The notes under the pieces were generated by a model, which had not been told where the DNA came from, did no database searches, and saw only the letters and a program-made list of their open reading frames with translations. 64,000 nucleotides of DNA from Flavobacteriaceae bacterium UBA1903. Lineage in GTDB: Bacteria > Bacteroidota > Bacteroidia > Flavobacteriales > Flavobacteriaceae. Positions 1-64,000 of this stretch are shown in pieces (positions within the stretch are counted from its first letter, which is position 1; each line of letters begins with the position of its first letter). Position numbers and translations under genes: made by a program. The stretch spans positions 293,935 through 357,934 of the forward strand of contig DDGL01000016.1 of NCBI GenBank assembly GCA_002337605.1. Direction: 5' to 3'.

Positions 1-1
1 A

Positions 2-205
2 CCAACTATCATAGAAGATAATCTTTTAAAGGCCCGGGTAACCAAAGGTGATCTTCGCTCAAAACTTAGGGAGGCAAATGTTCTCGATCTATCGCAAGTG
101 CGGGCTGTAGTTTTTGAAACCACGGGCGATGTCGTCGTATTGCACAGCAGTGATCAATCACAGAGTTTAGAACCTTGGTTATTAAAAGATGTCAAAAGAA
201 GCTAA
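2..205 (+). CDS. DUF421/YetF-family protein, C-terminal fragment (5' end outside window)
   Basis: Frame 2 translates to ...DLRSKLREANVLDLSQVRAVVFETTGDVVVL...KRS*, matching the YetF C-terminal pattern (LR..gv..l..V..avlEt.G.isv). Confidence 0.75.
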   Translation, partial: PTIIEDNLLKARVTKGDLRSKLREANVLDLSQVRAVVFETTGDVVVLHSSDQSQSLEPWLLKDVKRS

Positions 206-275
206 TGCATACTCTAAAGTTAGCATTGTTGAATTGCTGGCTACTGTGTTTGTGTAGGAAAAAGAAGATAGATCT

Positions 276-539
276 ATGGATACGACCAAAATAATAGGAA
301 TACTGGCAGGAGTTTTTACGACCGTTGCCGTTATTCCGCAGATTTACAAGGCGATCAAGACAAATAAAGTTGATGATATAAGCCCGGTATTTTTTAGCAT
401 TTTACTATTGGGTGTCGGACTCTGGACCGTCTATGGAATTTTAAAAACAGATTGGCCTATTATGGTGACGAATGGAATTTCGTTCATGTTGAATGCAACC
501 ATGTTGGGAATTTATATAACAAACAAGATAAAAAAATGA
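276..539 (+). CDS. SemiSWEET / PQ-loop sugar transporter
   Basis: 87 aa, three hydrophobic helices, 'IPQIYK' PQ motif, 'LWTVYG...WPIMVTN'. Confidence 0.85.
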   Translation: MDTTKIIGILAGVFTTVAVIPQIYKAIKTNKVDDISPVFFSILLLGVGLWTVYGILKTDWPIMVTNGISFMLNATMLGIYITNKIKK

Positions 540-1195
540 AAGCTATCGTTGAAAGTAAAGAAGATATTGAAGAATTAGTACGTGAATTTGTACTGGATGA
601 CCACCCCTGTGTCATGGCGCAGAGTGTCATTGCAGATGACAACGTAACCATTCAATCGTATGGTAGTATGGATAATTTTTGTCCAAATACCTTGATGAAA
701 GATTTAGAGATGTATGTAAATGACGTAGAGCAGGATTCTATGAAATTTCAGACTTTTATTGCTGTCTTTGACGATTCTCATTTTGAAACTGAAAAGGAAT
801 TTGAAAACTCACTTTGGAAACTACTATATACATTACACAGCATGGATACCCACGCTTGGGACGAGACAACAAATTCAGACCCTGCTTCACCAAAGTTTAG
901 TTATAGTTTGTTCGGCACCTCGTTCTATATCGTTGGGATGCATCCTAATTCTTCTCGCTGGGCAAGGTCATCTCCTTTTCCGATGATCGTGTTCAACTTA
1001 CATAGTCAGTTTGAACTGTTACGTAGCTCTGGACGGTATGGAAGGGTTCGTGATCTCATACGTAAAAGAGACAAGGCATATCAAGGCTCTGTTAATCCCA
1101 TGTTGGAAGATTTTGGTGAGAACAGCGAAGCCAGACAGTATAGCGGTAGAGCCGTAGAAGATGATTGGAAATGTCCCTATTTAACTAAAAAGTAA
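536..1195 (+). CDS. YqcI/YcgG family heme-dependent oxidase (GntA/DcsA/AglA-like guanidine N-hydroxylase family)
   Basis: 'HPCVMA', 'FSYSLFGTSFYIVGMHPNSSRWAR', 'FNLHSQF', 'EARQYSGR', 'WKCPY'; ATG at 536 overlaps upstream stop (ATGA), preferred over the 452 start. Confidence 0.8.
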   Translation: MKAIVESKEDIEELVREFVLDDHPCVMAQSVIADDNVTIQSYGSMDNFCPNTLMKDLEMYVNDVEQDSMKFQTFIAVFDDSHFETEKEFENSLWKLLYTLHSMDTHAWDETTNSDPASPKFSYSLFGTSFYIVGMHPNSSRWARSSPFPMIVFNLHSQFELLRSSGRYGRVRDLIRKRDKAYQGSVNPMLEDFGENSEARQYSGRAVEDDWKCPYLTKK

Positions 1196-1199
1196 TTTT

Positions 1200-1811
1200 A
1201 TGTATTGCCCGGAACATTATAGTAAACAGGATAAGAAATATCGGTACGATTTCCTTCAGCAATACCCCTTTGCTACCATGGTGCTTCAGGGTGAGTCAAT
1301 GCTGGCTACACATATTCCGGTACTTACCAAGGGCGGGCCAGAAGATTTCTATCTGTATTCCCATATCGCAAATAGCAATCCGCAGTATGCACACCTCGAG
1401 GACGGCACAGAAGCCCTATTTATTTTTCAGGGTCCGCATGCGTATATCTCGTCATCCTGGTATACCCATGAGGATATCAGTACATGGGATTATGCAGCGG
1501 TGCATATCAATGCAAAAATTTACAGACAGACCGCAGCCCAACTCGAAACATCATTACAGGAATTGGTTTATTTTTTTGAAAAGGATCAAGAGAAACCTAA
1601 CTATTATCACGACATACCACAGAAACTTATTCAAGAGCATTTTCCCAGAATTACCGGGTTTACCGCCAAGCCTACGAAAATACAGGCGATAGCCAAATAC
1701 CATCAAGATTTTGATGGTGAAAACGTAAAGAATATCTGCCGAAAGTTAAGTACAACTAACAACGCTATGGATGATCAAGTAGTAAAAAATATAAAAAAGG
1801 AACATGAATAA
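1200..1811 (+). CDS. paiB: PaiB family FMN/heme-binding split-barrel protein
   Basis: 'MYCP.HY', 'LATHIP', 'HIANSNPQ', 'GPHAYISSSWY', 'STWDYAAVH'. Confidence 0.8.
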   Translation: MYCPEHYSKQDKKYRYDFLQQYPFATMVLQGESMLATHIPVLTKGGPEDFYLYSHIANSNPQYAHLEDGTEALFIFQGPHAYISSSWYTHEDISTWDYAAVHINAKIYRQTAAQLETSLQELVYFFEKDQEKPNYYHDIPQKLIQEHFPRITGFTAKPTKIQAIAKYHQDFDGENVKNICRKLSTTNNAMDDQVVKNIKKEHE

Positions 1812-2388
1812 CGTAATTAAGCCACAAACAGGCACCGCATTTTATTTAACAAAAGGGCAAAAGTTAAAAATAATCGATGTCGAAGGACAACAGGTTAGTG
1901 ACATGGTTTTATTCAATGCAGAAGATACGAGAGAACGGATTTCTTCTGGCAAGACATTAGATTTTGAGGAATGCATACAGATAACTACCAATAATTTTTT
2001 GTGGAGTAACCGAAGCAACAAGTTGGCAGCGATAGAAGAAGATACCAACGGACGAAATGATTTTTTACTTGCGCCATGTTGTAAGCAAACCTTTGAAATT
2101 ATGTACGATCATAAAGGCTACCATCCAAGCTGTAAAGAAAATCTGGAAACGGCTCTAGCGCCTTTTGGTATTGAACCTGATGACATTCCTACTGCCTTTA
2201 ATGTGTTTATGAATGTTCAGTATGATAGCGACGGAAACCTGTCGGTTCTCCCACCCACTTCAAAAGCGGGGGATTACCTTATTATCCGGGCTGAAATGGA
2301 TCTTTTGGTAGGTCTTACAGCCTGCTCGGCAGAAGATAGCAACGGCGGCACCTTTAAGCCAATAGCCTATGAAATTATAAAAGTGTAA
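1804..2388 (+). CDS. DUF1989 / urea-carboxylase-associated (CgdAB-like) protein
   Basis: 'IIDVEGQQVSDM', 'NDFLLAPCC', 'HPSCKENL', 'AFNVFMNV', 'AEMDLLVGLTACS'. Confidence 0.85.
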   Translation: MNNVIKPQTGTAFYLTKGQKLKIIDVEGQQVSDMVLFNAEDTRERISSGKTLDFEECIQITTNNFLWSNRSNKLAAIEEDTNGRNDFLLAPCCKQTFEIMYDHKGYHPSCKENLETALAPFGIEPDDIPTAFNVFMNVQYDSDGNLSVLPPTSKAGDYLIIRAEMDLLVGLTACSAEDSNGGTFKPIAYEIIKV

Positions 2389-2394
2389 AAGAAT

Positions 2395-2967
2395 ATGGAA
2401 GCACTACATAGTTTTAAAGATTTCTTGAAGAAAAATAAGAAGGCATTCTACGGTGGGATAATCGCCACACTTTTTTTAGGGCTGGGTGTTTTTCTTTTGG
2501 GTAGTGTTTCGGGCTATGAGGCAAAAAAACTAATCACAAGTTCCCTTCCTGGACTCAACATGCTCTGTAATACTATTGTTTTAGCGTCTGCCACTATTTT
2601 GGCACTGTTACTCACCCTATTGGGAATAAGTACCGGAACAGAAAATAAATTAAAGAAAGCACATTACAAACAAGTGCTTAGTATTGCTACTTTTGATACC
2701 GTTTTGTTTGTGGGATCTTTGATCCTGTTTCAGCTATTCAATATTCCTATAACCGAAGCTGAAAATGTACCTACCACCTGGTTTGATGCAATTTATTGGG
2801 CCACATTGATATCATCTTCCATCCTTAGTGGGATGATGATCACTGTTATATTAATGCTCTATAAAACGGTGACGAACATTATTAATATTGTGGGGTTGGG
2901 GAAAGATCACTACTTAATTTCAGATGAGGAAATAGAGGAAGAAGAAAAAGAGTCAGGTACAGATTGA
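2395..2967 (+). CDS. Hypothetical integral membrane protein (about 4 TM)
   Basis: 190-aa ORF with four hydrophobic segments and an acidic tail. Confidence 0.6.
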   Translation: MEALHSFKDFLKKNKKAFYGGIIATLFLGLGVFLLGSVSGYEAKKLITSSLPGLNMLCNTIVLASATILALLLTLLGISTGTENKLKKAHYKQVLSIATFDTVLFVGSLILFQLFNIPITEAENVPTTWFDAIYWATLISSSILSGMMITVILMLYKTVTNIINIVGLGKDHYLISDEEIEEEEKESGTD

Positions 2968-2971
2968 TTTT

Positions 2972-3418
2972 TTACAACCACATTTTCAAAAAAGAATCGT
3001 AGAAACGTTCCATACCTATTGCTGCCATTCCAAAGATAATATGTGCCACGATAAGTTGAATATGGAACAAGCGGGTATGAGTTGGCGGATCGGTATTGGC
3101 AAGTTTGTAAAGTGCTTTCCACATCATAATTCCAATTCCTCCCAGCATACATCCAAAAATAATTCCCCATTGCACTGAGATTGAAACGTTCGTCACCGAA
3201 TACAATGCTATTAACATAATTAGGAATACTATTCCAGTGAGGTAGTGTACAAGCCAGCCCACCCAAGTTGGAAGCTCAACATTTAAAATCTTGCCTAATA
3301 GGTCGGCTAATAATTTGGGTTCCTTGAAATTTTCATTTAATAGGGTAGAGAATACATAACTAAACCCTGTCATGCAGGTGGTAGCAACAATCCAAGCAAG
3401 AAAGAGTGTAAAAAGCAT
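2972..3418 (-). CDS. Hypothetical integral membrane protein (about 4 TM)
   Basis: 148-aa hydrophobic ORF, 'GWLVHYLTGIVF', 'HIIFG'. Confidence 0.6.
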   Translation of the reverse strand: MLFTLFLAWIVATTCMTGFSYVFSTLLNENFKEPKLLADLLGKILNVELPTWVGWLVHYLTGIVFLIMLIALYSVTNVSISVQWGIIFGCMLGGIGIMMWKALYKLANTDPPTHTRLFHIQLIVAHIIFGMAAIGMERFYDSFLKMWL

Positions 3419-3601
3419 ACCTAACGTTACAATACTTTTTTGTGTTAGACTATCAATAAAACATAAAGATAATAAATAAAATTGGATACGATTTATAATA
3501 AAAACACACTAGTACAGTCAAAAAAGTCAGATCGGAAAGATGAGGCTTATATGAGTTAACTAACTGAATTTTAGTGCTGTCAATTATTTATAGTCTCTAA
3601 A

Positions 3602-3693
3602 CAACGGCTATGCAACGGCCCATTCACGGGCCGTTATTTAATTTCAACGGCGCCGTTGTCAATTTCCCAACGGGCCGTTTTTTGCTCCGTTGG
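3602..3693. repeat. Cluster of CAACGG/CCGTT direct and inverted repeats
   Basis: CAACGG at 3602, 3613, 3645, 3668; IR AACGGCCC-N6-GGGCCGTT (3614-3635); perfect palindrome CAACGGCGCCGTTG (3645-3658); AACGGGCCGTT (3669-3679). Confidence 0.85.
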
Positions 3694-3728
3694 ACTAGTG
3701 TGAATAAGATCAAAAACGTAGCGAAGCC

Positions 3729-3778
3729 TAACAAAGATTAACAAAGTCTTACAAAGAGTAACAAAGACTTACAGAGTC
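3729..3778 (+). repeat. Five tandem imperfect 10-bp repeats (T[AT]ACAAAGNN)
   Basis: TAACAAAGAT TAACAAAGTC TTACAAAGAG TAACAAAGAC TTACAGAGTC. Confidence 0.9.
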
Positions 3779-3829
3779 TAACACCCAAAGTTTAATTCTT
3801 GGCATATTGCAGACAATTCTACTGCACTA

Positions 3830-4006
3830 ATGAACGCCACTATTGTTTTTAGCATCGTACAGGCACTTCCCCAGGAAGAGCAACAGGCGTTGTTGAAAAT
3901 GATGAAGTCGGCCGTTGCACCTTCACGGTTGCAACCGCCACAAAAAGAAAAGTTGCTCACCCGGGCGGAGGCGGATGCTTTTATATTAAGGACGGTTTTT
4001 GGTTAA
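3830..4006 (+). CDS. Small hypothetical protein (58 aa), probably mobile-element associated
   Basis: Translated by hand: MNATIVFSIVQALPQEEQQALLKMMKSAVAPSRLQPPQKEKLLTRAEADAFILRTVFG*; GC-richer than flanks; a decayed second copy at 4810-4879 keeps codon-level similarity. Confidence 0.6.
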   Translation: MNATIVFSIVQALPQEEQQALLKMMKSAVAPSRLQPPQKEKLLTRAEADAFILRTVFG

Positions 4007-4164
4007 TTAATCTTCCTAATATCTTTAATCCATTTTCTTAATATGCTAAAAAAAGTATCTTTACCCATCATAAGACACGCTCGAAGTTGCAATTTTCTTG
4101 CTACTTCTAAATCTAATTTAGGTATTAGGCAATTGGCAAATATTTAATCTGAAACTTTATAATA

Positions 4165-4737
4165 ATGAAACGGAACTCTATCTTATTACTCTTGATTGTT
4201 GCAATTATTTTTAGTTGTAAAAACGATAGCACTAAAGAGAATGAATTGTTACAAAAAGAAAACGAACTCTTAAAAAAAGAAATAGAATTAGAGCGGAGAG
4301 AGAATTCAATGGATAAGAAAAAATCAAATAAATCAGAAATAGAATCTGAGGATATTAAATCAAAACCATCTAAACGAGATTTGTTATCATCTAATATATC
4401 AGAATTTAATATGCTTCACTCTAAAAGTGAAAATATAAAAGTTCAATACAATGGTGATTTTGTTATTGATATGGGGAGTGCTTCTTCTGGAAGGGTAGCT
4501 GGTAATCTAAAAAATTTGAATCTAAGTTTTGAACATCTACCTGAAAGACCAGGTTGTGCAGATGTTTGCCCAGAAATGATTGTGATTAAATTTGATTGTA
4601 AACTTAGAAAAAAATGTATTTCTGAACCTACGATGTCAGATTTTTATAGCGATTCTGGGACTATTTCAATTGCTAATATCTCTGTTGGCAAAAAGACCTT
4701 TGAACTACTAAATAGGATTAATAAAAATCTAAATTAA
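4165..4737 (+). CDS. Hypothetical lipoprotein
   Basis: Signal peptide with lipobox 'IIFSC', short coiled coil, Cys-rich C-terminal part. Confidence 0.7.
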   Translation: MKRNSILLLLIVAIIFSCKNDSTKENELLQKENELLKKEIELERRENSMDKKKSNKSEIESEDIKSKPSKRDLLSSNISEFNMLHSKSENIKVQYNGDFVIDMGSASSGRVAGNLKNLNLSFEHLPERPGCADVCPEMIVIKFDCKLRKKCISEPTMSDFYSDSGTISIANISVGKKTFELLNRINKNLN

Positions 4738-4809
4738 AATAATGCAACGAAAGATTTTTTCTCTTAGTTACCGATAATTAAATTTTAAAAGCAACCGTAA
4801 CCGTTACAT

Positions 4810-4879
4810 TTACAACCAAAAGAAAAATTACTAACCCGAGCCGAAAGCGGATGCGTTTATTTTTAGGATCGTTTTTTAA
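4810..4879 (+). pseudogene. Frameshifted duplicate of the 3' end of the 3830-4006 ORF
   Basis: Reads LQPKEKLLTRAE(+1 nt)ADAFIFRIVF* versus LQPPQKEKLLTRAEADAFILRTVFG*. Confidence 0.75.
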
Positions 4880-4916
4880 CTATTAAATTCAATTATTCAT
4901 ATAAGAATTTAAAATT

Positions 4917-5642
4917 CTAACGCTCTACGTCAATATTTAAAATGGGATATAACGAAGAAATTAATTTATCCTCTATGAAGAAACGATTGATGGCATTTTC
5001 TTTACCAGGATAAAGTAAAAAGGAAATTTCTACATTCTCTTTTATTAAAGCTAAGGCATCCCTATTAAAAAGACGTTCCAAACCGATTCGCAATTGACTT
5101 ACAGTGTTTGGTTTTTTACCAAAGCCATATCTGCATTTCGTTAGTCTATTTTTGTTCTTGCATTCTGGCCATAGATGGCTAAGATGGTCATCTGGTTTGT
5201 TCTTGCTCATACTATCTTTCCAAATTGTATTACTATATTGGTTATCATTTTCGGGGTCTATATTGTATCGAAGGTGACCGTCTATTCGTTTTTTAATATT
5301 AGTGCTTTTTCCAACATATAAACAGATATATTCGTCTTTACTAGCTTTGTCTATCCATTCCTTTGTAAAAATCACTTTTAAGAAATGATTTGCCTTCTCC
5401 GAATTGTCGTGTGGACCTTTTAAATAATATTCGGTATTAGGGTTTAACAAGTGTTTTCGAAGCAAGCCATTGTTGTCATTCCACCAAAAAGCATAAATTC
5501 CTTGTTGTTTTAAATCATTAATAATAGGGTTAAGAGAACCGTTATAAATTTTTTCAATTGCATATTTATTTTGATCTAATAAAAGGTCATATGCACCTTC
5601 AATATCACTTAAAGAGAACCTATTTTCAATTCTATCTTTCAT
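4917..5642 (-). CDS. GIY-YIG-like nuclease
   Basis: 'GIYAFW' ... 'LYVGKSTNIKKRI..H' ... 'FIEDKLI...YPILN': GIY/YVG, Arg, Glu and Asn motifs in order. Confidence 0.6.
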   Translation of the reverse strand: MKDRIENRFSLSDIEGAYDLLLDQNKYAIEKIYNGSLNPIINDLKQQGIYAFWWNDNNGLLRKHLLNPNTEYYLKGPHDNSEKANHFLKVIFTKEWIDKASKDEYICLYVGKSTNIKKRIDGHLRYNIDPENDNQYSNTIWKDSMSKNKPDDHLSHLWPECKNKNRLTKCRYGFGKKPNTVSQLRIGLERLFNRDALALIKENVEISFLLYPGKENAINRFFIEDKLISSLYPILNIDVER

Positions 5643-7596
5643 AGGTTGAGTTTAAGATTTCAATCGTTAAATCCTCGTGAGCTTTTAGGTTTTCATCGTT
5701 CCAATCGTCAGCCTGCTCCCACATTAATTCCATTTTTAAACTTTCTAGCTTGTCATCAGGTCTGTGATAGTTCGCTTTCTTTGCTTTTGGTAAGTCATTA
5801 CTGAAACGGGAGTTTTTTTGTTGGCTTATTAGACAAAGATTACCGAATCGATCTATATTATCAAAAGGTGGTTTATCTCCATTTCTAGGCTGTTGAGGAA
5901 AAAAATGTTCTACTGAACTTCTAAAGCCAAATTGAAAATTTTTAGCTTTTTCGATTGCAACAAGATTTTCGTAATTTTCTGTCTCTTGTGTGGTATAATA
6001 CCAAATTAAATAGTCTAGCCTATTAAATATAAAATTTTTGGTCTGTGTGCCTAGACTCCAAATATGATTGCTCACAGATTTATTTTTTGGTTTAGAATTA
6101 TTTTCAAAAATGATTTCTTCATAGTCTAAATCGCCGTCAACCGATTGATTTCGATCAAAGTAAAAAGCATCATTTAACAGTTCTAAATATGTTATAAACT
6201 TATCTGCTTCGATTACTCCATTTTCTGAATTATTGTACAGGTGGTATAAAGTAGCATTAAACCAATGTTTATAGATTCTTGTTGGAAATGATACATGGAA
6301 CATAGATTGCAACATAATGATACGATTATTATCAGTATTGTTTTCATCATCGCTTCCAGCTCGTTCAAATGTATCTTTAAAGTAATGTGATTTTCCTTTT
6401 TGGAACTGATGGATTTGCTTCCTTAATATCCATTTGGTGTCCTGTCCCAAATCTAAATTTCGAATAACATATTTATCAAATAGAAATTTCATTTTGAGCA
6501 GACTATAGCAGAAATCCTTAGCAAACTTGGACGGGTCGTTCTTATCAATATAAACGTGCTCAAATTGTTTAAGTAATTGCTTGTCGTCTAGGGCAATATC
6601 TTTGTTGTTTTCTTGAATTTTTAAAACATGAAGTAAGAAATTAGGGAAGTTAATTACAGCCGTTAGTTGTTCCTCGTCTTGCTTGCCTTCAGGCTCTTCA
6701 AGGTGGACTATTTCAGTTGAATCTAAAATTTGACTAAGACTGGGCTTAGTCGATCCATGTTTTTCTTCTGTTACCTCTTGAGTACTTAAAAATGCATCTA
6801 GCAATTCATCGTAATCTTTTGGTATTTCGTTTCCATCATCTCCAAAGATTTTCTTTCGGGTATTTTTACTATTATTTTCTGTGTTCCTTGTAAAGAACAA
6901 CTGTATGTAACGATTCATATCACTTGCAGCTTCCCATACAGTATTGAATAGTTCCCGATCCTCCGGGTATTCTTTTAGAAAGCTCATTAGGCGTGATTTG
7001 AGAACTTCGTGCTTTTCAAGTTGTTCACCACGCACATTCATAATCTCAAAATAATGGTTGAGATTCGTGTCTGGGGGAACGGCAACTTTTAGAAGAAGCG
7101 TTTTATTTAAAAGGTAGTCTGTAAATTCCTGAGCTGTAATATTAAACTCTTCTAAATAATGACTTAGATTATCTTTAATAATTTTATAGGCAGCTTTAAT
7201 AGCTGGTTCATTTACATCATCAAGTTTTTTATAATAGACTGCTTGTAATGCGCTAATTGAATTGGGTCTGGAATCAAATAATAGAGTGTTAAAATCAAAA
7301 TTTAAACTATAAGACGATTCTTTACTGTGAGAAAGGTAGGCTAGTATGATATATAGCGTGGTCAATCTTTGCTGTCCGTCTATTACTTCTTCTTTTCCTT
7401 GAACTCCCTTATTAATAACTAACGTGCCTAAATAGTAGTTGTCGTTTTGATTGGCTTTTACCTGACTGCATAAGTCAGATAATAGCTGGGACACTTCAGT
7501 AAGTGTCCACGCGAATTCCCGTTGATAAATAGGAATGCTGTAATTTGCAACCTTAAAAATATCAGAAATACTTAACAGTGGTGGATTTTTGGACAT
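5632..7596 (-). CDS. GmrSD-like type IV restriction endonuclease (DUF262 + DUF1524 HNH)
   Basis: 'IPIYQREFAW', 'IDGQQRLTT', 'FEIMNVRG.QL'; C-terminal 'SVEHFFPQ', 'FGNLCLISQQKNSRFSN'. Confidence 0.85.
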   Translation of the reverse strand: MSKNPPLLSISDIFKVANYSIPIYQREFAWTLTEVSQLLSDLCSQVKANQNDNYYLGTLVINKGVQGKEEVIDGQQRLTTLYIILAYLSHSKESSYSLNFDFNTLLFDSRPNSISALQAVYYKKLDDVNEPAIKAAYKIIKDNLSHYLEEFNITAQEFTDYLLNKTLLLKVAVPPDTNLNHYFEIMNVRGEQLEKHEVLKSRLMSFLKEYPEDRELFNTVWEAASDMNRYIQLFFTRNTENNSKNTRKKIFGDDGNEIPKDYDELLDAFLSTQEVTEEKHGSTKPSLSQILDSTEIVHLEEPEGKQDEEQLTAVINFPNFLLHVLKIQENNKDIALDDKQLLKQFEHVYIDKNDPSKFAKDFCYSLLKMKFLFDKYVIRNLDLGQDTKWILRKQIHQFQKGKSHYFKDTFERAGSDDENNTDNNRIIMLQSMFHVSFPTRIYKHWFNATLYHLYNNSENGVIEADKFITYLELLNDAFYFDRNQSVDGDLDYEEIIFENNSKPKNKSVSNHIWSLGTQTKNFIFNRLDYLIWYYTTQETENYENLVAIEKAKNFQFGFRSSVEHFFPQQPRNGDKPPFDNIDRFGNLCLISQQKNSRFSNDLPKAKKANYHRPDDKLESLKMELMWEQADDWNDENLKAHEDLTIEILNSTYER

Positions 7597-8951
7597 TAGG
7601 CTTTGATGAGTTGGTGTTGAGTAAATAATTTAGCTAACTCATTTGAATTACCTCCTATTTGTGTAACAGGCTTAAGTCTATAGATGAGTATTTGAGAGAT
7701 TGTTAAACTTTCCCGTATTAGGCGGATAAGACTATTTGGATGTCTCGCGTGATTGTCAACAGATTCCAATCTTACGGCTGTAAGTTTTATGCGAGGTCTG
7801 TAAGCCCAAAAGAAAATTAATGGAATCACTTTTTCCAGTTGCCTTTCACCAAACTTATCGATGTAATAGAGCAGGGTTACTTCAAAAAGATTGCGACAAT
7901 ATTTATCCCCAGTTCTGTATGATTTAGTGTAGGTGTTCAACTCATTAATAATTGCAAATGCTTTGGAATCAGGAGTATAAAAATCCTTATTTATATTAGT
8001 AAAATTTTTAATTGCTTCAACCATTTTTGATTTGTGCTTTACAAAATCAAAAAACCATTCACCGTTTACGGTAAATGCATCAAGCTGGTGTGGAAAGTGT
8101 TCTTGGCTATCGTTGAAATCATATAATATTTGCTGTTTTAAGCCTACGTATTTTGCATTTATAGCAATTGGCCGGGCATAAGGGTACAGTTGATTGTCTA
8201 AAAGATTCACACCCTTAAAAACCGTGATTTCATCTTTAGAAAAATAGGAAGCACTTTTACCTGTTGACCAATTCCTGATCTTGAAGAAATAATTGGCAAA
8301 TGCATCTTTAAGGAAATGAGGATCGGTATTATCCCAATGCTCAATCACTTTGATTTTTTCAGACTCCTTTAGGTGGCTCATCTCCCGAAGGTGAAACGCT
8401 TTGAGTAAATTATGAGGATATAATGCCTTACCTCTAGAGTTTTGGGAGTCAAAAAACTGAAAAGCTTCTCCCAAATCTGTTATGGTAACCTGAACAAATT
8501 GACATTTATTTAAAAAAAAATGTATCAAGTTCTCATCAAAATCAGTAATCCGCGATTGTATATGAGCGTAATTAGCTTTGAGGTTACCAATGCTAATAGC
8601 GTTATCAAATTTTAATTTGTCTAAACCTGGAGTTTCAAATTTTAAAAAAGGAGTTTCAAATTTTTTTCTTAAAGCTTTATATAAAAGTAATAAGGTTAAG
8701 TAACGTTGTTGACCGTCTACAATTTCTTCTTGATTTTCAGACTCTATATCTTTATAAATAATGATTGTACCTATGCGATAGGCTTTCTTTTCCTGAAAGG
8801 TTATGATGTCATCAATAAGATCGTTTACATTTTTAACCGTCCATTTATAAGGTCTTTGATAGTCTGCGATTTTAAAATTACACTGAAGTAATTTTTTGAT
8901 ATTGAAAATAGCAGCCGTAGGTTCTTGAAGGTTTTTATTTAACGTCTTCAA
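7596..8951 (-). CDS. DUF262 domain protein (GmrSD N-terminal-like, no HNH)
   Basis: 'IADYQRPYKW', 'VDGQQRYLT', 'FFDSQNSRGKAL...NLLKAFHL'. Confidence 0.8.
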   Translation of the reverse strand: MKTLNKNLQEPTAAIFNIKKLLQCNFKIADYQRPYKWTVKNVNDLIDDIITFQEKKAYRIGTIIIYKDIESENQEEIVDGQQRYLTLLLLYKALRKKFETPFLKFETPGLDKLKFDNAISIGNLKANYAHIQSRITDFDENLIHFFLNKCQFVQVTITDLGEAFQFFDSQNSRGKALYPHNLLKAFHLREMSHLKESEKIKVIEHWDNTDPHFLKDAFANYFFKIRNWSTGKSASYFSKDEITVFKGVNLLDNQLYPYARPIAINAKYVGLKQQILYDFNDSQEHFPHQLDAFTVNGEWFFDFVKHKSKMVEAIKNFTNINKDFYTPDSKAFAIINELNTYTKSYRTGDKYCRNLFEVTLLYYIDKFGERQLEKVIPLIFFWAYRPRIKLTAVRLESVDNHARHPNSLIRLIRESLTISQILIYRLKPVTQIGGNSNELAKLFTQHQLIKA

Positions 8952-11667
8952 ATTTTTTTCTGTTTAATGGTTTACAATCATTCTCAATAAAGGCATTCAT
9001 TAATTTTTTAATTTTTTCCAACTTTGATTTGTGGTCTTCACCTACTATAATATTTTCAATTTCTTTAGTCTTTAAATACTCATAATAGTTTTTGAAGCCG
9101 TTCTTTCTAAATTCTTGATAGATCTCTTTATTTGTTTTATCGACTTTTAGAGCATCCCAATCTGCTTTGTTGCAGAAAATCTGACAAAGGAAATCATTTG
9201 GTTTATACGTCTGGTGTTCTTTTGGGAATCCTTCTGGTTCCCCTTTAAAGTCTAGATATTCTCCCCATACAAAGTGAAGAAAATACTTTTGTAAGTGTGT
9301 TTTGAATAGTTCGTCAGCTTCAAACGCTAATATAATTTTATAGTCTTCTGCAATAAAATCAATTTGTAAGGTGTAGTAGCTAAAGTGAATATTATATCCT
9401 ACATTCTGTTTCAGGATGTGCTTGAACTTTTCTAATAATACATTTTTGGTGTTCGATAAATTAAAAGGAAAATTAGGGTAATCGATAGAATTTTTTTCTG
9501 TGTAGAGATCGTCTCTATCTTTTCTTGCACCGTTTATAACAACATCTGCTAAAAAGCGATCTATTGGACCTATACTCACATTAGAATTAATAAGAGCATC
9601 CTTTAAATCTGTATGAGTAAGATTCGGTGTTTTTGCGGAGATATTTTGAATGGTTTTTTCAATTTCCTTGAAATCGTTTACAAGAGAAATGAATTCAAAC
9701 TGATTTAATGCGGTTATAAATTTTGAAAAATCAGTTTTGTTGTCTATAGAATCAGAAATTTCAAACAAATATAACTTTAGCTCATTGAAAGCTTGTAATC
9801 TAACGTTTTGTGACAAACCCTTCATTCTATTTATCAAGTCTATAATGTTACCTGCGTTGAAAGATTCTTTAAATTTAGAGCGCGTATACGCGTCATTAGG
9901 AATTCCATTTCTCAAATAAAAATTAGTGTAATAAGATTTAGAAATAGTATACTGATTTGTTTCATAGAAAGCTTTACTTTTTTCACCGAACAAAATACAT
10001 AAGGAAGCATTGACTATTTCAATATCTTTTGAATCATAACTATTAACTTTCAGTGTATCGAAGAGTTTTTCTTTAGAGCTTTCAGTATAAATATAATGGC
10101 TACCATCATTCTCGTTCCAGCTATCAGTCATTTTTTGATTTACAACGTCATAGTCTTTGTTATCAATAATACTTGATATTTTTTCAAAAACTAAGTTGTG
10201 TAAATTTCTATAGCGAAAAGTTAGAAGTCTAAACAGTACATAATCGGGAAGATAAATATCATTCGTGTTGATTAAGGTTTTACTAAATTTAAATTCATTA
10301 AGAAATCTCTTTAAATCTCTGTAGGTTCTGATAAAATGCTTATAATCTAACTTTAAGTCACTACAAATAAATTGGTTTTCTTCATTATGTAAATTATCAA
10401 GACTAATGTCAGATATATCCAAAGTAGCTTGAAAAGATTTGCCCGCAAATAAGGAATTAAATACTAGAAATAATTTTTCATTTCTAATGCGTTCTACTTG
10501 TTGGTCTTCTTGATTTATACGATGTGGAAATGCTTTTTTAATACCATCCAAAAGTATTTCATTGATTTGACTCTCATCAAATGGTAGGAGATCAATTTCT
10601 ACTTGAAAAATTTTATTTATGTAGTTCTCCTTACTTTTTCCAAGTGTTTTTTCTAGGTAATTCCTGTCATAGCCAGCTAGAAATATTACATTGTCAAAAT
10701 CAGATAATGTTCTTATAATTTTATAAGTATCAAGAATTTCGTTGTCTTCAAGTCTATCCAAATCGTCAAGTATAATTATGATCTGCCGATCTATACGATG
10801 TATAGCTTCTTGAATCTTTTGATAGTACTCTTCAAGACTATGATCTTCTCTAAAGATATCTTTACCAGCTTGTATTAAATTGCTAATCTCTCCCGGACTT
10901 ACACTTAAAATAGCATCAGTATATTTTTCAATATTATCTTCAATTTCAGCAGAGTGAGGCTTGAGGTTTGTTGCGAATTCTTTGAAGAAATTATCAATGA
11001 TGGCTTTATCACCTTTATTTTTCCATATGTGAAACCAGAACATGATGGTTTCGGAATTTGTTTTTCTAAATTCTTGATCAAATCGATGTAAAAAGGTCGA
11101 TTTACCAAAACCCCATTCCGCATTAATCCCTATACTAAATGAGTTTTTTGGCTTGTAATCTGTAATGCTAGTAATCAATTTTTGTACAATTAATTCATTA
11201 TCAATTTCTCCATCTACAAATACAGCATCGTTGATAAAAAAGTCTTTTCTATTTGGATTTGTAATTGAGCTTCGTTCTTTAATGTTGCTCCAGTGAATAC
11301 AATGCAATAGAAAAAATAAAATAACAACATCAATGTATTTTATAAGCGTGGGCTCTGGAAGGTATATAACTCCGTTGTCAAAAAATCGAAAAATCAAATA
11401 ACTTGAGAATAGAGCAATTGCAAGGAAGTGCCCCTTTTTTGAAACTATATATTTTTTATCTATTAAAAAGAGGTAGCCACTTAATCCAATAATTATCAAT
11501 AAAATATAGCCTAGCTTAAACTCAGTTGATTCAAAATTGAAGAGTTTGCCTAAATCAATTAAAAGATTCTGTATGGTGCTTTTAAAAACAAATAAAATTG
11601 CAATAATTGATAGATACCGCACTACATACTTTCTGTTATTTTCTATCAAATCATTCAACATTTTCAA
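8935..11667 (-). CDS. KAP-family P-loop NTPase with N-terminal transmembrane helices
   Basis: About 4 N-terminal TM segments; Walker A 'AEWGFGKST'; Walker B 'IIILDDLDRL'; 'YINKIFQVEIDL'. Confidence 0.85.
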   Translation of the reverse strand: MKMLNDLIENNRKYVVRYLSIIAILFVFKSTIQNLLIDLGKLFNFESTEFKLGYILLIIIGLSGYLFLIDKKYIVSKKGHFLAIALFSSYLIFRFFDNGVIYLPEPTLIKYIDVVILFFLLHCIHWSNIKERSSITNPNRKDFFINDAVFVDGEIDNELIVQKLITSITDYKPKNSFSIGINAEWGFGKSTFLHRFDQEFRKTNSETIMFWFHIWKNKGDKAIIDNFFKEFATNLKPHSAEIEDNIEKYTDAILSVSPGEISNLIQAGKDIFREDHSLEEYYQKIQEAIHRIDRQIIIILDDLDRLEDNEILDTYKIIRTLSDFDNVIFLAGYDRNYLEKTLGKSKENYINKIFQVEIDLLPFDESQINEILLDGIKKAFPHRINQEDQQVERIRNEKLFLVFNSLFAGKSFQATLDISDISLDNLHNEENQFICSDLKLDYKHFIRTYRDLKRFLNEFKFSKTLINTNDIYLPDYVLFRLLTFRYRNLHNLVFEKISSIIDNKDYDVVNQKMTDSWNENDGSHYIYTESSKEKLFDTLKVNSYDSKDIEIVNASLCILFGEKSKAFYETNQYTISKSYYTNFYLRNGIPNDAYTRSKFKESFNAGNIIDLINRMKGLSQNVRLQAFNELKLYLFEISDSIDNKTDFSKFITALNQFEFISLVNDFKEIEKTIQNISAKTPNLTHTDLKDALINSNVSIGPIDRFLADVVINGARKDRDDLYTEKNSIDYPNFPFNLSNTKNVLLEKFKHILKQNVGYNIHFSYYTLQIDFIAEDYKIILAFEADELFKTHLQKYFLHFVWGEYLDFKGEPEGFPKEHQTYKPNDFLCQIFCNKADWDALKVDKTNKEIYQEFRKNGFKNYYEYLKTKEIENIIVGEDHKSKLEKIKKLMNAFIENDCKPLNRKKFEDVK

Positions 11668-11719
11668 ACTATAAAGAGATTATTAAATAATAGGCATTTT
11701 ATTTTCAAGATTCCCCTCG

Positions 11720-11766
11720 AAAACCTCCCAGGATCAACTCTAAATTAAGTGCTGACTAGGTTCTTG
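11720..11766 (-). repeat. Decayed copy C of the hsdS 3' end
   Basis: 36/47 identical (hand alignment) to 12921-12967; reads QEPSQHLI*S*SWEVF versus hsdS QEHSEQLMQSCLREVF. Confidence 0.75.
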
Positions 11767-11797
11767 TCTTGGTTATTTTAATTTATAAGATTATTTA

Positions 11798-12037
11798 TTA
11801 TGCAGGCAAAATAGTTAGTTTACTACCATTGACTGGGCTGATTTTTACATTTTTACTACTTAAACAATTTCTGACAGCTAAATCTAACTCATCTATATGT
11901 TCAAATCTATCTGATACTAACAAGAAACAAACAAGAAACTCATTTGGGCTATTCCTATTCATTAAGCTCAACCGAGTTTCTCTTGCCAAATAACAAGTCT
12001 CTAATTGGTCACGTATCTCGATTAATAGTTCCTCCAT
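11798..12037 (-). CDS. Small hypothetical protein (79 aa)
   Basis: ORF fills the space between two hsdS-tail repeats, same strand as neighbours, A-rich leader. Confidence 0.5.
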   Translation of the reverse strand: MEELLIEIRDQLETCYLARETRLSLMNRNSPNEFLVCFLLVSDRFEHIDELDLAVRNCLSSKNVKISPVNGSKLTILPA

Positions 12038-12054
12038 AATTGTATGCTTTAATT

Positions 12055-12102
12055 AAAAACCTCCCTCAAACAACGCTGCATTAACTGTGTACTATGTTCT
12101 TG
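12055..12102 (-). repeat. Decayed copy B of the hsdS 3' end
   Basis: 41/48 identical (hand alignment) to 12920-12967; reads QEHSTQLMQRCLREVFN*. Confidence 0.85.
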
Positions 12103-12104
12103 GT

Positions 12105-12893
12105 TTAGTTGTATTTAATACAGGATTTATAAAAGTTATTAATTTCATCTATATATTTATAATCTTGTAACTTAGAAATTATTTCTTCATAGAAAAGAGG
12201 TTTTATTACTGTTTTTTCAAGAACTGGATTAAATTTTGTTTGTAACCATTTTATTCTTTCTTCATAATCGACTTCATTTTTATATTGTTCAACCCTTTCT
12301 TTAACTCTATCAAAAATGTCTGTTTTATCTAAGAACTTTTTAAAATTCTTCTTCTTCTTATTGTATTGATCTTCGGGAACCACTAAATAAAAACCTATAG
12401 ATAAGTCATTTAATACTTCTAATTTATCTGCTTCGTCAATCGTCTTTGCTATGCAGGCAACGTACCTCGCTGCTTGATTATAAAATGTAGCATTACTAAC
12501 TTTTTTAGAAAATCCAGAATTAATTTTTGCCTCAAAAATATTTAACTTGTTCCCTTTAAAATGCAAAGAACCTTTGCTATTGACGTTTCCAATTTCAAAA
12601 TTTCCAATTACACCATCAGCGTGCGTATGAGTTTCAGCAAGTGGATCTCCTCTAAATCTTTGTAAGAATGGAGAGTACAGTAATCCTTCACTAAAAAATT
12701 TATCTTTTTCATTTACATATAGTGGATGCTCTTTTAAACCAAAATCTGTAATGGCATGAACTAACAATTTTAACAACCAACCTTCATTATAAAATTCTGT
12801 TGGATGTGTGTATGCTTTCCAATATTCAAAAAAATCAAATAATTTATTTAAGTCGTAGCTTTTATCATCTATTCGTTTTTCCTGTTCACTCAT
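12105..12893 (-). CDS. Putative PD-(D/E)XK nuclease
   Basis: 'NEGW' ... 'HADGVIG' ... 'IFEAKINS' ... 'NQAARY'; ATGA overlap with the hsdS stop. Confidence 0.55.
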   Translation of the reverse strand: MSEQEKRIDDKSYDLNKLFDFFEYWKAYTHPTEFYNEGWLLKLLVHAITDFGLKEHPLYVNEKDKFFSEGLLYSPFLQRFRGDPLAETHTHADGVIGNFEIGNVNSKGSLHFKGNKLNIFEAKINSGFSKKVSNATFYNQAARYVACIAKTIDEADKLEVLNDLSIGFYLVVPEDQYNKKKKNFKKFLDKTDIFDRVKERVEQYKNEVDYEERIKWLQTKFNPVLEKTVIKPLFYEEIISKLQDYKYIDEINNFYKSCIKYN

Positions 12894-14596
12894 ACCTCAA
12901 CAGTTTTATGTTCTCCCTCAAAAACCTCCCTTAAACAACTTTGCATTAACTGCTCACTGTGTTCTTGACTTTGCAGTACTTCTTGCTCTAAAGCATCACA
13001 TAAACCCATTAAAGCATTTACTTTTTGGACGATGGCTTTTTGTTCTTCTAATGGCGGCAACATAAACATTAGAGATTTTAATTTTATTATTGTTAGGGCA
13101 CTATATGCAGTACCTGATACTTTACCTAAAACTTCATCCATAAAAGTTGGACTTTTAATAAAAAGTTGAGTGTAAAAAGTATCTACATAATCACTTCTAT
13201 TTATTTGCGTAATATTTCCATCTTTATAATAAAACTCTCTATCATCTGCAACCCAAGTATTTCCAATACTACCAACGGATGTTATTAATAAATCCCCTTG
13301 TTTTGGTGCTCCAAATTTTTTCGATATTTCTAAATACTTTTGATTTGATATAAATAGTTTTGACTTTGCTTTATTACCTCTAGAAAAATCTCCAATTTCC
13401 TTTGACCTATAAAAAGGAACACCTTGTTTTACATAATCAGCTTCATAAATTCTTTTACTAGACCCAATTTGTGAGACGGTACCCAACCTACACCAGACCC
13501 AACTTTCAGGTAATTCATAAGGAATTTCATCTGTTGTAATTGGTGGAAATGGTTTTTCCTTTTTTATTTTTTTGTCTTTGATGAGTTGTGCTTTCTCTTT
13601 CTGGATGCGTTTTAATAAAATTGACGCATCTTCTATATTAGGATTATTTGCGCGCCAATCTGCTGTGAGTTTACCTTGAACGGCTAATTGTAAAATGGTT
13701 TCTCGTAACTTTTTAATGTTAGTTGTTTCATTAAAAAAGGTTTTAAAATGGTCTTGTAAAAAAGTCCATTCTTGTTTTGCATTATTGGTGGTGAGTTGGT
13801 TTAATGCTGAAGTAACAAAGTCTTCTTTTAAACTAATTCGCTCAACGGTTAATTGCTCTAATTGCTCAACTTCTTTGAATAAGGTTTCTACAACTTCTAC
13901 GATTGCTTTTTGTTCTTCTAGTGGTGGAATTGGCATGACAATTTTCTCAATATTGTCTTTACCTATATTCGGTTGTGCATTTTGATTTATCCGTTCTCTT
14001 ACCAAACCTTGAAATAGCTCAGACTCTAATATTACATTAAGAAAGTCAAGCGAAATTACTCTTTCATCAGCAAAGAAATTGCCAACACGGTAGTTTTGAA
14101 CTAATATACCATAGTCTTTGTCGACCCTAGTCACCTTGCCTAACGTTCCTCCTGTCAAGGCCATAAGAAGGTGGCCCTGAAAAATTAAATCATCCTGAAA
14201 TTCATCCTTTCTATTTGAATCAATATAGTTACACTTTGTGAAATCTAATGTTCCGTCAGATTTGCACTGACCAATTTTGATAACAGGAATACCCTCTTCA
14301 ACAAAATCATATTTTCTAAACTGGTGTCCATGTCTTAGTTCTGCTACATCAATAAATTTAGCCCATTCCCAAGTAGAATTTAGTTTAAATGGAATTTCAC
14401 TTTCTTGAACAATTTGCAATTCCTTTTTTGCCTTAATAGATTCTAAATTAATTGAAGCCTTATTAACATTTGGATTATTTGTTCGCCAGTCTCCTGTTAA
14501 CTTACCTTGCACTGCCAATTGCATGATTAAACCTTTTAATTCTTGGGCATTTGTAGGTCTAACCGTAAGTTCTTTAAAATGTTGTAGTAATTGCAT
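12890..14596 (-). CDS. hsdS: Type I R-M specificity subunit
   Basis: Two TRDs each followed by 'PPLEEQKAIV'; duplicated 'LAVQGKLT.DWR.NNP' conserved regions. Confidence 0.92.
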   Translation of the reverse strand: MQLLQHFKELTVRPTNAQELKGLIMQLAVQGKLTGDWRTNNPNVNKASINLESIKAKKELQIVQESEIPFKLNSTWEWAKFIDVAELRHGHQFRKYDFVEEGIPVIKIGQCKSDGTLDFTKCNYIDSNRKDEFQDDLIFQGHLLMALTGGTLGKVTRVDKDYGILVQNYRVGNFFADERVISLDFLNVILESELFQGLVRERINQNAQPNIGKDNIEKIVMPIPPLEEQKAIVEVVETLFKEVEQLEQLTVERISLKEDFVTSALNQLTTNNAKQEWTFLQDHFKTFFNETTNIKKLRETILQLAVQGKLTADWRANNPNIEDASILLKRIQKEKAQLIKDKKIKKEKPFPPITTDEIPYELPESWVWCRLGTVSQIGSSKRIYEADYVKQGVPFYRSKEIGDFSRGNKAKSKLFISNQKYLEISKKFGAPKQGDLLITSVGSIGNTWVADDREFYYKDGNITQINRSDYVDTFYTQLFIKSPTFMDEVLGKVSGTAYSALTIIKLKSLMFMLPPLEEQKAIVQKVNALMGLCDALEQEVLQSQEHSEQLMQSCLREVFEGEHKTVEV

Positions 14597-14605
14597 AGTT
14601 TGAGA

Positions 14606-14623
14606 TTCCTGCCTACGCAGGAA
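14606..14623. repeat. Short REP-like palindrome TTCCTGC-CTAC-GCAGGAA
   Basis: 7-bp perfect stem with 4-nt loop in the hsdM-hsdS gap. Confidence 0.6.
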
Positions 14624-14627
14624 ATTG

Positions 14628-16058
14628 TTATTTTAAAGCTTCAGTTAATACATTTATAATTTCGTCTTGTATGCTAGCAATTTTTTGTTCGGTAGTTCTA
14701 AACTTTTCTAACAACACTTCTGGACTTGCCAAAGTATCAATTTCTTGGTGTGGGTTTTTGATATCTAAATTATAACCTCGTTTTTTAATGTCTTCAATAG
14801 AGACTTTCCAAGCCTGTGTATTTTCTTCGCGATTATTCCACCACGCTTTTTCTACATCAAACTCTTTGATGTGTATCGGTTTTCCTTTGTTATAACTTTT
14901 TACACCATCGGGATATGGATGCTCATAATACCAAATTTCTTTGGTTGGTGTGCCTTTTTCAAAAAACAATAGATTGGTTTTAATACCTGTATAAGGATTA
15001 AAAACACCATTTGGTAAACGCACAATGGTATGCAGGTTGCAACGCTCTAATAGTTCCTGTTTTAAACGTGTTTTCATCCCTTCGCCAAACAAGGTTCCAT
15101 CTGGTAATACAATGGCGCAACGGCCGTTATTTTTAAGTAACTTAATAATCAAGGCTAGGAATAAATCGGCTGTTTCTTTGGTTCTAAATTTTTTAGGGAA
15201 GTTGGTTTCGGTTCCATCTTCTTCCACTCCTCCAAAAGGAGGATTGGTGACAATAATATCTAACTTATCTTTTACACCCCAATCTGCATAAGGCTTGCTT
15301 AATAAATTATCTCTACGTACTGCTGGTAAATCAAAACCGTGTAGCATTAAATTGGTGGTACACAGCAAATGAGGTAACGGTTTTTTCTCGATACCTCTAA
15401 TAGAATTTTGCAGTATATCTCGGTCTTTAGGAGTTTTTACTTGCTCACGTAGATGATCAATAGTACAGGTTAAAAAACCCCCTGTACCACAAGCCGGGTC
15501 GAGTATGCTTTCTCCTAACTGCGGATCAATCATATCTACCATAAACTGCGTCACCGCTCTGGGGGTGTAATATTCACCAGAAGAGCCAGCAGATTGCAGT
15601 TCTTTTAAAATGGTTTCATAAATATCATTGAATAAGTGACGCTCTGTGGTGCTATTAAAGTCAATCTCGTTAATCACATTGATGACCTGACGGAACAAGG
15701 TTCCGTTTTTCATATAGTTGTAGGTGTCATCAAACACCGAACGAATAATAGTAGCTTGTGGGCTTATGGAAATGTCTAAATCTTTAAGTGCAGGAAATAA
15801 TTCATTATCAATAAACTCCATTAAGGCATCTCCCGTTAACCCTTCATCGTCTGCTGCCCAGTTTTGCCATTTTAAATTCTCAGGGATTGGAGATTCGTAA
15901 TTGTCAATCGTTATTGCCCATTCTTCTTCTTTATCGGCAAAAATTTTCATAAAGAGCATCCACACCATTTGCGAAATGCGCTGTGCATCTCCATCTACTC
16001 CTGTATCCTTACGCATGATATCGCGTATGCCTTTTATGTTTGTTGTTATGTTACTCAT
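14628..16058 (-). CDS. hsdM: Type I R-M N6-adenine methyltransferase
   Basis: 'GEYYTPR', 'LDPACGTGGFL', 'NPPFGG'. Confidence 0.95.
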   Translation of the reverse strand: MSNITTNIKGIRDIMRKDTGVDGDAQRISQMVWMLFMKIFADKEEEWAITIDNYESPIPENLKWQNWAADDEGLTGDALMEFIDNELFPALKDLDISISPQATIIRSVFDDTYNYMKNGTLFRQVINVINEIDFNSTTERHLFNDIYETILKELQSAGSSGEYYTPRAVTQFMVDMIDPQLGESILDPACGTGGFLTCTIDHLREQVKTPKDRDILQNSIRGIEKKPLPHLLCTTNLMLHGFDLPAVRRDNLLSKPYADWGVKDKLDIIVTNPPFGGVEEDGTETNFPKKFRTKETADLFLALIIKLLKNNGRCAIVLPDGTLFGEGMKTRLKQELLERCNLHTIVRLPNGVFNPYTGIKTNLLFFEKGTPTKEIWYYEHPYPDGVKSYNKGKPIHIKEFDVEKAWWNNREENTQAWKVSIEDIKKRGYNLDIKNPHQEIDTLASPEVLLEKFRTTEQKIASIQDEIINVLTEALK

Positions 16059-16692
16059 TATTAATGATTTCTTCTATAGTTTTAAAATTTACTCTAGGTC
16101 TTGAAAGAATGTTGTTATTTGAATCTTCTCCGGCATAAAAAAATATGCTACATCTTGAATATGATGCTCTATCTGCATTTGAAAAAGAAGCTCTAATGGT
16201 ACTGCATAACCTACGGCGATTCTTATTAACTGCAACAAATATTGCATTTTCAAAATTTAATTGTTCAACATAATTCAAAAGTTTTATAATATCATAGATA
16301 TCTTTTGCAGAAGTATCGTCACCAGTTTTAACCTCAACAATAACCTTCTGAAAGTTATAACCTCTATCATCTTGATCCTTATGGAGTACTATATCAGGAC
16401 TAACTCTTAAATAAGCTCCTAATTTCTGTCTTACATCTGGGTCTTCGCAAGAGTAACCACAGTCTCTAAGGTTTAAATGTCTATCAACTTTACTAATTTC
16501 ACCATTTAGCTGCAGAAGGTTATATTTTACTTGGTTTTTAAGCATTATTAGACGAATCTGATGATATAATTCATATGCAAAGACACGCTCAATTTGCTGA
16601 AAATCATGAATAGATTGATATCTCCATTTAGCATACTTTGGCTCTACTTCTTTACAAGCTTTATATATATCATATCCGTAACTACTAAGCAC
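16051..16692 (-). CDS. Putative PD-(D/E)XK nuclease inserted between hsdR and hsdM
   Basis: 'ERVFAYELYHQ', 'NGEISK', 'PDIVLH', 'IVEVKT', 'DIIKL'; overlaps both neighbours by 8 nt. Confidence 0.65.
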   Translation of the reverse strand: MLSSYGYDIYKACKEVEPKYAKWRYQSIHDFQQIERVFAYELYHQIRLIMLKNQVKYNLLQLNGEISKVDRHLNLRDCGYSCEDPDVRQKLGAYLRVSPDIVLHKDQDDRGYNFQKVIVEVKTGDDTSAKDIYDIIKLLNYVEQLNFENAIFVAVNKNRRRLCSTIRASFSNADRASYSRCSIFFYAGEDSNNNILSRPRVNFKTIEEIINNE

Positions 16693-19054
16693 TGGTATTG
16701 TATATTTCGTTTTCTAATTCCTTAATAGCTAGTTCAAAATCCTTTTGTTTTCCAAAAGCTCTTACTAGTTCAACGGGAGACCCCATTTCGTTTAAAGGTT
16801 TTACTTTAAGAACAGAACCTTGCTCAATTGACACAATCCCTTCTTGTTCGTATTTGTCCAACAAGCTATTTAATACCTTTTGTGCTGTTTCATTGTATTT
16901 GCCAAAGTAGTTTCGTTTGCGCACATTGTTTGCACGTTCTTTTCTCGTTAGTGCTGGTTGGTCAAAAGCGATGTGGCATATTAAATCAAAGTCATCTAAA
17001 TCTAAGCCCACATCTTCGCGTAGGGCTTCGAGTAATACACCGTGATCTGCCAATTCTTTTATGAGTTCTTCTTTTTTTTCAGATTCACTCCATTTTTGGA
17101 TAAAATCATCAAGTGAGGTAAACTCCTTTTCTATATTTTTCTTTGAGTAATCTTTTAAGGATTCTGTAATCAATTTGCCATTCTTACCGTAGTATTGCAC
17201 ACGCTCATTTGCAATAGTTACTGGGATGTTATTTACATAAAACTTTTTTACTTCATCGGTTTCTGGATCTATAGTAATATTTGGCGGTGAATATGGAGGT
17301 GGATCATTGGGTTGAGGTTGTCCAACAATTCCGCTAGGTGGAACAGGATCTGGAGGAACGACAGGTTCACCTGGTCCTGGTTCGTATATTTGTACGGGAT
17401 CACCATCAAAATCGGGTCGTGCAAAAATATTGGTTGCCTTTCTAAAATCCATGATGGTGAAATATACTTTTCCTTCGGCTTCTCTAATGCGGGTTCCTCT
17501 ACCAATAATTTGCTTAAATTCTGTAACGGAGTTTATATTAGATTCCAAAACAATAAACTTTACCATTTTGGTATCAATTCCGGTAGTCAACATTTTTGAG
17601 GTCGTTGCTATAACAGGAAAGGGTTCTTCCACATCAGTAAAATTGTCAAGTTCTTGTTTTCCAACCTCGTCATCTCCTGTAATTTTTACGCAGTAATTCC
17701 AATGTTTGGCCACCAAGTCGGCATTCTCATTAATCAATGCCTGGCGCATTCTATTTGCATGATCGATATCGGTACAGAACACGATAGTTTTTGCAAAACG
17801 GTCAGTTGCTTTCAGGTATTCAGTTATTTTCTTTGCTACAACTTCTGTTCGTTCATCAATGGCTAATGTTCTATCGTAATCTTTTAAATTGTAAATACGA
17901 TCTTTTATTTCATTTCCATACTTATCAAGTAGACCAGAAGTTGGCCTCCATCCATCATCTACACTGGTAGTGATTCTTACCACCTTATAAGGTGCTAAAA
18001 ATCCGTCATCAATGCCTTGTTTTAAAGAATAGGTATAAACAGGCTCGCCATAATAATCCATATTGGAAACATCTTTTGTTTCCTTGGGAGTCGCCGTCAT
18101 ACCAATATGGGTTGCAGATGAAAAGTAGTCTAGTACTTCTCTCCATGCCGAAGCTTCTGAGGCACTTCCCCTATGACACTCATCAATAACTACTAAATCA
18201 AAAAAGTCTCTGCTAAATTCTTTGTAGGCATTTTTTTCTTCATCATTGCTGGTTAATCCTTGATATAAGGCAAAGTAAATTTGATAAGATTTATCAATTT
18301 TTCTATTTTTAATGATGTGCATAATATCATTTCCAAAAGGGGAAAAGTCTCCGTTTTTGGTTTGTGTCAATAATGCATTTCTATCTGCCAGGAATAAGAT
18401 GCGTTTTTTCACTCCGGTTTTCCACAATCTCCAAATTATATTAAAGGCGGTATAGGTTTTCCCAGTTCCTGTTGCCATTACCAACAGAATTCTGTTTTGC
18501 TCCTTTGCAATAGCCTCTAATGTTCTATTAACTGCATTCTGCTGGTAATATCTTGGATTCATTCCGCTATCGTCAACTAAGTATTCCTTCTCAACAATCT
18601 CTTTGGCTTTAGGGGCATCAAGATTCTTATATGCTAAGTATTTTATCCATAATGTATCAGGAGTAGGAAAATCATCTAATGAAATTTCTTGTTCAACCGC
18701 TCCGATTTTGTTTGTTTTGTCATGAAATACAAATGAATCTCCATTGGAAGTAAAAACAAAAGGTATTTGAAGAATTTCTGAGTATTCTAATGCTTGTTGC
18801 ATTCCAGAACCAACAGGTTTTTTATTATCCTTTGCTTCAATTATTGCAATTGGTAGATTTGGTTTGTAGTATAATATATAATCGGCTCTTTTACTTTTTC
18901 CTCGTGTATATAATTTACCTTGAACAATAATGCGTCCATCGGTAAAGGAGACTTCTTCACGTACTTGTTTTTTCATATGCCATCCAGCCTTTTCAATTGC
19001 TGGGTTTATGAATTTTGAGCAAATATCTCTTTCGCTTAGGTGTTTTTTGTTCAT
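16685..19054 (-). CDS. hsdR: Type I R-M restriction subunit (EcoEI/EcoAI-like)
   Basis: 'ADYIL...IEAK', 'MATGTGKT', 'DECHRG', 'MTATP', 'FKQIIGRGTR', EcoEI-type C-terminus; start taken at MNKKHLSERDI (19054). Confidence 0.95.
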   Translation of the reverse strand: MNKKHLSERDICSKFINPAIEKAGWHMKKQVREEVSFTDGRIIVQGKLYTRGKSKRADYILYYKPNLPIAIIEAKDNKKPVGSGMQQALEYSEILQIPFVFTSNGDSFVFHDKTNKIGAVEQEISLDDFPTPDTLWIKYLAYKNLDAPKAKEIVEKEYLVDDSGMNPRYYQQNAVNRTLEAIAKEQNRILLVMATGTGKTYTAFNIIWRLWKTGVKKRILFLADRNALLTQTKNGDFSPFGNDIMHIIKNRKIDKSYQIYFALYQGLTSNDEEKNAYKEFSRDFFDLVVIDECHRGSASEASAWREVLDYFSSATHIGMTATPKETKDVSNMDYYGEPVYTYSLKQGIDDGFLAPYKVVRITTSVDDGWRPTSGLLDKYGNEIKDRIYNLKDYDRTLAIDERTEVVAKKITEYLKATDRFAKTIVFCTDIDHANRMRQALINENADLVAKHWNYCVKITGDDEVGKQELDNFTDVEEPFPVIATTSKMLTTGIDTKMVKFIVLESNINSVTEFKQIIGRGTRIREAEGKVYFTIMDFRKATNIFARPDFDGDPVQIYEPGPGEPVVPPDPVPPSGIVGQPQPNDPPPYSPPNITIDPETDEVKKFYVNNIPVTIANERVQYYGKNGKLITESLKDYSKKNIEKEFTSLDDFIQKWSESEKKEELIKELADHGVLLEALREDVGLDLDDFDLICHIAFDQPALTRKERANNVRKRNYFGKYNETAQKVLNSLLDKYEQEGIVSIEQGSVLKVKPLNEMGSPVELVRAFGKQKDFELAIKELENEIYNTSA

Positions 19055-19188
19055 TTTGGTTAGTATGTTGCTCGGTAAATATAATAAATCACATAGATGA
19101 ATGCTTACGTATAAACCCTTAATTAGATGGATAACCATACATCCAATTTGCAGGTCGTTTAACTAATACATGTGGATGTTTCGATTAC

Positions 19189-21132
19189 TCAATTAATAAT
19201 TTCAATATCTTCTACAGTTTTCAAAAACAATATTAATCTATCTACATACGCTTCCATTTCTTCCTCCTCTTTAATAAAGCCCCAAGCATTTGTTATTTTC
19301 ACGTTCATAGTTACTGCTATTGTATTATGCTTATCGTTTGTGAGTTCATAGTTATTCAGATAATAACTCTCAGGAAGTTCTTTGGACAGTTGTTCCATTT
19401 TTAGCAGCATGGCTTCATAACGCTCTTTTGCTCTTATGTCCTTTGCTGCAGGCTCTTCTAAATTTCGATGAAAATCTGAATGCTTTGCTTTTATGTAATA
19501 CCAGCATTCATAGCGTGCTTGTAAACGATATTCTTTTGCGCCTGTGTGAATAGAAATGTCTAAACGATACTTATGCTTGCCTTTTTCAATTAAAAAAGTT
19601 AAATTGGATTTAACGGCCTTTTGTTCATAGAGAATCTTGATGTTTTTTGTTGCTGCTTGCTTGATTAACTTGTCTTTAATTCTACTTCTTAATCCTTTTA
19701 AAAAACCTGATTTATGAATCTCTTTTACTTTGGGTTCTTCGGTAACAGTGTCATAGCTAGTTACAGACGCTATTTGTATGGCATTTGTCATTACATCTTG
19801 TACCGAAACATCTTGTGATTCATCAGAAGAATTGGTGGCATTCTTTTCAATCCGTGTTTTTAGGGTATTAAAGAGCCTGGAAATTTGCATCGCCCGATTA
19901 CTCAAAAAGTTCTCGCGTTGACATAACTGATATAGTATTTGCTCCCATTCATCATCGAAGTACTCATTTTGCGAAAGTTTATCTTTTAAAGCAGGATCTA
20001 ATGGTTTAAGTTTAAACGTTTCGATAACTTCATTATTCCAAGCTGTAAAATCGGGGTAACGCTCTAAGACTCTAAAGATAAGTGGATATGCTATTTGAAT
20101 GCTAAATACTCCAATGTTTATAAGTTGTTCGAAGGCTGTTGGTTTGCTCTCAGACTCTACTGCAAGCATAATACTTCGCACCAAGGACAAACTATTTAAT
20201 AGGCGCTTAATTGCTCTTGGATTAGAACCTACCGTTAGATTGCTTATCTCTACAATCAAATCGGAAACATCTGCAGTTAACTCACCCTCATTAAAATATT
20301 GTAGTTGTTTTAGATTATCTATCACTAAATCATTTACACGATATTGACCAATTGGCATGGTGAAAGGCAACTGAATGATTTTTTCAAAAAACGAACGAAA
20401 TTCGCGTTCGTTGTCGGATGTTTTTTTACCAAATTTTGGTTCTAATCCCTTGACAACAATCTCGTAATCAATAGCTAGAATAAATATGCAGTTTTCTAGG
20501 TCAAATATATTTTTAAGTAATTCTAGTATCTGAACAGCTACAGGAGGGTTTATTCTATCCAAATCGTCTATAAAAAATAGAAAACCCTTTGCATTCTCCT
20601 TCTTCCCAATGCTCAGGTTTATTTGATTCTGTAGTTCGGTATGTAACTCGCGCAAAGACGATTGTTTTTCTGAGGTTTCAAAAAAAGCATCTGTTGCGTC
20701 ACCGGCTATTCCAGCTGTTGCTGCATTGACGCCAATCTTTGCCGCACTTCGTGCCGCTGTCTTAAAAAAACCAACTGCTTTTTTCTTTAGTGCCTCAAGA
20801 TTCTGGTTTTTATCTTTTTCTAAGACAGCAATTACAGAAGATATAATACCTTGAATAATATTAGTCATGGTAGTATATTCGTCTGTGAGCAACGAATATT
20901 CCCAAGTATTTATCCAAATACCATAAAAACCATCTTGGTCCTTACACAAATCGTGCTTTATTGCATTCATTAGTGAGGTTTTGCCGCTTCCCCATTCACC
21001 TTGAATAGCAATTGTAAGTGGTGTTTGTGCCGTATTTATAAACCCGGTGAGTCCATTTTTATAGGCATCTATACCCAGCTGGTCTTTGTCATGCGCTTTT
21101 TTAGGAATGTCAATTATACTAGATGTGCTCAT
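19189..21132 (-). CDS. KAP-family P-loop NTPase (soluble) with unknown C-terminal domain
   Basis: 'IAIQGEWGSGKTS', 'FFIDDLDR', 'FILAIDY', 'FFEKIIQLPF', 'NPRAIKRLLN'. Confidence 0.88.
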   Translation of the reverse strand: MSTSSIIDIPKKAHDKDQLGIDAYKNGLTGFINTAQTPLTIAIQGEWGSGKTSLMNAIKHDLCKDQDGFYGIWINTWEYSLLTDEYTTMTNIIQGIISSVIAVLEKDKNQNLEALKKKAVGFFKTAARSAAKIGVNAATAGIAGDATDAFFETSEKQSSLRELHTELQNQINLSIGKKENAKGFLFFIDDLDRINPPVAVQILELLKNIFDLENCIFILAIDYEIVVKGLEPKFGKKTSDNEREFRSFFEKIIQLPFTMPIGQYRVNDLVIDNLKQLQYFNEGELTADVSDLIVEISNLTVGSNPRAIKRLLNSLSLVRSIMLAVESESKPTAFEQLINIGVFSIQIAYPLIFRVLERYPDFTAWNNEVIETFKLKPLDPALKDKLSQNEYFDDEWEQILYQLCQRENFLSNRAMQISRLFNTLKTRIEKNATNSSDESQDVSVQDVMTNAIQIASVTSYDTVTEEPKVKEIHKSGFLKGLRSRIKDKLIKQAATKNIKILYEQKAVKSNLTFLIEKGKHKYRLDISIHTGAKEYRLQARYECWYYIKAKHSDFHRNLEEPAAKDIRAKERYEAMLLKMEQLSKELPESYYLNNYELTNDKHNTIAVTMNVKITNAWGFIKEEEEMEAYVDRLILFLKTVEDIEIIN

Positions 21133-21432
21133 TTATTTTGAATAATTTCTACTGATTCGCTTAAATTTTAAGTCATAGGTTTCTGCATAGTTACCTACTT
21201 GCACTGAAAACGTTTCGCCCGAAGCACCTAAAAATTGATCTATTTTTAAGTACTTACGTGATACTTTTTTTAAATCTTCGTTGAGCACCTCTAAATAGCT
21301 GCCATCTTGTACGACAACTATTTCGCTCGAATTACCTAAAAAGACGTCGTTGCAATAGGCCCGTTTAATTTTACGTCCATTTTTATCGTAAGTTTCTAAA
21401 TAATTCCCGTCAACTTTTACTCTTGAAATCAT
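21133..21432 (-). CDS. Small hypothetical protein with three internal beta-rich repeats
   Basis: DGNYLETYDKNGRKIKR / DGSYLEVLNEDLKKVSR / VGNYAETYDLKFKRISR; stop abuts the KAP start; start taken at 21432. Confidence 0.65.
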   Translation of the reverse strand: MISRVKVDGNYLETYDKNGRKIKRAYCNDVFLGNSSEIVVVQDGSYLEVLNEDLKKVSRKYLKIDQFLGASGETFSVQVGNYAETYDLKFKRISRNYSK

Positions 21433-21638
21433 ATTTTTTTGGTTTGCGGTATTGGTTAGCACTGTTATTAGTCATTATACGTAGGTGTTTTTTTATTTTT
21501 TAAGGATAAACAATAACAAATATTCAGGTTTGCATTTCCAGAAATTTAAAATTTGATGACTTTCCAAAAATGCCCAAATCATCTTGCCAGCAAAGAATAG
21601 GGCTATTTTTTATATACATTGTTGTCTCTCGTTTTTTC

Positions 21639-23552
21639 TCACACAGTTTTTAATATGTATTCAATTTCGTTTTCAAGATATGGAACATTCACTTTGTAAT
21701 AATTGTCGTTTTCGGGATACATTACAATTAAATACATATTACCTATCTCAAAATTATAGTTTTTTTCGAGTATGTATTTATATAAACTTTGTTGTAAACA
21801 ATATCGATTATAGCTTGTGTCATCAATATGACTTAAACCACCTACACCTTGTTGCCATTGATTTTGTTCGGTTGGTTGACCGTCAAAAGTATTGACAACC
21901 TTTTTGCTTCTTTTCCAATCATAAATATCGTGTTTTGTTCCGTTTGTAACAATCAAGTCAATCGTACCTGCTATATTCAAAGTGTCATCAAAAATTCGCC
22001 ATTCAGAACGATAAGGTTTTAAATCAATATGGTCATTTAAAAAATCTCTGAATTGGTCAAATTCTTCTGTTTCAATATAATCAATACCTAAATAATAATT
22101 TTCGATTTGTTCGTGAAGCAATGTTCCTTTGTCTCTTGCAATTTTACCTTTATCACCCCACATTTTGGCAACTTCAATTGCTGTCATTCCCAAGTCAGGT
22201 GCTTTTCGTGCAGACCAATATTCCATATCAAATTCAGGAAAAAATCTATTGATTATTGTACTTGCTGAAGGTGCTGGAACTCCATCAATAGTGTATATGT
22301 GTTTTTCTGAATAAAATTTTATTCTATTATCTCTTTTATGTTTGTTCAAATTGTTAAATCCAACGATTTTCCCATTGTCTTCCTTTCCAAAAGAAGTTGC
22401 AATTACATATTTTTCTTCTTCAATCTCTTGTTCATCAAATCCTCTCTTTAGTGTTTCCTTTTGTTCTTCAAGTATTTTAAATTCGTGGTTTAAGTACTTT
22501 TCTCTGTACTTTTCTTTTTCCCATTTTTGGGCTTGAACTATATCCCAAACTTTTTCTTTCCTTAATGGGGCAATACTTTTAAGCTCGTTGGATATTTCAA
22601 TTGAAGAATTTAATTTTGATAGTAAGTTAGCTATGAATTTGAGACACTCTTTTTCTTGAGTGTGAACTTGATATTCTGAAAATCTTATCACAATCCAACC
22701 TCTGTCTTTAAAATAGTTATCTCTATTAATGTCATCTCCTACACAATGGGTTGGTTGTCTTGTGATTCCAGCGTAAGGTTCGTCTATTTCTATATCAATT
22801 CTAATATTTTCTATGCCTTTACCCAGCATAGCGATATCTGGTTCAAAAGGTCTTGTTTCTTTTCCGGTATTCAATCTTGTATTTCCTGAAATTTGAAAAT
22901 TATCGGAAAAGAAGTGCTCAATTGCTTTTTGAAAAGATGCCTCCTTAAAACCTCGTCTTTTAGTTGAACCGAACCTGTGAGAACGTACAACGCATTTTTG
23001 ATTTGGTATTTTTAGGATTGGAAAATCAGTCTCACTTTCTGAAATTTTCAAAACGTAATTGACATACTTAATATCAGAAATTGGTTTTTTTACTTCTTTA
23101 ACAGAATTCGGAAGTGTTTCTTTTTTCTTCTGTTTTTCAGTTTGAGCTATTTTCGGTGGTTCTAATTTCTTTTCAGATTTGGACTGTATTTTTTTTTCGG
23201 ATTTAAAAACTGCAATAGGTTCGGAAACCGTAATAGTTTCTTCTTCCTTTTTGATAGACGTGTATTCAGAAGCTTTGGGTTTATGGTTTTTGTGATTGGT
23301 GAACTTACTCACGGAAGATTGTTGTTTTGCAACTGGCTCGGTAATTTCTTCAATCGGTTCTCGATAAAACAGCGAATTAATAATATAATCTAAAAGCAAA
23401 CCCAATAACCAACCCCAAAACGCTCCATTCAAAGCACCTATTAATACTAAAATCCATTTGTCCTCAAAATCCAATAGTGATAAATGGACTATAATTCCGA
23501 TTATTGCAAAAATCCACCAACTTGATTTTGCGATTTTTGATTTTTTATTCAT
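21639..23552 (-). CDS. Membrane-anchored protein with DUF559/Vsr-like and C-terminal PD-(D/E)XK nuclease domains
   Basis: Two N-terminal TMs, Lys/Glu-rich linker, 'FEPDIA..IDIEIDEPY..RDNYFKDRGWIVIRFSE', then 'GTLLHEQIE..SEWRI..AGTIDL..IYDWK..LQQSLY'. Confidence 0.7.
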   Translation of the reverse strand: MNKKSKIAKSSWWIFAIIGIIVHLSLLDFEDKWILVLIGALNGAFWGWLLGLLLDYIINSLFYREPIEEITEPVAKQQSSVSKFTNHKNHKPKASEYTSIKKEEETITVSEPIAVFKSEKKIQSKSEKKLEPPKIAQTEKQKKKETLPNSVKEVKKPISDIKYVNYVLKISESETDFPILKIPNQKCVVRSHRFGSTKRRGFKEASFQKAIEHFFSDNFQISGNTRLNTGKETRPFEPDIAMLGKGIENIRIDIEIDEPYAGITRQPTHCVGDDINRDNYFKDRGWIVIRFSEYQVHTQEKECLKFIANLLSKLNSSIEISNELKSIAPLRKEKVWDIVQAQKWEKEKYREKYLNHEFKILEEQKETLKRGFDEQEIEEEKYVIATSFGKEDNGKIVGFNNLNKHKRDNRIKFYSEKHIYTIDGVPAPSASTIINRFFPEFDMEYWSARKAPDLGMTAIEVAKMWGDKGKIARDKGTLLHEQIENYYLGIDYIETEEFDQFRDFLNDHIDLKPYRSEWRIFDDTLNIAGTIDLIVTNGTKHDIYDWKRSKKVVNTFDGQPTEQNQWQQGVGGLSHIDDTSYNRYCLQQSLYKYILEKNYNFEIGNMYLIVMYPENDNYYKVNVPYLENEIEYILKTV

Positions 23553-23840
23553 ATGCTCAATGGTTGGTTTAAATGAGAGATAATTTGCAAAAAATTACTT
23601 CTTATACTCTTTTCGGTCTTATTGTTCCAGATAAAAGCACTTATAGTATATTACTATTTTTGGGTAAAATATCCATTTCTGTAAATATACCCTTTTACTA
23701 CTCTTCCCAAAATACCTAGAAACACGTAATTTACATTTCTAGTAACCGCCACCGTTTAACCGTGAATTTAAGGAGGATTTATTGCTTTACAGTTTACTGT
23801 TTTCTAAAACCAAAAAAGCGTAGTATATTTACTACAAATT

Positions 23841-23876
23841 AATACGCTTTCGAATACGATTTGGAATACGTTTTTG
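23841..23876 (+). repeat. Three 12-bp-periodic AATACG repeats (candidate integrase arm-type sites)
   Basis: AATACGCTTTCG AATACGATTTGG AATACGTTTTTG at 23841, 23853, 23865. Confidence 0.7.
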
Positions 23877-23943
23877 AATTTTTAGCGAGACGCACCCTTC
23901 GGAAGCCCCTGTAAATAGGGGTTGACAGAAATTACGAGCTTAA

Positions 23944-23960
23944 CTCATAACCCGAAGGTC
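23944..23960 (+). other. tRNA-Met (CAT) 3' fragment, candidate att core
   Basis: CTCATAACCCGAAGGTC equals the anticodon loop, 3' anticodon stem and variable loop of initiator tRNA-Met, followed by degenerate CAGGTT; no 5' half, so not a tRNA gene. Confidence 0.65.
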
Positions 23961-24206
23961 TTCAGGTTGATTTGAGTCAACTTTATTGACAAGCTAACCA
24001 CCATTATTACTTCTATATCTTGCGCATCGCGGCGCATAGAATCTAACGTAGTTTCTGCCACAGGTCTTATTTAAATAAAAATAGATGTTTCTTTTTATGC
24101 TACGTACCAAATCTTACATAGTGTATAAGGCATTCTAGTTGTAGAATGACATATGTCATAACTTTGAAGTATACATTGTGCTATGTTTGTTCAATATGTA
24201 ACAAAC

Positions 24207-24935
24207 ATGCTGTCGCGCTACCTTCCCGTATTTATCATCCTATCGTTACTGGCAGAAATTTTTGGGACCGTGGGCGGATTCGGATCATCAGTATTTTTTG
24301 TCCCCGTAGCAAACTTCTTCCTAGACTTCCAATCGGTGTTAGGAATTACCGCACTCTACCACGTATCTAGCAACCTTACCAAAATTGCCTTTTTTCGAAA
24401 AGGATTGGACAAAGATGTGATATTGAAATTAGGTGTTCCAGCGGTGCTGTTCGTGATTATTGGCGGATTTATTAGTAAATATATCGACCCTACCACCCTA
24501 ACCTATGTATTGGGAATTTTCTTGGTAGGATTGAGTCTTGCTTTCCTAATCTTCAAAAAATTGGTAATAAAACCAACGACCAAAAATGCTGTGACGGGAG
24601 GAGTTTTATCTGGATTAAGTGCTGGAATTTTAGGAACTGGCGGTGCTATTCGTGGTATCACACTGGCAGCCTTTAAAATGAAAAAGGATAAGTTTATTGC
24701 AACATCTGCCGTAATTGATTTGGGAGTCGATTTTAGCCGAACCATCGTGTATTATTTCAATGGCTATATTAAAAGTGAACTACTATACCTTATTCCTATT
24801 CTCATAGTAGTGGGAATCTTGGGTACTTGGATTGGGAAATTAATTTTAAACAAAATGTCCCAAGAACAGTTTCGATACATTGTTCTATTCCTGATCTTGG
24901 GAATTGGGTTAGCCAGTATTATCAGTAATTTATGA
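24207..24935 (+). CDS. Sulfite exporter TauE/SafE family
   Basis: 'GTVGGFGSS', 'GILGTGGAIRG', about 8 TM; start taken at MLSRY. Confidence 0.85.
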   Translation: MLSRYLPVFIILSLLAEIFGTVGGFGSSVFFVPVANFFLDFQSVLGITALYHVSSNLTKIAFFRKGLDKDVILKLGVPAVLFVIIGGFISKYIDPTTLTYVLGIFLVGLSLAFLIFKKLVIKPTTKNAVTGGVLSGLSAGILGTGGAIRGITLAAFKMKKDKFIATSAVIDLGVDFSRTIVYYFNGYIKSELLYLIPILIVVGILGTWIGKLILNKMSQEQFRYIVLFLILGIGLASIISNL

Positions 24936-25685
24936 GGCTAAGAGCTTGGGAAGAAACTCCAATGCTTTGGGATCTCTGTTTTTAAAATAGTAGTACGCAT
25001 ATTTTTTAATCCATACCTCGTCCAAGAACTTAATAAACGCAGGTAGTAAGTGGTTTTTATATTGTTTTACCTGTATTTCTTTGCCATTGGGCAATCTGTG
25101 CGAATAGAGTTTGTAATCCTCTTTACTCTTCGGAAAATTCTTTTCCAGATAATTATCAAAATGAATTCCCACGCTTACCTCAGGGCGCATTTGTTTTCCT
25201 GTTAGGGCTTTGTTGGGGATATGATACCCTAAGCGTTCAAAACGACCATACAGGCGAATGAACAATTCAGTTAAAACCGAAAAATGCCCAGGTGCAATAC
25301 GGTCATAATTATCATTGAACCGAATAACAAAATTGGGAATCTCCAACCGTTTTGTTGTATAATATCCTCTCACGCGAATAAGTGGTAGCACTTGATCCGT
25401 AACCCATTTTCTGAATTTGATGGCGCCTTCCGTATCACTTCGAAAAATAAGTGCATAGAGTCCACTTTCTGAAATTAGATTTACATTTTGTGTTTTTCCA
25501 TCTCTGAAAATTTCCGAAGACAATCGCTCATTTTCATCCAAACTATCCAACACCTCGATAGGGTCTTTCAGTTGTAAAATACTGGTTATATCATCCGCAA
25601 CAAACCAAATCTGGTTGTCAATCTCTACCGACCTCAATTGCTGAAAATAATTGAGCGGTTTATTTTGTGTGGCTACTGTTTTCAT
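24930..25685 (-). CDS. Bro-N domain protein (phage antirepressor-like)
   Basis: 'WFVADDI', 'ISESGLYALIFRS....AIKFRKWVT..VLP.IR..GYY'. Confidence 0.85.
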   Translation of the reverse strand: MKTVATQNKPLNYFQQLRSVEIDNQIWFVADDITSILQLKDPIEVLDSLDENERLSSEIFRDGKTQNVNLISESGLYALIFRSDTEGAIKFRKWVTDQVLPLIRVRGYYTTKRLEIPNFVIRFNDNYDRIAPGHFSVLTELFIRLYGRFERLGYHIPNKALTGKQMRPEVSVGIHFDNYLEKNFPKSKEDYKLYSHRLPNGKEIQVKQYKNHLLPAFIKFLDEVWIKKYAYYYFKNRDPKALEFLPKLLAS

Positions 25686-25690
25686 AAATT

Positions 25691-25960
25691 TTAGGTGTTA
25701 ATTTTTCCTATGGCACAGCTTACATACGAAGCTGCTTTTTTGAGTACTGTGTTTTTATACCCTACTACGGGATAACCAATTTTTGAAAGTTTGGCACGAA
25801 CGTTCTCATATACATCTTCATCTTTATACGTAAGCGCTATAGAATTTTCATCGGTATGCACAGCAATGTTCTGCACACCATTAATGCCCAACAATGCATT
25901 GAGGATTGTGTTTTCACAACCTCCACATTTTAAATTCTGAATTCGAAATGTCTTTTTCAT
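25691..25960 (-). CDS. Heavy-metal-associated (HMA) domain protein
   Basis: 'NLKCGGCENTI' CxxC; C-terminal 'SYVSCAIGK'; start taken at MKKTF. Confidence 0.85.
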   Translation of the reverse strand: MKKTFRIQNLKCGGCENTILNALLGINGVQNIAVHTDENSIALTYKDEDVYENVRAKLSKIGYPVVGYKNTVLKKAASYVSCAIGKINT

Positions 25961-25977
25961 TAGAGTATTATTTACCA

Positions 25978-26020
25978 TAAATATACACTGATAGACTTGC
26001 AGCATCTATGATAAATATCA
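25978..26020 (-). promoter_or_regulatory. Crp/Fnr-type box + -7 element for the HMA gene
   Basis: TGATAAATATCA 26009-26020; TATATTTA starts 35 bp from the box start on the minus strand. Confidence 0.75.
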
Positions 26021-26031
26021 GTTTACTTAGC

Positions 26032-26074
26032 TGACTTATATCATTTTATCTTTAAAAATCGAAATCTATTTTTA
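26032..26074 (+). promoter_or_regulatory. Crp/Fnr-type box + -7 element for mlaEFD
   Basis: TGACTTATATCA 26032-26043; TATTTTTA at 26067 (+35). Confidence 0.75.
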
Positions 26075-26095
26075 CTTCTAAGAAAATGATGAATA

Positions 26096-26878
26096 TTGAA
26101 CAGCACCGACACGATAACAAGTAAAACCAAACGCTTTTTTGAAGAAATAGGCGATATGACATATTTCGCCATACGTTTCTTTAGAGAGGTTTTTACGGCT
26201 CCCTTTGAATGGAGGGAATTTGTTAGGCAATGTTACCAGATGGGCAATCGCTCCTTTTTGTTAGTGGGTGTTACTGGCTTTATTTTGGGATTGGTATTTA
26301 CCCTGCAATCCAGACCCACATTAATGGAGTTTGGAGCCGAATCGTGGATGCCCTCTATGGTAAGTATCTCCATCGTGCGTGAAATTGGCCCGGTAATTAT
26401 AGCCCTTATTTGTGCGGGACGCATAGGATCTGGAATTGGTGCCGAACTGGGCAGTATGAAAGTGACCGAGCAGATTGATGCGATGGAAGTGTCTGGAACC
26501 AATCCGTTTAAATATTTAGTGGTTACCCGAATTTTAGCCACTACGTTAATGCTCCCATTGCTCATCATAATGGGGGATGCCGTGGCACTTTTAGGTTCTG
26601 CCATTGTTGAGAATTTAAAAGGCGAAGTTTCATATCTGCTGTACTTTAACAAGGTCTTTGATGCCTTGCAGTTTAGCGATGTTATTCCTGCAACCATAAA
26701 GTCGTTTTTCTTTGGTTTTGCAATTGGTTTGGTAGGATGTTACAAGGGGTATCATTGCTCAAAAGGTACGGTTGGTGTTGGTGAAGCTTCAAATGCGGCT
26801 GTGGTCTATACCTCGATGCTACTCTTCGTTATTGACTTTATCGCCGTATTTCTAACCGATATTTTCTTTGAAATATGA
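26096..26878 (+). CDS. mlaE: MlaE-family ABC permease
   Basis: 'VREIGPVIIALICAGRIGSGIGAELGSMKVTEQIDAMEV'; TTG start. Confidence 0.92.
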   Translation: MNSTDTITSKTKRFFEEIGDMTYFAIRFFREVFTAPFEWREFVRQCYQMGNRSFLLVGVTGFILGLVFTLQSRPTLMEFGAESWMPSMVSISIVREIGPVIIALICAGRIGSGIGAELGSMKVTEQIDAMEVSGTNPFKYLVVTRILATTLMLPLLIIMGDAVALLGSAIVENLKGEVSYLLYFNKVFDALQFSDVIPATIKSFFFGFAIGLVGCYKGYHCSKGTVGVGEASNAAVVYTSMLLFVIDFIAVFLTDIFFEI

Positions 26879-26960
26879 AATGCACAATCACATACTTAAA
26901 ATCATTAAAAAATAATAAACAGGGCATTCCATCTTCCTATTTATCTAATAATATCTGCAG

Positions 26961-27698
26961 ATGAAAAAGCCCGTATTAGAAATAAAGGATTTACGCAAAA
27001 GTTTTGGCGACAACCACGTGTTACACGGTTTTAGCCTAAAGCTGTATAAAGGCGAGAATCTAGTGATTATGGGAAAGTCAGGTTCGGGGAAATCGGTAAT
27101 GATTAAATGTTTGGTGGGCTTGATGGCAGCCGATAGTGGCTCTATAAAAATTAAGGACTTTGATATCATTTCTCTGGGCAGAAAAGAACTGGATGTATTG
27201 CGAACTGAAATTGGTTTTCTCTTTCAGGGAAGTGCGCTGTATGATTCTATGACAGTTCGGGAAAATTTGGAGTTTCCCTTGCGCAGAAACAAAAACAAAA
27301 TTGATGGTTCGCAAACAACCGAAGCATTGGTACTCGAAGCCTTGGAAAATGTAGGTTTGGTACACGCCATAGATTTAATGCCAGCAGAGCTTTCTGGTGG
27401 GATGCAACGTCGTGTAGCATTGGCAAGAGCGCTGATATTGAAGCCAAAGATTATACTCTATGACGAACCCACCACAGGTCTTGACCCCATAACCTCGAAG
27501 GAAATTATTCAATTAATGCGCCGGATACAAGCCACATATAAAACATCATCACTTATCATTACTCACGATGTGGACTGCGCACGAGTGATTAGCAACCGAA
27601 TGATTTTATTGGTAGATGGAATAAACTATGCCGAAGGCACCTTTGAGGAACTTTCACAATCGCAAGACCCACAAGTAAAAGCCTTTTTTAAAACCTAA
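26961..27698 (+). CDS. mlaF: MlaF-family ABC ATPase
   Basis: 'GKSGSGKS', 'LSGGMQRRVALAR', 'LYDEPTTGLDP'. Confidence 0.9.
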   Translation: MKKPVLEIKDLRKSFGDNHVLHGFSLKLYKGENLVIMGKSGSGKSVMIKCLVGLMAADSGSIKIKDFDIISLGRKELDVLRTEIGFLFQGSALYDSMTVRENLEFPLRRNKNKIDGSQTTEALVLEALENVGLVHAIDLMPAELSGGMQRRVALARALILKPKIILYDEPTTGLDPITSKEIIQLMRRIQATYKTSSLIITHDVDCARVISNRMILLVDGINYAEGTFEELSQSQDPQVKAFFKT

Positions 27699-27703
27699 AG
27701 ATT

Positions 27704-28690
27704 ATGAAAAAATCAGCTTCCCATAAAACCCGAGTCGGATTGTTTGTTGTCGTTGGCACCCTATTGTTGGTGGCAGCACTCTATTTTATAGGTAATAGGC
27801 AACATATCTTTAGTAAGAATATGCAGGTGTATGCTGTTTTTCAGAATGTGAATGGCCTGCAATTAGGTAATAACGTTCGCTACTCTGGCATCAATGTAGG
27901 TACTGTTGGCAAAATTGAAATGGTCGATGAAGCCACCATAGTTGTGCAAATGATGGTGGAAGAAAAAACAGGCGCATTTATCAAGAGAGATGCGATAGCG
28001 ACCATTGGGTCAGATGGGTTGGTGGGAAGTATGGTGGTTAATATCCTTCCAGGGAAAGAAAATTTTTCCCAAATTAAATCTGGCGATACCATTCCTACCT
28101 ACAGCAAAATAGGTGCTGATGATATGCTATCAACCCTTAATGTAACTAACGAAAATGCGGCCTTGCTCACTTCAGACTTACTGAAAATTACTAATAAAAT
28201 CTTAGAAGGCGAAGGAGCCTTGGGAGCCCTTATCACAGATGCTACCTTAACTAAAGACATACGTGCCACCTTGACCAATCTAAAAAACACCACTAACGGC
28301 ACCAACCTATTAATTGCTTCCATAAATCGTAAGGTTTCAAAAATAGATATGGAAAATAGTGCGGCTGGAGTAGTGCTGAATGATACCCTTGTAGGCAATC
28401 AGATACAACGAATGGTATCTAATCTTGAAAAATCCAGTACTTCTATTTCGGAGACAACGAAGCAATTGGTAACTATTATTGCTGAGATTAATACGGCTGA
28501 AAGTACTTTCAATTACCTCACTAAGGATGAAACATTGCCAAAAACGATTGATTCCACAATGATAGAAATCAAAGAGGCTTCCCAAAAGTTGAATGAAAAT
28601 ATGGAAGCACTGAAACATAACTTTTTATTCAGAGGCTATTTTAGAAAACAAGAACGTGAAGCCAAGAAAAAAGATACATCTTCAAAATAA
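27704..28690 (+). CDS. mlaD: MlaD/MCE family protein
   Basis: 'NVNGLQLGNNVRYSGINVGTV', 'IGSDGLVG', helical C-terminus. Confidence 0.9.
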   Translation: MKKSASHKTRVGLFVVVGTLLLVAALYFIGNRQHIFSKNMQVYAVFQNVNGLQLGNNVRYSGINVGTVGKIEMVDEATIVVQMMVEEKTGAFIKRDAIATIGSDGLVGSMVVNILPGKENFSQIKSGDTIPTYSKIGADDMLSTLNVTNENAALLTSDLLKITNKILEGEGALGALITDATLTKDIRATLTNLKNTTNGTNLLIASINRKVSKIDMENSAAGVVLNDTLVGNQIQRMVSNLEKSSTSISETTKQLVTIIAEINTAESTFNYLTKDETLPKTIDSTMIEIKEASQKLNENMEALKHNFLFRGYFRKQEREAKKKDTSSK

Positions 28691-28695
28691 CAACA

Positions 28696-29193
28696 ATGAA
28701 CATAGAACACCTTGAAGAACGTGTGATAGATTATAAGACCTCTATCGAAACAGTGGTTTCCAAAAAGACTAAATGGAACAAATTTGCTAAGCCCTTGTTA
28801 TTAAAAACGCTGAAGGCTATTGCGACAAAATATCCCATTGGTTGGAAAGTACAGGAGCTCAATTGGATTCATAACAGCGAAGCCATTAATATTAGTTTTG
28901 AAGCCTTTCCGGAGGAATTAATGGATTGTACCAATAGAATTCCTGCATTTCAATTTATTCCTGGAGGAGCTTTGGTGTTCTCACAAACCTACAGTGGAGA
29001 TGTTTATATTTTTGTTCTATTTCCAGAAATTGACGGAATGTCTGTGGAAAATAATATGATAGAATTTGGAATGGTAAGCCCTTCAGAAATCACAGAAAAG
29101 GTAATTATTGAGAAAGTAGATGATTTTTTAAAGGAAATGATTCAATGGGAAGTGCCCAATAAGAAAACAAGAGTTGGCTATAGTTCCTCTTGA
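28696..29193 (+). CDS. Hypothetical protein
   Basis: 165-aa ORF in the mla operon. Confidence 0.6.
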   Translation: MNIEHLEERVIDYKTSIETVVSKKTKWNKFAKPLLLKTLKAIATKYPIGWKVQELNWIHNSEAINISFEAFPEELMDCTNRIPAFQFIPGGALVFSQTYSGDVYIFVLFPEIDGMSVENNMIEFGMVSPSEITEKVIIEKVDDFLKEMIQWEVPNKKTRVGYSSS

Positions 29194-29945
29194 ATTTGAA
29201 AGGTTGCAAGACTCTGTTTGGCCGCTTCGTAGCCTATTTCAAAGATGGCATCGATAGCCTTAAGGTTGAACATCCCATATTTTTCGAGCCTTTTAGGTGC
29301 AATCAACAGATCCACATCTTTAAATTTAGGGAGGCATTGACTGCCAAAACTTATATGATAGGCGCGATATGCAACTTGGTATGAATGTTTTAATTGGTGA
29401 GGGTAAACATCTTCTAAAGGATTTACGTAAACGCCCACGATTGTATCGCAAATATCTTTTAAAGGTTCTACGGGAAAGTTGTTTAACACGCCACCATCTA
29501 CATAGGGAGTTTCGTTAATGATAACGGGAGTAAATAATCCAGGAAAAGCTGCAGAAGCGAGGACAGGTTTAATAAGTTCACCTTCCGTAAAAATTGTTTC
29601 GCTTCCTTCTATAAGATTGGTGGCTGGTACATACAGTTTTCTTTTCAATACCTTGAAATCATCTTCTTTAAAGAGCGGGGAAAAATCTTGATAGAATTTT
29701 ATGGTATCGATAAAGCCTGGTTTGTTACGCGCATATCGCTTATAGTGGAAAATAGGTACTTTCTTGAAGAATGTCAAGATTGTTTCACAAGAATGCCCTG
29801 CTGCATACAACGCTCCTACAATGGCTCCTGCGCTTGTACCAGATAAATGGGTAATCTCAATTTGTTTTTCTTCAAGTGCTTTTAAAACGCCAATGTGCGC
29901 CACACCTCTGGCACCACCACCTGATAGAACCAATCCTGTTTTCAT
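29178..29945 (-). CDS. Patatin-like phospholipase
   Basis: 'GGGARG', 'GTSAG', 'DGG'. Confidence 0.92.
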   Translation of the reverse strand: MKTGLVLSGGGARGVAHIGVLKALEEKQIEITHLSGTSAGAIVGALYAAGHSCETILTFFKKVPIFHYKRYARNKPGFIDTIKFYQDFSPLFKEDDFKVLKRKLYVPATNLIEGSETIFTEGELIKPVLASAAFPGLFTPVIINETPYVDGGVLNNFPVEPLKDICDTIVGVYVNPLEDVYPHQLKHSYQVAYRAYHISFGSQCLPKFKDVDLLIAPKRLEKYGMFNLKAIDAIFEIGYEAAKQSLATFQIQEEL

Positions 29946-29954
29946 ATTTTGCTT

Positions 29955-30161
29955 CTATTTTTTCTTGAAACCGTCCAACAGAGCATTCAAGTCATTTACA
30001 TATTTTTCAAGCAATGCTTCTGTGTGATTTTGTTCTGTGTCTGAAATCAAAGTTATTGGGTCTTCATCCAATAATTTATAGACTTCAGGATAATCCGTTT
30101 GGATTTTTAGCAACGCATCAGTCACTTTCTTAATCGTTGTTGCTTGAATTTTAGTGTTCAT
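29955..30161 (-). CDS. Small hypothetical protein (68 aa)
   Basis: 'IQTDYPEVYKLLDEDP'; directly downstream of a box promoter. Confidence 0.6.
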   Translation of the reverse strand: MNTKIQATTIKKVTDALLKIQTDYPEVYKLLDEDPITLISDTEQNHTEALLEKYVNDLNALLDGFKKK

Positions 30162-30181
30162 TGAGATTTTATTGTTTCTGG

Positions 30182-30224
30182 TAAAAATAGATAAGCGAGC
30201 GCATACATAAGATGATATCTATCA
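30182..30224 (-). promoter_or_regulatory. Crp/Fnr-type box + -7 element for the small protein/patatin operon
   Basis: TGATATCTATCA 30213-30224; TATTTTTA at 35-bp offset on the minus strand. Confidence 0.75.
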
Positions 30225-30247
30225 GTCAAATAACATTTTTCTCTATA

Positions 30248-30290
30248 TGATAAATATCATAGGGTTCAGGAAATTTCATGAGTATTTTAG
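30248..30290 (+). promoter_or_regulatory. Crp/Fnr-type box + -7 element
   Basis: TGATAAATATCA 30248-30259; TATTTTAG at 30283 (+35). Confidence 0.75.
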
Positions 30291-30309
30291 CTGTTTAAAA
30301 TGCTAACAG

Positions 30310-30819
30310 ATGAGATCGAAATTTATAAGTAGGGTGCTCTTTGTTTTAGGTATTGTTTTGGTATTACTGGCATTTGGCTATTGGTACAAGCTGACCTACT
30401 CTATGGAAGTTGCCGAAAATAGTGGGATTAATAGCCCACAGCTTGCAACCAAAATTTTGATAGCAACACAAGGTAGTGACTTTAAGGATGCCATTGTTAC
30501 TAACCTTATCAATTTCTATAAGAAAGATTCTGTACATCTTAAGACGATAGATGTCACGCAATTACGACAAGTTAAACCCAACGAGTATAATGCAATTATC
30601 CTTTTGCATACCTGGGAGTATGGAAAGCCACCTCGAATTGTGAGTCAATTCATCAATGAAAATAGCGCATTAAAAAACAAAATGATTGTTTACGCTACAT
30701 CTGGCGCTGGGAATAATAAAATAGAAGGTATTGATGCAATGGCTGGCGAGTCAATACTTGAAAATGCCAGTGATGTTTCTGATGAGGTTATTGAGAAGAT
30801 TGAGAGCATACTAAAATAG
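30310..30819 (+). CDS. Membrane-anchored hypothetical protein, possible flavodoxin-like fold
   Basis: N-terminal TM; 'KILIATQGSDFK', 'IVYATSGAG'. Confidence 0.55.
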   Translation: MRSKFISRVLFVLGIVLVLLAFGYWYKLTYSMEVAENSGINSPQLATKILIATQGSDFKDAIVTNLINFYKKDSVHLKTIDVTQLRQVKPNEYNAIILLHTWEYGKPPRIVSQFINENSALKNKMIVYATSGAGNNKIEGIDAMAGESILENASDVSDEVIEKIESILK

Positions 30820-30879
30820 TGGCTTCGTTTTTTCAGAACGGAAAACCAGAGAATTCTTTAAGGTTACATTTTTAAAGAC

Positions 30880-30922
30880 TGATAAATATCATAGTATTCC
30901 TAATACCATCCTACTACTTTTG
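30880..30922 (+). promoter_or_regulatory. Crp/Fnr-type box + -7 element for hpf-USP
   Basis: TGATAAATATCA 30880-30891; perfect TAnnTTTG (TACTTTTG) at 30915 (+35). Confidence 0.85.
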
Positions 30923-30941
30923 AAATAATAAATGAAAAACT

Positions 30942-31253
30942 ATGACAATTAATATTCAATTTGTAAAGATGAAGACCAGCGAGAGCTTGGTTGCGTATGT
31001 GACCAAGAAACTTCAAAAATTAAATAAAAAATATAGCTGGGTTATTCGGGCAGATGTATTTTTCAAAATTGAAAATGATCCTACTGAAAAAGGACATATC
31101 TGTGAAATGGAACTCAGTTTACCCGGTCCTAAAATATTTGCTGTTTCTAATGAGAAAAATTATGAAATGGCCGTAAAGGAAACCATTAGCGACCTCGATA
31201 AGCAACTAAAAAAACGAAAAGCAAAATTCACGAAACAAAATATCTCATCATAA
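30942..31253 (+). CDS. hpf: Ribosome hibernation promoting factor (HPF/RaiA family)
   Basis: 'INIQFVKM..SESL..YV.KKL.KL', 'IFAVS...NYEMAV.ETI..L.KQL.KRK'. Confidence 0.85.
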   Translation: MTINIQFVKMKTSESLVAYVTKKLQKLNKKYSWVIRADVFFKIENDPTEKGHICEMELSLPGPKIFAVSNEKNYEMAVKETISDLDKQLKKRKAKFTKQNISS

Positions 31254-32087
31254 ATGAAAAAAATACTCATACCCGTAGACTTTTCAGAACACTCTGAATA
31301 TGCCCTTGAAGTAGGAGCAACATTAGCAAAAAAACACGATGCTACTTTAATTGTCCTTCATATGATGGGGCTTTCAGAAGCTGTATTGACCAAAAATGAA
31401 TCCCAAGAAATGTTTGAAGCCATTTATTATATGAAGTTGGCCGAAAAGCGCTTCAGTGATTTTTTGAATAAAGACTATCTTAAAGGGATTACCATAGAAA
31501 CCACCGTTCAAAATTATAAAGAGTTTCACGAAATAAACAGGGTCGCTGAAGATTTCGAAGCCGACTTGATTTTGATGGGCTCTCACGGCGCCAGCGGTCT
31601 CAAGGAAGTATTCGTTGGAAGCAATACCGAAAAGGTAGTGCGAACTTCAGACATTCCAGTGTTGGTAATTAAAAATCGTACCGAAGAATTTAAAATGCAA
31701 AAGGTAGTATTTGCCTGCGACTTTAATATGGATTTCACAGGGGCATTCAAAAAAGCCTGGGATTTTTTTGAGAAGATTGATGCAGAGTTTCAAGTGGTCT
31801 TTATTAATACTCCAGAGAAATTTTTGAGCAATCAAGAAATGCAGGAACGTGCTTTTAAATTTATGTTACATAGTGGCGTGGACAATACCGATGTGTATGA
31901 TAACACTGCATATTACTGCGACTATAGATTAGAACACGGTATTTTCAGTTTTAGTGACGAGGTGGATGCAGATATGGTGGTAATCCCAACCCACGGAAGA
32001 AGAGGGCTGGCCCATTTCTTTTCTGAAAATGTTGGCGAGGCTATCGTGAATCATAGTGAGTTGCCCATAATGACCTTTAAGGTCTAA
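31254..32087 (+). CDS. Universal stress protein (tandem USP)
   Basis: 'ILIPVDFS', 'MGSHGASG', 'GSNTEKVVR', 'PTHGRRG'. Confidence 0.92.
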   Translation: MKKILIPVDFSEHSEYALEVGATLAKKHDATLIVLHMMGLSEAVLTKNESQEMFEAIYYMKLAEKRFSDFLNKDYLKGITIETTVQNYKEFHEINRVAEDFEADLILMGSHGASGLKEVFVGSNTEKVVRTSDIPVLVIKNRTEEFKMQKVVFACDFNMDFTGAFKKAWDFFEKIDAEFQVVFINTPEKFLSNQEMQERAFKFMLHSGVDNTDVYDNTAYYCDYRLEHGIFSFSDEVDADMVVIPTHGRRGLAHFFSENVGEAIVNHSELPIMTFKV

Positions 32088-32107
32088 GGACGATGCATTA
32101 TGATTGA

Positions 32108-32136
32108 AAAGGGAATCCTGTAAAAGGATTCCCTTT
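32108..32136. terminator. Bidirectional intrinsic terminator
   Basis: AAAGGGAATCCT-GTAAA-AGGATTCCCTTT between convergent genes. Confidence 0.8.
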
Positions 32137-32142
32137 CTTTAC

Positions 32143-32598
32143 TTAAAACATACGCATCCTTCCGGTAATATCTTCAATACTGATGGTGAATACAATAGGG
32201 ATATCGTCCTTATAAATCTTGCTGGAAAACTGACTTATAAAGTCTAGGTCCAGTAGCTTTTTCCTTAGAATAAGGTCTTTTACACCCAATGAGAATTGAT
32301 GTAATAAGGCTTTAGCGGTGGAACCTTCCACTTCACTATAAGTGCCTTGAACCAAAACCGATTTCCAGTCATTGACCGAGTCAATATCGGTTACCGATAG
32401 TGATACTGCGTTATTTTTTCGCATTGCCTTAATCTTGTGTCCCATTGCCGAATAACCTATGATGTTATTTTTTTCTTCGTTGTAAAAATAAGTAATAGGT
32501 ACTACAAAAGACTTGCCTTGAAATAGATAGCCCAAACTCCCTATGTAGTTTGTACTAAGCAATAGGATTTTTTCTTTATCGTCTAAGGTCTTGATCAT
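32143..32598 (-). CDS. Pyridoxamine 5'-phosphate oxidase-like (split-barrel flavin-binding) protein
   Basis: 'IGSLGY', 'VVPITYFY', 'GHKIKAMRKN..VSL', 'WKSVLV.GTY.E'. Confidence 0.85.
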   Translation of the reverse strand: MIKTLDDKEKILLLSTNYIGSLGYLFQGKSFVVPITYFYNEEKNNIIGYSAMGHKIKAMRKNNAVSLSVTDIDSVNDWKSVLVQGTYSEVEGSTAKALLHQFSLGVKDLILRKKLLDLDFISQFSSKIYKDDIPIVFTISIEDITGRMRMF

Positions 32599-32621
32599 AA
32601 CACTGTGTATTAATTAATTAG

Positions 32622-32664
32622 TAAAGATAGGGTGTTTCACTTGCTAAAATAATGATATTAATCA
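32622..32664 (-). promoter_or_regulatory. Crp/Fnr-type box + -7 element
   Basis: TGATATTAATCA 32653-32664; TATCTTTA at 35-bp offset on the minus strand. Confidence 0.75.
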
Positions 32665-32679
32665 GTGCCTAATGAGAAC

Positions 32680-33381
32680 TTAATGCAAGGTGTTTAAGGC
32701 AATCTCAACCATTGTTGAAAAGCTGGTCTCACGTTCCTCTGCGGGAAGTGCCTCTTTTGTTACCAATGAATCTGAAACGGTCAATATGGCCAGTGATTGG
32801 ACATTGTATTTTGCTGCGATGGTATAGAGTCCAGCGGCTTCCATTTCGACACAAAGCACTCCAAACTCGGCCCACTGCTTATAGTTGTCAAAATCATCCT
32901 CATAAAATTCGTCACTTGACAATACATTGCCAGCTTTAATCAAGATGTTATGTTCTTTTGCATATAAGGCTGCTTTCATAAAAAGTTCAAAGTTTGCGGT
33001 AGGAGAATAATCGGCATTGATAAATCGAGAGTTATTAATACCAGAAGTAGAAGAAGCGGCCATTGCTATGACAATATCCCGTAGGTTAATATCTTGTTGG
33101 TATGAACCCGCACTTCCTACACGGATCAATTTCTTGACACCGTAATCATTAATAAGTTCGTGGCAATAAATGAGTGCTGAAGGAATTCCCATCCCTGTTC
33201 CTTGAACTGAAACGGCTTTGCCTTTATAGGTACCTGTATAACCCAACATTCCCCTAACATCATTATACAACTTTGGTTGGTCTAAGAATGTTTCTGCAAT
33301 CCATTTGGCACGCATAGGGTCGCCTGGTAGTAATACACTGTCTGCTATTTCGCCTTTTTTTGCTTCTATATGCGTGCTCAT
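32680..33381 (-). CDS. deoD: Purine-nucleoside phosphorylase
   Basis: 'LPGDPMRAKWIAE', 'GMGIPS', 'RVGSAG', 'VEMEAAGLY'. Confidence 0.95.
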   Translation of the reverse strand: MSTHIEAKKGEIADSVLLPGDPMRAKWIAETFLDQPKLYNDVRGMLGYTGTYKGKAVSVQGTGMGIPSALIYCHELINDYGVKKLIRVGSAGSYQQDINLRDIVIAMAASSTSGINNSRFINADYSPTANFELFMKAALYAKEHNILIKAGNVLSSDEFYEDDFDNYKQWAEFGVLCVEMEAAGLYTIAAKYNVQSLAILTVSDSLVTKEALPAEERETSFSTMVEIALNTLH

Positions 33382-34040
33382 TCTTCGTGATTTTTTGGGT
33401 CATACACTATTGCCACACCGTTGGATGTTCCTATTCTATTCGCTCCCGCGTTTATCATTTCAATGGCTTTTTCAGCAGTTTTAATACCTCCCGAGGCTTT
33501 TATCTGCAGTTGGTCGCCTAATTTTTTCTTTATGAAAATGATGTCTTTTACAGTAGCACCTCGCGTTCCAAATCCTGTTGAAGTCTTTACAAAATCTGCC
33601 CCAGCAAGTCGTATTAATTCACAAACCGATTTAATTTCAGCTTGGGTGAGATAGCAGGTTTCAATGATTGCTTTTAGCTTTCTGCGACCAATAGCTTTTT
33701 TAACGGCTCGTATTTCTTCACTCACAGACTTTGTAATTTCAGATTTTAAATACCCGAGATTTATGACCATGTCAATTTCGTCCGCTCCGTCATTGATTGC
33801 TTTACCGGCTTCTTCAATCTTTGAAATAGTAGAGGATGTACCTAAAGGAAAACCAACGGTAACAATAACTTTTGTAGGGTAGTTTTTTAACTCATTTGCA
33901 GCTAAATAGGCATAACAACTATTTACACATACACCATAAAAATCATATTTTTTTGCTTCATCGCATAAAGCAACAATATCATCAGTTGTTGCAGTAGCTT
34001 TAAGTAAGGTATGTTCTATGTAGGTTTGGAGGTTTGTCAT
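33378..34040 (-). CDS. deoC: Deoxyribose-phosphate aldolase
   Basis: 'HTLLK', 'VGFPLG', 'DEIDMV', 'DFVKTSTGF', 'IKASGGI'; start taken at MTNLQ. Confidence 0.95.
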   Translation of the reverse strand: MTNLQTYIEHTLLKATATTDDIVALCDEAKKYDFYGVCVNSCYAYLAANELKNYPTKVIVTVGFPLGTSSTISKIEEAGKAINDGADEIDMVINLGYLKSEITKSVSEEIRAVKKAIGRRKLKAIIETCYLTQAEIKSVCELIRLAGADFVKTSTGFGTRGATVKDIIFIKKKLGDQLQIKASGGIKTAEKAIEMINAGANRIGTSNGVAIVYDPKNHEE

Positions 34041-34041
34041 T

Positions 34042-34338
34042 TTACTTAGAAAGAATGGTTTTAATAAGGTCTTGTTTTTGCAAAACACCGCTCTGTCGCC
34101 ATACTTGTTTCCCGTTTTTGAAGAGTATCAAGGTAGGAACACCTCTCACTTGGTACTGGGTGGCTAAAGGTTGATTTTTATCCACATCTATTTTAACGAT
34201 TTTTACTGCATCACCCATTTCGGCTTTAATATCTTTTAGAATAGGAGCAATTGCTTTACAGGGGCCACACCATTCAGCAAAAAAATCTACCAAAACGGGT
34301 GTCTCAGAATTTATAATCGAATTAAAGTTACTTTTCAT
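34042..34338 (-). CDS. trxA: Thioredoxin
   Basis: 'WCGPC'. Confidence 0.95.
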
Positions 34339-34972
34339 TGGTATGTAAATGTTCTTTTAGTTTTTTAAATATTTTTCTTCTTGAAGCTCTTGAAGGTTGT
34401 TTCTTCAAAATATAGGATGAGAATGCATAGAATAACCATCCAAAAGCTACCAGAAACAGAATTCTTTGGTAAATACCTCGATATTCGGGATATTGAAACA
34501 TAAGTAATGGCAATACCATTGCGATTAAGAAGACCGCAAATGTTTGCCATTTGTGGTTTCTTTTTTCAACAATAAAGATAAGAGTGAAACAAAATAAACA
34601 AAAGGCAAAACCGGTTAGCATAGAAAAAAGGGAATGCAATGCATCATTTGTATAATTGAAGATATAGGTATGTGCATCGAGGCCTGCAAGCTGATAAACT
34701 CCAGTAAAGAAAAGGCTTATACTGAAAAAGTAAAGTGCTGCCAATTGTTTCCAATATGGTCGTAACTGCTGAGTTCCCAAAAGCACAACAGCAAAACTCA
34801 ATAGTATGATGGTCAAATTAGCAAACCAGTTCCCAGGTGTTTTCTGCGCCCCAAGCTCACTAATGGTATTCTCTGTTATTGCGTACCCTTCAAAAAAAAA
34901 TAAAGGAAGTACAAACATAGTTGCCATTAACAAAGCATAGGCAAAAAGATAGATTTTAGCATATAGTCTCAT
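34328..34972 (-). CDS. DUF998-like membrane protein
   Basis: 'ISELGA', 'LHSLFS', 'GIYQRI', multiple TMs. Confidence 0.65.
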
Positions 34973-34973
34973 T

Positions 34974-35876
34974 TTATAACAATAATGGATTTAGCTTATA
35001 TTTTCGCAATACGGGCAGCAGTCTTTCCAAAGGAATCTCTACAGAGAACGTCCCAGTATAGGATGGACAAATAACACAATCGTCAAAATAGTATTCTACT
35101 TTATAATCATCTACCACAAAGTTATCCTTGTATTCGAAAAAGTCATCAAAGGTTATTTCCCAGCAATCGTAATAAATATCGCCAGAATTTATTTGTTCGC
35201 GTAAGACTTCGTTCAATATTTGTGTCATTTTTTCTTCCGTACCTTCATTAAAAAAATCTTCGTAATTCATGAAAACAGAACGCTCTAAATCAAAATTGAG
35301 ACAATCAAAAGAATACGTGGGGTGCAAGGTGCCAGAGTAATAATTTTCTTTATAGAAGAGCACACTTATTAAGTTTTCATTTAAGTTGTAAATTTTATAG
35401 TCTACCAGTCGCTTTTCCTTGAATCTATTAATGCGTAACGTATCACAAATCATTTCTTTATCTTCCAGGATGCTTGCTTCCACACCAGCAATATCCATAT
35501 AAGTTTCTTCCAGATATTCATTAAAATTTTGGTGCGATTCCTTTAATGCCGTATTTAAATATGGATAGTTAAAATCGATTAAATACAGATCCTCATCGCA
35601 TTTGAAAGTTTTCTGGATAACAAGTTCTTGCAACAGTTTAGCATCATCTTCTTTATCTATAAGTGACTGCCGCTTAATGACAACCTGTTTTGTTTTATTG
35701 ATTTCAATGTCAGTCGCTTGAGGTATAGAATCAAAAGGCAAAATATCTTCAAAATTTTCAGTCTGTTGTATGGTTTCTGCATCATCTTGGTCTGTATTTA
35801 CCTGCTTTGGATCTTCTTTGCAAGACAGAAGTAGAAATGAGACAACTAATAGTATAATTTGTGTTCTTTTTTTCAT
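34974..35876 (-). CDS. Hypothetical lipoprotein, possible DUF3298/RsiV-like domain
   Basis: Lipobox 'LLSC'; 'ISVLF...YYSGTLHP....LNFDL'. Confidence 0.55.
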   Translation of the reverse strand: MKKRTQIILLVVSFLLLSCKEDPKQVNTDQDDAETIQQTENFEDILPFDSIPQATDIEINKTKQVVIKRQSLIDKEDDAKLLQELVIQKTFKCDEDLYLIDFNYPYLNTALKESHQNFNEYLEETYMDIAGVEASILEDKEMICDTLRINRFKEKRLVDYKIYNLNENLISVLFYKENYYSGTLHPTYSFDCLNFDLERSVFMNYEDFFNEGTEEKMTQILNEVLREQINSGDIYYDCWEITFDDFFEYKDNFVVDDYKVEYYFDDCVICPSYTGTFSVEIPLERLLPVLRKYKLNPLLL

Positions 35877-35880
35877 GGTA

Positions 35881-36291
35881 TTATTCTTTAAATAAAAGTT
35901 CTAATCTAGTAAGCATTATTAATTCACTTTTATTACTGCCCCTAAAGGCATTTGCGATTTTTCGAGCTGTACGTATAATGAGCTCTTTTCTATTTCCGTA
36001 GAAACTATTTTTTTTGTCATTATAATAATCCTCAAAATCATTGTAGCAGTCCTGAGCATCCATTTGCTCATAATCAAACCACTCAAACACAATAGCCATC
36101 TGGTATGCGGCATCGGTACCAAATCTATCTTCGTAGTCATCCATACTTTTCCATTCGTCTTCCACCATTTTAGCCAATGCATCGTATTCTGACTTCCGTA
36201 CCACTCTGTCTGAGGCTGCCACAGCGTAAAAGAGTTCACCAATTTTTTGATAGAACAGTAACTCAGGTTTGCTTACTTTTTCCATTTTCAA
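35881..36291 (-). CDS. Hypothetical protein, TerB-like
   Basis: 'LFYAVAASDRVVRKSE', 'IANAFRG.NKSE'. Confidence 0.5.
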   Translation of the reverse strand: MKMEKVSKPELLFYQKIGELFYAVAASDRVVRKSEYDALAKMVEDEWKSMDDYEDRFGTDAAYQMAIVFEWFDYEQMDAQDCYNDFEDYYNDKKNSFYGNRKELIIRTARKIANAFRGSNKSELIMLTRLELLFKE

Positions 36292-36304
36292 TCATTTTAT
36301 GAGG

Positions 36305-36380
36305 TAAAACTACAGTTGCAATTTTGCACGTGCTATGATATTTATCAGTTAAAACTGTTATTATAAATTCGGTATTTTTA
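36305..36380. promoter_or_regulatory. Crp/Fnr-type box between divergent operons
   Basis: TGATATTTATCA 36336-36347; TAGTTTTA at 35-bp offset (minus); TATTTTTA at 36373 (+37) toward the kinase. Confidence 0.7.
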
Positions 36381-36384
36381 CAGT

Positions 36385-37902
36385 ATGGAAGTTTTTAAAA
36401 AAGGGAGCAATGTATTTAGGATTCTTTCGGAAGCTGTTTCTGAAGGAATCATATTTGTAAATCATCAACAAATTATAGTAGCCACAAACAAGGCTGCAAA
36501 TATGCTGTTTGGATATGCCGAAGAAGAACTTATAGGACAACATCTGGACATTTTAATTCCTGAAAAATACCACAGCGACCATCATAAGCACGTGAAGGGT
36601 TTTATGAAGGGTAGTGACAAAAGGCAAATGGGACACGGCCGAGATTTATATGGAAAGAGAAAAGATGGTTCTCAATTTCCAGTAGAAGTAGGACTCAACC
36701 CTTTTACTATTTACGAGAATGATTATGTGATGGCACTGGTCATAGATATATCTGTTAGGAAAAAGGCAGAGCAAGAGCTAAAGCATTGGGCAGAAATTTT
36801 TAATGAATCGCTCAACGAAATTTTTATTTTTGATGCAGCTTCACTAAAATTTCTGGATGTAAACAGAGGGGCACAAAGAAATATTGGGTTCTCACTGGAC
36901 GAATTGAGGGGGTTAACACCGGTAGATATAAAACCTGATTTTGATGAAGTAACTTTCCACAATACAATTGAACCTTTACTTAATGGGGAAAAAGAAAAGT
37001 TGAAATTTAATACTACCCATCAACGTAAAGATGGAAGCACTTATCCTGTAGAGGTGCATTTACAGAAAACTGTGAGAGACAATAAAGACACATTGGTAGC
37101 CATAATATTGGATATTACCGAGCGTGTCGAATACACAGATAAGCTGGAGAAAGAAGTTGTAGAACGCACACGACAGTTGCAAGATGCCCTTGCTAAAGAA
37201 AAAGAACTGGGCGAACTGAAAACTAAATTCCTATCGCTGGTTTCCCACGAATTTAAAACACCTTTGAGTGGAATTTTGACTTCTGCCACCTTAGCTGGAA
37301 AATATACAAAGACAGACCAACAGGAAAAGCGGGACAAGCATCTTAAAACTATTACCAGTAAAGTAAAATATCTCAATAATATTATCAATGATTTTCTTTC
37401 TATTGAACGGCTGGAAAGTGGAAATGTAAACTACAAATTTTCCACTTTCCCCTTGAGTAAAGTGGTAAACGAAGTTATTTATGATGCCAATATGTTACTT
37501 AAAGAAGGACAATCCATAGCGTATCCTGAGGGCATAGATAATATTGTAGTAGATTTTGATGAAAAAATATTAGAGCTGGTCTTGACCAACTTAATTAATA
37601 ACGCAATAAAATATTCTTCAGAGCACACCACGATAAAGATAGTTGCCGAGATTATTGATGATAAACTAAAAGTTATGATTTCTGATGAAGGAATTGGAAT
37701 TCCTAAAGAAGAACAAAAATATATTTTTAACCGATACTTTAGGGCAGAAAACGCCCTTTTGGACCAAGGAACAGGAATTGGACTTAACATAGTAAAGACC
37801 CACTTGGAGAAGTTAGGAGGCACTATTACCTTTAGAAGTATTGAAAATGAGGGATCCACCTTTGCCATTACCGTCCCATTAAATATCGAAAATAAATTAT
37901 GA
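36385..37902 (+). CDS. Cytoplasmic two-PAS sensor histidine kinase (FixL-like first PAS)
   Basis: PAS1 'LFGY..EELIGQ..ILIP.KY..DHHKH....RQMGHGRDLYGKRKDGSQFPVE'; H-box 'SHEFKTPL'; N/G boxes; no TM. Confidence 0.88.
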   Translation: MEVFKKGSNVFRILSEAVSEGIIFVNHQQIIVATNKAANMLFGYAEEELIGQHLDILIPEKYHSDHHKHVKGFMKGSDKRQMGHGRDLYGKRKDGSQFPVEVGLNPFTIYENDYVMALVIDISVRKKAEQELKHWAEIFNESLNEIFIFDAASLKFLDVNRGAQRNIGFSLDELRGLTPVDIKPDFDEVTFHNTIEPLLNGEKEKLKFNTTHQRKDGSTYPVEVHLQKTVRDNKDTLVAIILDITERVEYTDKLEKEVVERTRQLQDALAKEKELGELKTKFLSLVSHEFKTPLSGILTSATLAGKYTKTDQQEKRDKHLKTITSKVKYLNNIINDFLSIERLESGNVNYKFSTFPLSKVVNEVIYDANMLLKEGQSIAYPEGIDNIVVDFDEKILELVLTNLINNAIKYSSEHTTIKIVAEIIDDKLKVMISDEGIGIPKEEQKYIFNRYFRAENALLDQGTGIGLNIVKTHLEKLGGTITFRSIENEGSTFAITVPLNIENKL

Positions 37903-38945
37903 GAACCATCCTATTAATAGAAGACGATACCGCCTTACGTGAGAATACTGCAGAACTTTTAGAACTTGCCGATTATGATGTGTTAACTGCTCCAAATGGT
38001 AGGATTGGCATTGATATGGCCAAAGATAATATCCCGAACATCATTGTGTGCGATATTATGATGCCAGAAATAGATGGTTATGGAGTTTTGGAAGCCTTGT
38101 CTATAGACGAGAAGACTACACATATACCTTTTATCTTCTTATCTGCTAAGACGGAACACAAAGAGATACGAAAGGGGATGGATCTTGGGGCCGATGATTA
38201 CCTTACGAAACCTTTTGAAGAAGAAGAGCTGATGAGTGCCATTGAAAGTAGATTAGCTAAAGCAGAAATTTTAGCAAAATCAATACCTCCGGTTTCTAAA
38301 ACAAAAGAGGATGAAGGTGGACTCAGAGACTTAAATGAACTCAAAAACTTCTTTGATGACAATGGTGTAGTTTCAACTTATACACCTGGCGAAAAAATTT
38401 ATGATGAATGGTCACACTCAAATACGGTGTATCTTATTTTAAAAGGAACTGTAAAATGTTTTAAGCTGGATGATGGAAAAGAACTCATTACCGCACTTTA
38501 CAAAGCAGATGATTTTTTAGGATTTACCTCTTTTGAAAAAAGCATGTTACATCAAGAATCTGCTGTAGCTATAGACAATGTAGAATTGGCTGGAATTTCT
38601 AAAAATGAATTAAAAGAAATTCTAACTAAGAATAAAGAAGTTTCTCTTGCCTTAGTAAATGTTTTGAGCGATACTGTTTCTGAGATTAAAGAACAGCTTT
38701 TACAAATGGCGTACAGCTCGGTACGTAAAAAAACGGCCCAAACTATTTTACAATTTTCACAAATCCTCAATAAAAAACCAGACGAGGCCATTAAGATTTC
38801 ACGAGCAGATCTGGCAAGTGTTGCGGGAATAGCCACAGAAAGTTTGATACGTACCTTATCTGAATTCAAAAAGAAAAATCTCATTGAGATAGAAGGGCGC
38901 AATATTACGATCCGAAACTTGGAAGCGCTGGAGATGATGGTGTAA
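37899..38945 (+). CDS. Response regulator: REC + cNMP-binding-like + Crp-type HTH
   Basis: 'LIEDD', 'CDIMMP', 'LSAK', 'TKPF'; C-terminal 'ISRADLASVAGIATESLIRTLSEFK'. Confidence 0.9.
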   Translation: MRTILLIEDDTALRENTAELLELADYDVLTAPNGRIGIDMAKDNIPNIIVCDIMMPEIDGYGVLEALSIDEKTTHIPFIFLSAKTEHKEIRKGMDLGADDYLTKPFEEEELMSAIESRLAKAEILAKSIPPVSKTKEDEGGLRDLNELKNFFDDNGVVSTYTPGEKIYDEWSHSNTVYLILKGTVKCFKLDDGKELITALYKADDFLGFTSFEKSMLHQESAVAIDNVELAGISKNELKEILTKNKEVSLALVNVLSDTVSEIKEQLLQMAYSSVRKKTAQTILQFSQILNKKPDEAIKISRADLASVAGIATESLIRTLSEFKKKNLIEIEGRNITIRNLEALEMMV

Positions 38946-38959
38946 TTATTTTCAAATAC

Positions 38960-39002
38960 TGACAATTGTCATTCTTTACTGGATAGCTCCCCAATACATT
39001 TG
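38960..39002 (+). promoter_or_regulatory. Crp/Fnr-type box + -7 element for USP
   Basis: Perfect palindrome TGACAATTGTCA 38960-38971; TACATTTG at 38995 (+35). Confidence 0.85.
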
Positions 39003-39019
39003 TGCTATAAGTAACAGTA

Positions 39020-39856
39020 ATGCAACATATTTTAATTCCTACAGATTATTCCCTAAACGCTTGGAATGCTCTCGAGTATGCGTTTCAGTTTTTTAGTAAA
39101 CAACGGGTAACATTTCATTTAATTCACGTTGAGACTTCCCACGCTATACTCCAAGATGAAAATCTACATACATCGGGCTTCCTTTCCTTGAATGAAATAG
39201 ATAGCGAATTGCAAGATGAAATGGCTACGTTGCTGGAGCAAGCAAGTAGTAAAAAAGGGAGCAAAAATCATAGAATTGTCGCTTCTGTGGTTAAAGGGCG
39301 CTTTATCGAGCGCATCCGTGAATATGTAATAACCAATACCATAGATTTAATAATAATGGGCACCAAGGGAGCTTCTGGTATAAAAGAAATGACCGTAGGA
39401 AGTAGCGCAGGAGCAGTTATTACCAAGGTTAAATGTCCAGTTTTGGTCATTCCGGAAGAAGCTACTTATACGCCTCCAATAAATATTGGGTTCCCTACAG
39501 ATTTTAACATTCCCTACACCAATAAGGTGCTACGTATTTTGCTAAGTATGGCAAAAACCCATAAATCAATGGTCAAAGCGCTTAGGGTTGCACAAAATCA
39601 ACAACCCTTAAACGCTTTTCAAAATACCAATAGGGTGTATTTAAAGGATCAACTTGCTGAAATAGATCATAGCTTTCACGTAGTAGAAGATACTAATCTG
39701 GAAGATGCACTACAGTCTTTTATTAGTTCTTTCAAAATCGATATGGTGGTAATGATAGCAAAAAGCCTCAATCTTTTCCAACGTATTTTATTTAATCCCC
39801 GTGTCAAAAAGATAAGCTATCACACCCGGATACCTTTCTTAGTTTTACACGAATAA
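39020..39856 (+). CDS. Universal stress protein
   Basis: 'ILIPTDYS', 'IMGTKGASG'. Confidence 0.9.
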   Translation: MQHILIPTDYSLNAWNALEYAFQFFSKQRVTFHLIHVETSHAILQDENLHTSGFLSLNEIDSELQDEMATLLEQASSKKGSKNHRIVASVVKGRFIERIREYVITNTIDLIIMGTKGASGIKEMTVGSSAGAVITKVKCPVLVIPEEATYTPPINIGFPTDFNIPYTNKVLRILLSMAKTHKSMVKALRVAQNQQPLNAFQNTNRVYLKDQLAEIDHSFHVVEDTNLEDALQSFISSFKIDMVVMIAKSLNLFQRILFNPRVKKISYHTRIPFLVLHE

Positions 39857-39900
39857 CTCCCAACAATTTATTGAATAATTGATATGATTGGCTATACGGC

Positions 39901-39943
39901 TGATAAATATCATTTTATAAGGGTGTTTCTCATAGTAGATTTG
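39901..39943 (+). promoter_or_regulatory. Crp/Fnr-type box + -7 element for the USP trio
   Basis: TGATAAATATCA 39901-39912; TAGATTTG at 39936 (+35). Confidence 0.85.
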
Positions 39944-39965
39944 GCATAGAAACAAAGCCAATCTT

Positions 39966-40811
39966 ATGAGAACCATCATCATTCCTACCGATTTTTCTGA
40001 AACAGCCGAAAATGCCATCCGCTATGCGGTGGAGCTTTTTAAGTATGAAAAGAGTGAGTTCATTATAATGAATGCATTTGCAGATGAGGTTTATAAAAAT
40101 ACGGTTGAAATGGATCGTGATTTTTTTGAAGAGTACAAACAGAAGAGTGAGGAAGCTACCGAAAGAGCATTGCAAAAAGTGATTGCCAAAATATTGGAAA
40201 TCTCGCCAAATCCAAAACATACCTATTACTACGAAGCGAGTTTTGGCAGCTTGGTAGATGAGGTTAACGATTTGGCGAACAAGCACAACGCAGATATTAT
40301 TGTAATGGGTACCCAAGGAAAATCCAATAAGGACGATGTTACTTTTGGTAGCCAGACACTTCAGGTAATTAAATATGTTAGTTGTCCGGTTTTAGCGGTT
40401 CCTGTTGGTTTTCACGGGTATCCCCCAGAAAATATACTATTCCCTACAGATTATATGCTTCCATTCAAGCAAAGGGAGCTAAAGCTTATCAATACTATGG
40501 CAAAACGATTTGTAACGATGGTTCATTTTCTTCATATATCCAATGCAAAGGAGCTAACACACAGGCAAAATGACAACAAAGTATTTGCTTCCTGCTGTTT
40601 CGACGATGTTAAGACTTCTTACATAAAAGCACCTGGCGAAGACATTACAGCTGTCGTAAACAAGACTTTGAAAGAAACCGCTATAGATATGCTTGTTATG
40701 GTAAACCATAGGCATTCTTATTTGGAGAACATTCTGTATCGCTCCACCATCGAAAAAATAGGTTTGGAAATAGAAATACCTTTTTTGGTCCTTCAAAATC
40801 TACCACGATGA
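39966..40811 (+). CDS. Universal stress protein
   Basis: 'IIIPTDFS', 'VMGTQG', 'FGSQT'. Confidence 0.9.
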   Translation: MRTIIIPTDFSETAENAIRYAVELFKYEKSEFIIMNAFADEVYKNTVEMDRDFFEEYKQKSEEATERALQKVIAKILEISPNPKHTYYYEASFGSLVDEVNDLANKHNADIIVMGTQGKSNKDDVTFGSQTLQVIKYVSCPVLAVPVGFHGYPPENILFPTDYMLPFKQRELKLINTMAKRFVTMVHFLHISNAKELTHRQNDNKVFASCCFDDVKTSYIKAPGEDITAVVNKTLKETAIDMLVMVNHRHSYLENILYRSTIEKIGLEIEIPFLVLQNLPR

Positions 40812-40840
40812 CCAAACGCATAACTTAAAATTTGACCACT

Positions 40841-41689
40841 ATGAAACGAATATTATTACCCACAGATTTTTCAGAAAATGCATACAACGCTATAGCGTAT
40901 GCGCTTCAGTTATATAAAAATGAAATTTGCGAATTCTATTTGCTACATACCTATACCCCAGCCTTTGTAAGTGCAGGTAGTATGATAGATAGCTATTCTG
41001 CATTAACGCTTCAAAAAGTGGCCCAAGAGAATGCCGAGAATAGATTAAATGCTCTGAAAGAAAAACTCGATGATAATTTCAAGAACTCCAAGCACAACTT
41101 TACAACCGTAGCGAGCTTTAATATGCTCATTTCTGAAATGAAGCGAATAACCGAAGAAAATGCTATTGACCTTCTGATAATGGGTACGCAAGGTGCTACT
41201 GGTGCCAAAGAGATATTTCTTGGCACGCATACAATGTATGCCATTAAAAATATGAAAATACCTGTGTTGGCAGTTCCAGCTAATTTTAGTTACGAAGAAC
41301 CTAAAGAAATACTTTTTCCTACAGATTTTAAAGTGCAGAAAGATAATCGTTATCTGGATTTAATTAAAGAAATATGCGAAACACACATATCAAGATTACA
41401 TATTCTTAACGCCTATTACGGTACTCCGCTAAGTGACGAACAAAAAGGAACGAAGGAGTTTTTGGACATTTTTTTTGGCGCAAATGCACATCTATTTCAT
41501 ATTGCTGAAGGAACCGACGTGTTGGGAGCAGTTGAGAAATTTCAGATAAAGAATAAAATCAATTTTATGGTTATGGTTCATAATAAACATAGCTTTTTAG
41601 AGAATATCCTTTTTAAGCCAGTGATCAATCAAGTTGTGTACCATACCAACGTTCCATTTTTGGTAATCCCTTCCATAGAAAGGCAATAA
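40841..41689 (+). CDS. Universal stress protein
   Basis: 'ILLPTDFS', 'IMGTQGATG'; start taken at the ATG of MKRILL. Confidence 0.9.
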   Translation: MKRILLPTDFSENAYNAIAYALQLYKNEICEFYLLHTYTPAFVSAGSMIDSYSALTLQKVAQENAENRLNALKEKLDDNFKNSKHNFTTVASFNMLISEMKRITEENAIDLLIMGTQGATGAKEIFLGTHTMYAIKNMKIPVLAVPANFSYEEPKEILFPTDFKVQKDNRYLDLIKEICETHISRLHILNAYYGTPLSDEQKGTKEFLDIFFGANAHLFHIAEGTDVLGAVEKFQIKNKINFMVMVHNKHSFLENILFKPVINQVVYHTNVPFLVIPSIERQ

Positions 41690-41700
41690 AATCAAACAAA

Positions 41701-42549
41701 ATGAAGACAATACTTGTACCCACAGATTTTTCTAAAAATGCATATTGTGCATTGCACTATGCAACACAACTCTTTTCAAATGAAACGTGTAAATTTATTA
41801 TTCTACACTCTTTTGAAAATCAAGTCAGTAATCTTACCAGCAGGGTTGATATTGGTAAAACAGAAGCCGTTGTTGATGAACTTTATAACACCTATGAAAA
41901 CAAATGTGATGCAGTGATGCACACCATCGTAAGGGATAATCCAAACGATGAACATACGTATAAAACCATTGCAACTTCAATAAGTTTAGCCAGAGCCATC
42001 AATAGATTGGTGGTCAAGGAAAATGTAAACTTCGTGGTAATGGGCAGCAAGGGGGCTACGGGAGCCGCGTCGGTTTTTATGGGTAGCAACACCCTACGGA
42101 TGATTAAAAAAATTAAAAATGCACCCTTATTAATTGTCCCTCAGAAATTAGATTTCACGCCCATAAAAAAGATAGTATTTACTACCGGATTTAAGCGAGC
42201 CTATACCGCTGAAGAGTTACAACCTTTAATAACTATTGGAGAAGGTCAGAATGCAATTGTAAAAGTTGCGTATATTCACGAAAAGGAAAAAATGACAGAA
42301 AGTCAACGGGAGCACCTACACCAACTATTTGATATACTAAACCCCTTGAAACCAGAATTACATTGGTTACACGAAACTACAGATAAGTATGATGCTGTAA
42401 CTTCATACATCAATAAAGAAAATGTAGAGATGCTGGCAATGGTCTATTACAAGCATAACTTTTTTGTCTCTCTTTTTCGTGAGGCTGTGGTAAAAAATAT
42501 AGCCGAACATAGCGCAGTACCATTTTTGATTCTTCCATCCAAGAGCTGA
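41701..42549 (+). CDS. Universal stress protein
   Basis: 'ILVPTDFS', 'VMGSKGATG', 'MGSNT'. Confidence 0.9.
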   Translation: MKTILVPTDFSKNAYCALHYATQLFSNETCKFIILHSFENQVSNLTSRVDIGKTEAVVDELYNTYENKCDAVMHTIVRDNPNDEHTYKTIATSISLARAINRLVVKENVNFVVMGSKGATGAASVFMGSNTLRMIKKIKNAPLLIVPQKLDFTPIKKIVFTTGFKRAYTAEELQPLITIGEGQNAIVKVAYIHEKEKMTESQREHLHQLFDILNPLKPELHWLHETTDKYDAVTSYINKENVEMLAMVYYKHNFFVSLFREAVVKNIAEHSAVPFLILPSKS

Positions 42550-42589
42550 TATATATCATAGTTGTTGCCATCGTACCGTGTTATTTTTA
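42547..42589 (+). promoter_or_regulatory. Crp/Fnr-type box + -7 element for USP/ATP-cone/MBL operon
   Basis: Perfect palindrome TGATATATATCA 42547-42558 (overlaps the upstream TGA stop); TATTTTTA at 42582 (+35). Confidence 0.8.
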
Positions 42590-42615
42590 GCCTATAAACT
42601 CTAAAAATCACTACG

Positions 42616-43467
42616 ATGAAAAAGAAGATATTATTACCCACAGATTTCTCGAAGAATGCTTGGAATGCACTTCGTTATGCAAGTGAGTTGTACAAAAACG
42701 AAGAAGTAGATTTTTATCTACTCAATGCGTTTACGACAAACAATTTCGCTCTGGACAATATGATGGTGCCAGAACCTGGCGAGCAATGGTATGAGCAAGC
42801 AAAAACACGCTCAGAAACTTCAATCAAAAAATTGCTGAAGGATATTGAAGCACTGGAAGTTCCGTCAAACCATACCTACTTTACAAAGTCTGTCTTCAAT
42901 ACACCTCTCGAAGCGGTAAAGGCTTTTGTAGAAGACAAAGACATTGATATCGTCATTGCATCTACCAAGGGAGAAACAGATGATGTAGATACCATAATGG
43001 GAAGCAACAGTATCGATTTTATGGAAAAAGTGCGTAACTGCCCTGTATTTATGATTCCTGCAAATGTTTCTTTTAAAGAGCCCAATGAAATTGTATTTCC
43101 TACAAGTTTCAAGACACACTATAAGCGTAGAGAACTGAACTATTTACGTGAAATCGCTAAAATTACTAATGCACCCATTAGGATTTTACACGTTTCGAAA
43201 GAAGATAAACTTTCTGATGAACAGAAAGAGAAAAGGGCATTACTCGAAGAGTGTTTTGAGGGATTGAAATATACCTTTCATACACTTGAAAATACCAGTG
43301 TGCAAACAGGACTTAATGTATTTGTGCAAAGCCGTAATAGTGAAATGATTGCCTTTGTAAATAAAAAGCACAACTTTTTCGGCTCTGTTTTTTCAAGGCC
43401 AATGGTTAAGGATTTAGGGTTTAACGCCAAGGTGCCGGTATTAGCATTGCACGATCTACGTAATTGA
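42616..43467 (+). CDS. Universal stress protein
   Basis: 'ILLPTDFS', 'STKGET', 'MGSNS'. Confidence 0.9.
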   Translation: MKKKILLPTDFSKNAWNALRYASELYKNEEVDFYLLNAFTTNNFALDNMMVPEPGEQWYEQAKTRSETSIKKLLKDIEALEVPSNHTYFTKSVFNTPLEAVKAFVEDKDIDIVIASTKGETDDVDTIMGSNSIDFMEKVRNCPVFMIPANVSFKEPNEIVFPTSFKTHYKRRELNYLREIAKITNAPIRILHVSKEDKLSDEQKEKRALLEECFEGLKYTFHTLENTSVQTGLNVFVQSRNSEMIAFVNKKHNFFGSVFSRPMVKDLGFNAKVPVLALHDLRN

Positions 43468-43470
43468 TTT

Positions 43471-44307
43471 ATGAAAAAGGAAAACTTTAAAATTATAAAG
43501 TCGTCTGGTGACAAAGTAGATTTCTCTATTTCAAAATTAAGAAACAGTCTATACCGAAGTGGAGCCGATGAAGCTACCGTTGACAATATCATCAACGTGG
43601 TTCGTGATGAATTGTACCAAGGTATTTCTACCAAGGAAATCTACAATAGGGCATTTGCGATGTTGAAAAAAAGCAAATCCATCTATGCTTCCAAGTACAA
43701 GTTGAAAAAGGCCATATACGAATTGGGCCCTACAGGATTTCCGTTTGAGAATTTCATAGGTGCGTTGTTGGAATATTCGGGATATCAAGTAGAAGTGGGT
43801 AAGATTATGCAGGGCAAATGCGTATCTCACGAAGTGGATGTTATAGCTTCAAAAAATGGACAGCATATTGTAGCCGAGTGTAAATTTCACAGTGAGAAAA
43901 CAACCACCTGTAATGTAAAAATTCCTCTGTATATCAATTCGCGATATCGAGATATTGTCGAGCAATATAAAAACACTTCCAAATGCCCTAACGAGGGCTG
44001 GGTAGTTACCAATACCCGTTTTACAGCAGATGCACTTACTTATGGAAAATGTGTAGGCCTTCATTTACTAAGTTGGGATTATCCCAAAGAAAATGGGCTA
44101 AAAGACCGTATTGATAGGTTGGGTTTATACCCAATCACAGTTTCAACGTTGCTGACAAACAGGGAAAAGCAATTTTTATTAAGTAGGGATATTGTTTTGT
44201 GCCGACAATTAGCAAATGACGTCTTTTATCTGGACCACTTGGGAATTTCTGAAAACCGAAAATCCAAGATTCTTTCTGAAATTTCAATGTTGTGTAACTT
44301 TAAGTAA
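43471..44307 (+). CDS. ATP-cone + Mrr-like restriction endonuclease domain protein
   Basis: N-terminal 'IIKSSGDKVDFSISKLRNSL' ATP-cone; 'FENFIGALL', 'HEVDVIA', 'VAECKFH', 'VVTNTRFT.DA'. Confidence 0.8.
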   Translation: MKKENFKIIKSSGDKVDFSISKLRNSLYRSGADEATVDNIINVVRDELYQGISTKEIYNRAFAMLKKSKSIYASKYKLKKAIYELGPTGFPFENFIGALLEYSGYQVEVGKIMQGKCVSHEVDVIASKNGQHIVAECKFHSEKTTTCNVKIPLYINSRYRDIVEQYKNTSKCPNEGWVVTNTRFTADALTYGKCVGLHLLSWDYPKENGLKDRIDRLGLYPITVSTLLTNREKQFLLSRDIVLCRQLANDVFYLDHLGISENRKSKILSEISMLCNFK

Positions 44308-44308
44308 A

Positions 44309-45679
44309 ATGAATACATTAAAAATTCATTTTTTAGGTGCTTCAGGAACTGTGACAGGATCCAAATTTTTATTGGAAACACCCGAACGGAATATCCTGAT
44401 TGATTGTGGAATGTTTCAGGGGCTAAAAGAGCTTCGCGAACAAAACTGGAAGGAATTGCCCTTTGACGTTTCAAGGATAGATACCGTTTTGTTAACCCAC
44501 GGCCACTTAGATCATACAGGCTATTTGCCCAGATTGGTCAAACAAGGATTTACGGGTAAAATCTTTGGTACTGCACCTACATTGGAAATCACTAAAATCA
44601 TATTACTGGACAGCGCAAAAATAAACGAAGAAGATGCAGAACGTGCTAATGAGGAAAGTTACTCTAAACACCAACCGGCATTACCTTTTTATACGGTGGA
44701 AGATGCAGAACGCACCATCAAAATGTTTGTACCAGCAGAAAAAGATGCTTGGCATTCGTTTTCGGAAAATTGCAGATATCGATTTAAGTATAATGGTCAT
44801 ATCATTGGTGCTACTTTTATTGAATTAGAATTGTACGGAAAAACGTTTGTTTTTTCTGGCGATGTTGGTCGAAAGGAAGACCTTTTATTGTTCCCTCCAG
44901 AGAAACCCCAAGGGGCAGATTATCTCTTCTTAGAAAGTACCTACGGCGGAAAATTACATCCAGCCGAAGGTGTTTCCGACAAATTGATTGCACTCATCAA
45001 CAAAACGGTACACAATCGTGGAACATTGATTATCCCTTCTTTTGCCGTAGAACGCTTACAAACCTTGATGTTCTTACTTTGGGAATTATATAATGAAAGA
45101 CGTATTCCAAATATTCCCATCTTTATAGATAGTCCAATGGGAAACAACGTTCTGGGTGTTTTTGAACGTTTTGCAAGTTGGCATAAAATCCCGCAAGCAG
45201 AATTCAGCGCAATGAAACACCGTATGAATAGTATTAAATCCTATAAGGAAACCTGGGAAACCATAGACGACCCACGACCAAAAATAGTGATTGCTGGTAG
45301 TGGTATGGTCACAGGAGGTCGTGTGCTAACCTATATGAAACAATTAATTGATGAGCCAACTACCACCATTTTAATGGTAGGCTATCAAGCTGAAGGCACC
45401 CGTGGGAGACAATTATTGGAGGGTGCACACGAATTAAGATTCTTCGGAAAGTATTATCCAGTAAAAGCTACTGTTGAGCACATTGAAAGTCTTTCTGCAC
45501 ACGCAGACCAAAACGGGATATTAGATTGGTTGAGCGAAATTAAAAACGTTCCCGAAAACACCTTTTTAATTCACGGCGAGCTCACTGCTTTGGATGCGCT
45601 TCGAGTGAAGATCCAGGATGTGTATGGTTGGAGGGTCACCCTCCCAAAGTTGTATAGTACAGTAGAAGTTTCGATTTAA
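44309..45679 (+). CDS. MBL-fold beta-CASP ribonuclease-like protein
   Basis: 'LTHGHLDHTG', 'FSGDVGR', 'ESTYG', 'SAHAD'; start taken at MNTLK. Confidence 0.88.
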   Translation: MNTLKIHFLGASGTVTGSKFLLETPERNILIDCGMFQGLKELREQNWKELPFDVSRIDTVLLTHGHLDHTGYLPRLVKQGFTGKIFGTAPTLEITKIILLDSAKINEEDAERANEESYSKHQPALPFYTVEDAERTIKMFVPAEKDAWHSFSENCRYRFKYNGHIIGATFIELELYGKTFVFSGDVGRKEDLLLFPPEKPQGADYLFLESTYGGKLHPAEGVSDKLIALINKTVHNRGTLIIPSFAVERLQTLMFLLWELYNERRIPNIPIFIDSPMGNNVLGVFERFASWHKIPQAEFSAMKHRMNSIKSYKETWETIDDPRPKIVIAGSGMVTGGRVLTYMKQLIDEPTTTILMVGYQAEGTRGRQLLEGAHELRFFGKYYPVKATVEHIESLSAHADQNGILDWLSEIKNVPENTFLIHGELTALDALRVKIQDVYGWRVTLPKLYSTVEVSI

Positions 45680-45699
45680 AATTTTCTTCTGTTTTCTCC

Positions 45700-46060
45700 G
45701 TACCGCCATTTTGGTTTGTACTTTTTTTGACCAACCCAAATTTTTTAATAGCGTGTACTTTTATGTGTTCGACTACCCCTTCGGCAGCATCTGTCACAAA
45801 AAACAGTTTCATATCTTCTGGACTTATGCTTTCATTTTCGGCCATCAGCCTGATATGTTCACATAATTCCTTATGATATTCAGAATCAAAAATAACAACC
45901 GGAAAATTTTATATTGTTTTGGTTTGTATCAAGGTAATCGCTTCAAAAGTCCATCCAAAGTACCCATACCACCGGGTGTTACTACAAAAGCGTACGAATA
46001 CTTTATCAATAAAAATTTCCGCACAAAAAAACAGGGAATATTCCATTTTTAATCACGGTA
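45700..46060 (-). pseudogene. LOG-family (TIGR00730-like) C-terminal remnant
   Basis: FFVRKFLLIKYSYAFVVTPGGMGTLDG / frameshift / FEAITLIQTKTI*NFPVVIFDSEYH...; no N-terminal half; ends approximate. Confidence 0.75.
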
Positions 46061-46063
46061 ACA

Positions 46064-46522
46064 TTACGATTCCACAACTATTTCGGTTTCCAACGTTACT
46101 TTAGATTTTATAGAATTAGAAATTAAACAAGCCACTTCAGATTTCTGAACGATGCGTTTGGCTCGGTCAATATCCTTTTCGTTTTTAATGGTAACGGTGG
46201 GTTTCAGGATGATTTTGGTCATTAAAAACTTTCCGTTTTCTTTCTCCAATATTCCTTCCGATTTGCAACCGAAGCTTGAAAACTCCAATTTTGAGTTTTC
46301 GGCAATGGCCAAAAAAGTGGTCATAAGGCAACTAACTACTGAGGCGGTGAACAAATGTTCTGGCGACCATATATGGGGCATTCCCTTCGGGAACTCTGGT
46401 GGGGTTGCAACCTCTATACAATTGGAAGTTGTATTGTCTCCTTGTATTAATTCTGGTGAGCACAATAAACCCTTGCGTTCATTGCTCCACTTTATATCAA
46501 CGTTAAATTGATGTTTTTCCAT
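46064..46522 (-). CDS. OsmC family protein
   Basis: 'PPEFPKG', 'WSPEHLF..SVVSCLMTTF', 'CLISNS'. Confidence 0.88.
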   Translation of the reverse strand: MEKHQFNVDIKWSNERKGLLCSPELIQGDNTTSNCIEVATPPEFPKGMPHIWSPEHLFTASVVSCLMTTFLAIAENSKLEFSSFGCKSEGILEKENGKFLMTKIILKPTVTIKNEKDIDRAKRIVQKSEVACLISNSIKSKVTLETEIVVES

Positions 46523-46547
46523 TGCTTCGTTTTTAGGATTAGCTATT

Positions 46548-46621
46548 CAAAATTAGCTCGTTAGTTATTCTTAGTAAATGACATATATCATTTTTCACTG
46601 GCATTTTTCAAACTATTTTAG
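46548..46621. promoter_or_regulatory. Single Crp/Fnr-type box serving two divergent promoters
   Basis: TGACATATATCA 46579-46590; TAATTTTG at 35-bp offset (minus) and TATTTTAG at 46614 (+35). Confidence 0.8.
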
Positions 46622-46636
46622 AATTTCTAAAAACCG

Positions 46637-47050
46637 ATGCTTATGGAAACCCAATCACCAGTAAAACTCATCGCAAACTTAGAGAGACCGATTTGGTTTT
46701 CGGTGATCCGTTTTATGGAGCAGGACATCACTTTTATAAAACAACTGCTTACCGCACCCATTTACAAACAGAACGTACCCAATGTATTTGAGCGTCTTAC
46801 CAAATACCTCACCCAAACTGATGAGCTAGGGAAAAAGGTATCAACGTTCATAAAAGAGGTGGCGGTTTTTAAAAAAAGCCTGGAAAATTATCCTGAAGAG
46901 GGCAACCCTTCCATAGATGAGTATTACTATGGGAGACACAAACATTTTAAGGATGAATATATAAAATTAGATGGAGAATTTTTGCAATTGAAATCTAAAA
47001 TCTTTTGCTATATAAGTACTACGCTTTTATCACCAACCTCCAAAAATTAA
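46637..47050 (+). CDS. Hypothetical helical protein
   Basis: 'WFSVIRFMEQDITFIKQLL', shares pattern with 48055 and 48506 ORFs. Confidence 0.6.
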   Translation: MLMETQSPVKLIANLERPIWFSVIRFMEQDITFIKQLLTAPIYKQNVPNVFERLTKYLTQTDELGKKVSTFIKEVAVFKKSLENYPEEGNPSIDEYYYGRHKHFKDEYIKLDGEFLQLKSKIFCYISTTLLSPTSKN

Positions 47051-47054
47051 TACT

Positions 47055-47444
47055 TTGGAAACTGAAACCACGTATCGAGATATGCACATAAAAGCATTGC
47101 AATGGAAGGTGACATTGCAGCAAGCTGAGGAACTACTTTATGGCATTGAGAAAAAACTGCATACAATAAATTCACGTCCTGGAATAACCAATGTAGATGT
47201 TACAATGGAGCGGTTGTCGAAAAGCGCAAAGAAAAAATCAGAAGAAATAAACCGTATAAAACAAAGCATATCTTACTTTGAGAACAGGCTTTCGCTAATG
47301 AATGAATGTGATACTTCACAATGCGATACAGCATTTTTTGAAGAAGCTGAAGCAATATCCCTGCAAGTAAAGATAGTAAACAAAAATGTAAATGTGCTTA
47401 GTTCTAAAATTGATATTATAAAAGAATCTAAAATATTAGACTAA
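47055..47444 (+). CDS. Hypothetical helical protein
   Basis: TTG start, 129 aa, 'C..SQCD' motif. Confidence 0.5.
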   Translation: METETTYRDMHIKALQWKVTLQQAEELLYGIEKKLHTINSRPGITNVDVTMERLSKSAKKKSEEINRIKQSISYFENRLSLMNECDTSQCDTAFFEEAEAISLQVKIVNKNVNVLSSKIDIIKESKILD

Positions 47445-47455
47445 TGAAGTAAAAC

Positions 47456-47498
47456 TGATAATTATCATTTCCAGCACATTGACACTGAGGTATTTTTA
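47456..47498 (+). promoter_or_regulatory. Crp/Fnr-type box + -7 element for hsp20
   Basis: Perfect palindrome TGATAATTATCA 47456-47467; TATTTTTA at 47491 (+35). Confidence 0.8.
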
Positions 47499-47538
47499 CA
47501 GTATAAAACAAATAGTAACCCTATAAAAATTCAGTATT

Positions 47539-47985
47539 ATGTCTTTAGTAAAATTCAACAGAAGAAGAGTTCCCTGGATAAACGACGGGATAGCAAATTG
47601 GTTTGATACCGACGGTTTTTTTTCAGATGAGTTTTTCGCAAGAAAAGCCAACTTGCCTGCAATGAACATCAAGGAAAACCCAGAAAATTTTGAAGTTGAA
47701 CTTGCGGTACCAGGTTTCTCAAAGAAGGATATTGAGGTGTCCTTAGAGAATGATATACTGCACGTATGTGCAGAAAATCGCAAAGAAGAAGTAGAAGAAA
47801 ATCAAGAGGGCTATACGCGAAAGGAATTTAGTTACAACTCGTTCGACCGTAAACTTCAAATTCCTACGTCGGTAAATCAGGAGAAAGAAGTAAAAGCTAC
47901 CTACAAAAACGGGGTGCTAAAACTGGAGCTTGCTAAAAGCGAAGCTGCCGTGGAGCCGCCTAAAAAAATGATTGAGATAGCTTAA
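47539..47985 (+). CDS. Hsp20/alpha-crystallin small heat-shock protein
   Basis: 'LPAMNIKE', 'LAVPGFSKKDI', 'SFDRKLQIP', 'ATYKNGVL'. Confidence 0.92.
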   Translation: MSLVKFNRRRVPWINDGIANWFDTDGFFSDEFFARKANLPAMNIKENPENFEVELAVPGFSKKDIEVSLENDILHVCAENRKEEVEENQEGYTRKEFSYNSFDRKLQIPTSVNQEKEVKATYKNGVLKLELAKSEAAVEPPKKMIEIA

Positions 47986-48000
47986 ACCTCTTAATTGAAG

Positions 48001-48042
48001 AGGCAGAAAGCTGGCAGTGAGGTGCTGTTCTCTGCCTTTTTT
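48001..48042 (+). terminator. Probable intrinsic terminator after hsp20
   Basis: AGGCAGA...TCTGCCT stem followed by a T tract. Confidence 0.55.
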
Positions 48043-48054
48043 AAAAGTCCTTTT

Positions 48055-48492
48055 ATGAATACCACAACTCATTTTAAATATATAGAATGGCGCAATACGA
48101 AAGGATTGCACGAAGATTCAATAAATGCCATTTCCGATCTTATGTTTCTAAAAGACGAGTTACATTTTCTAAAAGATCTGGTAGCAGAACACACACTGGA
48201 ACTCATGTATGGAAAGTCTCACGAAGAAGCTGTTAAGATAGGTATAGCTCTTCACACCCTTGATGACAGATTGAAGAATTTATTAAAAGACCTTGTGGTA
48301 CACTCGAACAATTTGAAGGTGTTAACAGATGATATTGATGTTCCCAACGAATTGCAAGACTACAAGAATGTACACTACAAATTAATGGTAGAGGCGATGG
48401 ATTTTCATACAGACCTAAAGAAAACCAAGCGAATCATTTTTGAGATGATGGCGGATATAATGAAAAAGAGCAAGCAAAAGAAACTGTCCTAA
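48055..48492 (+). CDS. Hypothetical four-helix-bundle-like protein
   Basis: 'LMFLKDELHFLKDL', 'HSNNL', 'HYKL'; start taken at MNTTT. Confidence 0.65.
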   Translation: MNTTTHFKYIEWRNTKGLHEDSINAISDLMFLKDELHFLKDLVAEHTLELMYGKSHEEAVKIGIALHTLDDRLKNLLKDLVVHSNNLKVLTDDIDVPNELQDYKNVHYKLMVEAMDFHTDLKKTKRIIFEMMADIMKKSKQKKLS

Positions 48493-48505
48493 CTTTTATC
48501 TAAAA

Positions 48506-48943
48506 ATGAAAAATATAACCTACAAAATAGTACAATGGAGTACACCAGAAGAATTGTATAGCGAATGTCTGGAATGGGCATCGCAATTAAAATTCATTAA
48601 AGACGAACAGCGCTTTCTGGACAATCTCATTAAAGAATACACGGTATCTCTAATTTCAGAAGATGCCTACAATGATTCTTTAAAACTGGTAGGGGAATTG
48701 AATACTGAAGAAAAGGAACTGTCTAAGTTATTTAAAAGAGTAAAAGATCATACTAACAGTATTGAGGTTTTGCTTGACGCTACAGCGGACGAACGCAAAG
48801 GAGCTGCATATAGAGAGATACATTACTATTTGAAAGTTGATGTATTTACGTATGCCAAAAAGTATCGCGAAACTAAAACGGCACTGTTCAAAAAAATCAA
48901 GAAGTTAATGAAAAATGAAAAACGTTGTCATTTACTGAAATAA
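48506..48943 (+). CDS. Hypothetical four-helix-bundle-like protein (paralog of 48055)
   Basis: 'WASQLKFIKDEQRFLDNL', 'HTNSI', 'HYYL'. Confidence 0.65.
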   Translation: MKNITYKIVQWSTPEELYSECLEWASQLKFIKDEQRFLDNLIKEYTVSLISEDAYNDSLKLVGELNTEEKELSKLFKRVKDHTNSIEVLLDATADERKGAAYREIHYYLKVDVFTYAKKYRETKTALFKKIKKLMKNEKRCHLLK

Positions 48944-48962
48944 TCTTTTAAAACGTAGTATT

Positions 48963-49601
48963 ATGAACAAAATCATTATGTATGTAAGTATCGCACTATC
49001 CCTATTTTTACTTTATAGTTGTGGATCCACAAAATTGGTACAACAATATAAAAACCCAGACACCGTAAACTTTGAAGCCAACAAAGTATTGGTAGTCGGT
49101 ATTTCTGCCGACAAAGAATTACGACGTACTTACGAAAAAAATATGATAGATGAACTTGATAAAAAAGGCGTAATCGCTGTAAAAAGCATCGACTTTTTTG
49201 AAACTTCATTTACAGACAATAAAAAGTCCGTCGTGCAACTTGATAATATCGAACAACGATTATTGGAAGCAGGATTTGATGCTATACTTTTTACAAAGAT
49301 TACAGGACGCGAAAGCAGAGTGACGATGGTAGATGCATACCGAAATTTTGCAAAAAGATATCAATCTTATGAAGATTACTTCTATGGAAATGTAAACATA
49401 TATTACAGAGAGCAACAAGAACGTTATCAAGTCTATACTACTGAAACGTCATTGTATTGTATATGTCCAGGGAAGGAGAGAGAACTATTATGGCGTGGTG
49501 AGATTGAAGTTGTTGATGCAGAGAAAGTGAATCGTAATATTAGCTCTTATATCAAGATTCTTTTTGATACACTTAATGAAAACAAACTTCTATTACTATA
49601 G
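48963..49601 (+). CDS. Hypothetical lipoprotein
   Basis: Lipobox 'LYSC'; alpha/beta domain. Confidence 0.65.
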   Translation: MNKIIMYVSIALSLFLLYSCGSTKLVQQYKNPDTVNFEANKVLVVGISADKELRRTYEKNMIDELDKKGVIAVKSIDFFETSFTDNKKSVVQLDNIEQRLLEAGFDAILFTKITGRESRVTMVDAYRNFAKRYQSYEDYFYGNVNIYYREQQERYQVYTTETSLYCICPGKERELLWRGEIEVVDAEKVNRNISSYIKILFDTLNENKLLLL

Positions 49602-49606
49602 TCAAG

Positions 49607-50596
49607 ATGAAAGTACTTATCTATAGTGCCAAACCTTTTGAGGAGCCTTTGCTTAAGACTGCAAATAACCGAGTTCACGACCTTTATTTTACGGAAGAAC
49701 GACTTACTTCAGAAAATGCGATGCTGGCATTAAATTATGATGCTATTTCTATTTTTTCGGCAGATGATGCCTCAGATATCGTTCTTGAAAAGCTACACGA
49801 TTTTGGGGTTAAGTTTATTACACTTCGTTCCGCAGGTCACGATAACATCAATTTAAAAACAGCCCGCACACTTGGGCTTAAAGTGGCCAATACACCAGAG
49901 TACTCTCCAAATGCCATTGCTGAACACGCTATAGCATTACTTCTCGCCTACAACAGAAAGTTAATTAAGGCGCAAAGCCAAACGTTACGTAACAACTTTC
50001 TTTTAGATAACTTGATTGGTTTTGATGTAAACAAAAAAACTGTCGGTGTAATGGGCACTGGGAAAATAGGAAGTGTACTGGTTAAGATCTTACACGGATT
50101 TGGATGTAAAATTGTAGCCAACGATACCAGTAGCGATGAGCAACTCATAAGAGATTATGAAGTAGCGTATATTTCTAAAGATGCAATTGCGGTAGAAGCT
50201 GAGATCATTTTTATTTGTTTACCCCTTACTCAAAACACACACCATTTATTTGATGCGGAATACATTAGCAAGTTAAAGAAAAAACCAATTATTGTAAATG
50301 TAGCGCGTGGTGCCATTGTAGAGACTGAAGAAATTTTAGAAGCGCTCAATAGTGATATTATTAGTGGGTATGCGACTGACGTATATGAGCTTGAGCACGG
50401 TATTTTTTTCTATAATCGATCTAACGATGCTCCAAAAGATGCAATTTTGCACCAACTACTTTGTCATCCCAAAACAGTAGTAACACCGCATCAAGCCTTC
50501 GCTACAAATGAGGCACTGCAGAATATTGCTTCAGCAACCATTGATAATTTAAATGCCTGGGATAATGGAAAACATTCGATTAATGAGCTTTCGTAG
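49607..50596 (+). CDS. ldhA: D-isomer 2-hydroxyacid dehydrogenase (D-lactate dehydrogenase-like)
   Basis: 'LRSAGHDNI', 'YSPNAIAEH', 'GTGKIG', 'NVARG', 'DVYE.E', 'TPHQAF'. Confidence 0.85.
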   Translation: MKVLIYSAKPFEEPLLKTANNRVHDLYFTEERLTSENAMLALNYDAISIFSADDASDIVLEKLHDFGVKFITLRSAGHDNINLKTARTLGLKVANTPEYSPNAIAEHAIALLLAYNRKLIKAQSQTLRNNFLLDNLIGFDVNKKTVGVMGTGKIGSVLVKILHGFGCKIVANDTSSDEQLIRDYEVAYISKDAIAVEAEIIFICLPLTQNTHHLFDAEYISKLKKKPIIVNVARGAIVETEEILEALNSDIISGYATDVYELEHGIFFYNRSNDAPKDAILHQLLCHPKTVVTPHQAFATNEALQNIASATIDNLNAWDNGKHSINELS

Positions 50597-50598
50597 CT

Positions 50599-51432
50599 CT
50601 ATTGATGTAAAAACAATAAAGGAATTAAGGTCCTATAGACAAGTGTTGAGGTGTTTGAGCCAAAGAGCAATCTTTCTAAAAAAGTTTCTTTTTCAATAAA
50701 AGCCGCGTGAATATCCACCTTTAATAGCTGTGTGGCAGTATTCACCGCAATAAGTCCAGGAATAGTGTTTAGACAGAAGTAGGTATATGGATGTTCTGGA
50801 AATAGTTTTTGTAGACATTTATTATCTTCTTTTCGGGACATAATAATTGCATCATCATCAAGTTCAAGCACGTTTAATTCGCATTGGTGCATAGTCAGCA
50901 TTTCTTTAAATGCTTTAATGCCTTGAAAGGAAAAATCTTCACAGCGCTGGGTAGAAAACAAAGCACTTTTAATTCCAGCATATTTGTAATGATCGGGTAT
51001 TGTTAATGTGGGACAATCGATGTTCCTAAGTACCTGTAAAGTGTTACTGCCAAATAAGTGTTCTTTTGCGCCCGTTGCTCCGTTAGACCCCATAATAATG
51101 AGGTCGATAGAATGAAATTGAACAGCTTGGTTCACAGCTGAAATAAAATCATCATAATCAAAAAGGCCATTAAATGTATAAACCTGCGATTTGTATTTCT
51201 TGCTCAATTTTTTAACTAATTGATTAATAAGTTTTTTATTGTCGTTTGCAATACTATCATAAATAGTATCAGTCTTAGAACCAGCAACAAGATCGTCACT
51301 TATATATTCTGAAATTTTCTGCACATTGAGAATATAGAAGTTGCACTCCCAATTTTCAAAAAATCGCATTGCATAGTCAATGGCGTTCATTGAGTTTTCC
51401 GAAAAGTCTGTAGGTAGAAGGATGTTTTTCAT
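50599..51432 (-). CDS. Universal stress protein
   Basis: 'ILLPTDFS', 'IMGSNGATG', 'FGSNT'. Confidence 0.9.
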   Translation of the reverse strand: MKNILLPTDFSENSMNAIDYAMRFFENWECNFYILNVQKISEYISDDLVAGSKTDTIYDSIANDNKKLINQLVKKLSKKYKSQVYTFNGLFDYDDFISAVNQAVQFHSIDLIIMGSNGATGAKEHLFGSNTLQVLRNIDCPTLTIPDHYKYAGIKSALFSTQRCEDFSFQGIKAFKEMLTMHQCELNVLELDDDAIIMSRKEDNKCLQKLFPEHPYTYFCLNTIPGLIAVNTATQLLKVDIHAAFIEKETFLERLLFGSNTSTLVYRTLIPLLFLHQ

Positions 51433-51451
51433 CAGTTTGACATTTATATGA

Positions 51452-51494
51452 CGAATGTAAATTCAATAGGGAAGAAAAAGAATGAGATATATCA
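51452..51494 (-). promoter_or_regulatory. Imperfect Crp/Fnr-type box + -7-like element
   Basis: TGAGATATATCA 51483-51494; TACATTCG at 35-bp offset on the minus strand. Confidence 0.6.
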
Positions 51495-51596
51495 GTTTAA
51501 ATAATTTACAGAATAAAATTTCTATGAAACAATTAATATGAAGATAAACTCATTTTACCAAATGTTAAGATTTATAGTATTAATAGAATATATTTT

Positions 51597-52829
51597 CTAG
51601 TCATTGATTTTCTTAATCTTAAAGGTTTTGATTTTTGAGTTTTGTTTCAGTAATAAACCTATTGCTAATACCAAAATTGCACTGGCGCAAATAAGTGTTA
51701 GGTAATAACTGTCAAATATCGCTTTATCTAGCCATATGGCACTGCCCTTGTAAAAAATGAGAGTTTCCGTTACTATATAACCTATAAGAAAGAGAAAGTA
51801 CACAGTGAAACTGGTGCGTATTAATCTGAAATAATCAAAAAAGAGAAATAGACTCATACTTATAACACCCAAAAAAGTTAGGTGTAAATAACCAATGGTA
51901 AATTCTATAATTGAAAAAGCCAGATTTGCAAAATAAGGTATTGAGGTAATCAATTGAAGAATAATTTTTAAGCCTAAAATAACCAAAACGGTCTTGCCGA
52001 TTAGAACCTGAAGATTACTAAAATTACCTTTCAACAAGATTTTATTTTTGGAAAACCATCTTAATAAAAAAAGAAAAGCAAAAAGCTGAAGAACCACACC
52101 TAAGCCATTCAATAAATACAAAACCTTTATTTGGACTGCCCAAAATATAGATAGGAAGAATGTGAAGACCACCCCAAAATTTACAGAGTAGAAAAGGTAG
52201 TTGTTTTGGTTTCTTGAAAGGTGAATACCTTTTTTTTCGAGTATTGCAATCAATATGCCCAGTAGGGCAACCAACATCCAGCCGTTATACTGGAAATGTA
52301 GATAGAAATAAATCGAAATTTTATACCAAACTGAAGCTTTACCCAAAGTGGCCATAACAATCCCTAAAGCCCAAGGGCCCAGAGTTGAAATTACATTATA
52401 AAACAGGGCTATTCGTATATACTTATACCAATTGCTGTGCTTCAGGTTTTTAGGTGTATTTCTTATAAAAAACCAAGCGTACCAATAGGATGCAAATAAG
52501 AACAAGGTCGAAAATGTGATTGAAAGAAATGAGTAGCCCTGAAAGGGAAAGGTGCACAACATTCCAACCAGTGTTATTTGTATAAACACATAAATTTGTC
52601 GGTATCGATTACTGTTCTTTTTTTCGTCTGATAAAAGTTTGTAGAATAATGTTATGAGTGCCAGATACACCCAGCCCAACAAAGCAATGTGGGAATGTCC
52701 GTGAACTATATGTCTATAATCCACGCCTATATCAAGAATATGCAGCGGCCTTAAAAAAAGACCCAATACAGCAGCTATTAAAAAATAACCCAATGCGAAT
52801 CGGCTATGTAGTTTTAGATCTATCAACAA
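51597..52829 (-). CDS. Polytopic membrane protein with conserved-looking His motifs (putative heme-binding)
   Basis: About 11-12 TM; 'HGHSHIALLGW', 'YLHFQYNGW', 'YLHLTFLG'; TTG start. Confidence 0.55.
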   Translation of the reverse strand: MLIDLKLHSRFALGYFLIAAVLGLFLRPLHILDIGVDYRHIVHGHSHIALLGWVYLALITLFYKLLSDEKKNSNRYRQIYVFIQITLVGMLCTFPFQGYSFLSITFSTLFLFASYWYAWFFIRNTPKNLKHSNWYKYIRIALFYNVISTLGPWALGIVMATLGKASVWYKISIYFYLHFQYNGWMLVALLGILIAILEKKGIHLSRNQNNYLFYSVNFGVVFTFFLSIFWAVQIKVLYLLNGLGVVLQLFAFLFLLRWFSKNKILLKGNFSNLQVLIGKTVLVILGLKIILQLITSIPYFANLAFSIIEFTIGYLHLTFLGVISMSLFLFFDYFRLIRTSFTVYFLFLIGYIVTETLIFYKGSAIWLDKAIFDSYYLTLICASAILVLAIGLLLKQNSKIKTFKIKKIND

Positions 52830-52856
52830 ATAAATGAAATTGTCTGTTCCAAAAAA

Positions 52857-53639
52857 CTAAAAATCTTTTTTTCTGCTTTTTCTGTAAATATTGAGTAAAG
52901 GCAAAGCAACCCATAGCGCAAGTGCCGAAAGTGCCATTAAAAAGCCAAGTCCTGTACCAAAGAATTTCTGAAAAACAGCACCAGTATAGCCCAGCAAAGC
53001 AGAGATGTCCAGTTTTAAGAGTATCAAAATACGCGACAAGTCTATTGGGTTGAAAAGTGTAGCACCTATTGAAAAGGTGTCTAACGGGTATTCTTCTAAT
53101 AGGATTAGCGACATTAAAAACAATCCGTCATAAATAACAGCCATAAACAACCACAGCAATATCGCATAGCTAAACCCTTTGATTTTATTCTCGTTGTAAA
53201 GCGCAATATTGAAAGCCAAGCCTGTAAAAATGAGCGTTAAAAAAGTTCCTGTGACCAACAACAATACAAAATCCCAAATTGCACTGGATTGAAAAAGACC
53301 ATATAGTATAAAGGGCAATCCCAAACCAATCAACAAACTCAACGATAACGATATAGCGACACCAAGATATTGGCCTAAGAAAATCGAAGCGCGCTTTACG
53401 GGTTGGGCAAGTAACAATTCTGTAAATTCTTTTGAGTCGTAATAGTACATTACCCCAAAAATAGTCCCGATGAGTGGTACCAGGATAATGATGACATTCA
53501 TCAATGTAATAACAGCTTTTGAAAGGTCATTATTTAAGAAAAGCAATACGAATCCCAGTGCTAAATAAAAGAACAGGTACACATAACTCCAGCGGCTACG
53601 TATTAAATCGAAAAAGCTATATTTTAAAATTTTAAACAT
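52857..53639 (-). CDS. nosY: NosY-type ABC permease
   Basis: Multi-TM, 'ELLLAQPVKR', 'NPIDLSRI'; in nos cluster. Confidence 0.85.
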   Translation of the reverse strand: MFKILKYSFFDLIRSRWSYVYLFFYLALGFVLLFLNNDLSKAVITLMNVIIILVPLIGTIFGVMYYYDSKEFTELLLAQPVKRASIFLGQYLGVAISLSLSLLIGLGLPFILYGLFQSSAIWDFVLLLVTGTFLTLIFTGLAFNIALYNENKIKGFSYAILLWLFMAVIYDGLFLMSLILLEEYPLDTFSIGATLFNPIDLSRILILLKLDISALLGYTGAVFQKFFGTGLGFLMALSALALWVALPLLNIYRKSRKKDF

Positions 53640-54339
53640 TTTGTTCGGTTAAAAGGTTGGCTATGGCACGTTCAAAATTTGGTTCGTTGGTTTGGGTCAA
53701 AAGGGTTTTTATATCGCCTTTAAAGTACACCTTGCCTTCCAAAAGAAATACAATCTGGTCTGCCATTTCTTCTACAAAGCTCATTATGTGAGAAGTGATT
53801 AAAATGGTTTTCCCTTTTGCTTTTTCCTGAAGAATTAAATTTTTGAGGTGTAACAATGCAATGGGGTCAAGTCCTGTAGTGGGCTCATCGAGTATAATTA
53901 ACGGACTGTCAAACATTAAAGTAAGTACCAGATTTACTTTCTGTTTTGTACCACCAGATAGGTTGCTCAGTTTTTTATTGAGAAATGGGCTTAACTTAAA
54001 GAGCTCGATAAGTTGCTTGTCTTCACCATGCAGATTCCGAAGGTCTTTAATCATTTTTACAAGTTCCTGTACTGTAAGATTAGAAGGGAAATTGGCTATT
54101 TGCGGCAGGTAATCTATCTCGTTTCTGTAATTCCATTTGTTTTTTATAGAATTACCATTGAGCGAAATTGTACCACTATCGGGAATTACCATCCCTAAAA
54201 TAGATTTTATAAGAGTGGTTTTACCCGATCCATTGGGGCCAAGAATTGCAAAAATACCCTTTTCTGAAATAGATAGGTCAATGCCTTCAAGCACTTTATT
54301 CTTGCCAAAACTTTTGTATAGATTTTCTATGTGTATCAT
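53632..54339 (-). CDS. nosF: NosF-type ABC ATPase
   Basis: 'GPNGSGKTT', 'LSGGTKQK', 'LDEPTTGLDP'. Confidence 0.85.
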   Translation of the reverse strand: MIHIENLYKSFGKNKVLEGIDLSISEKGIFAILGPNGSGKTTLIKSILGMVIPDSGTISLNGNSIKNKWNYRNEIDYLPQIANFPSNLTVQELVKMIKDLRNLHGEDKQLIELFKLSPFLNKKLSNLSGGTKQKVNLVLTLMFDSPLIILDEPTTGLDPIALLHLKNLILQEKAKGKTILITSHIMSFVEEMADQIVFLLEGKVYFKGDIKTLLTQTNEPNFERAIANLLTEQNV

Positions 54340-55622
54340 TTAATTTTTTTCATTTTTGGACGCTCATCCACTAAATTATCTGGTGTGAATACTGGGGAAA
54401 CTTTTTCTGAAAAGTCTATAATATCAATAAATAGGCTACGCATTAAAATAATGGTTTCCGGCGTCCTGTTTACGATATATGAAAATAGTTTCACCGGACG
54501 GTAGGGTATATCGCCTATGCCGTCCCTGTCTAAATCGTAGCCTGTGTAACTACTCCAATAATTGTTTGCAAATACGTTATCGTTAATACGGCTGTTGTAA
54601 GATATATCGAATGAGTTATACAGAAAATTGTTGTACTCAAACACATTGGTATAGCACGCGCCCAAAACTTTAATGGCATAACCATTTCTTATAAAATTAT
54701 TTTTGTGGTACGTTATTCGGTTAGAGCCTTCAATGTTAATGCCTACTGTATTTTCTTCAAACGTATTTCCGCTTATTTCGGCATCGTTAATTTCTTTCAG
54801 TAAAAGGCCAAAAGCGGCTGTTCCCCAATTTTTATGAAAAGTGTTGTTCAACATTTTTATTCGTTTTGAAAACATTACCGCTACACCTGCACCGTTGTTT
54901 TCAAAAGTGTTATTGGTGTACACATCATCGTTTGAAAACATAAAGTGAAGCCCATACCTCAGGTTTTCTGTGCTTATGTTATTATCGATGGTTATGTTAT
55001 CTGAAAATTCCAAATAAATACCATCCCTCGTTTTTTGAACAATATTTCGGCCCACAATTACATTTTTGCAATACCAAAGCTGTATGCCGTTGCCCGAATT
55101 GTATTCGTCCTGTGCATCACCAATAATCTTATTGTGATATACTTTTCCGTTGTTTGATTTTTCTAAATAGATACCGAAAAACAATTTTTCCAATACCACA
55201 TTCTGAATCAAGAATTTTTCGCTCTTTACCACACGAATGGCTGCGTGGTCGCTGGTGTAGCTTGTGCCTACGTTAATAATGAACAATCCATCTATTGTTA
55301 CATTGTCTGAAGTAATACGAATGATTTCCCCTTGGTCCTCTCCATCGATAACTGGGAAGTTTTCTCCTTTTATGGTCAAGGGTTTATCGACAACAATATT
55401 AAACTCTTTGTAAGTTCCTTTTTTTATAAAAATCGTATCCTCTGCCTCGGCTACGGCAATCGCTTTCTTGAGTGACGCTATGTCGCAGGTGTTGCATACG
55501 GTTATCGTTTTTGCCCAGCCAGTTGTAATACTGAAACAAGCAATTAAAAAAACGATTTTGTATAGAAAAATAATTCTCAAGGCTGTACCTATTTGTTTAA
55601 ATATGACTTCAATTCTTTCCAA
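54336..55622 (-). CDS. nosD: Nitrous oxide reductase maturation protein
   Basis: Beta-helix repeats, 'GNGIQLWY', 'RYGLHFMFS', 'NYWSSY.GYDL..DG.GD.PY'; true start may be slightly downstream. Confidence 0.92.
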   Translation of the reverse strand: MERIEVIFKQIGTALRIIFLYKIVFLIACFSITTGWAKTITVCNTCDIASLKKAIAVAEAEDTIFIKKGTYKEFNIVVDKPLTIKGENFPVIDGEDQGEIIRITSDNVTIDGLFIINVGTSYTSDHAAIRVVKSEKFLIQNVVLEKLFFGIYLEKSNNGKVYHNKIIGDAQDEYNSGNGIQLWYCKNVIVGRNIVQKTRDGIYLEFSDNITIDNNISTENLRYGLHFMFSNDDVYTNNTFENNGAGVAVMFSKRIKMLNNTFHKNWGTAAFGLLLKEINDAEISGNTFEENTVGINIEGSNRITYHKNNFIRNGYAIKVLGACYTNVFEYNNFLYNSFDISYNSRINDNVFANNYWSSYTGYDLDRDGIGDIPYRPVKLFSYIVNRTPETIILMRSLFIDIIDFSEKVSPVFTPDNLVDERPKMKKIK

Positions 55623-56029
55623 TTATAAAGGTTACCGCCTAAATCTGATTGAATTTTCTCGGCAGTACTCTTTTCTTTAAAAGCGGTTAGGCTTGCACCC
55701 ATAGGGCTTGGTAATTCTTTAGATATTAAATAGGTAGCTTCTGAAGAAGGGATGAGTTCTGTTGGGCTTTCATAGTAATTTGTATAGTAAACCCCTGTGT
55801 CTGAATTTGGCGTATCTTGTGCGTAATTTAGCATACATTCGGTAGCATCAAATTTATATATCTTCCCTTTTTCGGTTACAAATTCTGAACCGTGAATTTT
55901 ATCTACAATAGTCATTTTACAAAAATGGCAACCATCGTTTCCGTAATCTATAGTTTGTGGTCCCGTATTACAAGAAACTGTAAATACTGCTAATAGTGTT
56001 AAAAGTGACATTTTTATACTGTTTTTCAT
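55589..56029 (-). CDS. nosL: NosL copper chaperone lipoprotein
   Basis: Lipobox 'TVSC'; 'CHFCKMTI', 'FDATECM', 'SPMG'. Confidence 0.88.
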   Translation of the reverse strand: MKNSIKMSLLTLLAVFTVSCNTGPQTIDYGNDGCHFCKMTIVDKIHGSEFVTEKGKIYKFDATECMLNYAQDTPNSDTGVYYTNYYESPTELIPSSEATYLISKELPSPMGASLTAFKEKSTAEKIQSDLGGNLYNWKELKSYLNK

Positions 56030-56640
56030 ATAGCATTTTTTTTAGAGCGCTTTCCTACGAAAAAAGCAACAAGCGTTAAAAGCATTCCCAATCCCATTAA
56101 ATAACCGCCCAATCTTGGATACGAATAGGCATCGAAATTCAATAACTTTTTATGTCCCAAAAGTGGTGGTTTGTAGCTCATAGGCGTGCCATCCGGATTT
56201 TGAAGTTTCATAATGGCATTAGGGTCTAAGTTGGTACCGTAATCTACCATCCAAGCGTTAAAGTCGTACATACCCAATATGCCCAAGATGGTCATCACCA
56301 AAAACCAACCTAAGAACCAGCGATGGTCTACTTTTTTGAAAAACGCTAAAAGCCCAATAACAATGCCTAGTGCTGCCATACTGCCTATCACAATCGGGAA
56401 AACACTAAACTCCCACATATCACTAGGTTTTGGCAAGGTTTTCATACCGATATAGTGGTTTAACCCATCAATGTTCTGGATGTCAAATTCACTTTGTCCT
56501 TTTATGCCGTTTATGTATATGTTCATTCCCAAAGGTTCAGGGTATTGTGGTGCGCCCAGTTGTATATTCCATAATGGATATATGAAGAGTCCCAACAACA
56601 ACAGTGAGCCTATAATCATTAGTATACTTGCCTTTTTCAT
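56026..56640 (-). CDS. nosB: NosB-like membrane protein of clade II nos clusters
   Basis: 'PLWNIQLGAPQYPEPLGM', 'IDGLNHYIGMK', four TMs, directly after nosZ. Confidence 0.65.
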   Translation of the reverse strand: MKKASILMIIGSLLLLGLFIYPLWNIQLGAPQYPEPLGMNIYINGIKGQSEFDIQNIDGLNHYIGMKTLPKPSDMWEFSVFPIVIGSMAALGIVIGLLAFFKKVDHRWFLGWFLVMTILGILGMYDFNAWMVDYGTNLDPNAIMKLQNPDGTPMSYKPPLLGHKKLLNFDAYSYPRLGGYLMGLGMLLTLVAFFVGKRSKKNAI

Positions 56641-56692
56641 TTTAGCTGTTTTTATGGTGTAGTGCTTATGGGAAAGCGTTTTGATTTAAATA

Positions 56693-56720
56693 GCAGGCAG
56701 TAGATCGCCATACTGCCTGC
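56693..56720 (-). terminator. Stem-loop after nosZ (terminator or mRNA stabiliser)
   Basis: GCAGGCAGTA-N8-TACTGCCTGC. Confidence 0.7.
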
Positions 56721-56737
56721 ATAAAAACCAACCAATA

Positions 56738-58699
56738 TTAGTCTCCAAGAGACCAACTCAATTCTATGTTAGAATTTGCGGGTGAAACCCTAACATATCC
56801 CTGCATTTCTTGGTGCAATGCAGAGCAGAAATCTGTACAATAAAATGGCCAAACACCTACTTGCTTTGGCTCCCAAACCGATGTTTTGGTCTGCCCTGGC
56901 ATAACTAATAATTCTGAAGTGTTTTGTCCAATCATTGCAAAACCGTGCGGAACATCAAAATCCTGTTCGTGATTTGTGATGTGGAAATACACTTTGTCTC
57001 CCACTTTAATACCTTCTATATTATCGGGTGTAAAGTGACTACGTATGGTGGACATATAGATATGCACTTCGTTACCATCACGTGTTACTTTTGCCTCACC
57101 AGGGTTATTTATAGCATACGGGTGTTTGTTTTCGTCCAGTCTATAGATCTTTTTAGCCTTTGGTGCCAGTAATTCTGCTGGACAACCTGCTGCGTAGTGC
57201 GGTTCACCGTGCGTTGGGAAATCATAGATTAGTTCCATTTTTTCACCAGAGATATCGTAAATCTGTGCTGAATGTTCCATTTCTGGTCCTACAGGTAAAT
57301 ATCTGTCCTTGGTGATTTTATTTAAGGCAACTGCATACCCACCAAATGGTTTTCTGGAATTTCCGCCAGGAATCATTATATGACCTACAGAATAATAGGT
57401 AGGCTTTCTATCAACTACTTCCCAAGATCCCAATTTCCATTTTACTACTTCAGAAGAGATAAAGAAAGTAGTATAAGCATTTCCTTTGCCATCAAACTCT
57501 GTATGTAATGGGCCTAATCCACCACTTTTTACGGTTCCTGCCAATACGTCTTCAAACTTAAGGATTGGGATTCCGTATGCTTCACCATCAAATTTTTTGC
57601 CTTCAATAGCAGCGATCATATTATCGAAAGAGTGTACCGTAAGGTCTGCAGACAGTTTACCATTACCAATAATGTATTCTCCAGATGGATCTACATCACA
57701 ACCGTGTGGTGATTTTGGTGTAGGCAGAAAATATACTGCTCCTGGCACCTTTAATGGGTCAACCGTAAGCACTTCTTTTTTCATTGTGGTTGTTGCCATA
57801 TGCGTACTTTCATCATACACGTTATGGGCATAATTTGCAGGTACTTTAGTACCACCTCCATTGTTTACGTACTCTTCAATCTTTTTCCAGTTTACCGCTG
57901 CGATGAAATCCTTATCGTTTTGTGATGCATTCACTTCTTGAAGAGTATGGGCCTCTTCTGTATTATACGTAGTAAAGAAGAACCAACCGTGCGATTTTCC
58001 ACGCCCTGGGTGTGAAAGGTCGTAATTAAAGCCAGGCATCAAAAGCTGGAATTTAATATCCATATGGCCGTGCTCTGGATCTACACTTATAAACGATAGT
58101 GATCCTTTAAAGTTTTCTTTATAATCACTTATGGCCATATCACGTTGTGGAATAGGTACGGAAAAACGTGTCCCTGCCACTACATACTCTGTATTTTCTG
58201 TAATGAACGACGAACTGTGATTACCAGCACTATTAGGTACTTCTATGATTTCTTCTGTTTCAAAAGTACTTAGACTAATTCTCGCAATTCTTGGGGTGTT
58301 GTTCCCGTTTATAAAAATCCATCTTCCATCTAATTCTCCGTTGGTTTGAGAAATATCTGGGTGGTGAGAATCGTCCCAAGGCACAAATCCGTGCGATGTG
58401 TTGAGCATTGGTTTTGTTTCTTCAGAATAGCCGTACCCAGAAGTTGGGAATTGTGAGAAAACAGGTATTTCTTTGAACATTCTACCAGATGGTAAGCCGT
58501 ACACCGTTAGGTTACCACTATATCCACCAGACATAAATGCGTAATAATCGTCCTGTTCGCCAGGTGCAACATACATTTTCTCTGCTGCACTAGCGTTTAA
58601 TGCTCCATTAGAAGAATTTTGACCATTGTTGTTGCCGCAACTCGTGAGAAGCGCAAATGCTGCAATAATCGATAGTATATGAATTTTATATTTTTTCAT
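56738..58699 (-). CDS. nosZ: Sec-dependent (clade II) nitrous oxide reductase
   Basis: Lipoprotein-type signal 'LLTSC', no RR motif; CuZ His motifs (DSHH, NH, SPHG, GPLH, EPH); CuA 'CTDFCSALHQEM'. Confidence 0.96.
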   Translation of the reverse strand: MKKYKIHILSIIAAFALLTSCGNNNGQNSSNGALNASAAEKMYVAPGEQDDYYAFMSGGYSGNLTVYGLPSGRMFKEIPVFSQFPTSGYGYSEETKPMLNTSHGFVPWDDSHHPDISQTNGELDGRWIFINGNNTPRIARISLSTFETEEIIEVPNSAGNHSSSFITENTEYVVAGTRFSVPIPQRDMAISDYKENFKGSLSFISVDPEHGHMDIKFQLLMPGFNYDLSHPGRGKSHGWFFFTTYNTEEAHTLQEVNASQNDKDFIAAVNWKKIEEYVNNGGGTKVPANYAHNVYDESTHMATTTMKKEVLTVDPLKVPGAVYFLPTPKSPHGCDVDPSGEYIIGNGKLSADLTVHSFDNMIAAIEGKKFDGEAYGIPILKFEDVLAGTVKSGGLGPLHTEFDGKGNAYTTFFISSEVVKWKLGSWEVVDRKPTYYSVGHIMIPGGNSRKPFGGYAVALNKITKDRYLPVGPEMEHSAQIYDISGEKMELIYDFPTHGEPHYAAGCPAELLAPKAKKIYRLDENKHPYAINNPGEAKVTRDGNEVHIYMSTIRSHFTPDNIEGIKVGDKVYFHITNHEQDFDVPHGFAMIGQNTSELLVMPGQTKTSVWEPKQVGVWPFYCTDFCSALHQEMQGYVRVSPANSNIELSWSLGD

Positions 58700-58730
58700 C
58701 TGTTCTATATTTAAGGTTACTTGTTTTTTA

Positions 58731-59309
58731 TTAATTGGCTGTTGGTAAAATCACTTTGTCTACTACGTGCACGATACCATTTCCAGCTTTAACTGTGGCT
58801 ATGATTTTGGCACCACCTACGTACACATCGTCGCCTTTTACCTCCACGGTTGTGTTAGTATCATCTGCTTGACCCAATTTTTTGAAATTTTTCAAAAAAT
58901 CCTTGTCATAGTTTCCAGCAGTTACATGGTGCTTTAGGATAGTAGCCAGTTTTTGCTTATTCTCTGGTTTCAGAAGGTCTTCAACCGTGCCAGCCGGCAA
59001 TGCTTCAAAGGCTTCGTTAGTAGGTGCAAACACCATAAGCGGTCCTGCATTGACCAACGCATTTTCAAGGTCTGCGGCTTGAACGGCAGCCACAAGTGTG
59101 GTGTGGTCTGGTGAGTTCATTGCTATTTGTAGTACGTTGGGTTTTGATACATCTCCTCCGATAAATGCTTGTCCTTGCTCTTTTGAAGAAGTGGTTGATG
59201 TAGCTTCAGTATTTGAAACATTGGTATCACTTGTTTCGTCCTTACAACTATATAGTGTAAGGGTAAGAGCAAACAATCCTATTAAAAATTTTAAATTGCT
59301 TGGTTTCAT
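58731..59309 (-). CDS. Fasciclin (FAS1) domain lipoprotein
   Basis: Lipobox 'LYSC'; 'VFAPTNEAF', 'NGIVHVVDKVILP'. Confidence 0.88.
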   Translation of the reverse strand: MKPSNLKFLIGLFALTLTLYSCKDETSDTNVSNTEATSTTSSKEQGQAFIGGDVSKPNVLQIAMNSPDHTTLVAAVQAADLENALVNAGPLMVFAPTNEAFEALPAGTVEDLLKPENKQKLATILKHHVTAGNYDKDFLKNFKKLGQADDTNTTVEVKGDDVYVGGAKIIATVKAGNGIVHVVDKVILPTAN

Positions 59310-59316
59310 AATTTAT

Positions 59317-59826
59317 TTATTTTAAGGTTCTGAAATATTCTAAGATATCACGAGCTTGCTCTTTGGTCATATTTTGGTTTGCCATAGCAGCACCGTTAAA
59401 TTCAACTAAAAGGTCTTTTGCACATCTATCTTCAGCAACCATTAATTGTGGATCCAAAATCATATTCATAATCCATTCTGGGCTTCTTCTTTTCATAATG
59501 CCAGAAGGTGAAGGGCCAATAAAACGCTTTCCTATTTTATGGCAAGCTGTACAATTGGTTTTAAATATAGCTGCACCTCTTTCTACCATTGCATTGTCGA
59601 TAGTGGTAGGTAACTCTAGGTTTTTAATTTCCCCCACACCCTTGTTGTCCAAAGTAATTCTCTTGGAAGCTGGTACTTCATCAGATGTTGGTTCCTCAAC
59701 TTTAATAGATTTCACTTCAGGCTTTTGCCCTATTTGGATTCTTTCTTCTTTTTTTTCTTCTTTCCCTCCACAGCTTATGAGGATACCAACTGTGAAAAGG
59801 AATGCGAATTTGCCTATTGTTCTCAT
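59317..59826 (-). CDS. Monoheme cytochrome c lipoprotein
   Basis: Lipobox 'LISC'; 'CTACH'; distal Met 'AAMANQ'. Confidence 0.88.
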   Translation of the reverse strand: MRTIGKFAFLFTVGILISCGGKEEKKEERIQIGQKPEVKSIKVEEPTSDEVPASKRITLDNKGVGEIKNLELPTTIDNAMVERGAAIFKTNCTACHKIGKRFIGPSPSGIMKRRSPEWIMNMILDPQLMVAEDRCAKDLLVEFNGAAMANQNMTKEQARDILEYFRTLK

Positions 59827-59901
59827 TTTTTTGGGTTTAATTGTTTAAATCAGTTGACATTATTTTTAGTAATGGCCAGAAGGTCTTTCCTTTTGACACT
59901 A

Positions 59902-59976
59902 CAAATTTAGATGAGATACTAAGGGTAAAAGATGACTTTTGTCATATTTCGGACAATTTTATCTTTTTTATATTTG
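59902..59976. promoter_or_regulatory. Single Crp/Fnr-type box serving the nos operon and the rrf2 operon
   Basis: TGACTTTTGTCA 59933-59944; TAAATTTG at 35-bp offset (minus), TATATTTG at 59969 (+36). Confidence 0.85.
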
Positions 59977-59994
59977 CAGTATAAAATTTGATGT

Positions 59995-60429
59995 ATGTTT
60001 TCAAAAGCCTGTGAATATGGTATCCGTTCTTTGATCTTTATTGCAATGAAATCGAACGAGGGTAAACGGGTCAATATTTCAGCTATTTCAAAACAGATAG
60101 ATGGACCAGAAGCCTTTACCGCAAAAGTGTTGCAACAACTTGTAAAAGGCGGTGTGATCAAATCAATAAAAGGACCTCATGGTGGTTTTGAAATTACATC
60201 AGAAAGTATAGAGGCGACTACACTTGCAGATATAGTAGCGATTATCGATGGACCTAAAATTTATAGCGGCTGTGGGTTGGGGCTCAACGACTGTAACGAA
60301 GAAAAACCCTGTCCATTACATTTTCAATTTGCAGAAGTAAGAAACGGACTTAAAACAATGTTGGAAAATACGACGCTCCAAACCCTAGCTTTTGACCTAG
60401 AAGCCGGGACATCATTCTTAAAGCATTAA
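59995..60429 (+). CDS. Rrf2 family transcriptional regulator
   Basis: 'YGIRSL', 'KVLQQL...GVIKSIKGPHGGF', three Cys 'CGLGLNDC....PCPLH'. Confidence 0.9.
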   Translation: MFSKACEYGIRSLIFIAMKSNEGKRVNISAISKQIDGPEAFTAKVLQQLVKGGVIKSIKGPHGGFEITSESIEATTLADIVAIIDGPKIYSGCGLGLNDCNEEKPCPLHFQFAEVRNGLKTMLENTTLQTLAFDLEAGTSFLKH

Positions 60430-60456
60430 AAATTTAAATTCAATAAATAAAATAAT

Positions 60457-61203
60457 ATGGAAGCACTTAAAAAGAAAGAGATAGGGCGATTTGTAGCCGA
60501 AGATTTTAGAACAGCCGCAGTATTTTCTGAATACGGAATCGATTTTTGCTGTCGTGGCAACAGACCTCTGGACGAAGTTTGTGAGAAAAATAATATTGTC
60601 TTGGAAGATATTCTTGAAAAACTGGAAATCTCGTCCACACAAGTACAGCATAATGTGCAGGCTTTTAATACGTGGCCACTGGACTTACTGGTAACCTATA
60701 TTGAAAAGACCCATCATAAATATGTAGAAAGCAAGATACCAGTACTATCACAATTTTTAACCAAACTTTGCAAGGTTCACGGCGAACGCCATCCAGAGCT
60801 TATTGAAATTAACCGCTTATTTGAAGCCGTTGCGGGCGAGTTGGCACAGCATATGAAAAAAGAAGAATTGGTGCTTTTTCCACGTATTAAAAAGATGGTT
60901 GAAAGTATTGACGAAAATATACCTCTGGAACCAGCTCATTTTGGCACCGTGCAAAATCCCATTTCTATGATGGAACACGAGCACGACAATGCGGGGCAGA
61001 TCTTTAGAGATATTTCAAAACTTAGTGATGGATACACGCCACCAGAAGACGCTTGTAACACCTACAAAGTTACATTTTCTATGCTTGATGAGTTTGAAAA
61101 AGACCTTCATCTACATATTCACCTTGAAAACAATATTTTGTTTCCAAAAGCATTAAAAATGGAACAAAAGCTGATGTCAAGTAATCAAAGTTGTGCCCTC
61201 TAA
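60457..61203 (+). CDS. ric: Iron-sulfur cluster repair di-iron protein (Ric/YtfE/ScdA)
   Basis: 'GIDFCCRG', 'HHKY', 'HMKKEE..LFP', 'MEHEHD', 'HIHLENNILFP'. Confidence 0.93.
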   Translation: MEALKKKEIGRFVAEDFRTAAVFSEYGIDFCCRGNRPLDEVCEKNNIVLEDILEKLEISSTQVQHNVQAFNTWPLDLLVTYIEKTHHKYVESKIPVLSQFLTKLCKVHGERHPELIEINRLFEAVAGELAQHMKKEELVLFPRIKKMVESIDENIPLEPAHFGTVQNPISMMEHEHDNAGQIFRDISKLSDGYTPPEDACNTYKVTFSMLDEFEKDLHLHIHLENNILFPKALKMEQKLMSSNQSCAL

Positions 61204-61238
61204 GAGGTTTAAGACTTCATACATATTCTATAAAGCAG

Positions 61239-61625
61239 ATGGTAAAAACGATTGAAAACAGGGAAGATATTTCATTTCTGGTGCATAGTTTTTATGCGAA
61301 GGTGCGGAAGGATTCCCTTTTGGGTCCAATTTTTAACAGCCATATACCTGAAGAAAAATGGCCTGAACACCTTGAAAAGTTAACCGATTTTTGGGAAACC
61401 AATCTTTTTGGTATTGCAAAATTTAAGGGAAGTCCTACTCAAAAACACGTGAATGTGGACCGTAACCTAAACCATACCGTAGGCCAAAACCATTTTGGGC
61501 AATGGCTCAATTTGTGGTTTGAGACAATAGATATTCTTTTTGAAGGTCAACTGGCACAAAATGCGAAAGAAGCTGCCAGAAGAATGGCACACGGGCAGTT
61601 TATGGCTATCTGGAACCATCGATAA
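61239..61625 (+). CDS. Group III truncated hemoglobin
   Basis: 'LVHSFYAKVR.D.LLGPIF', 'HLEKLTDFW', 'KH', 'HFGQWL.LW'; start taken at MVKTI. Confidence 0.88.
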   Translation: MVKTIENREDISFLVHSFYAKVRKDSLLGPIFNSHIPEEKWPEHLEKLTDFWETNLFGIAKFKGSPTQKHVNVDRNLNHTVGQNHFGQWLNLWFETIDILFEGQLAQNAKEAARRMAHGQFMAIWNHR

Positions 61626-61664
61626 TACATTTAAAATAATTTATACTTTACGATGAACCTAGAA

Positions 61665-61697
61665 AAAGCCCTTTTGAGAATTACTCAAAAGGGCTTT
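61665..61697. terminator. Bidirectional intrinsic terminator
   Basis: AAAGCCCTTTTGAG-AATTA-CTCAAAAGGGCTTT. Confidence 0.85.
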
Positions 61698-61734
61698 GTT
61701 TATAGAACAGAGCTCTAAATACTAAAAATTAAAA

Positions 61735-61986
61735 TCAAATTAATTCTGTTTCTGAATCATTGATTTCATTATTTTTAACAGGAAATCCTTTAATGGGGTG
61801 TCCTATTTCAGCAAGACTCATTTCGAGCGATATCAAAGCATTGTGCGAAATGCAGTCCAAAATCAAATAGCCATTAGAGATATCTAACTGAGTGTTGGAT
61901 ATTCCTTCTATGCTCGCCGCTTTCTTCACTACGGTATCGGCACAATCTTTACACTTCAAAATATGTGATTTAAATTCAACTTTCAC
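61735..61986 (-). CDS. HMA-like domain protein
   Basis: 'LKCKDCADTV' CxxC; GTG start. Confidence 0.7.
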   Translation of the reverse strand: MKVEFKSHILKCKDCADTVVKKAASIEGISNTQLDISNGYLILDCISHNALISLEMSLAEIGHPIKGFPVKNNEINDSETELI

Positions 61987-62004
61987 AACCTTTAATCTTT
62001 AAGA

Positions 62005-62047
62005 CAAAATTAGAAGGTTTTTATCCTATGGATTATGACAAAAGTCA
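62005..62047 (-). promoter_or_regulatory. Crp/Fnr-type box + -7 element
   Basis: TGACAAAAGTCA 62036-62047; TAATTTTG at 35-bp offset on the minus strand. Confidence 0.85.
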
Positions 62048-62128
62048 GTTAGGTCTTTTTTTGATATGGCGTTTGCACAACCCTCGCATTTTAAACTTCA
62101 TCAAACGAATGTTGTGTTCATAGCAGGC

Positions 62129-62584
62129 TTAAAATTTTCTTATTCTTCCAGTTATCTCATCCATACTAATGGAAAATACAATTGGTATTTCGTCATTCTC
62201 TATTTTACTTGAGAATTCACTTAAAAAATTTAAATCCCTTAGTTCCTTACGTATAATTAATTCTTTTACCCCTAAAGAGAATTGATGAAGTAAGGCTTTT
62301 GCTGTACTTCCCGAGCTTTCCTCATACGTGCCTTTAATAAGGACTGATTTCCACTCATTAACAGATTCAATATCTGTGACAGAAAGAGAAACCGAATGGT
62401 TTTTACGCATAGCATTAATCTTGTGCCCGATAGCTGAATAACAGATGATTTTCTTCTGCTCTGCATTATAGAAATACGTAATTGGTACTACAATAGGTGT
62501 GTTTTGATGAATATATCCCAATGAACCAATGTAATTATTACTAAGTAGTAGCAAATTTTCGGTTTTGTCTAATCTCTTTGTCAT
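62129..62584 (-). CDS. Pyridoxamine 5'-phosphate oxidase-like protein (paralog of 32143-32598)
   Basis: Same length and motifs, shared 'GSTAKALLHQFSLGVK'. Confidence 0.85.
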   Translation of the reverse strand: MTKRLDKTENLLLLSNNYIGSLGYIHQNTPIVVPITYFYNAEQKKIICYSAIGHKINAMRKNHSVSLSVTDIESVNEWKSVLIKGTYEESSGSTAKALLHQFSLGVKELIIRKELRDLNFLSEFSSKIENDEIPIVFSISMDEITGRIRKF

Positions 62585-62605
62585 ATCATTGAATTTAATT
62601 CAACA

Positions 62606-62648
62606 TAAAATTAAACCGGCTGCCTTGAAAATTTTATGACTTATGTCA
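62606..62648 (-). promoter_or_regulatory. Crp/Fnr-type box + -7 element
   Basis: TGACTTATGTCA 62637-62648; TAATTTTA at 35-bp offset on the minus strand. Confidence 0.8.
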
Positions 62649-62737
62649 GCAAATCGATATTTCCTATTAAGAAGTATCGTGATTTAATAAATGGATGTCT
62701 TTTCAGAATCTCGTGATAGCATCAAAATAATTTAGAC

Positions 62738-62780
62738 TGACTTAAATCATCTTTTTTATGCAACAGGTCTCATAATTTTG
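62738..62780 (+). promoter_or_regulatory. Crp/Fnr-type box + -7 element
   Basis: TGACTTAAATCA 62738-62749; TAATTTTG at 62773 (+35). Confidence 0.85.
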
Positions 62781-62804
62781 TAACAACATTTAAAACCAGA
62801 TACT

Positions 62805-63638
62805 ATGAAAACCATTTTAATTCCTATAGATTTTAGCAGCACCAGTAGTAAGGCTTTAGAAATAGGTGCTACGATAGCAAAACGTATTTCTGCCAAGATT
62901 GTGCTTACACATATGGCGGGAATAGAAAAAGGTGTTTTAACAAGGACGACTAACTTTGAGGAAACATTATACCATACCAAGCTTGCAGAAAAACAGTATA
63001 GTGAGTTATTGAAGCAACCTTTTTTAGAAGGCATACTTGTAGAACCTGTTCTACAAAAAACATTGAATTTTTCAAGTATCAATAATTTTGCAAAGGATAT
63101 AGATGCATCGCTTATTGTGATGGGGTCTCACGGCAGTAGTGGCTTAAATGAAATTTTTAAAGGAAGTAATGCAGAAAAGGTGGTGCGAAGTTCAGAAATT
63201 CCTTTGCTCGTAGTAAAAGAAAATGAACTTGCTTTTGCGCCCGAAAGATTAATTTTTGCAAGCAATTTTGACGAAGAAGCCTGTGACGCCTATTCTAAAA
63301 TCGTCGAGATAGCTGAATTATTATCTGTTCAAATAGAATTACTATACGTTAACTTACCTGGAAAAGAGTTTATTAGCACCATAGAAATGGACGAAAAACT
63401 ACTGCGTTTTTTCAACAAAGTAAATCATCCAGACCCGGTAAATGCTATTAAAACAGTAAATCGGGTTGCAGATTACAGCGTAGAGGAAGGTGTTTTCAAT
63501 TTTGCATCATTATCAGGTGCAGATATCATCGCCATTCCCACACACGGTCGTATGGGACTGTCCCATTTATTGAATGGTAGTATAGGTGAAGACATTGCAA
63601 ACCACTCAACACTTCCGGTTCTTACGGTAAAGATTTAA
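62805..63638 (+). CDS. Universal stress protein (paralog of 31254-32087)
   Basis: 'ILIPIDFS', 'MGSHGSSG', 'GSNAEKVVR', 'PTHGRMG'. Confidence 0.92.
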   Translation: MKTILIPIDFSSTSSKALEIGATIAKRISAKIVLTHMAGIEKGVLTRTTNFEETLYHTKLAEKQYSELLKQPFLEGILVEPVLQKTLNFSSINNFAKDIDASLIVMGSHGSSGLNEIFKGSNAEKVVRSSEIPLLVVKENELAFAPERLIFASNFDEEACDAYSKIVEIAELLSVQIELLYVNLPGKEFISTIEMDEKLLRFFNKVNHPDPVNAIKTVNRVADYSVEEGVFNFASLSGADIIAIPTHGRMGLSHLLNGSIGEDIANHSTLPVLTVKI

Positions 63639-63641
63639 AAA

Positions 63642-64000
63642 ATGATAGATCATAACCCTTTGCAGGAATTTCATAAGCTGTTCTGCAAAGCCAATGACCA
63701 TAGCAACGGTTCCGAAGTAAATGCAATGCTTCTTACCACAATAGGACAAGATGGTTTTCCCCATTCTCGGACGGTATTACTTAAGAAATACGATTGGGAT
63801 GGGTTAACATTATTCACAAATTACGACAGTAAAAAAGGACGTGACATTGCTTATAATAATCGAGTTCATTTGTTGTTTCAATGGCAGCATAATTCAACTG
63901 AAATCCATATCGAAGGACTCGCAGAGAAATTACCAGAAGCTATTTCGCAGAATTATTTTAGTGTACGTCCAAGAGAAAGTAAATTAGGTGCCTACGCCTC
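63642..64000 (+). CDS. pdxH: Pyridoxamine 5'-phosphate oxidase, 5' part (runs off window)
   Basis: Translated by hand: 'NAMLLTTI...GFPHSRTVLLK', 'FTNYDSKKG', 'YFSVRPRESKLGA'. Confidence 0.85.
   Translation, partial: MIDHNPLQEFHKLFCKANDHSNGSEVNAMLLTTIGQDGFPHSRTVLLKKYDWDGLTLFTNYDSKKGRDIAYNNRVHLLFQWQHNSTEIHIEGLAEKLPEAISQNYFSVRPRESKLGAYA

Follow-up and report, generated by a model that had tools for sequence, protein, structure and literature searches.

The FixL-FixJ-FixK cascade of rhizobia and Caulobacter links a haem-PAS histidine kinase, FixL, to FixJ (a receiver with a LuxR-type HTH), which acts on the transcription of fixK. The final activator is of the FNR/FixK class without an Fe-S cluster. 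It works from a TGA-N-TCA palindrome centred near -41.5, and its targets include the cbb3 oxidase genes (fixNOQP, fixGHIS) and hemN. FNR of Escherichia coli and ANR of Pseudomonas are triggered by assembly of a [4Fe-4S] cluster and control a low-oxygen respiratory regulon (hemN, cbb3 and denitrification genes) from class II promoters. In the DosS/DosT-DosR (DevR) system of Mycobacterium tuberculosis and the OsdR system of Streptomyces, a response regulator under the control of a haem-based kinase activates, in hypoxia, many USP genes together with genes for an Hsp20 of the alpha-crystallin type, for PNPOx- or nitroreductase-like proteins and for ribosome hibernation. E. coli DosP (EcDOS) couples a haem-PAS domain to a c-di-GMP phosphodiesterase. 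In Flavobacterium psychrophilum, oxygen limitation strongly induces cbb3 oxidase and haem-biosynthesis genes, and no regulator was named (PMC9723704). We found no named oxygen regulator of Flavobacteriaceae in the literature searched.

Here we analysed a 64-kb stretch of flavobacterial DNA (the window) which encodes a sensor kinase followed by a hybrid regulator. We consider it likely that the two proteins form a conserved flavobacterial two-component low-oxygen switch, in which a haem-PAS kinase would act through a receiver-FNR hybrid on a set of box promoters. A full-text literature search yielded no published study characterising this kinase-regulator pair. Like the rhizobial cascade, the locus combines a haem-PAS kinase carrying the same proximal His and distal Arg with an FNR/FixK-class activator, a palindrome at a similar position, and cbb3 and hemN genes among the predicted targets. 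It differs in lacking FixJ and, with it, the step at which FixJ acts on fixK transcription; here a receiver and a FixK-like module are joined in one polypeptide, which reduces three proteins to two. A FixJ profile matched the regulator in the receiver only (positions 6-127 of 203), and the whole protein is not a FixJ. In addition, the conserved outer T and A of TTGAT-N4-ATCAA are missing from the box, the -7 element of the promoter is that of Bacteroidota, and tandem USP genes predominate in the regulon.

With FNR and ANR the hybrid shares Glu and Arg at the FNR positions, the lack of an Arg at the CRP R180 position, class II promoters and respiratory target genes. Its proposed trigger, however, is phosphorylation of the receiver rather than [4Fe-4S] assembly, and it has no FNR cysteines, whereas the same genome also encodes a true FNR analogue, in which four Cys are invariant. 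The likeness to the DosR system is one of regulon content and logic only, not of output homology: the DosR sensors are haem-GAF proteins, and the regulator is of the NarL/LuxR type and reads another box. No GAF or GerE domain was detected by Pfam in the kinase-regulator pair.

The kinase and its first PAS domain

The sensor histidine kinase gene occupies 36385-37902 of the plus strand (505 aa) and the response regulator gene 37899-38945 of the same strand (348 aa), where the first-pass annotation had placed them. The two ORFs overlap by 4 nt (ATGA) and are translationally coupled. In all 80 related loci, which come from many genera, the gene immediately before that of the regulator encodes an orthologous kinase. 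By ORF and Pfam analysis the kinase has the order PAS1-PAS2-HisKA-HATPase_c (Pfam PAS, PAS, HisKA and HATPase_c). Its highest 19-residue Kyte-Doolittle mean is 1.0; therefore no membrane segment is predicted and the protein should be soluble. PAS1 extends from 36424 to 36780 (aa 14-132) and PAS2 from 36820 to 37128 (aa 146-248; Pfam PAS_4). PAS2 is variable and is absent from about half of the orthologous kinases, which are then about 410 aa long, while PAS1 is always retained. The kinase core spans 37219-37884, with HisKA at aa 279-346 and HATPase_c at aa 392-500 (Pfam); the H-box HEFKTPL of HisKA contains H288 (37246-37248).

The first PAS had been described as FixL-like, and this view held in comparisons of both sequence and fold. 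In a search of PDB sequences, each of the best 13 matches to PAS1 was a haem domain of FixL or DosP (E 1e-16 to 3e-12), and the NCBIfam FixL profile matched PAS1 over profile positions 122-246, which are the haem-PAS positions. The AF2 model of PAS1 (pLDDT 84) gave FixL 8js5 and EcDOS 1s66/1vb6 as top Foldseek matches, and its TM-scores with the FixL and EcDOS folds were 0.66-0.82, normalised to the query. The motif DHHKH, previously proposed to hold the proximal His, corresponds to D65-H69; its H66 (36580-36582) aligns with the proximal His of RmFixL and BjFixL (H200 of BjFixL) and with His77 of DosP. R86 (36640-36642) aligns with the distal Arg of BjFixL (R220) and of DosP (R97). The spacing between H66 and R86 is 20 residues, the same as between H200 and R220 of BjFixL.

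Among 32 orthologues, H66, R80 and M82 are invariant and R86 is kept in at least 90%; a few kinases are without the distal Arg. Thus the Arg of the motif GHGR (G83-R86) is conserved as suggested earlier, but its His is not. This non-conserved His84 matches the distal ligand Met95 of DosP, with whose haem domain PAS1 can be aligned from end to end. R206 of BjFixL is unmatched in PAS1, with Gly at the site and Lys one position before it. Because the kinase contains no Cys, LOV-type photochemistry is excluded, and a LOV-type photoreceptor was rejected as the identity of the protein. Judged by sequence and modelled fold, PAS1 is a FixL/DosP-class haem-PAS domain, and the kinase is probably a FixL-like oxygen sensor.

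The hybrid regulator

The regulator consists of a receiver, a flexible linker and an FNR/FixK-class module (Pfam Response_reg, cNMP_binding and HTH_Crp_2). Of 8,000 candidates that were scored, 7,962 reached E <= 1e-10, and among the matches listed 120 of 120 share the same three Pfam domains; the source annotations call them merely "response regulator" or "CRP-like". The receiver domain lies at 37908-38246 (aa 4-116; Pfam 1.7e-26) with the phospho-acceptor D52 at 38052-38054. Residues E8, D9, D10, D52, S82 and K104 show no substitution in the 30 to 81 orthologues compared, which bears out the intact phospho-acceptor site (EDD, D, K) noted before. The N-terminal domain can accordingly be assigned, from its sequence, as an orthodox receiver of the REC superfamily. 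The inter-domain linker (38283-38318; aa 129-140) is predicted to be disordered, and its about 12 residues sit within a poorly conserved stretch of about 20. Its AF2 pLDDT is below 50 and the pTM of the regulator model is 0.50, so the two halves do not appear to be packed in a fixed way.

The C-terminal half shows the features of the CRP/FNR superfamily, namely a cNMP-type barrel, a long dimerisation helix and a C-terminal Crp HTH, as judged by Pfam, by full-length alignment to the CRP, FNR and FixK2 structures and by the AF2 secondary structure. The beta-barrel (38376-38633; aa 160-245; Pfam cNMP_binding) has no cAMP site. When the cAMP-phosphate residues of CRP (E72, R82 and S83) were looked for, R82 was replaced by the invariant E220 and Gly-Glu72 by Gly-Phe. 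Control by cAMP was rejected because a Glu occupies the CRP R82 position. The regulator has only two Cys, C51 and C187, in agreement with the reported absence of an FNR cysteine cluster.

The Crp-type HTH is located at 38736-38933 (aa 280-345; Pfam HTH_Crp_2). Its recognition helix ATESLIR (aa 312-318; 38832-38852) is invariant in 81 regulator orthologues. In the alignment to CRP, E314 corresponds to E181 and R318 to R185, and T313 replaces R180, which is the FNR-class pattern; the TESLIR helix (residues 313-318) had been recognised as such on first reading. The helix therefore has the features of the FNR/FixK recognition class, while the associated box is without the conserved outer T/A. We conclude that the C-terminal module is a predicted complete FNR/FixK-class factor with neither an Fe-S nor a cAMP site.

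Boxes and promoter geometry

The first-pass annotation named the FixK promoter pattern TTGAT-N4-ATCAA as the precedent for the boxes. They are real and enriched in the window, but their pattern is TGAY-N4-RTCA rather than TTGAT-N4-ATCAA, the outer T/A not being conserved. We counted 24 TGAY-N4-RTCA boxes in the window against 4.25 +/- 2.1 expected, a number reached in none of 100 shuffles, and 18 of the 24 are intergenic. The strict pattern TTGAT-N4-ATCAA was rejected as the promoter motif: its single match in the window lies within a gene and is no more than chance (0.27 expected). TGAT and TGAC half-sites were also considered as subtypes for different regulators; this was contradicted by the finding of both at the conserved kinase-upstream site and of both in single-regulator genomes.

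In the 80 loci, TAnnTTT[GA] is found exactly at offset 35 for 448 of 601 boxes. In a flavobacterium the -7 box of sigma-A extends from -12 to -5 (PMC9723704), and with an offset of 35 the centre of the box therefore falls at -41.5. The box promoters thus have class II geometry.

A box with the sequence TGATATTTATCA is located at 36336-36347, between the kinase gene and a divergent gene (35881-36291, minus strand) encoding a conserved protein of 136 aa. On the divergent side a minus-strand -7 element, TAGTTTTA, lies at 36305-36312 (offset 35); on the kinase side a plus-strand element, TATTTTTA, lies at 36373-36380 (offset 37). This box appears to serve both promoters, and the divergent gene is predicted to be driven by it. 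Of the 80 loci, 71 have a box in the 250 bp upstream of the kinase, and 66 have a box promoter followed by a homologue of the 136-aa protein. The 136-aa protein itself has no Pfam match up to E = 1. Among the 54 loci with the box within 80 bp, the divergent-side -7 element is at offset 35 in 48; on the kinase side, 33 have the element at offset 36, including one with a second element at 41, and 6 have it at offset 37. Because the kinase-side element is at offset 36 or 37 and not 35, the case for autoregulation is weaker than that for control of the divergent gene.

Eighteen of the 19 composite box promoters of this genome fall in one 62-kb island around the kinase-regulator pair. Its left edge is a box promoter at 24147-24158 (+) ahead of a TauE-family exporter gene (24183-24935). 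Two boxes, 26009 and 26032 (26009-26043), stand ahead of mlaEFD (26096-28690) and also of an HMA-domain gene (25691-25960) on the opposite strand. The promoter at 30880-30891 (+) leads to a ribosome hibernation factor gene (30942-31253; Pfam Ribosomal_S30AE, 4e-17) and then a USP gene (31254-32087), and that at 32653-32664 (-) to a PNPOx-like gene (32143-32598). Immediately after the pair, 15 nt past the regulator stop codon, the box TGACAATTGTCA (38960-38971, +) forms the promoter of the first tandem-USP gene (39020-39856; USP by Pfam). Further promoters on the plus strand lie at 39901-39912, before USP genes at 39966-40811, 40832-41689 and 41701-42549 (Pfam Usp), at 42547-42558, before a USP gene (42616-43467) followed by ATP-cone/Mrr and beta-CASP genes, and at 47456-47467, before an Hsp20 operon (47539-50596) whose last gene encodes a 2-hydroxyacid dehydrogenase. 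A box at 46579-46590 lies between an OsmC gene (46064-46522, minus strand), on whose side there is a strict -7 element, and a gene for a 137-aa protein (46637, plus strand). Another at 59933-59944 separates a cytochrome c / fasciclin / nosZ operon (minus strand, 51.6-59.8 kb) from Rrf2-ScdA (plus strand, 59995-61203), with a strict promoter on the cytochrome c side. The boxes at 62637 and 62738 (62637-62749) belong to a PNPOx-like gene (62129-62584, minus strand) and a USP gene (62805-63638, plus strand), respectively. The box-promoter genes of the island thus include the tandem-USP, Hsp20, ribosome hibernation factor, OsmC, PNPOx-like and mlaEFD genes, together with cytochrome c-nosZ, ccoS-cbb3 and hemN.

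Two candidate readers of the boxes

A stand-alone FNR-like regulator is encoded 1.5 kb beyond the window (C12:359467-360162), and the boxes before fixI, ccoS and hemN adjoin its gene. Its four Cys (two in a C-x2-C motif, one in the barrel and one at the FNR C122 position) are all invariant. Its recognition helix, TATELLIR, has the same recognition residues as the corresponding IATESLIR of the hybrid. No box stands directly before the FNR-like gene, and the hemerythrin gene next to it is preceded by a box with one mismatch; a FixK-like cascade onto the FNR-like gene was rejected for lack of a box directly upstream of it.

Co-occurrence of regulators and promoters was examined in 151 Flavobacteriaceae genera, one genome per genus, with statistics that ignore phylogeny. 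The bare box with an AT spacer was uninformative in these 151 AT-rich genomes because its reversed-pattern control was about as frequent. We therefore used the composite pattern of box + N23 + TANNTTTR, for which the reversed-pattern control gave 0 to 3 per strand. The median number of composite promoters per genome was 1 with neither regulator, 14 with the hybrid only, 10 with the FNR-like protein only and 23 with both. Promoter counts across the 151 genera track the hybrid and, independently and additively, the FNR-like protein. The co-occurrence that had been put forward as a check on the hybrid was thus observed, with 14 promoters in hybrid-only genomes vs. 1 in genomes with neither regulator.

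Genes preceded by boxes in hybrid-only genomes include hemN, ccoS-cbb3, nos and USP genes; for example, boxes in G114 and G037 stand before hemN, ccoS, nos cytochrome c, nadA and USP genes. In G096, of the same genus and without an FNR-like orthologue, none of the 17 promoters is farther than 72 kb from the regulator. Ten promoters were counted in G057, where the sole other Crp-family protein found has a different helix. A further Crp-family protein, of 195 aa and with an E-x3-R helix, is encoded in two of the hybrid-only genomes, G006 and G037. The hybrid regulator very probably reads the TGAY-N4-RTCA boxes. The earlier proposal is supported by co-occurrence in this respect, but the hybrid is not the sole candidate reader: the FNR-like protein very probably reads the same promoter class in this genome. 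Because its key residues are the same, individual boxes are not assignable to one reader.

Discussion

The pair very probably activates a 62-kb island of genes for low oxygen and dormancy. As oxygen falls, deoxy-haem PAS1 would release the kinase activity, as in FixL, and phosphate on H288 would be passed to D52 of the receiver. The phosphorylated receiver may then dimerise, or cease to mask the FNR module, and the activated regulator would bind the boxes and recruit RNA polymerase. Feedback would act on the operon of the pair itself, predicted to be leaderless, as well as on the divergent 136-aa gene. With both the hybrid and the FNR-like protein present, the island would combine inputs from haem and from an Fe-S oxygen sensor. 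We lean, by a modest degree, towards a wider reading in which, in Flavobacteriaceae, one promoter class (TGAY-N4-RTCA at -41.5) would be served by two interchangeable oxygen-sensing front ends, an Fe-S FNR analogue and a haem-PAS kinase with a receiver-FNR fusion. Phosphorylation would then replace cAMP or Fe-S as the trigger of a CRP fold, and the regulon (USP arrays, Hsp20 and ribosome hibernation factor) would be convergent with the mycobacterial DosR dormancy programme.

The shared recognition residues raise the question of whether the boxes here are read essentially by the FNR-like protein, with the hybrid controlling something else or a few USP promoters. The four invariant Cys, the TATELLIR helix and the position of the fixI, ccoS and hemN boxes next to its gene agree with such a role, and FNR-like-only genomes carry their composite promoters ahead of hemN, ccoS, pfl and nos genes. 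Yet hybrid-only genomes retain their promoters, including those of hemN, ccoS and nos, the complete island of G096 exists without an FNR-like orthologue, counts are additive when both regulators are present, and the hybrid helix is invariant with the same E and R; we therefore hold this reading to be improbable. The direction of signalling is not deducible from sequence, and a site at -41.5 overlaps the region where a -33 element would lie, as might suit a regulator that is a repressor, or active when unphosphorylated, with boxes occupied in air and released in hypoxia. Against this, a fixed -41.5 geometry without evident need for a -33 element is the class II activation signature of CRP/FNR proteins. 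Moreover, in flavobacteria as in other bacteria, oxygen limitation raises rather than lowers the expression of the target genes, and this reading is the least credible of the alternatives weighed here.

Activation by the phosphorylated hybrid could also answer to another ligand. Because the island also contains NO-related genes (Rrf2 of the NsrR type, ScdA/RIC and nosZ, together with hemerythrin), NO could be the main ligand rather than O2, and the pair might work as described with the PAS1 haem sensing NO, CO or redox state, as in DosS/DosT or in NO-responsive haem sensors. NO and CO are also ligands of FixL haem domains (PDB entries 1dp8 and 1lsv appear in the fold matches), and a predicted Fe-S O2 sensor, the FNR-like protein, is already nearby. 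We nevertheless think this unlikely, since there is conservation of the distal Arg, the residue by which FixL and DosP stabilise bound O2, and in hybrid-only genomes the pair is the only visible candidate controller of hemN and cbb3, the classic O2-limitation genes. There is even less reason to suppose that PAS1 binds no haem and receives a small-molecule or protein signal, its His and Arg having another role. Haem binding is not readable from sequence with certainty, the unmatched R206 of BjFixL would fit such a domain, and LOV domains are also close fold neighbours. The best 13 PDB matches are all haem-PAS proteins, however, the His is invariant and spaced from the Arg as in FixL, and the lack of Cys speaks against a LOV domain; a haem-free PAS1 is thus very unlikely. 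Oxygen sensing by haem remains our preferred reading.

The hybrid regulator is present in 72 of the 151 Flavobacteriaceae genera, and the pair in 41 of 301 genomes sampled across Bacteroidota. New here are an FNR-like protein with four invariant Cys that shares the recognition residues of the hybrid, and promoter counts that add up when both are present. This additive pattern predicts that deletions will have differing effects in single- and double-regulator species. The pair raises the mechanistic question of how a phosphorylated receiver switches a CRP-fold dimer and, if our interpretation is true, it represents a response-regulator output class not yet studied. Flavobacteriaceae are major degraders of marine organic matter and live on oxygen-poor particles. 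For this family the pair is a concrete candidate oxygen regulator, and it would provide these abundant marine heterotrophs with a convergent, DosR-like dormancy programme bearing on N2O reduction (nosZ) and low-oxygen survival.

Kinase and its PAS1 domain

The FixL-like kinase (window 36385..37902, + strand, 505 aa) contains the Pfam domains PAS, PAS, HisKA and HATPase_c; H288 lies in its H-box, HEFKTPL. It has no hydrophobic segment (the top 19-residue hydropathy mean is 1.0) and there is no cysteine in its sequence. The short strings quoted in the first-pass annotation were all recovered, 'DHHKH' at D65-H69 and 'GHGR' at G83-R86 of the kinase, and 'EDD' at E8-D10 and 'TESLIR' at T313-R318 of the hybrid regulator encoded next to it.

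When residues 1-142 were used in a PDB sequence search, the top 13 matches were all haem domains of FixL or DosP/EcDOS, with E values from 1e-16 to 3e-12. In these alignments, H66 falls on the proximal histidine of FixL and DosP and R86 on the distal arginine (R220 of BjFixL), and no counterpart of BjFixL R206 was present in PAS1. The NCBIfam FixL model was matched over haem-PAS positions 122-246. H66, R80 and M82 are invariant among 32 orthologous kinases, which also keep G83, G85 and R86 in at least 90% of cases. An AlphaFold2 model of PAS1, built on the orthologue alignment (pLDDT 84), has FixL (8js5, 1drm) and EcDOS (1s66, 1vb6) as its closest folds, then LOV domains; a LOV mechanism is impossible because the kinase lacks cysteine. 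Taken together, the sequence matches, the conserved residues and the fold model support well the prediction that PAS1 binds haem. The histidine of 'GHGR', H84 (window 36634-36636), aligns with Met95, the distal ligand of EcDOS/DosP. Because this position varies among orthologues (H/R/K/Q/A/S/G/L), H84 is probably not a conserved sixth ligand of the haem.

Hybrid regulator and conservation of the pair

The regulator ORF (37899..38945, + strand, 348 aa) overlaps the kinase ORF by ATGA and carries Response_reg, cNMP_binding and HTH_Crp_2 domains. The acceptor set of its receiver is complete (E8, D9, D10, D52, S82 and K104) and invariant in 30 to 81 orthologues. Structures of CRP, FNR and FixK2 align end to end with its C-terminal 200 residues. 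In this alignment, E314 and R318 occupy the positions of CRP E181 and R185, with Thr at that of CRP R180, which is the pattern of FNR/FixK. An invariant E220 lies opposite R82 of CRP, which binds cAMP, and the only two cysteines are C51 and C187. The AlphaFold2 model consists of confident domains (pLDDT 79) and a disordered linker (129-140), with pTM 0.50, and does not predict that the receiver packs against the FNR module in a fixed way.

The kinase/hybrid pair is real and conserved. The host, a member of the Flavobacteriaceae, is close to Patiriisocius and Rasiella, and the best named regulator homologue is from Patiriisocius hiemis (85% identity). Of the 8,000 candidate protein clusters scored, 7,962 reached E <= 1e-10, and all 120 relatives among the matches listed have the three-domain architecture; the names given in their sources go no further than 'response regulator' or 'CRP-like'. 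All 80 related loci have a kinase gene immediately before that of the regulator. PAS1 is always retained in the orthologous kinases, and PAS2 is absent from about half of them. The regulator was found in 72 of 151 genera of Flavobacteriaceae and, in a phylum-wide sample, in 41 of 301 genomes, several other families among them. Some genera, represented by genomes G015 (contig C16), G029 (C4), G041 (C22) and G054 (C97), have in addition a diverged receiver-Crp paralogue, 42-49% identical and 15-25 kb away from the first. The receiver-Crp architecture is present in domain databases and response-regulator censuses; a full-text literature search found no experimental study of the pair.

Box motif and promoter geometry

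The strict FNR box, TTGAT-N4-ATCAA, occurs once in the window, within a gene. The actual boxes read TGAY-N4-RTCA, their spacer being AT-rich, and number 24 in the window vs. 4.25 expected, 18 of them intergenic. In the window and 80 related loci, the Bacteroidota -7 element, TAnnTTT[GA], has its first base exactly 35 nt downstream of the start of the box in 448 of 601 boxes and at offset 36 in 33 more. Activators of the CRP/FNR type have their class II position at -41.5. The sigma-A -7 box of Flavobacterium psychrophilum spans -12 to -5 (PMC9723704), and the 35-nt offset thus places the box centre at -41.5.

The genome has 19 copies of the composite promoter (box, 23 nt, TAnnTTTR). Eighteen copies are inside a 62-kb island (C12:318081-380188 in contig numbering; window 24147-62749 and on to C12:380188), 15 of them within the window, and the sole outlier, C14:127207, resembles chance. 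The first box promoter of the island (24147) comes shortly after a defence-type region (window 4917-23552, - strand) that encodes the R subunit of a type I restriction system (16685-19138) and two KAP-family NTPases (8935-11667 and 19189-21132).

Box 36336, a candidate site of autoregulation, is located between the kinase and the divergent gene of a 136-aa protein (35881-36291, - strand), a conserved neighbour with no Pfam family. Of the 80 loci, 71 have a box no more than 250 bp upstream of the kinase, and in 66 a homologue of the 136-aa protein stands behind a box promoter. Among 54 close-range loci, the divergent-side -7 element has offset 35 in 48, and the kinase-side element has offset 36 in 33 (one with a second at 41) and 37 in 6, this window among them. 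With the kinase-side spacing, transcription is predicted to start on the A of the kinase ATG, so that the kinase mRNA would be leaderless.

Genes behind the box promoters

Five of the nine tandem-USP (universal stress protein) genes of the window are predicted to be directly box-driven (39020, 39966, 42616, 62805 and 31254); 40832 and 41701 are downstream of 39966. The ribosome hibernation factor gene (Ribosomal_S30AE; 30942-31253, + strand) immediately follows a box promoter and precedes USP gene 31254; the same order recurs in single-regulator genomes (loci L128 and L168). Hsp20, OsmC, two PNPOx-like genes, mlaEFD and a TauE-family exporter are also predicted to be box-driven, and the cytochrome c/nosZ operon is behind a promoter of the composite pattern. 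Beyond the window, composite promoters precede ccoS-ccoNO and hemN; for Rrf2-ScdA and fixI, the preceding box has looser spacing or none was found. Two small ORFs have box promoters, one of 89 aa with a Pfam HMA domain (25691-25960, -) and one of 83 aa with no Pfam match that is HMA-like by eye only (61735-61986, -); these could act as metal chaperones in the maturation of cbb3 or NosZ. The USP array is closed (43471-45679, +) by a gene with ATP-cone and Mrr-type nuclease domains that overlaps a beta-CASP/RMMBL ribonuclease gene, and both may be part of the same stress operon.

A second candidate reader of the boxes

Only one other strong Crp-family protein is encoded in the genome, an FNR-like protein of 232 aa located 1.5 kb past the window end (C12:359467-360162, equal to L017:2464-3165; - strand). 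It has four invariant cysteines (C8, C11, C57 and C110), among them a C-x2-C motif and the residue equivalent to C122 of FNR, and its recognition helix, TATELLIR, has the same recognition residues as the hybrid. The cysteines and the helix make it plausible that this protein is an Fe-S FNR analogue reading the same half-site. No box is directly before its gene; a one-mismatch box, TGACAAAAGTCG (L017:3587-3598), lies ~69 nt before an adjoining hemerythrin gene. Of the 151 genera, 95 have the FNR-like protein, irrespective of the hybrid; the two are not positively associated, though adjacent in some genomes.

We scored the 151 genera for both regulators and for the composite pattern, for which the reversed pattern, used as a control, was found 0 to 3 times per strand. 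The median number of promoters per genome was 1 with neither regulator (23 genomes), 14 with the hybrid only (33 genomes), 10 with the FNR-like protein only (56 genomes) and 23 with both (39 genomes). The counts are additive for the two regulators, and every contrast reaches P < 2e-4 (Mann-Whitney, not corrected for phylogeny). Regulator and boxes, whose co-occurrence had been proposed as a check, do co-occur across these genera. Neither-regulator genomes of 2.9 to 3.6 Mb still had 0 to 3 promoters, and the exceptions with 7 to 9 were genomes 73 to 87% complete.

In FNR-like-only genomes, the promoters precede hemN, ccoS, nos cytochrome c, one or two USP genes, and pyruvate formate-lyase-like and nadA-like genes (the last two named by N-terminal sequence only); a homologue of the 136-aa protein also stands behind a box in one of them (L106). 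Where only the hybrid is present, the genes behind these promoters are hemN, ccoS, nos cytochrome c, nadA, mlaE, USP genes and that of the 136-aa protein. G096, of the same genus, lacks an FNR-like orthologue, and its 17 promoters are all within 72 kb of the hybrid; hybrid-only G057 has 10 promoters, and its sole other Crp-family protein carries a different helix, TSRVVISR. As a caveat, two of the hybrid-only genomes also encode a Crp-family protein of 195 aa whose helix is of the E-x3-R type. Since hybrid-only genomes keep the promoters, the hybrid alone is sufficient for the presence of the whole class, classical FNR targets included. The hybrid and the FNR-like protein probably share the boxes of this genome. 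The first-pass reading is partly supported: the pair is conserved and its hybrid tracks the boxes, which lack the strict TTGAT-N4-ATCAA form and have a second candidate reader here.

Signal and relation to known systems

The pair has the same logic as FixL-FixJ-FixK, with FixJ and FixK here replaced by one fusion protein. As the kinase has a partner other than FixJ, the pair falls outside the FixLJ family, and the hybrid is neither an FNR proper, as it has no Fe-S site, nor a CRP proper, as it has no cAMP site. Mycobacterial DosS/DosT-DosR is alike in regulon content, but its sensor fold and output are not homologous. It is possible that the ligand of PAS1 is NO or CO, since NO-related genes lie in the same island. 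In a flavobacterium, oxygen limitation strongly induces the cbb3 oxidase and haem-synthesis genes, the regulator not being named (PMC9723704). Together with the FixL-type sensor, this induction suggests that low oxygen is most likely the signal and activation most likely the mode.
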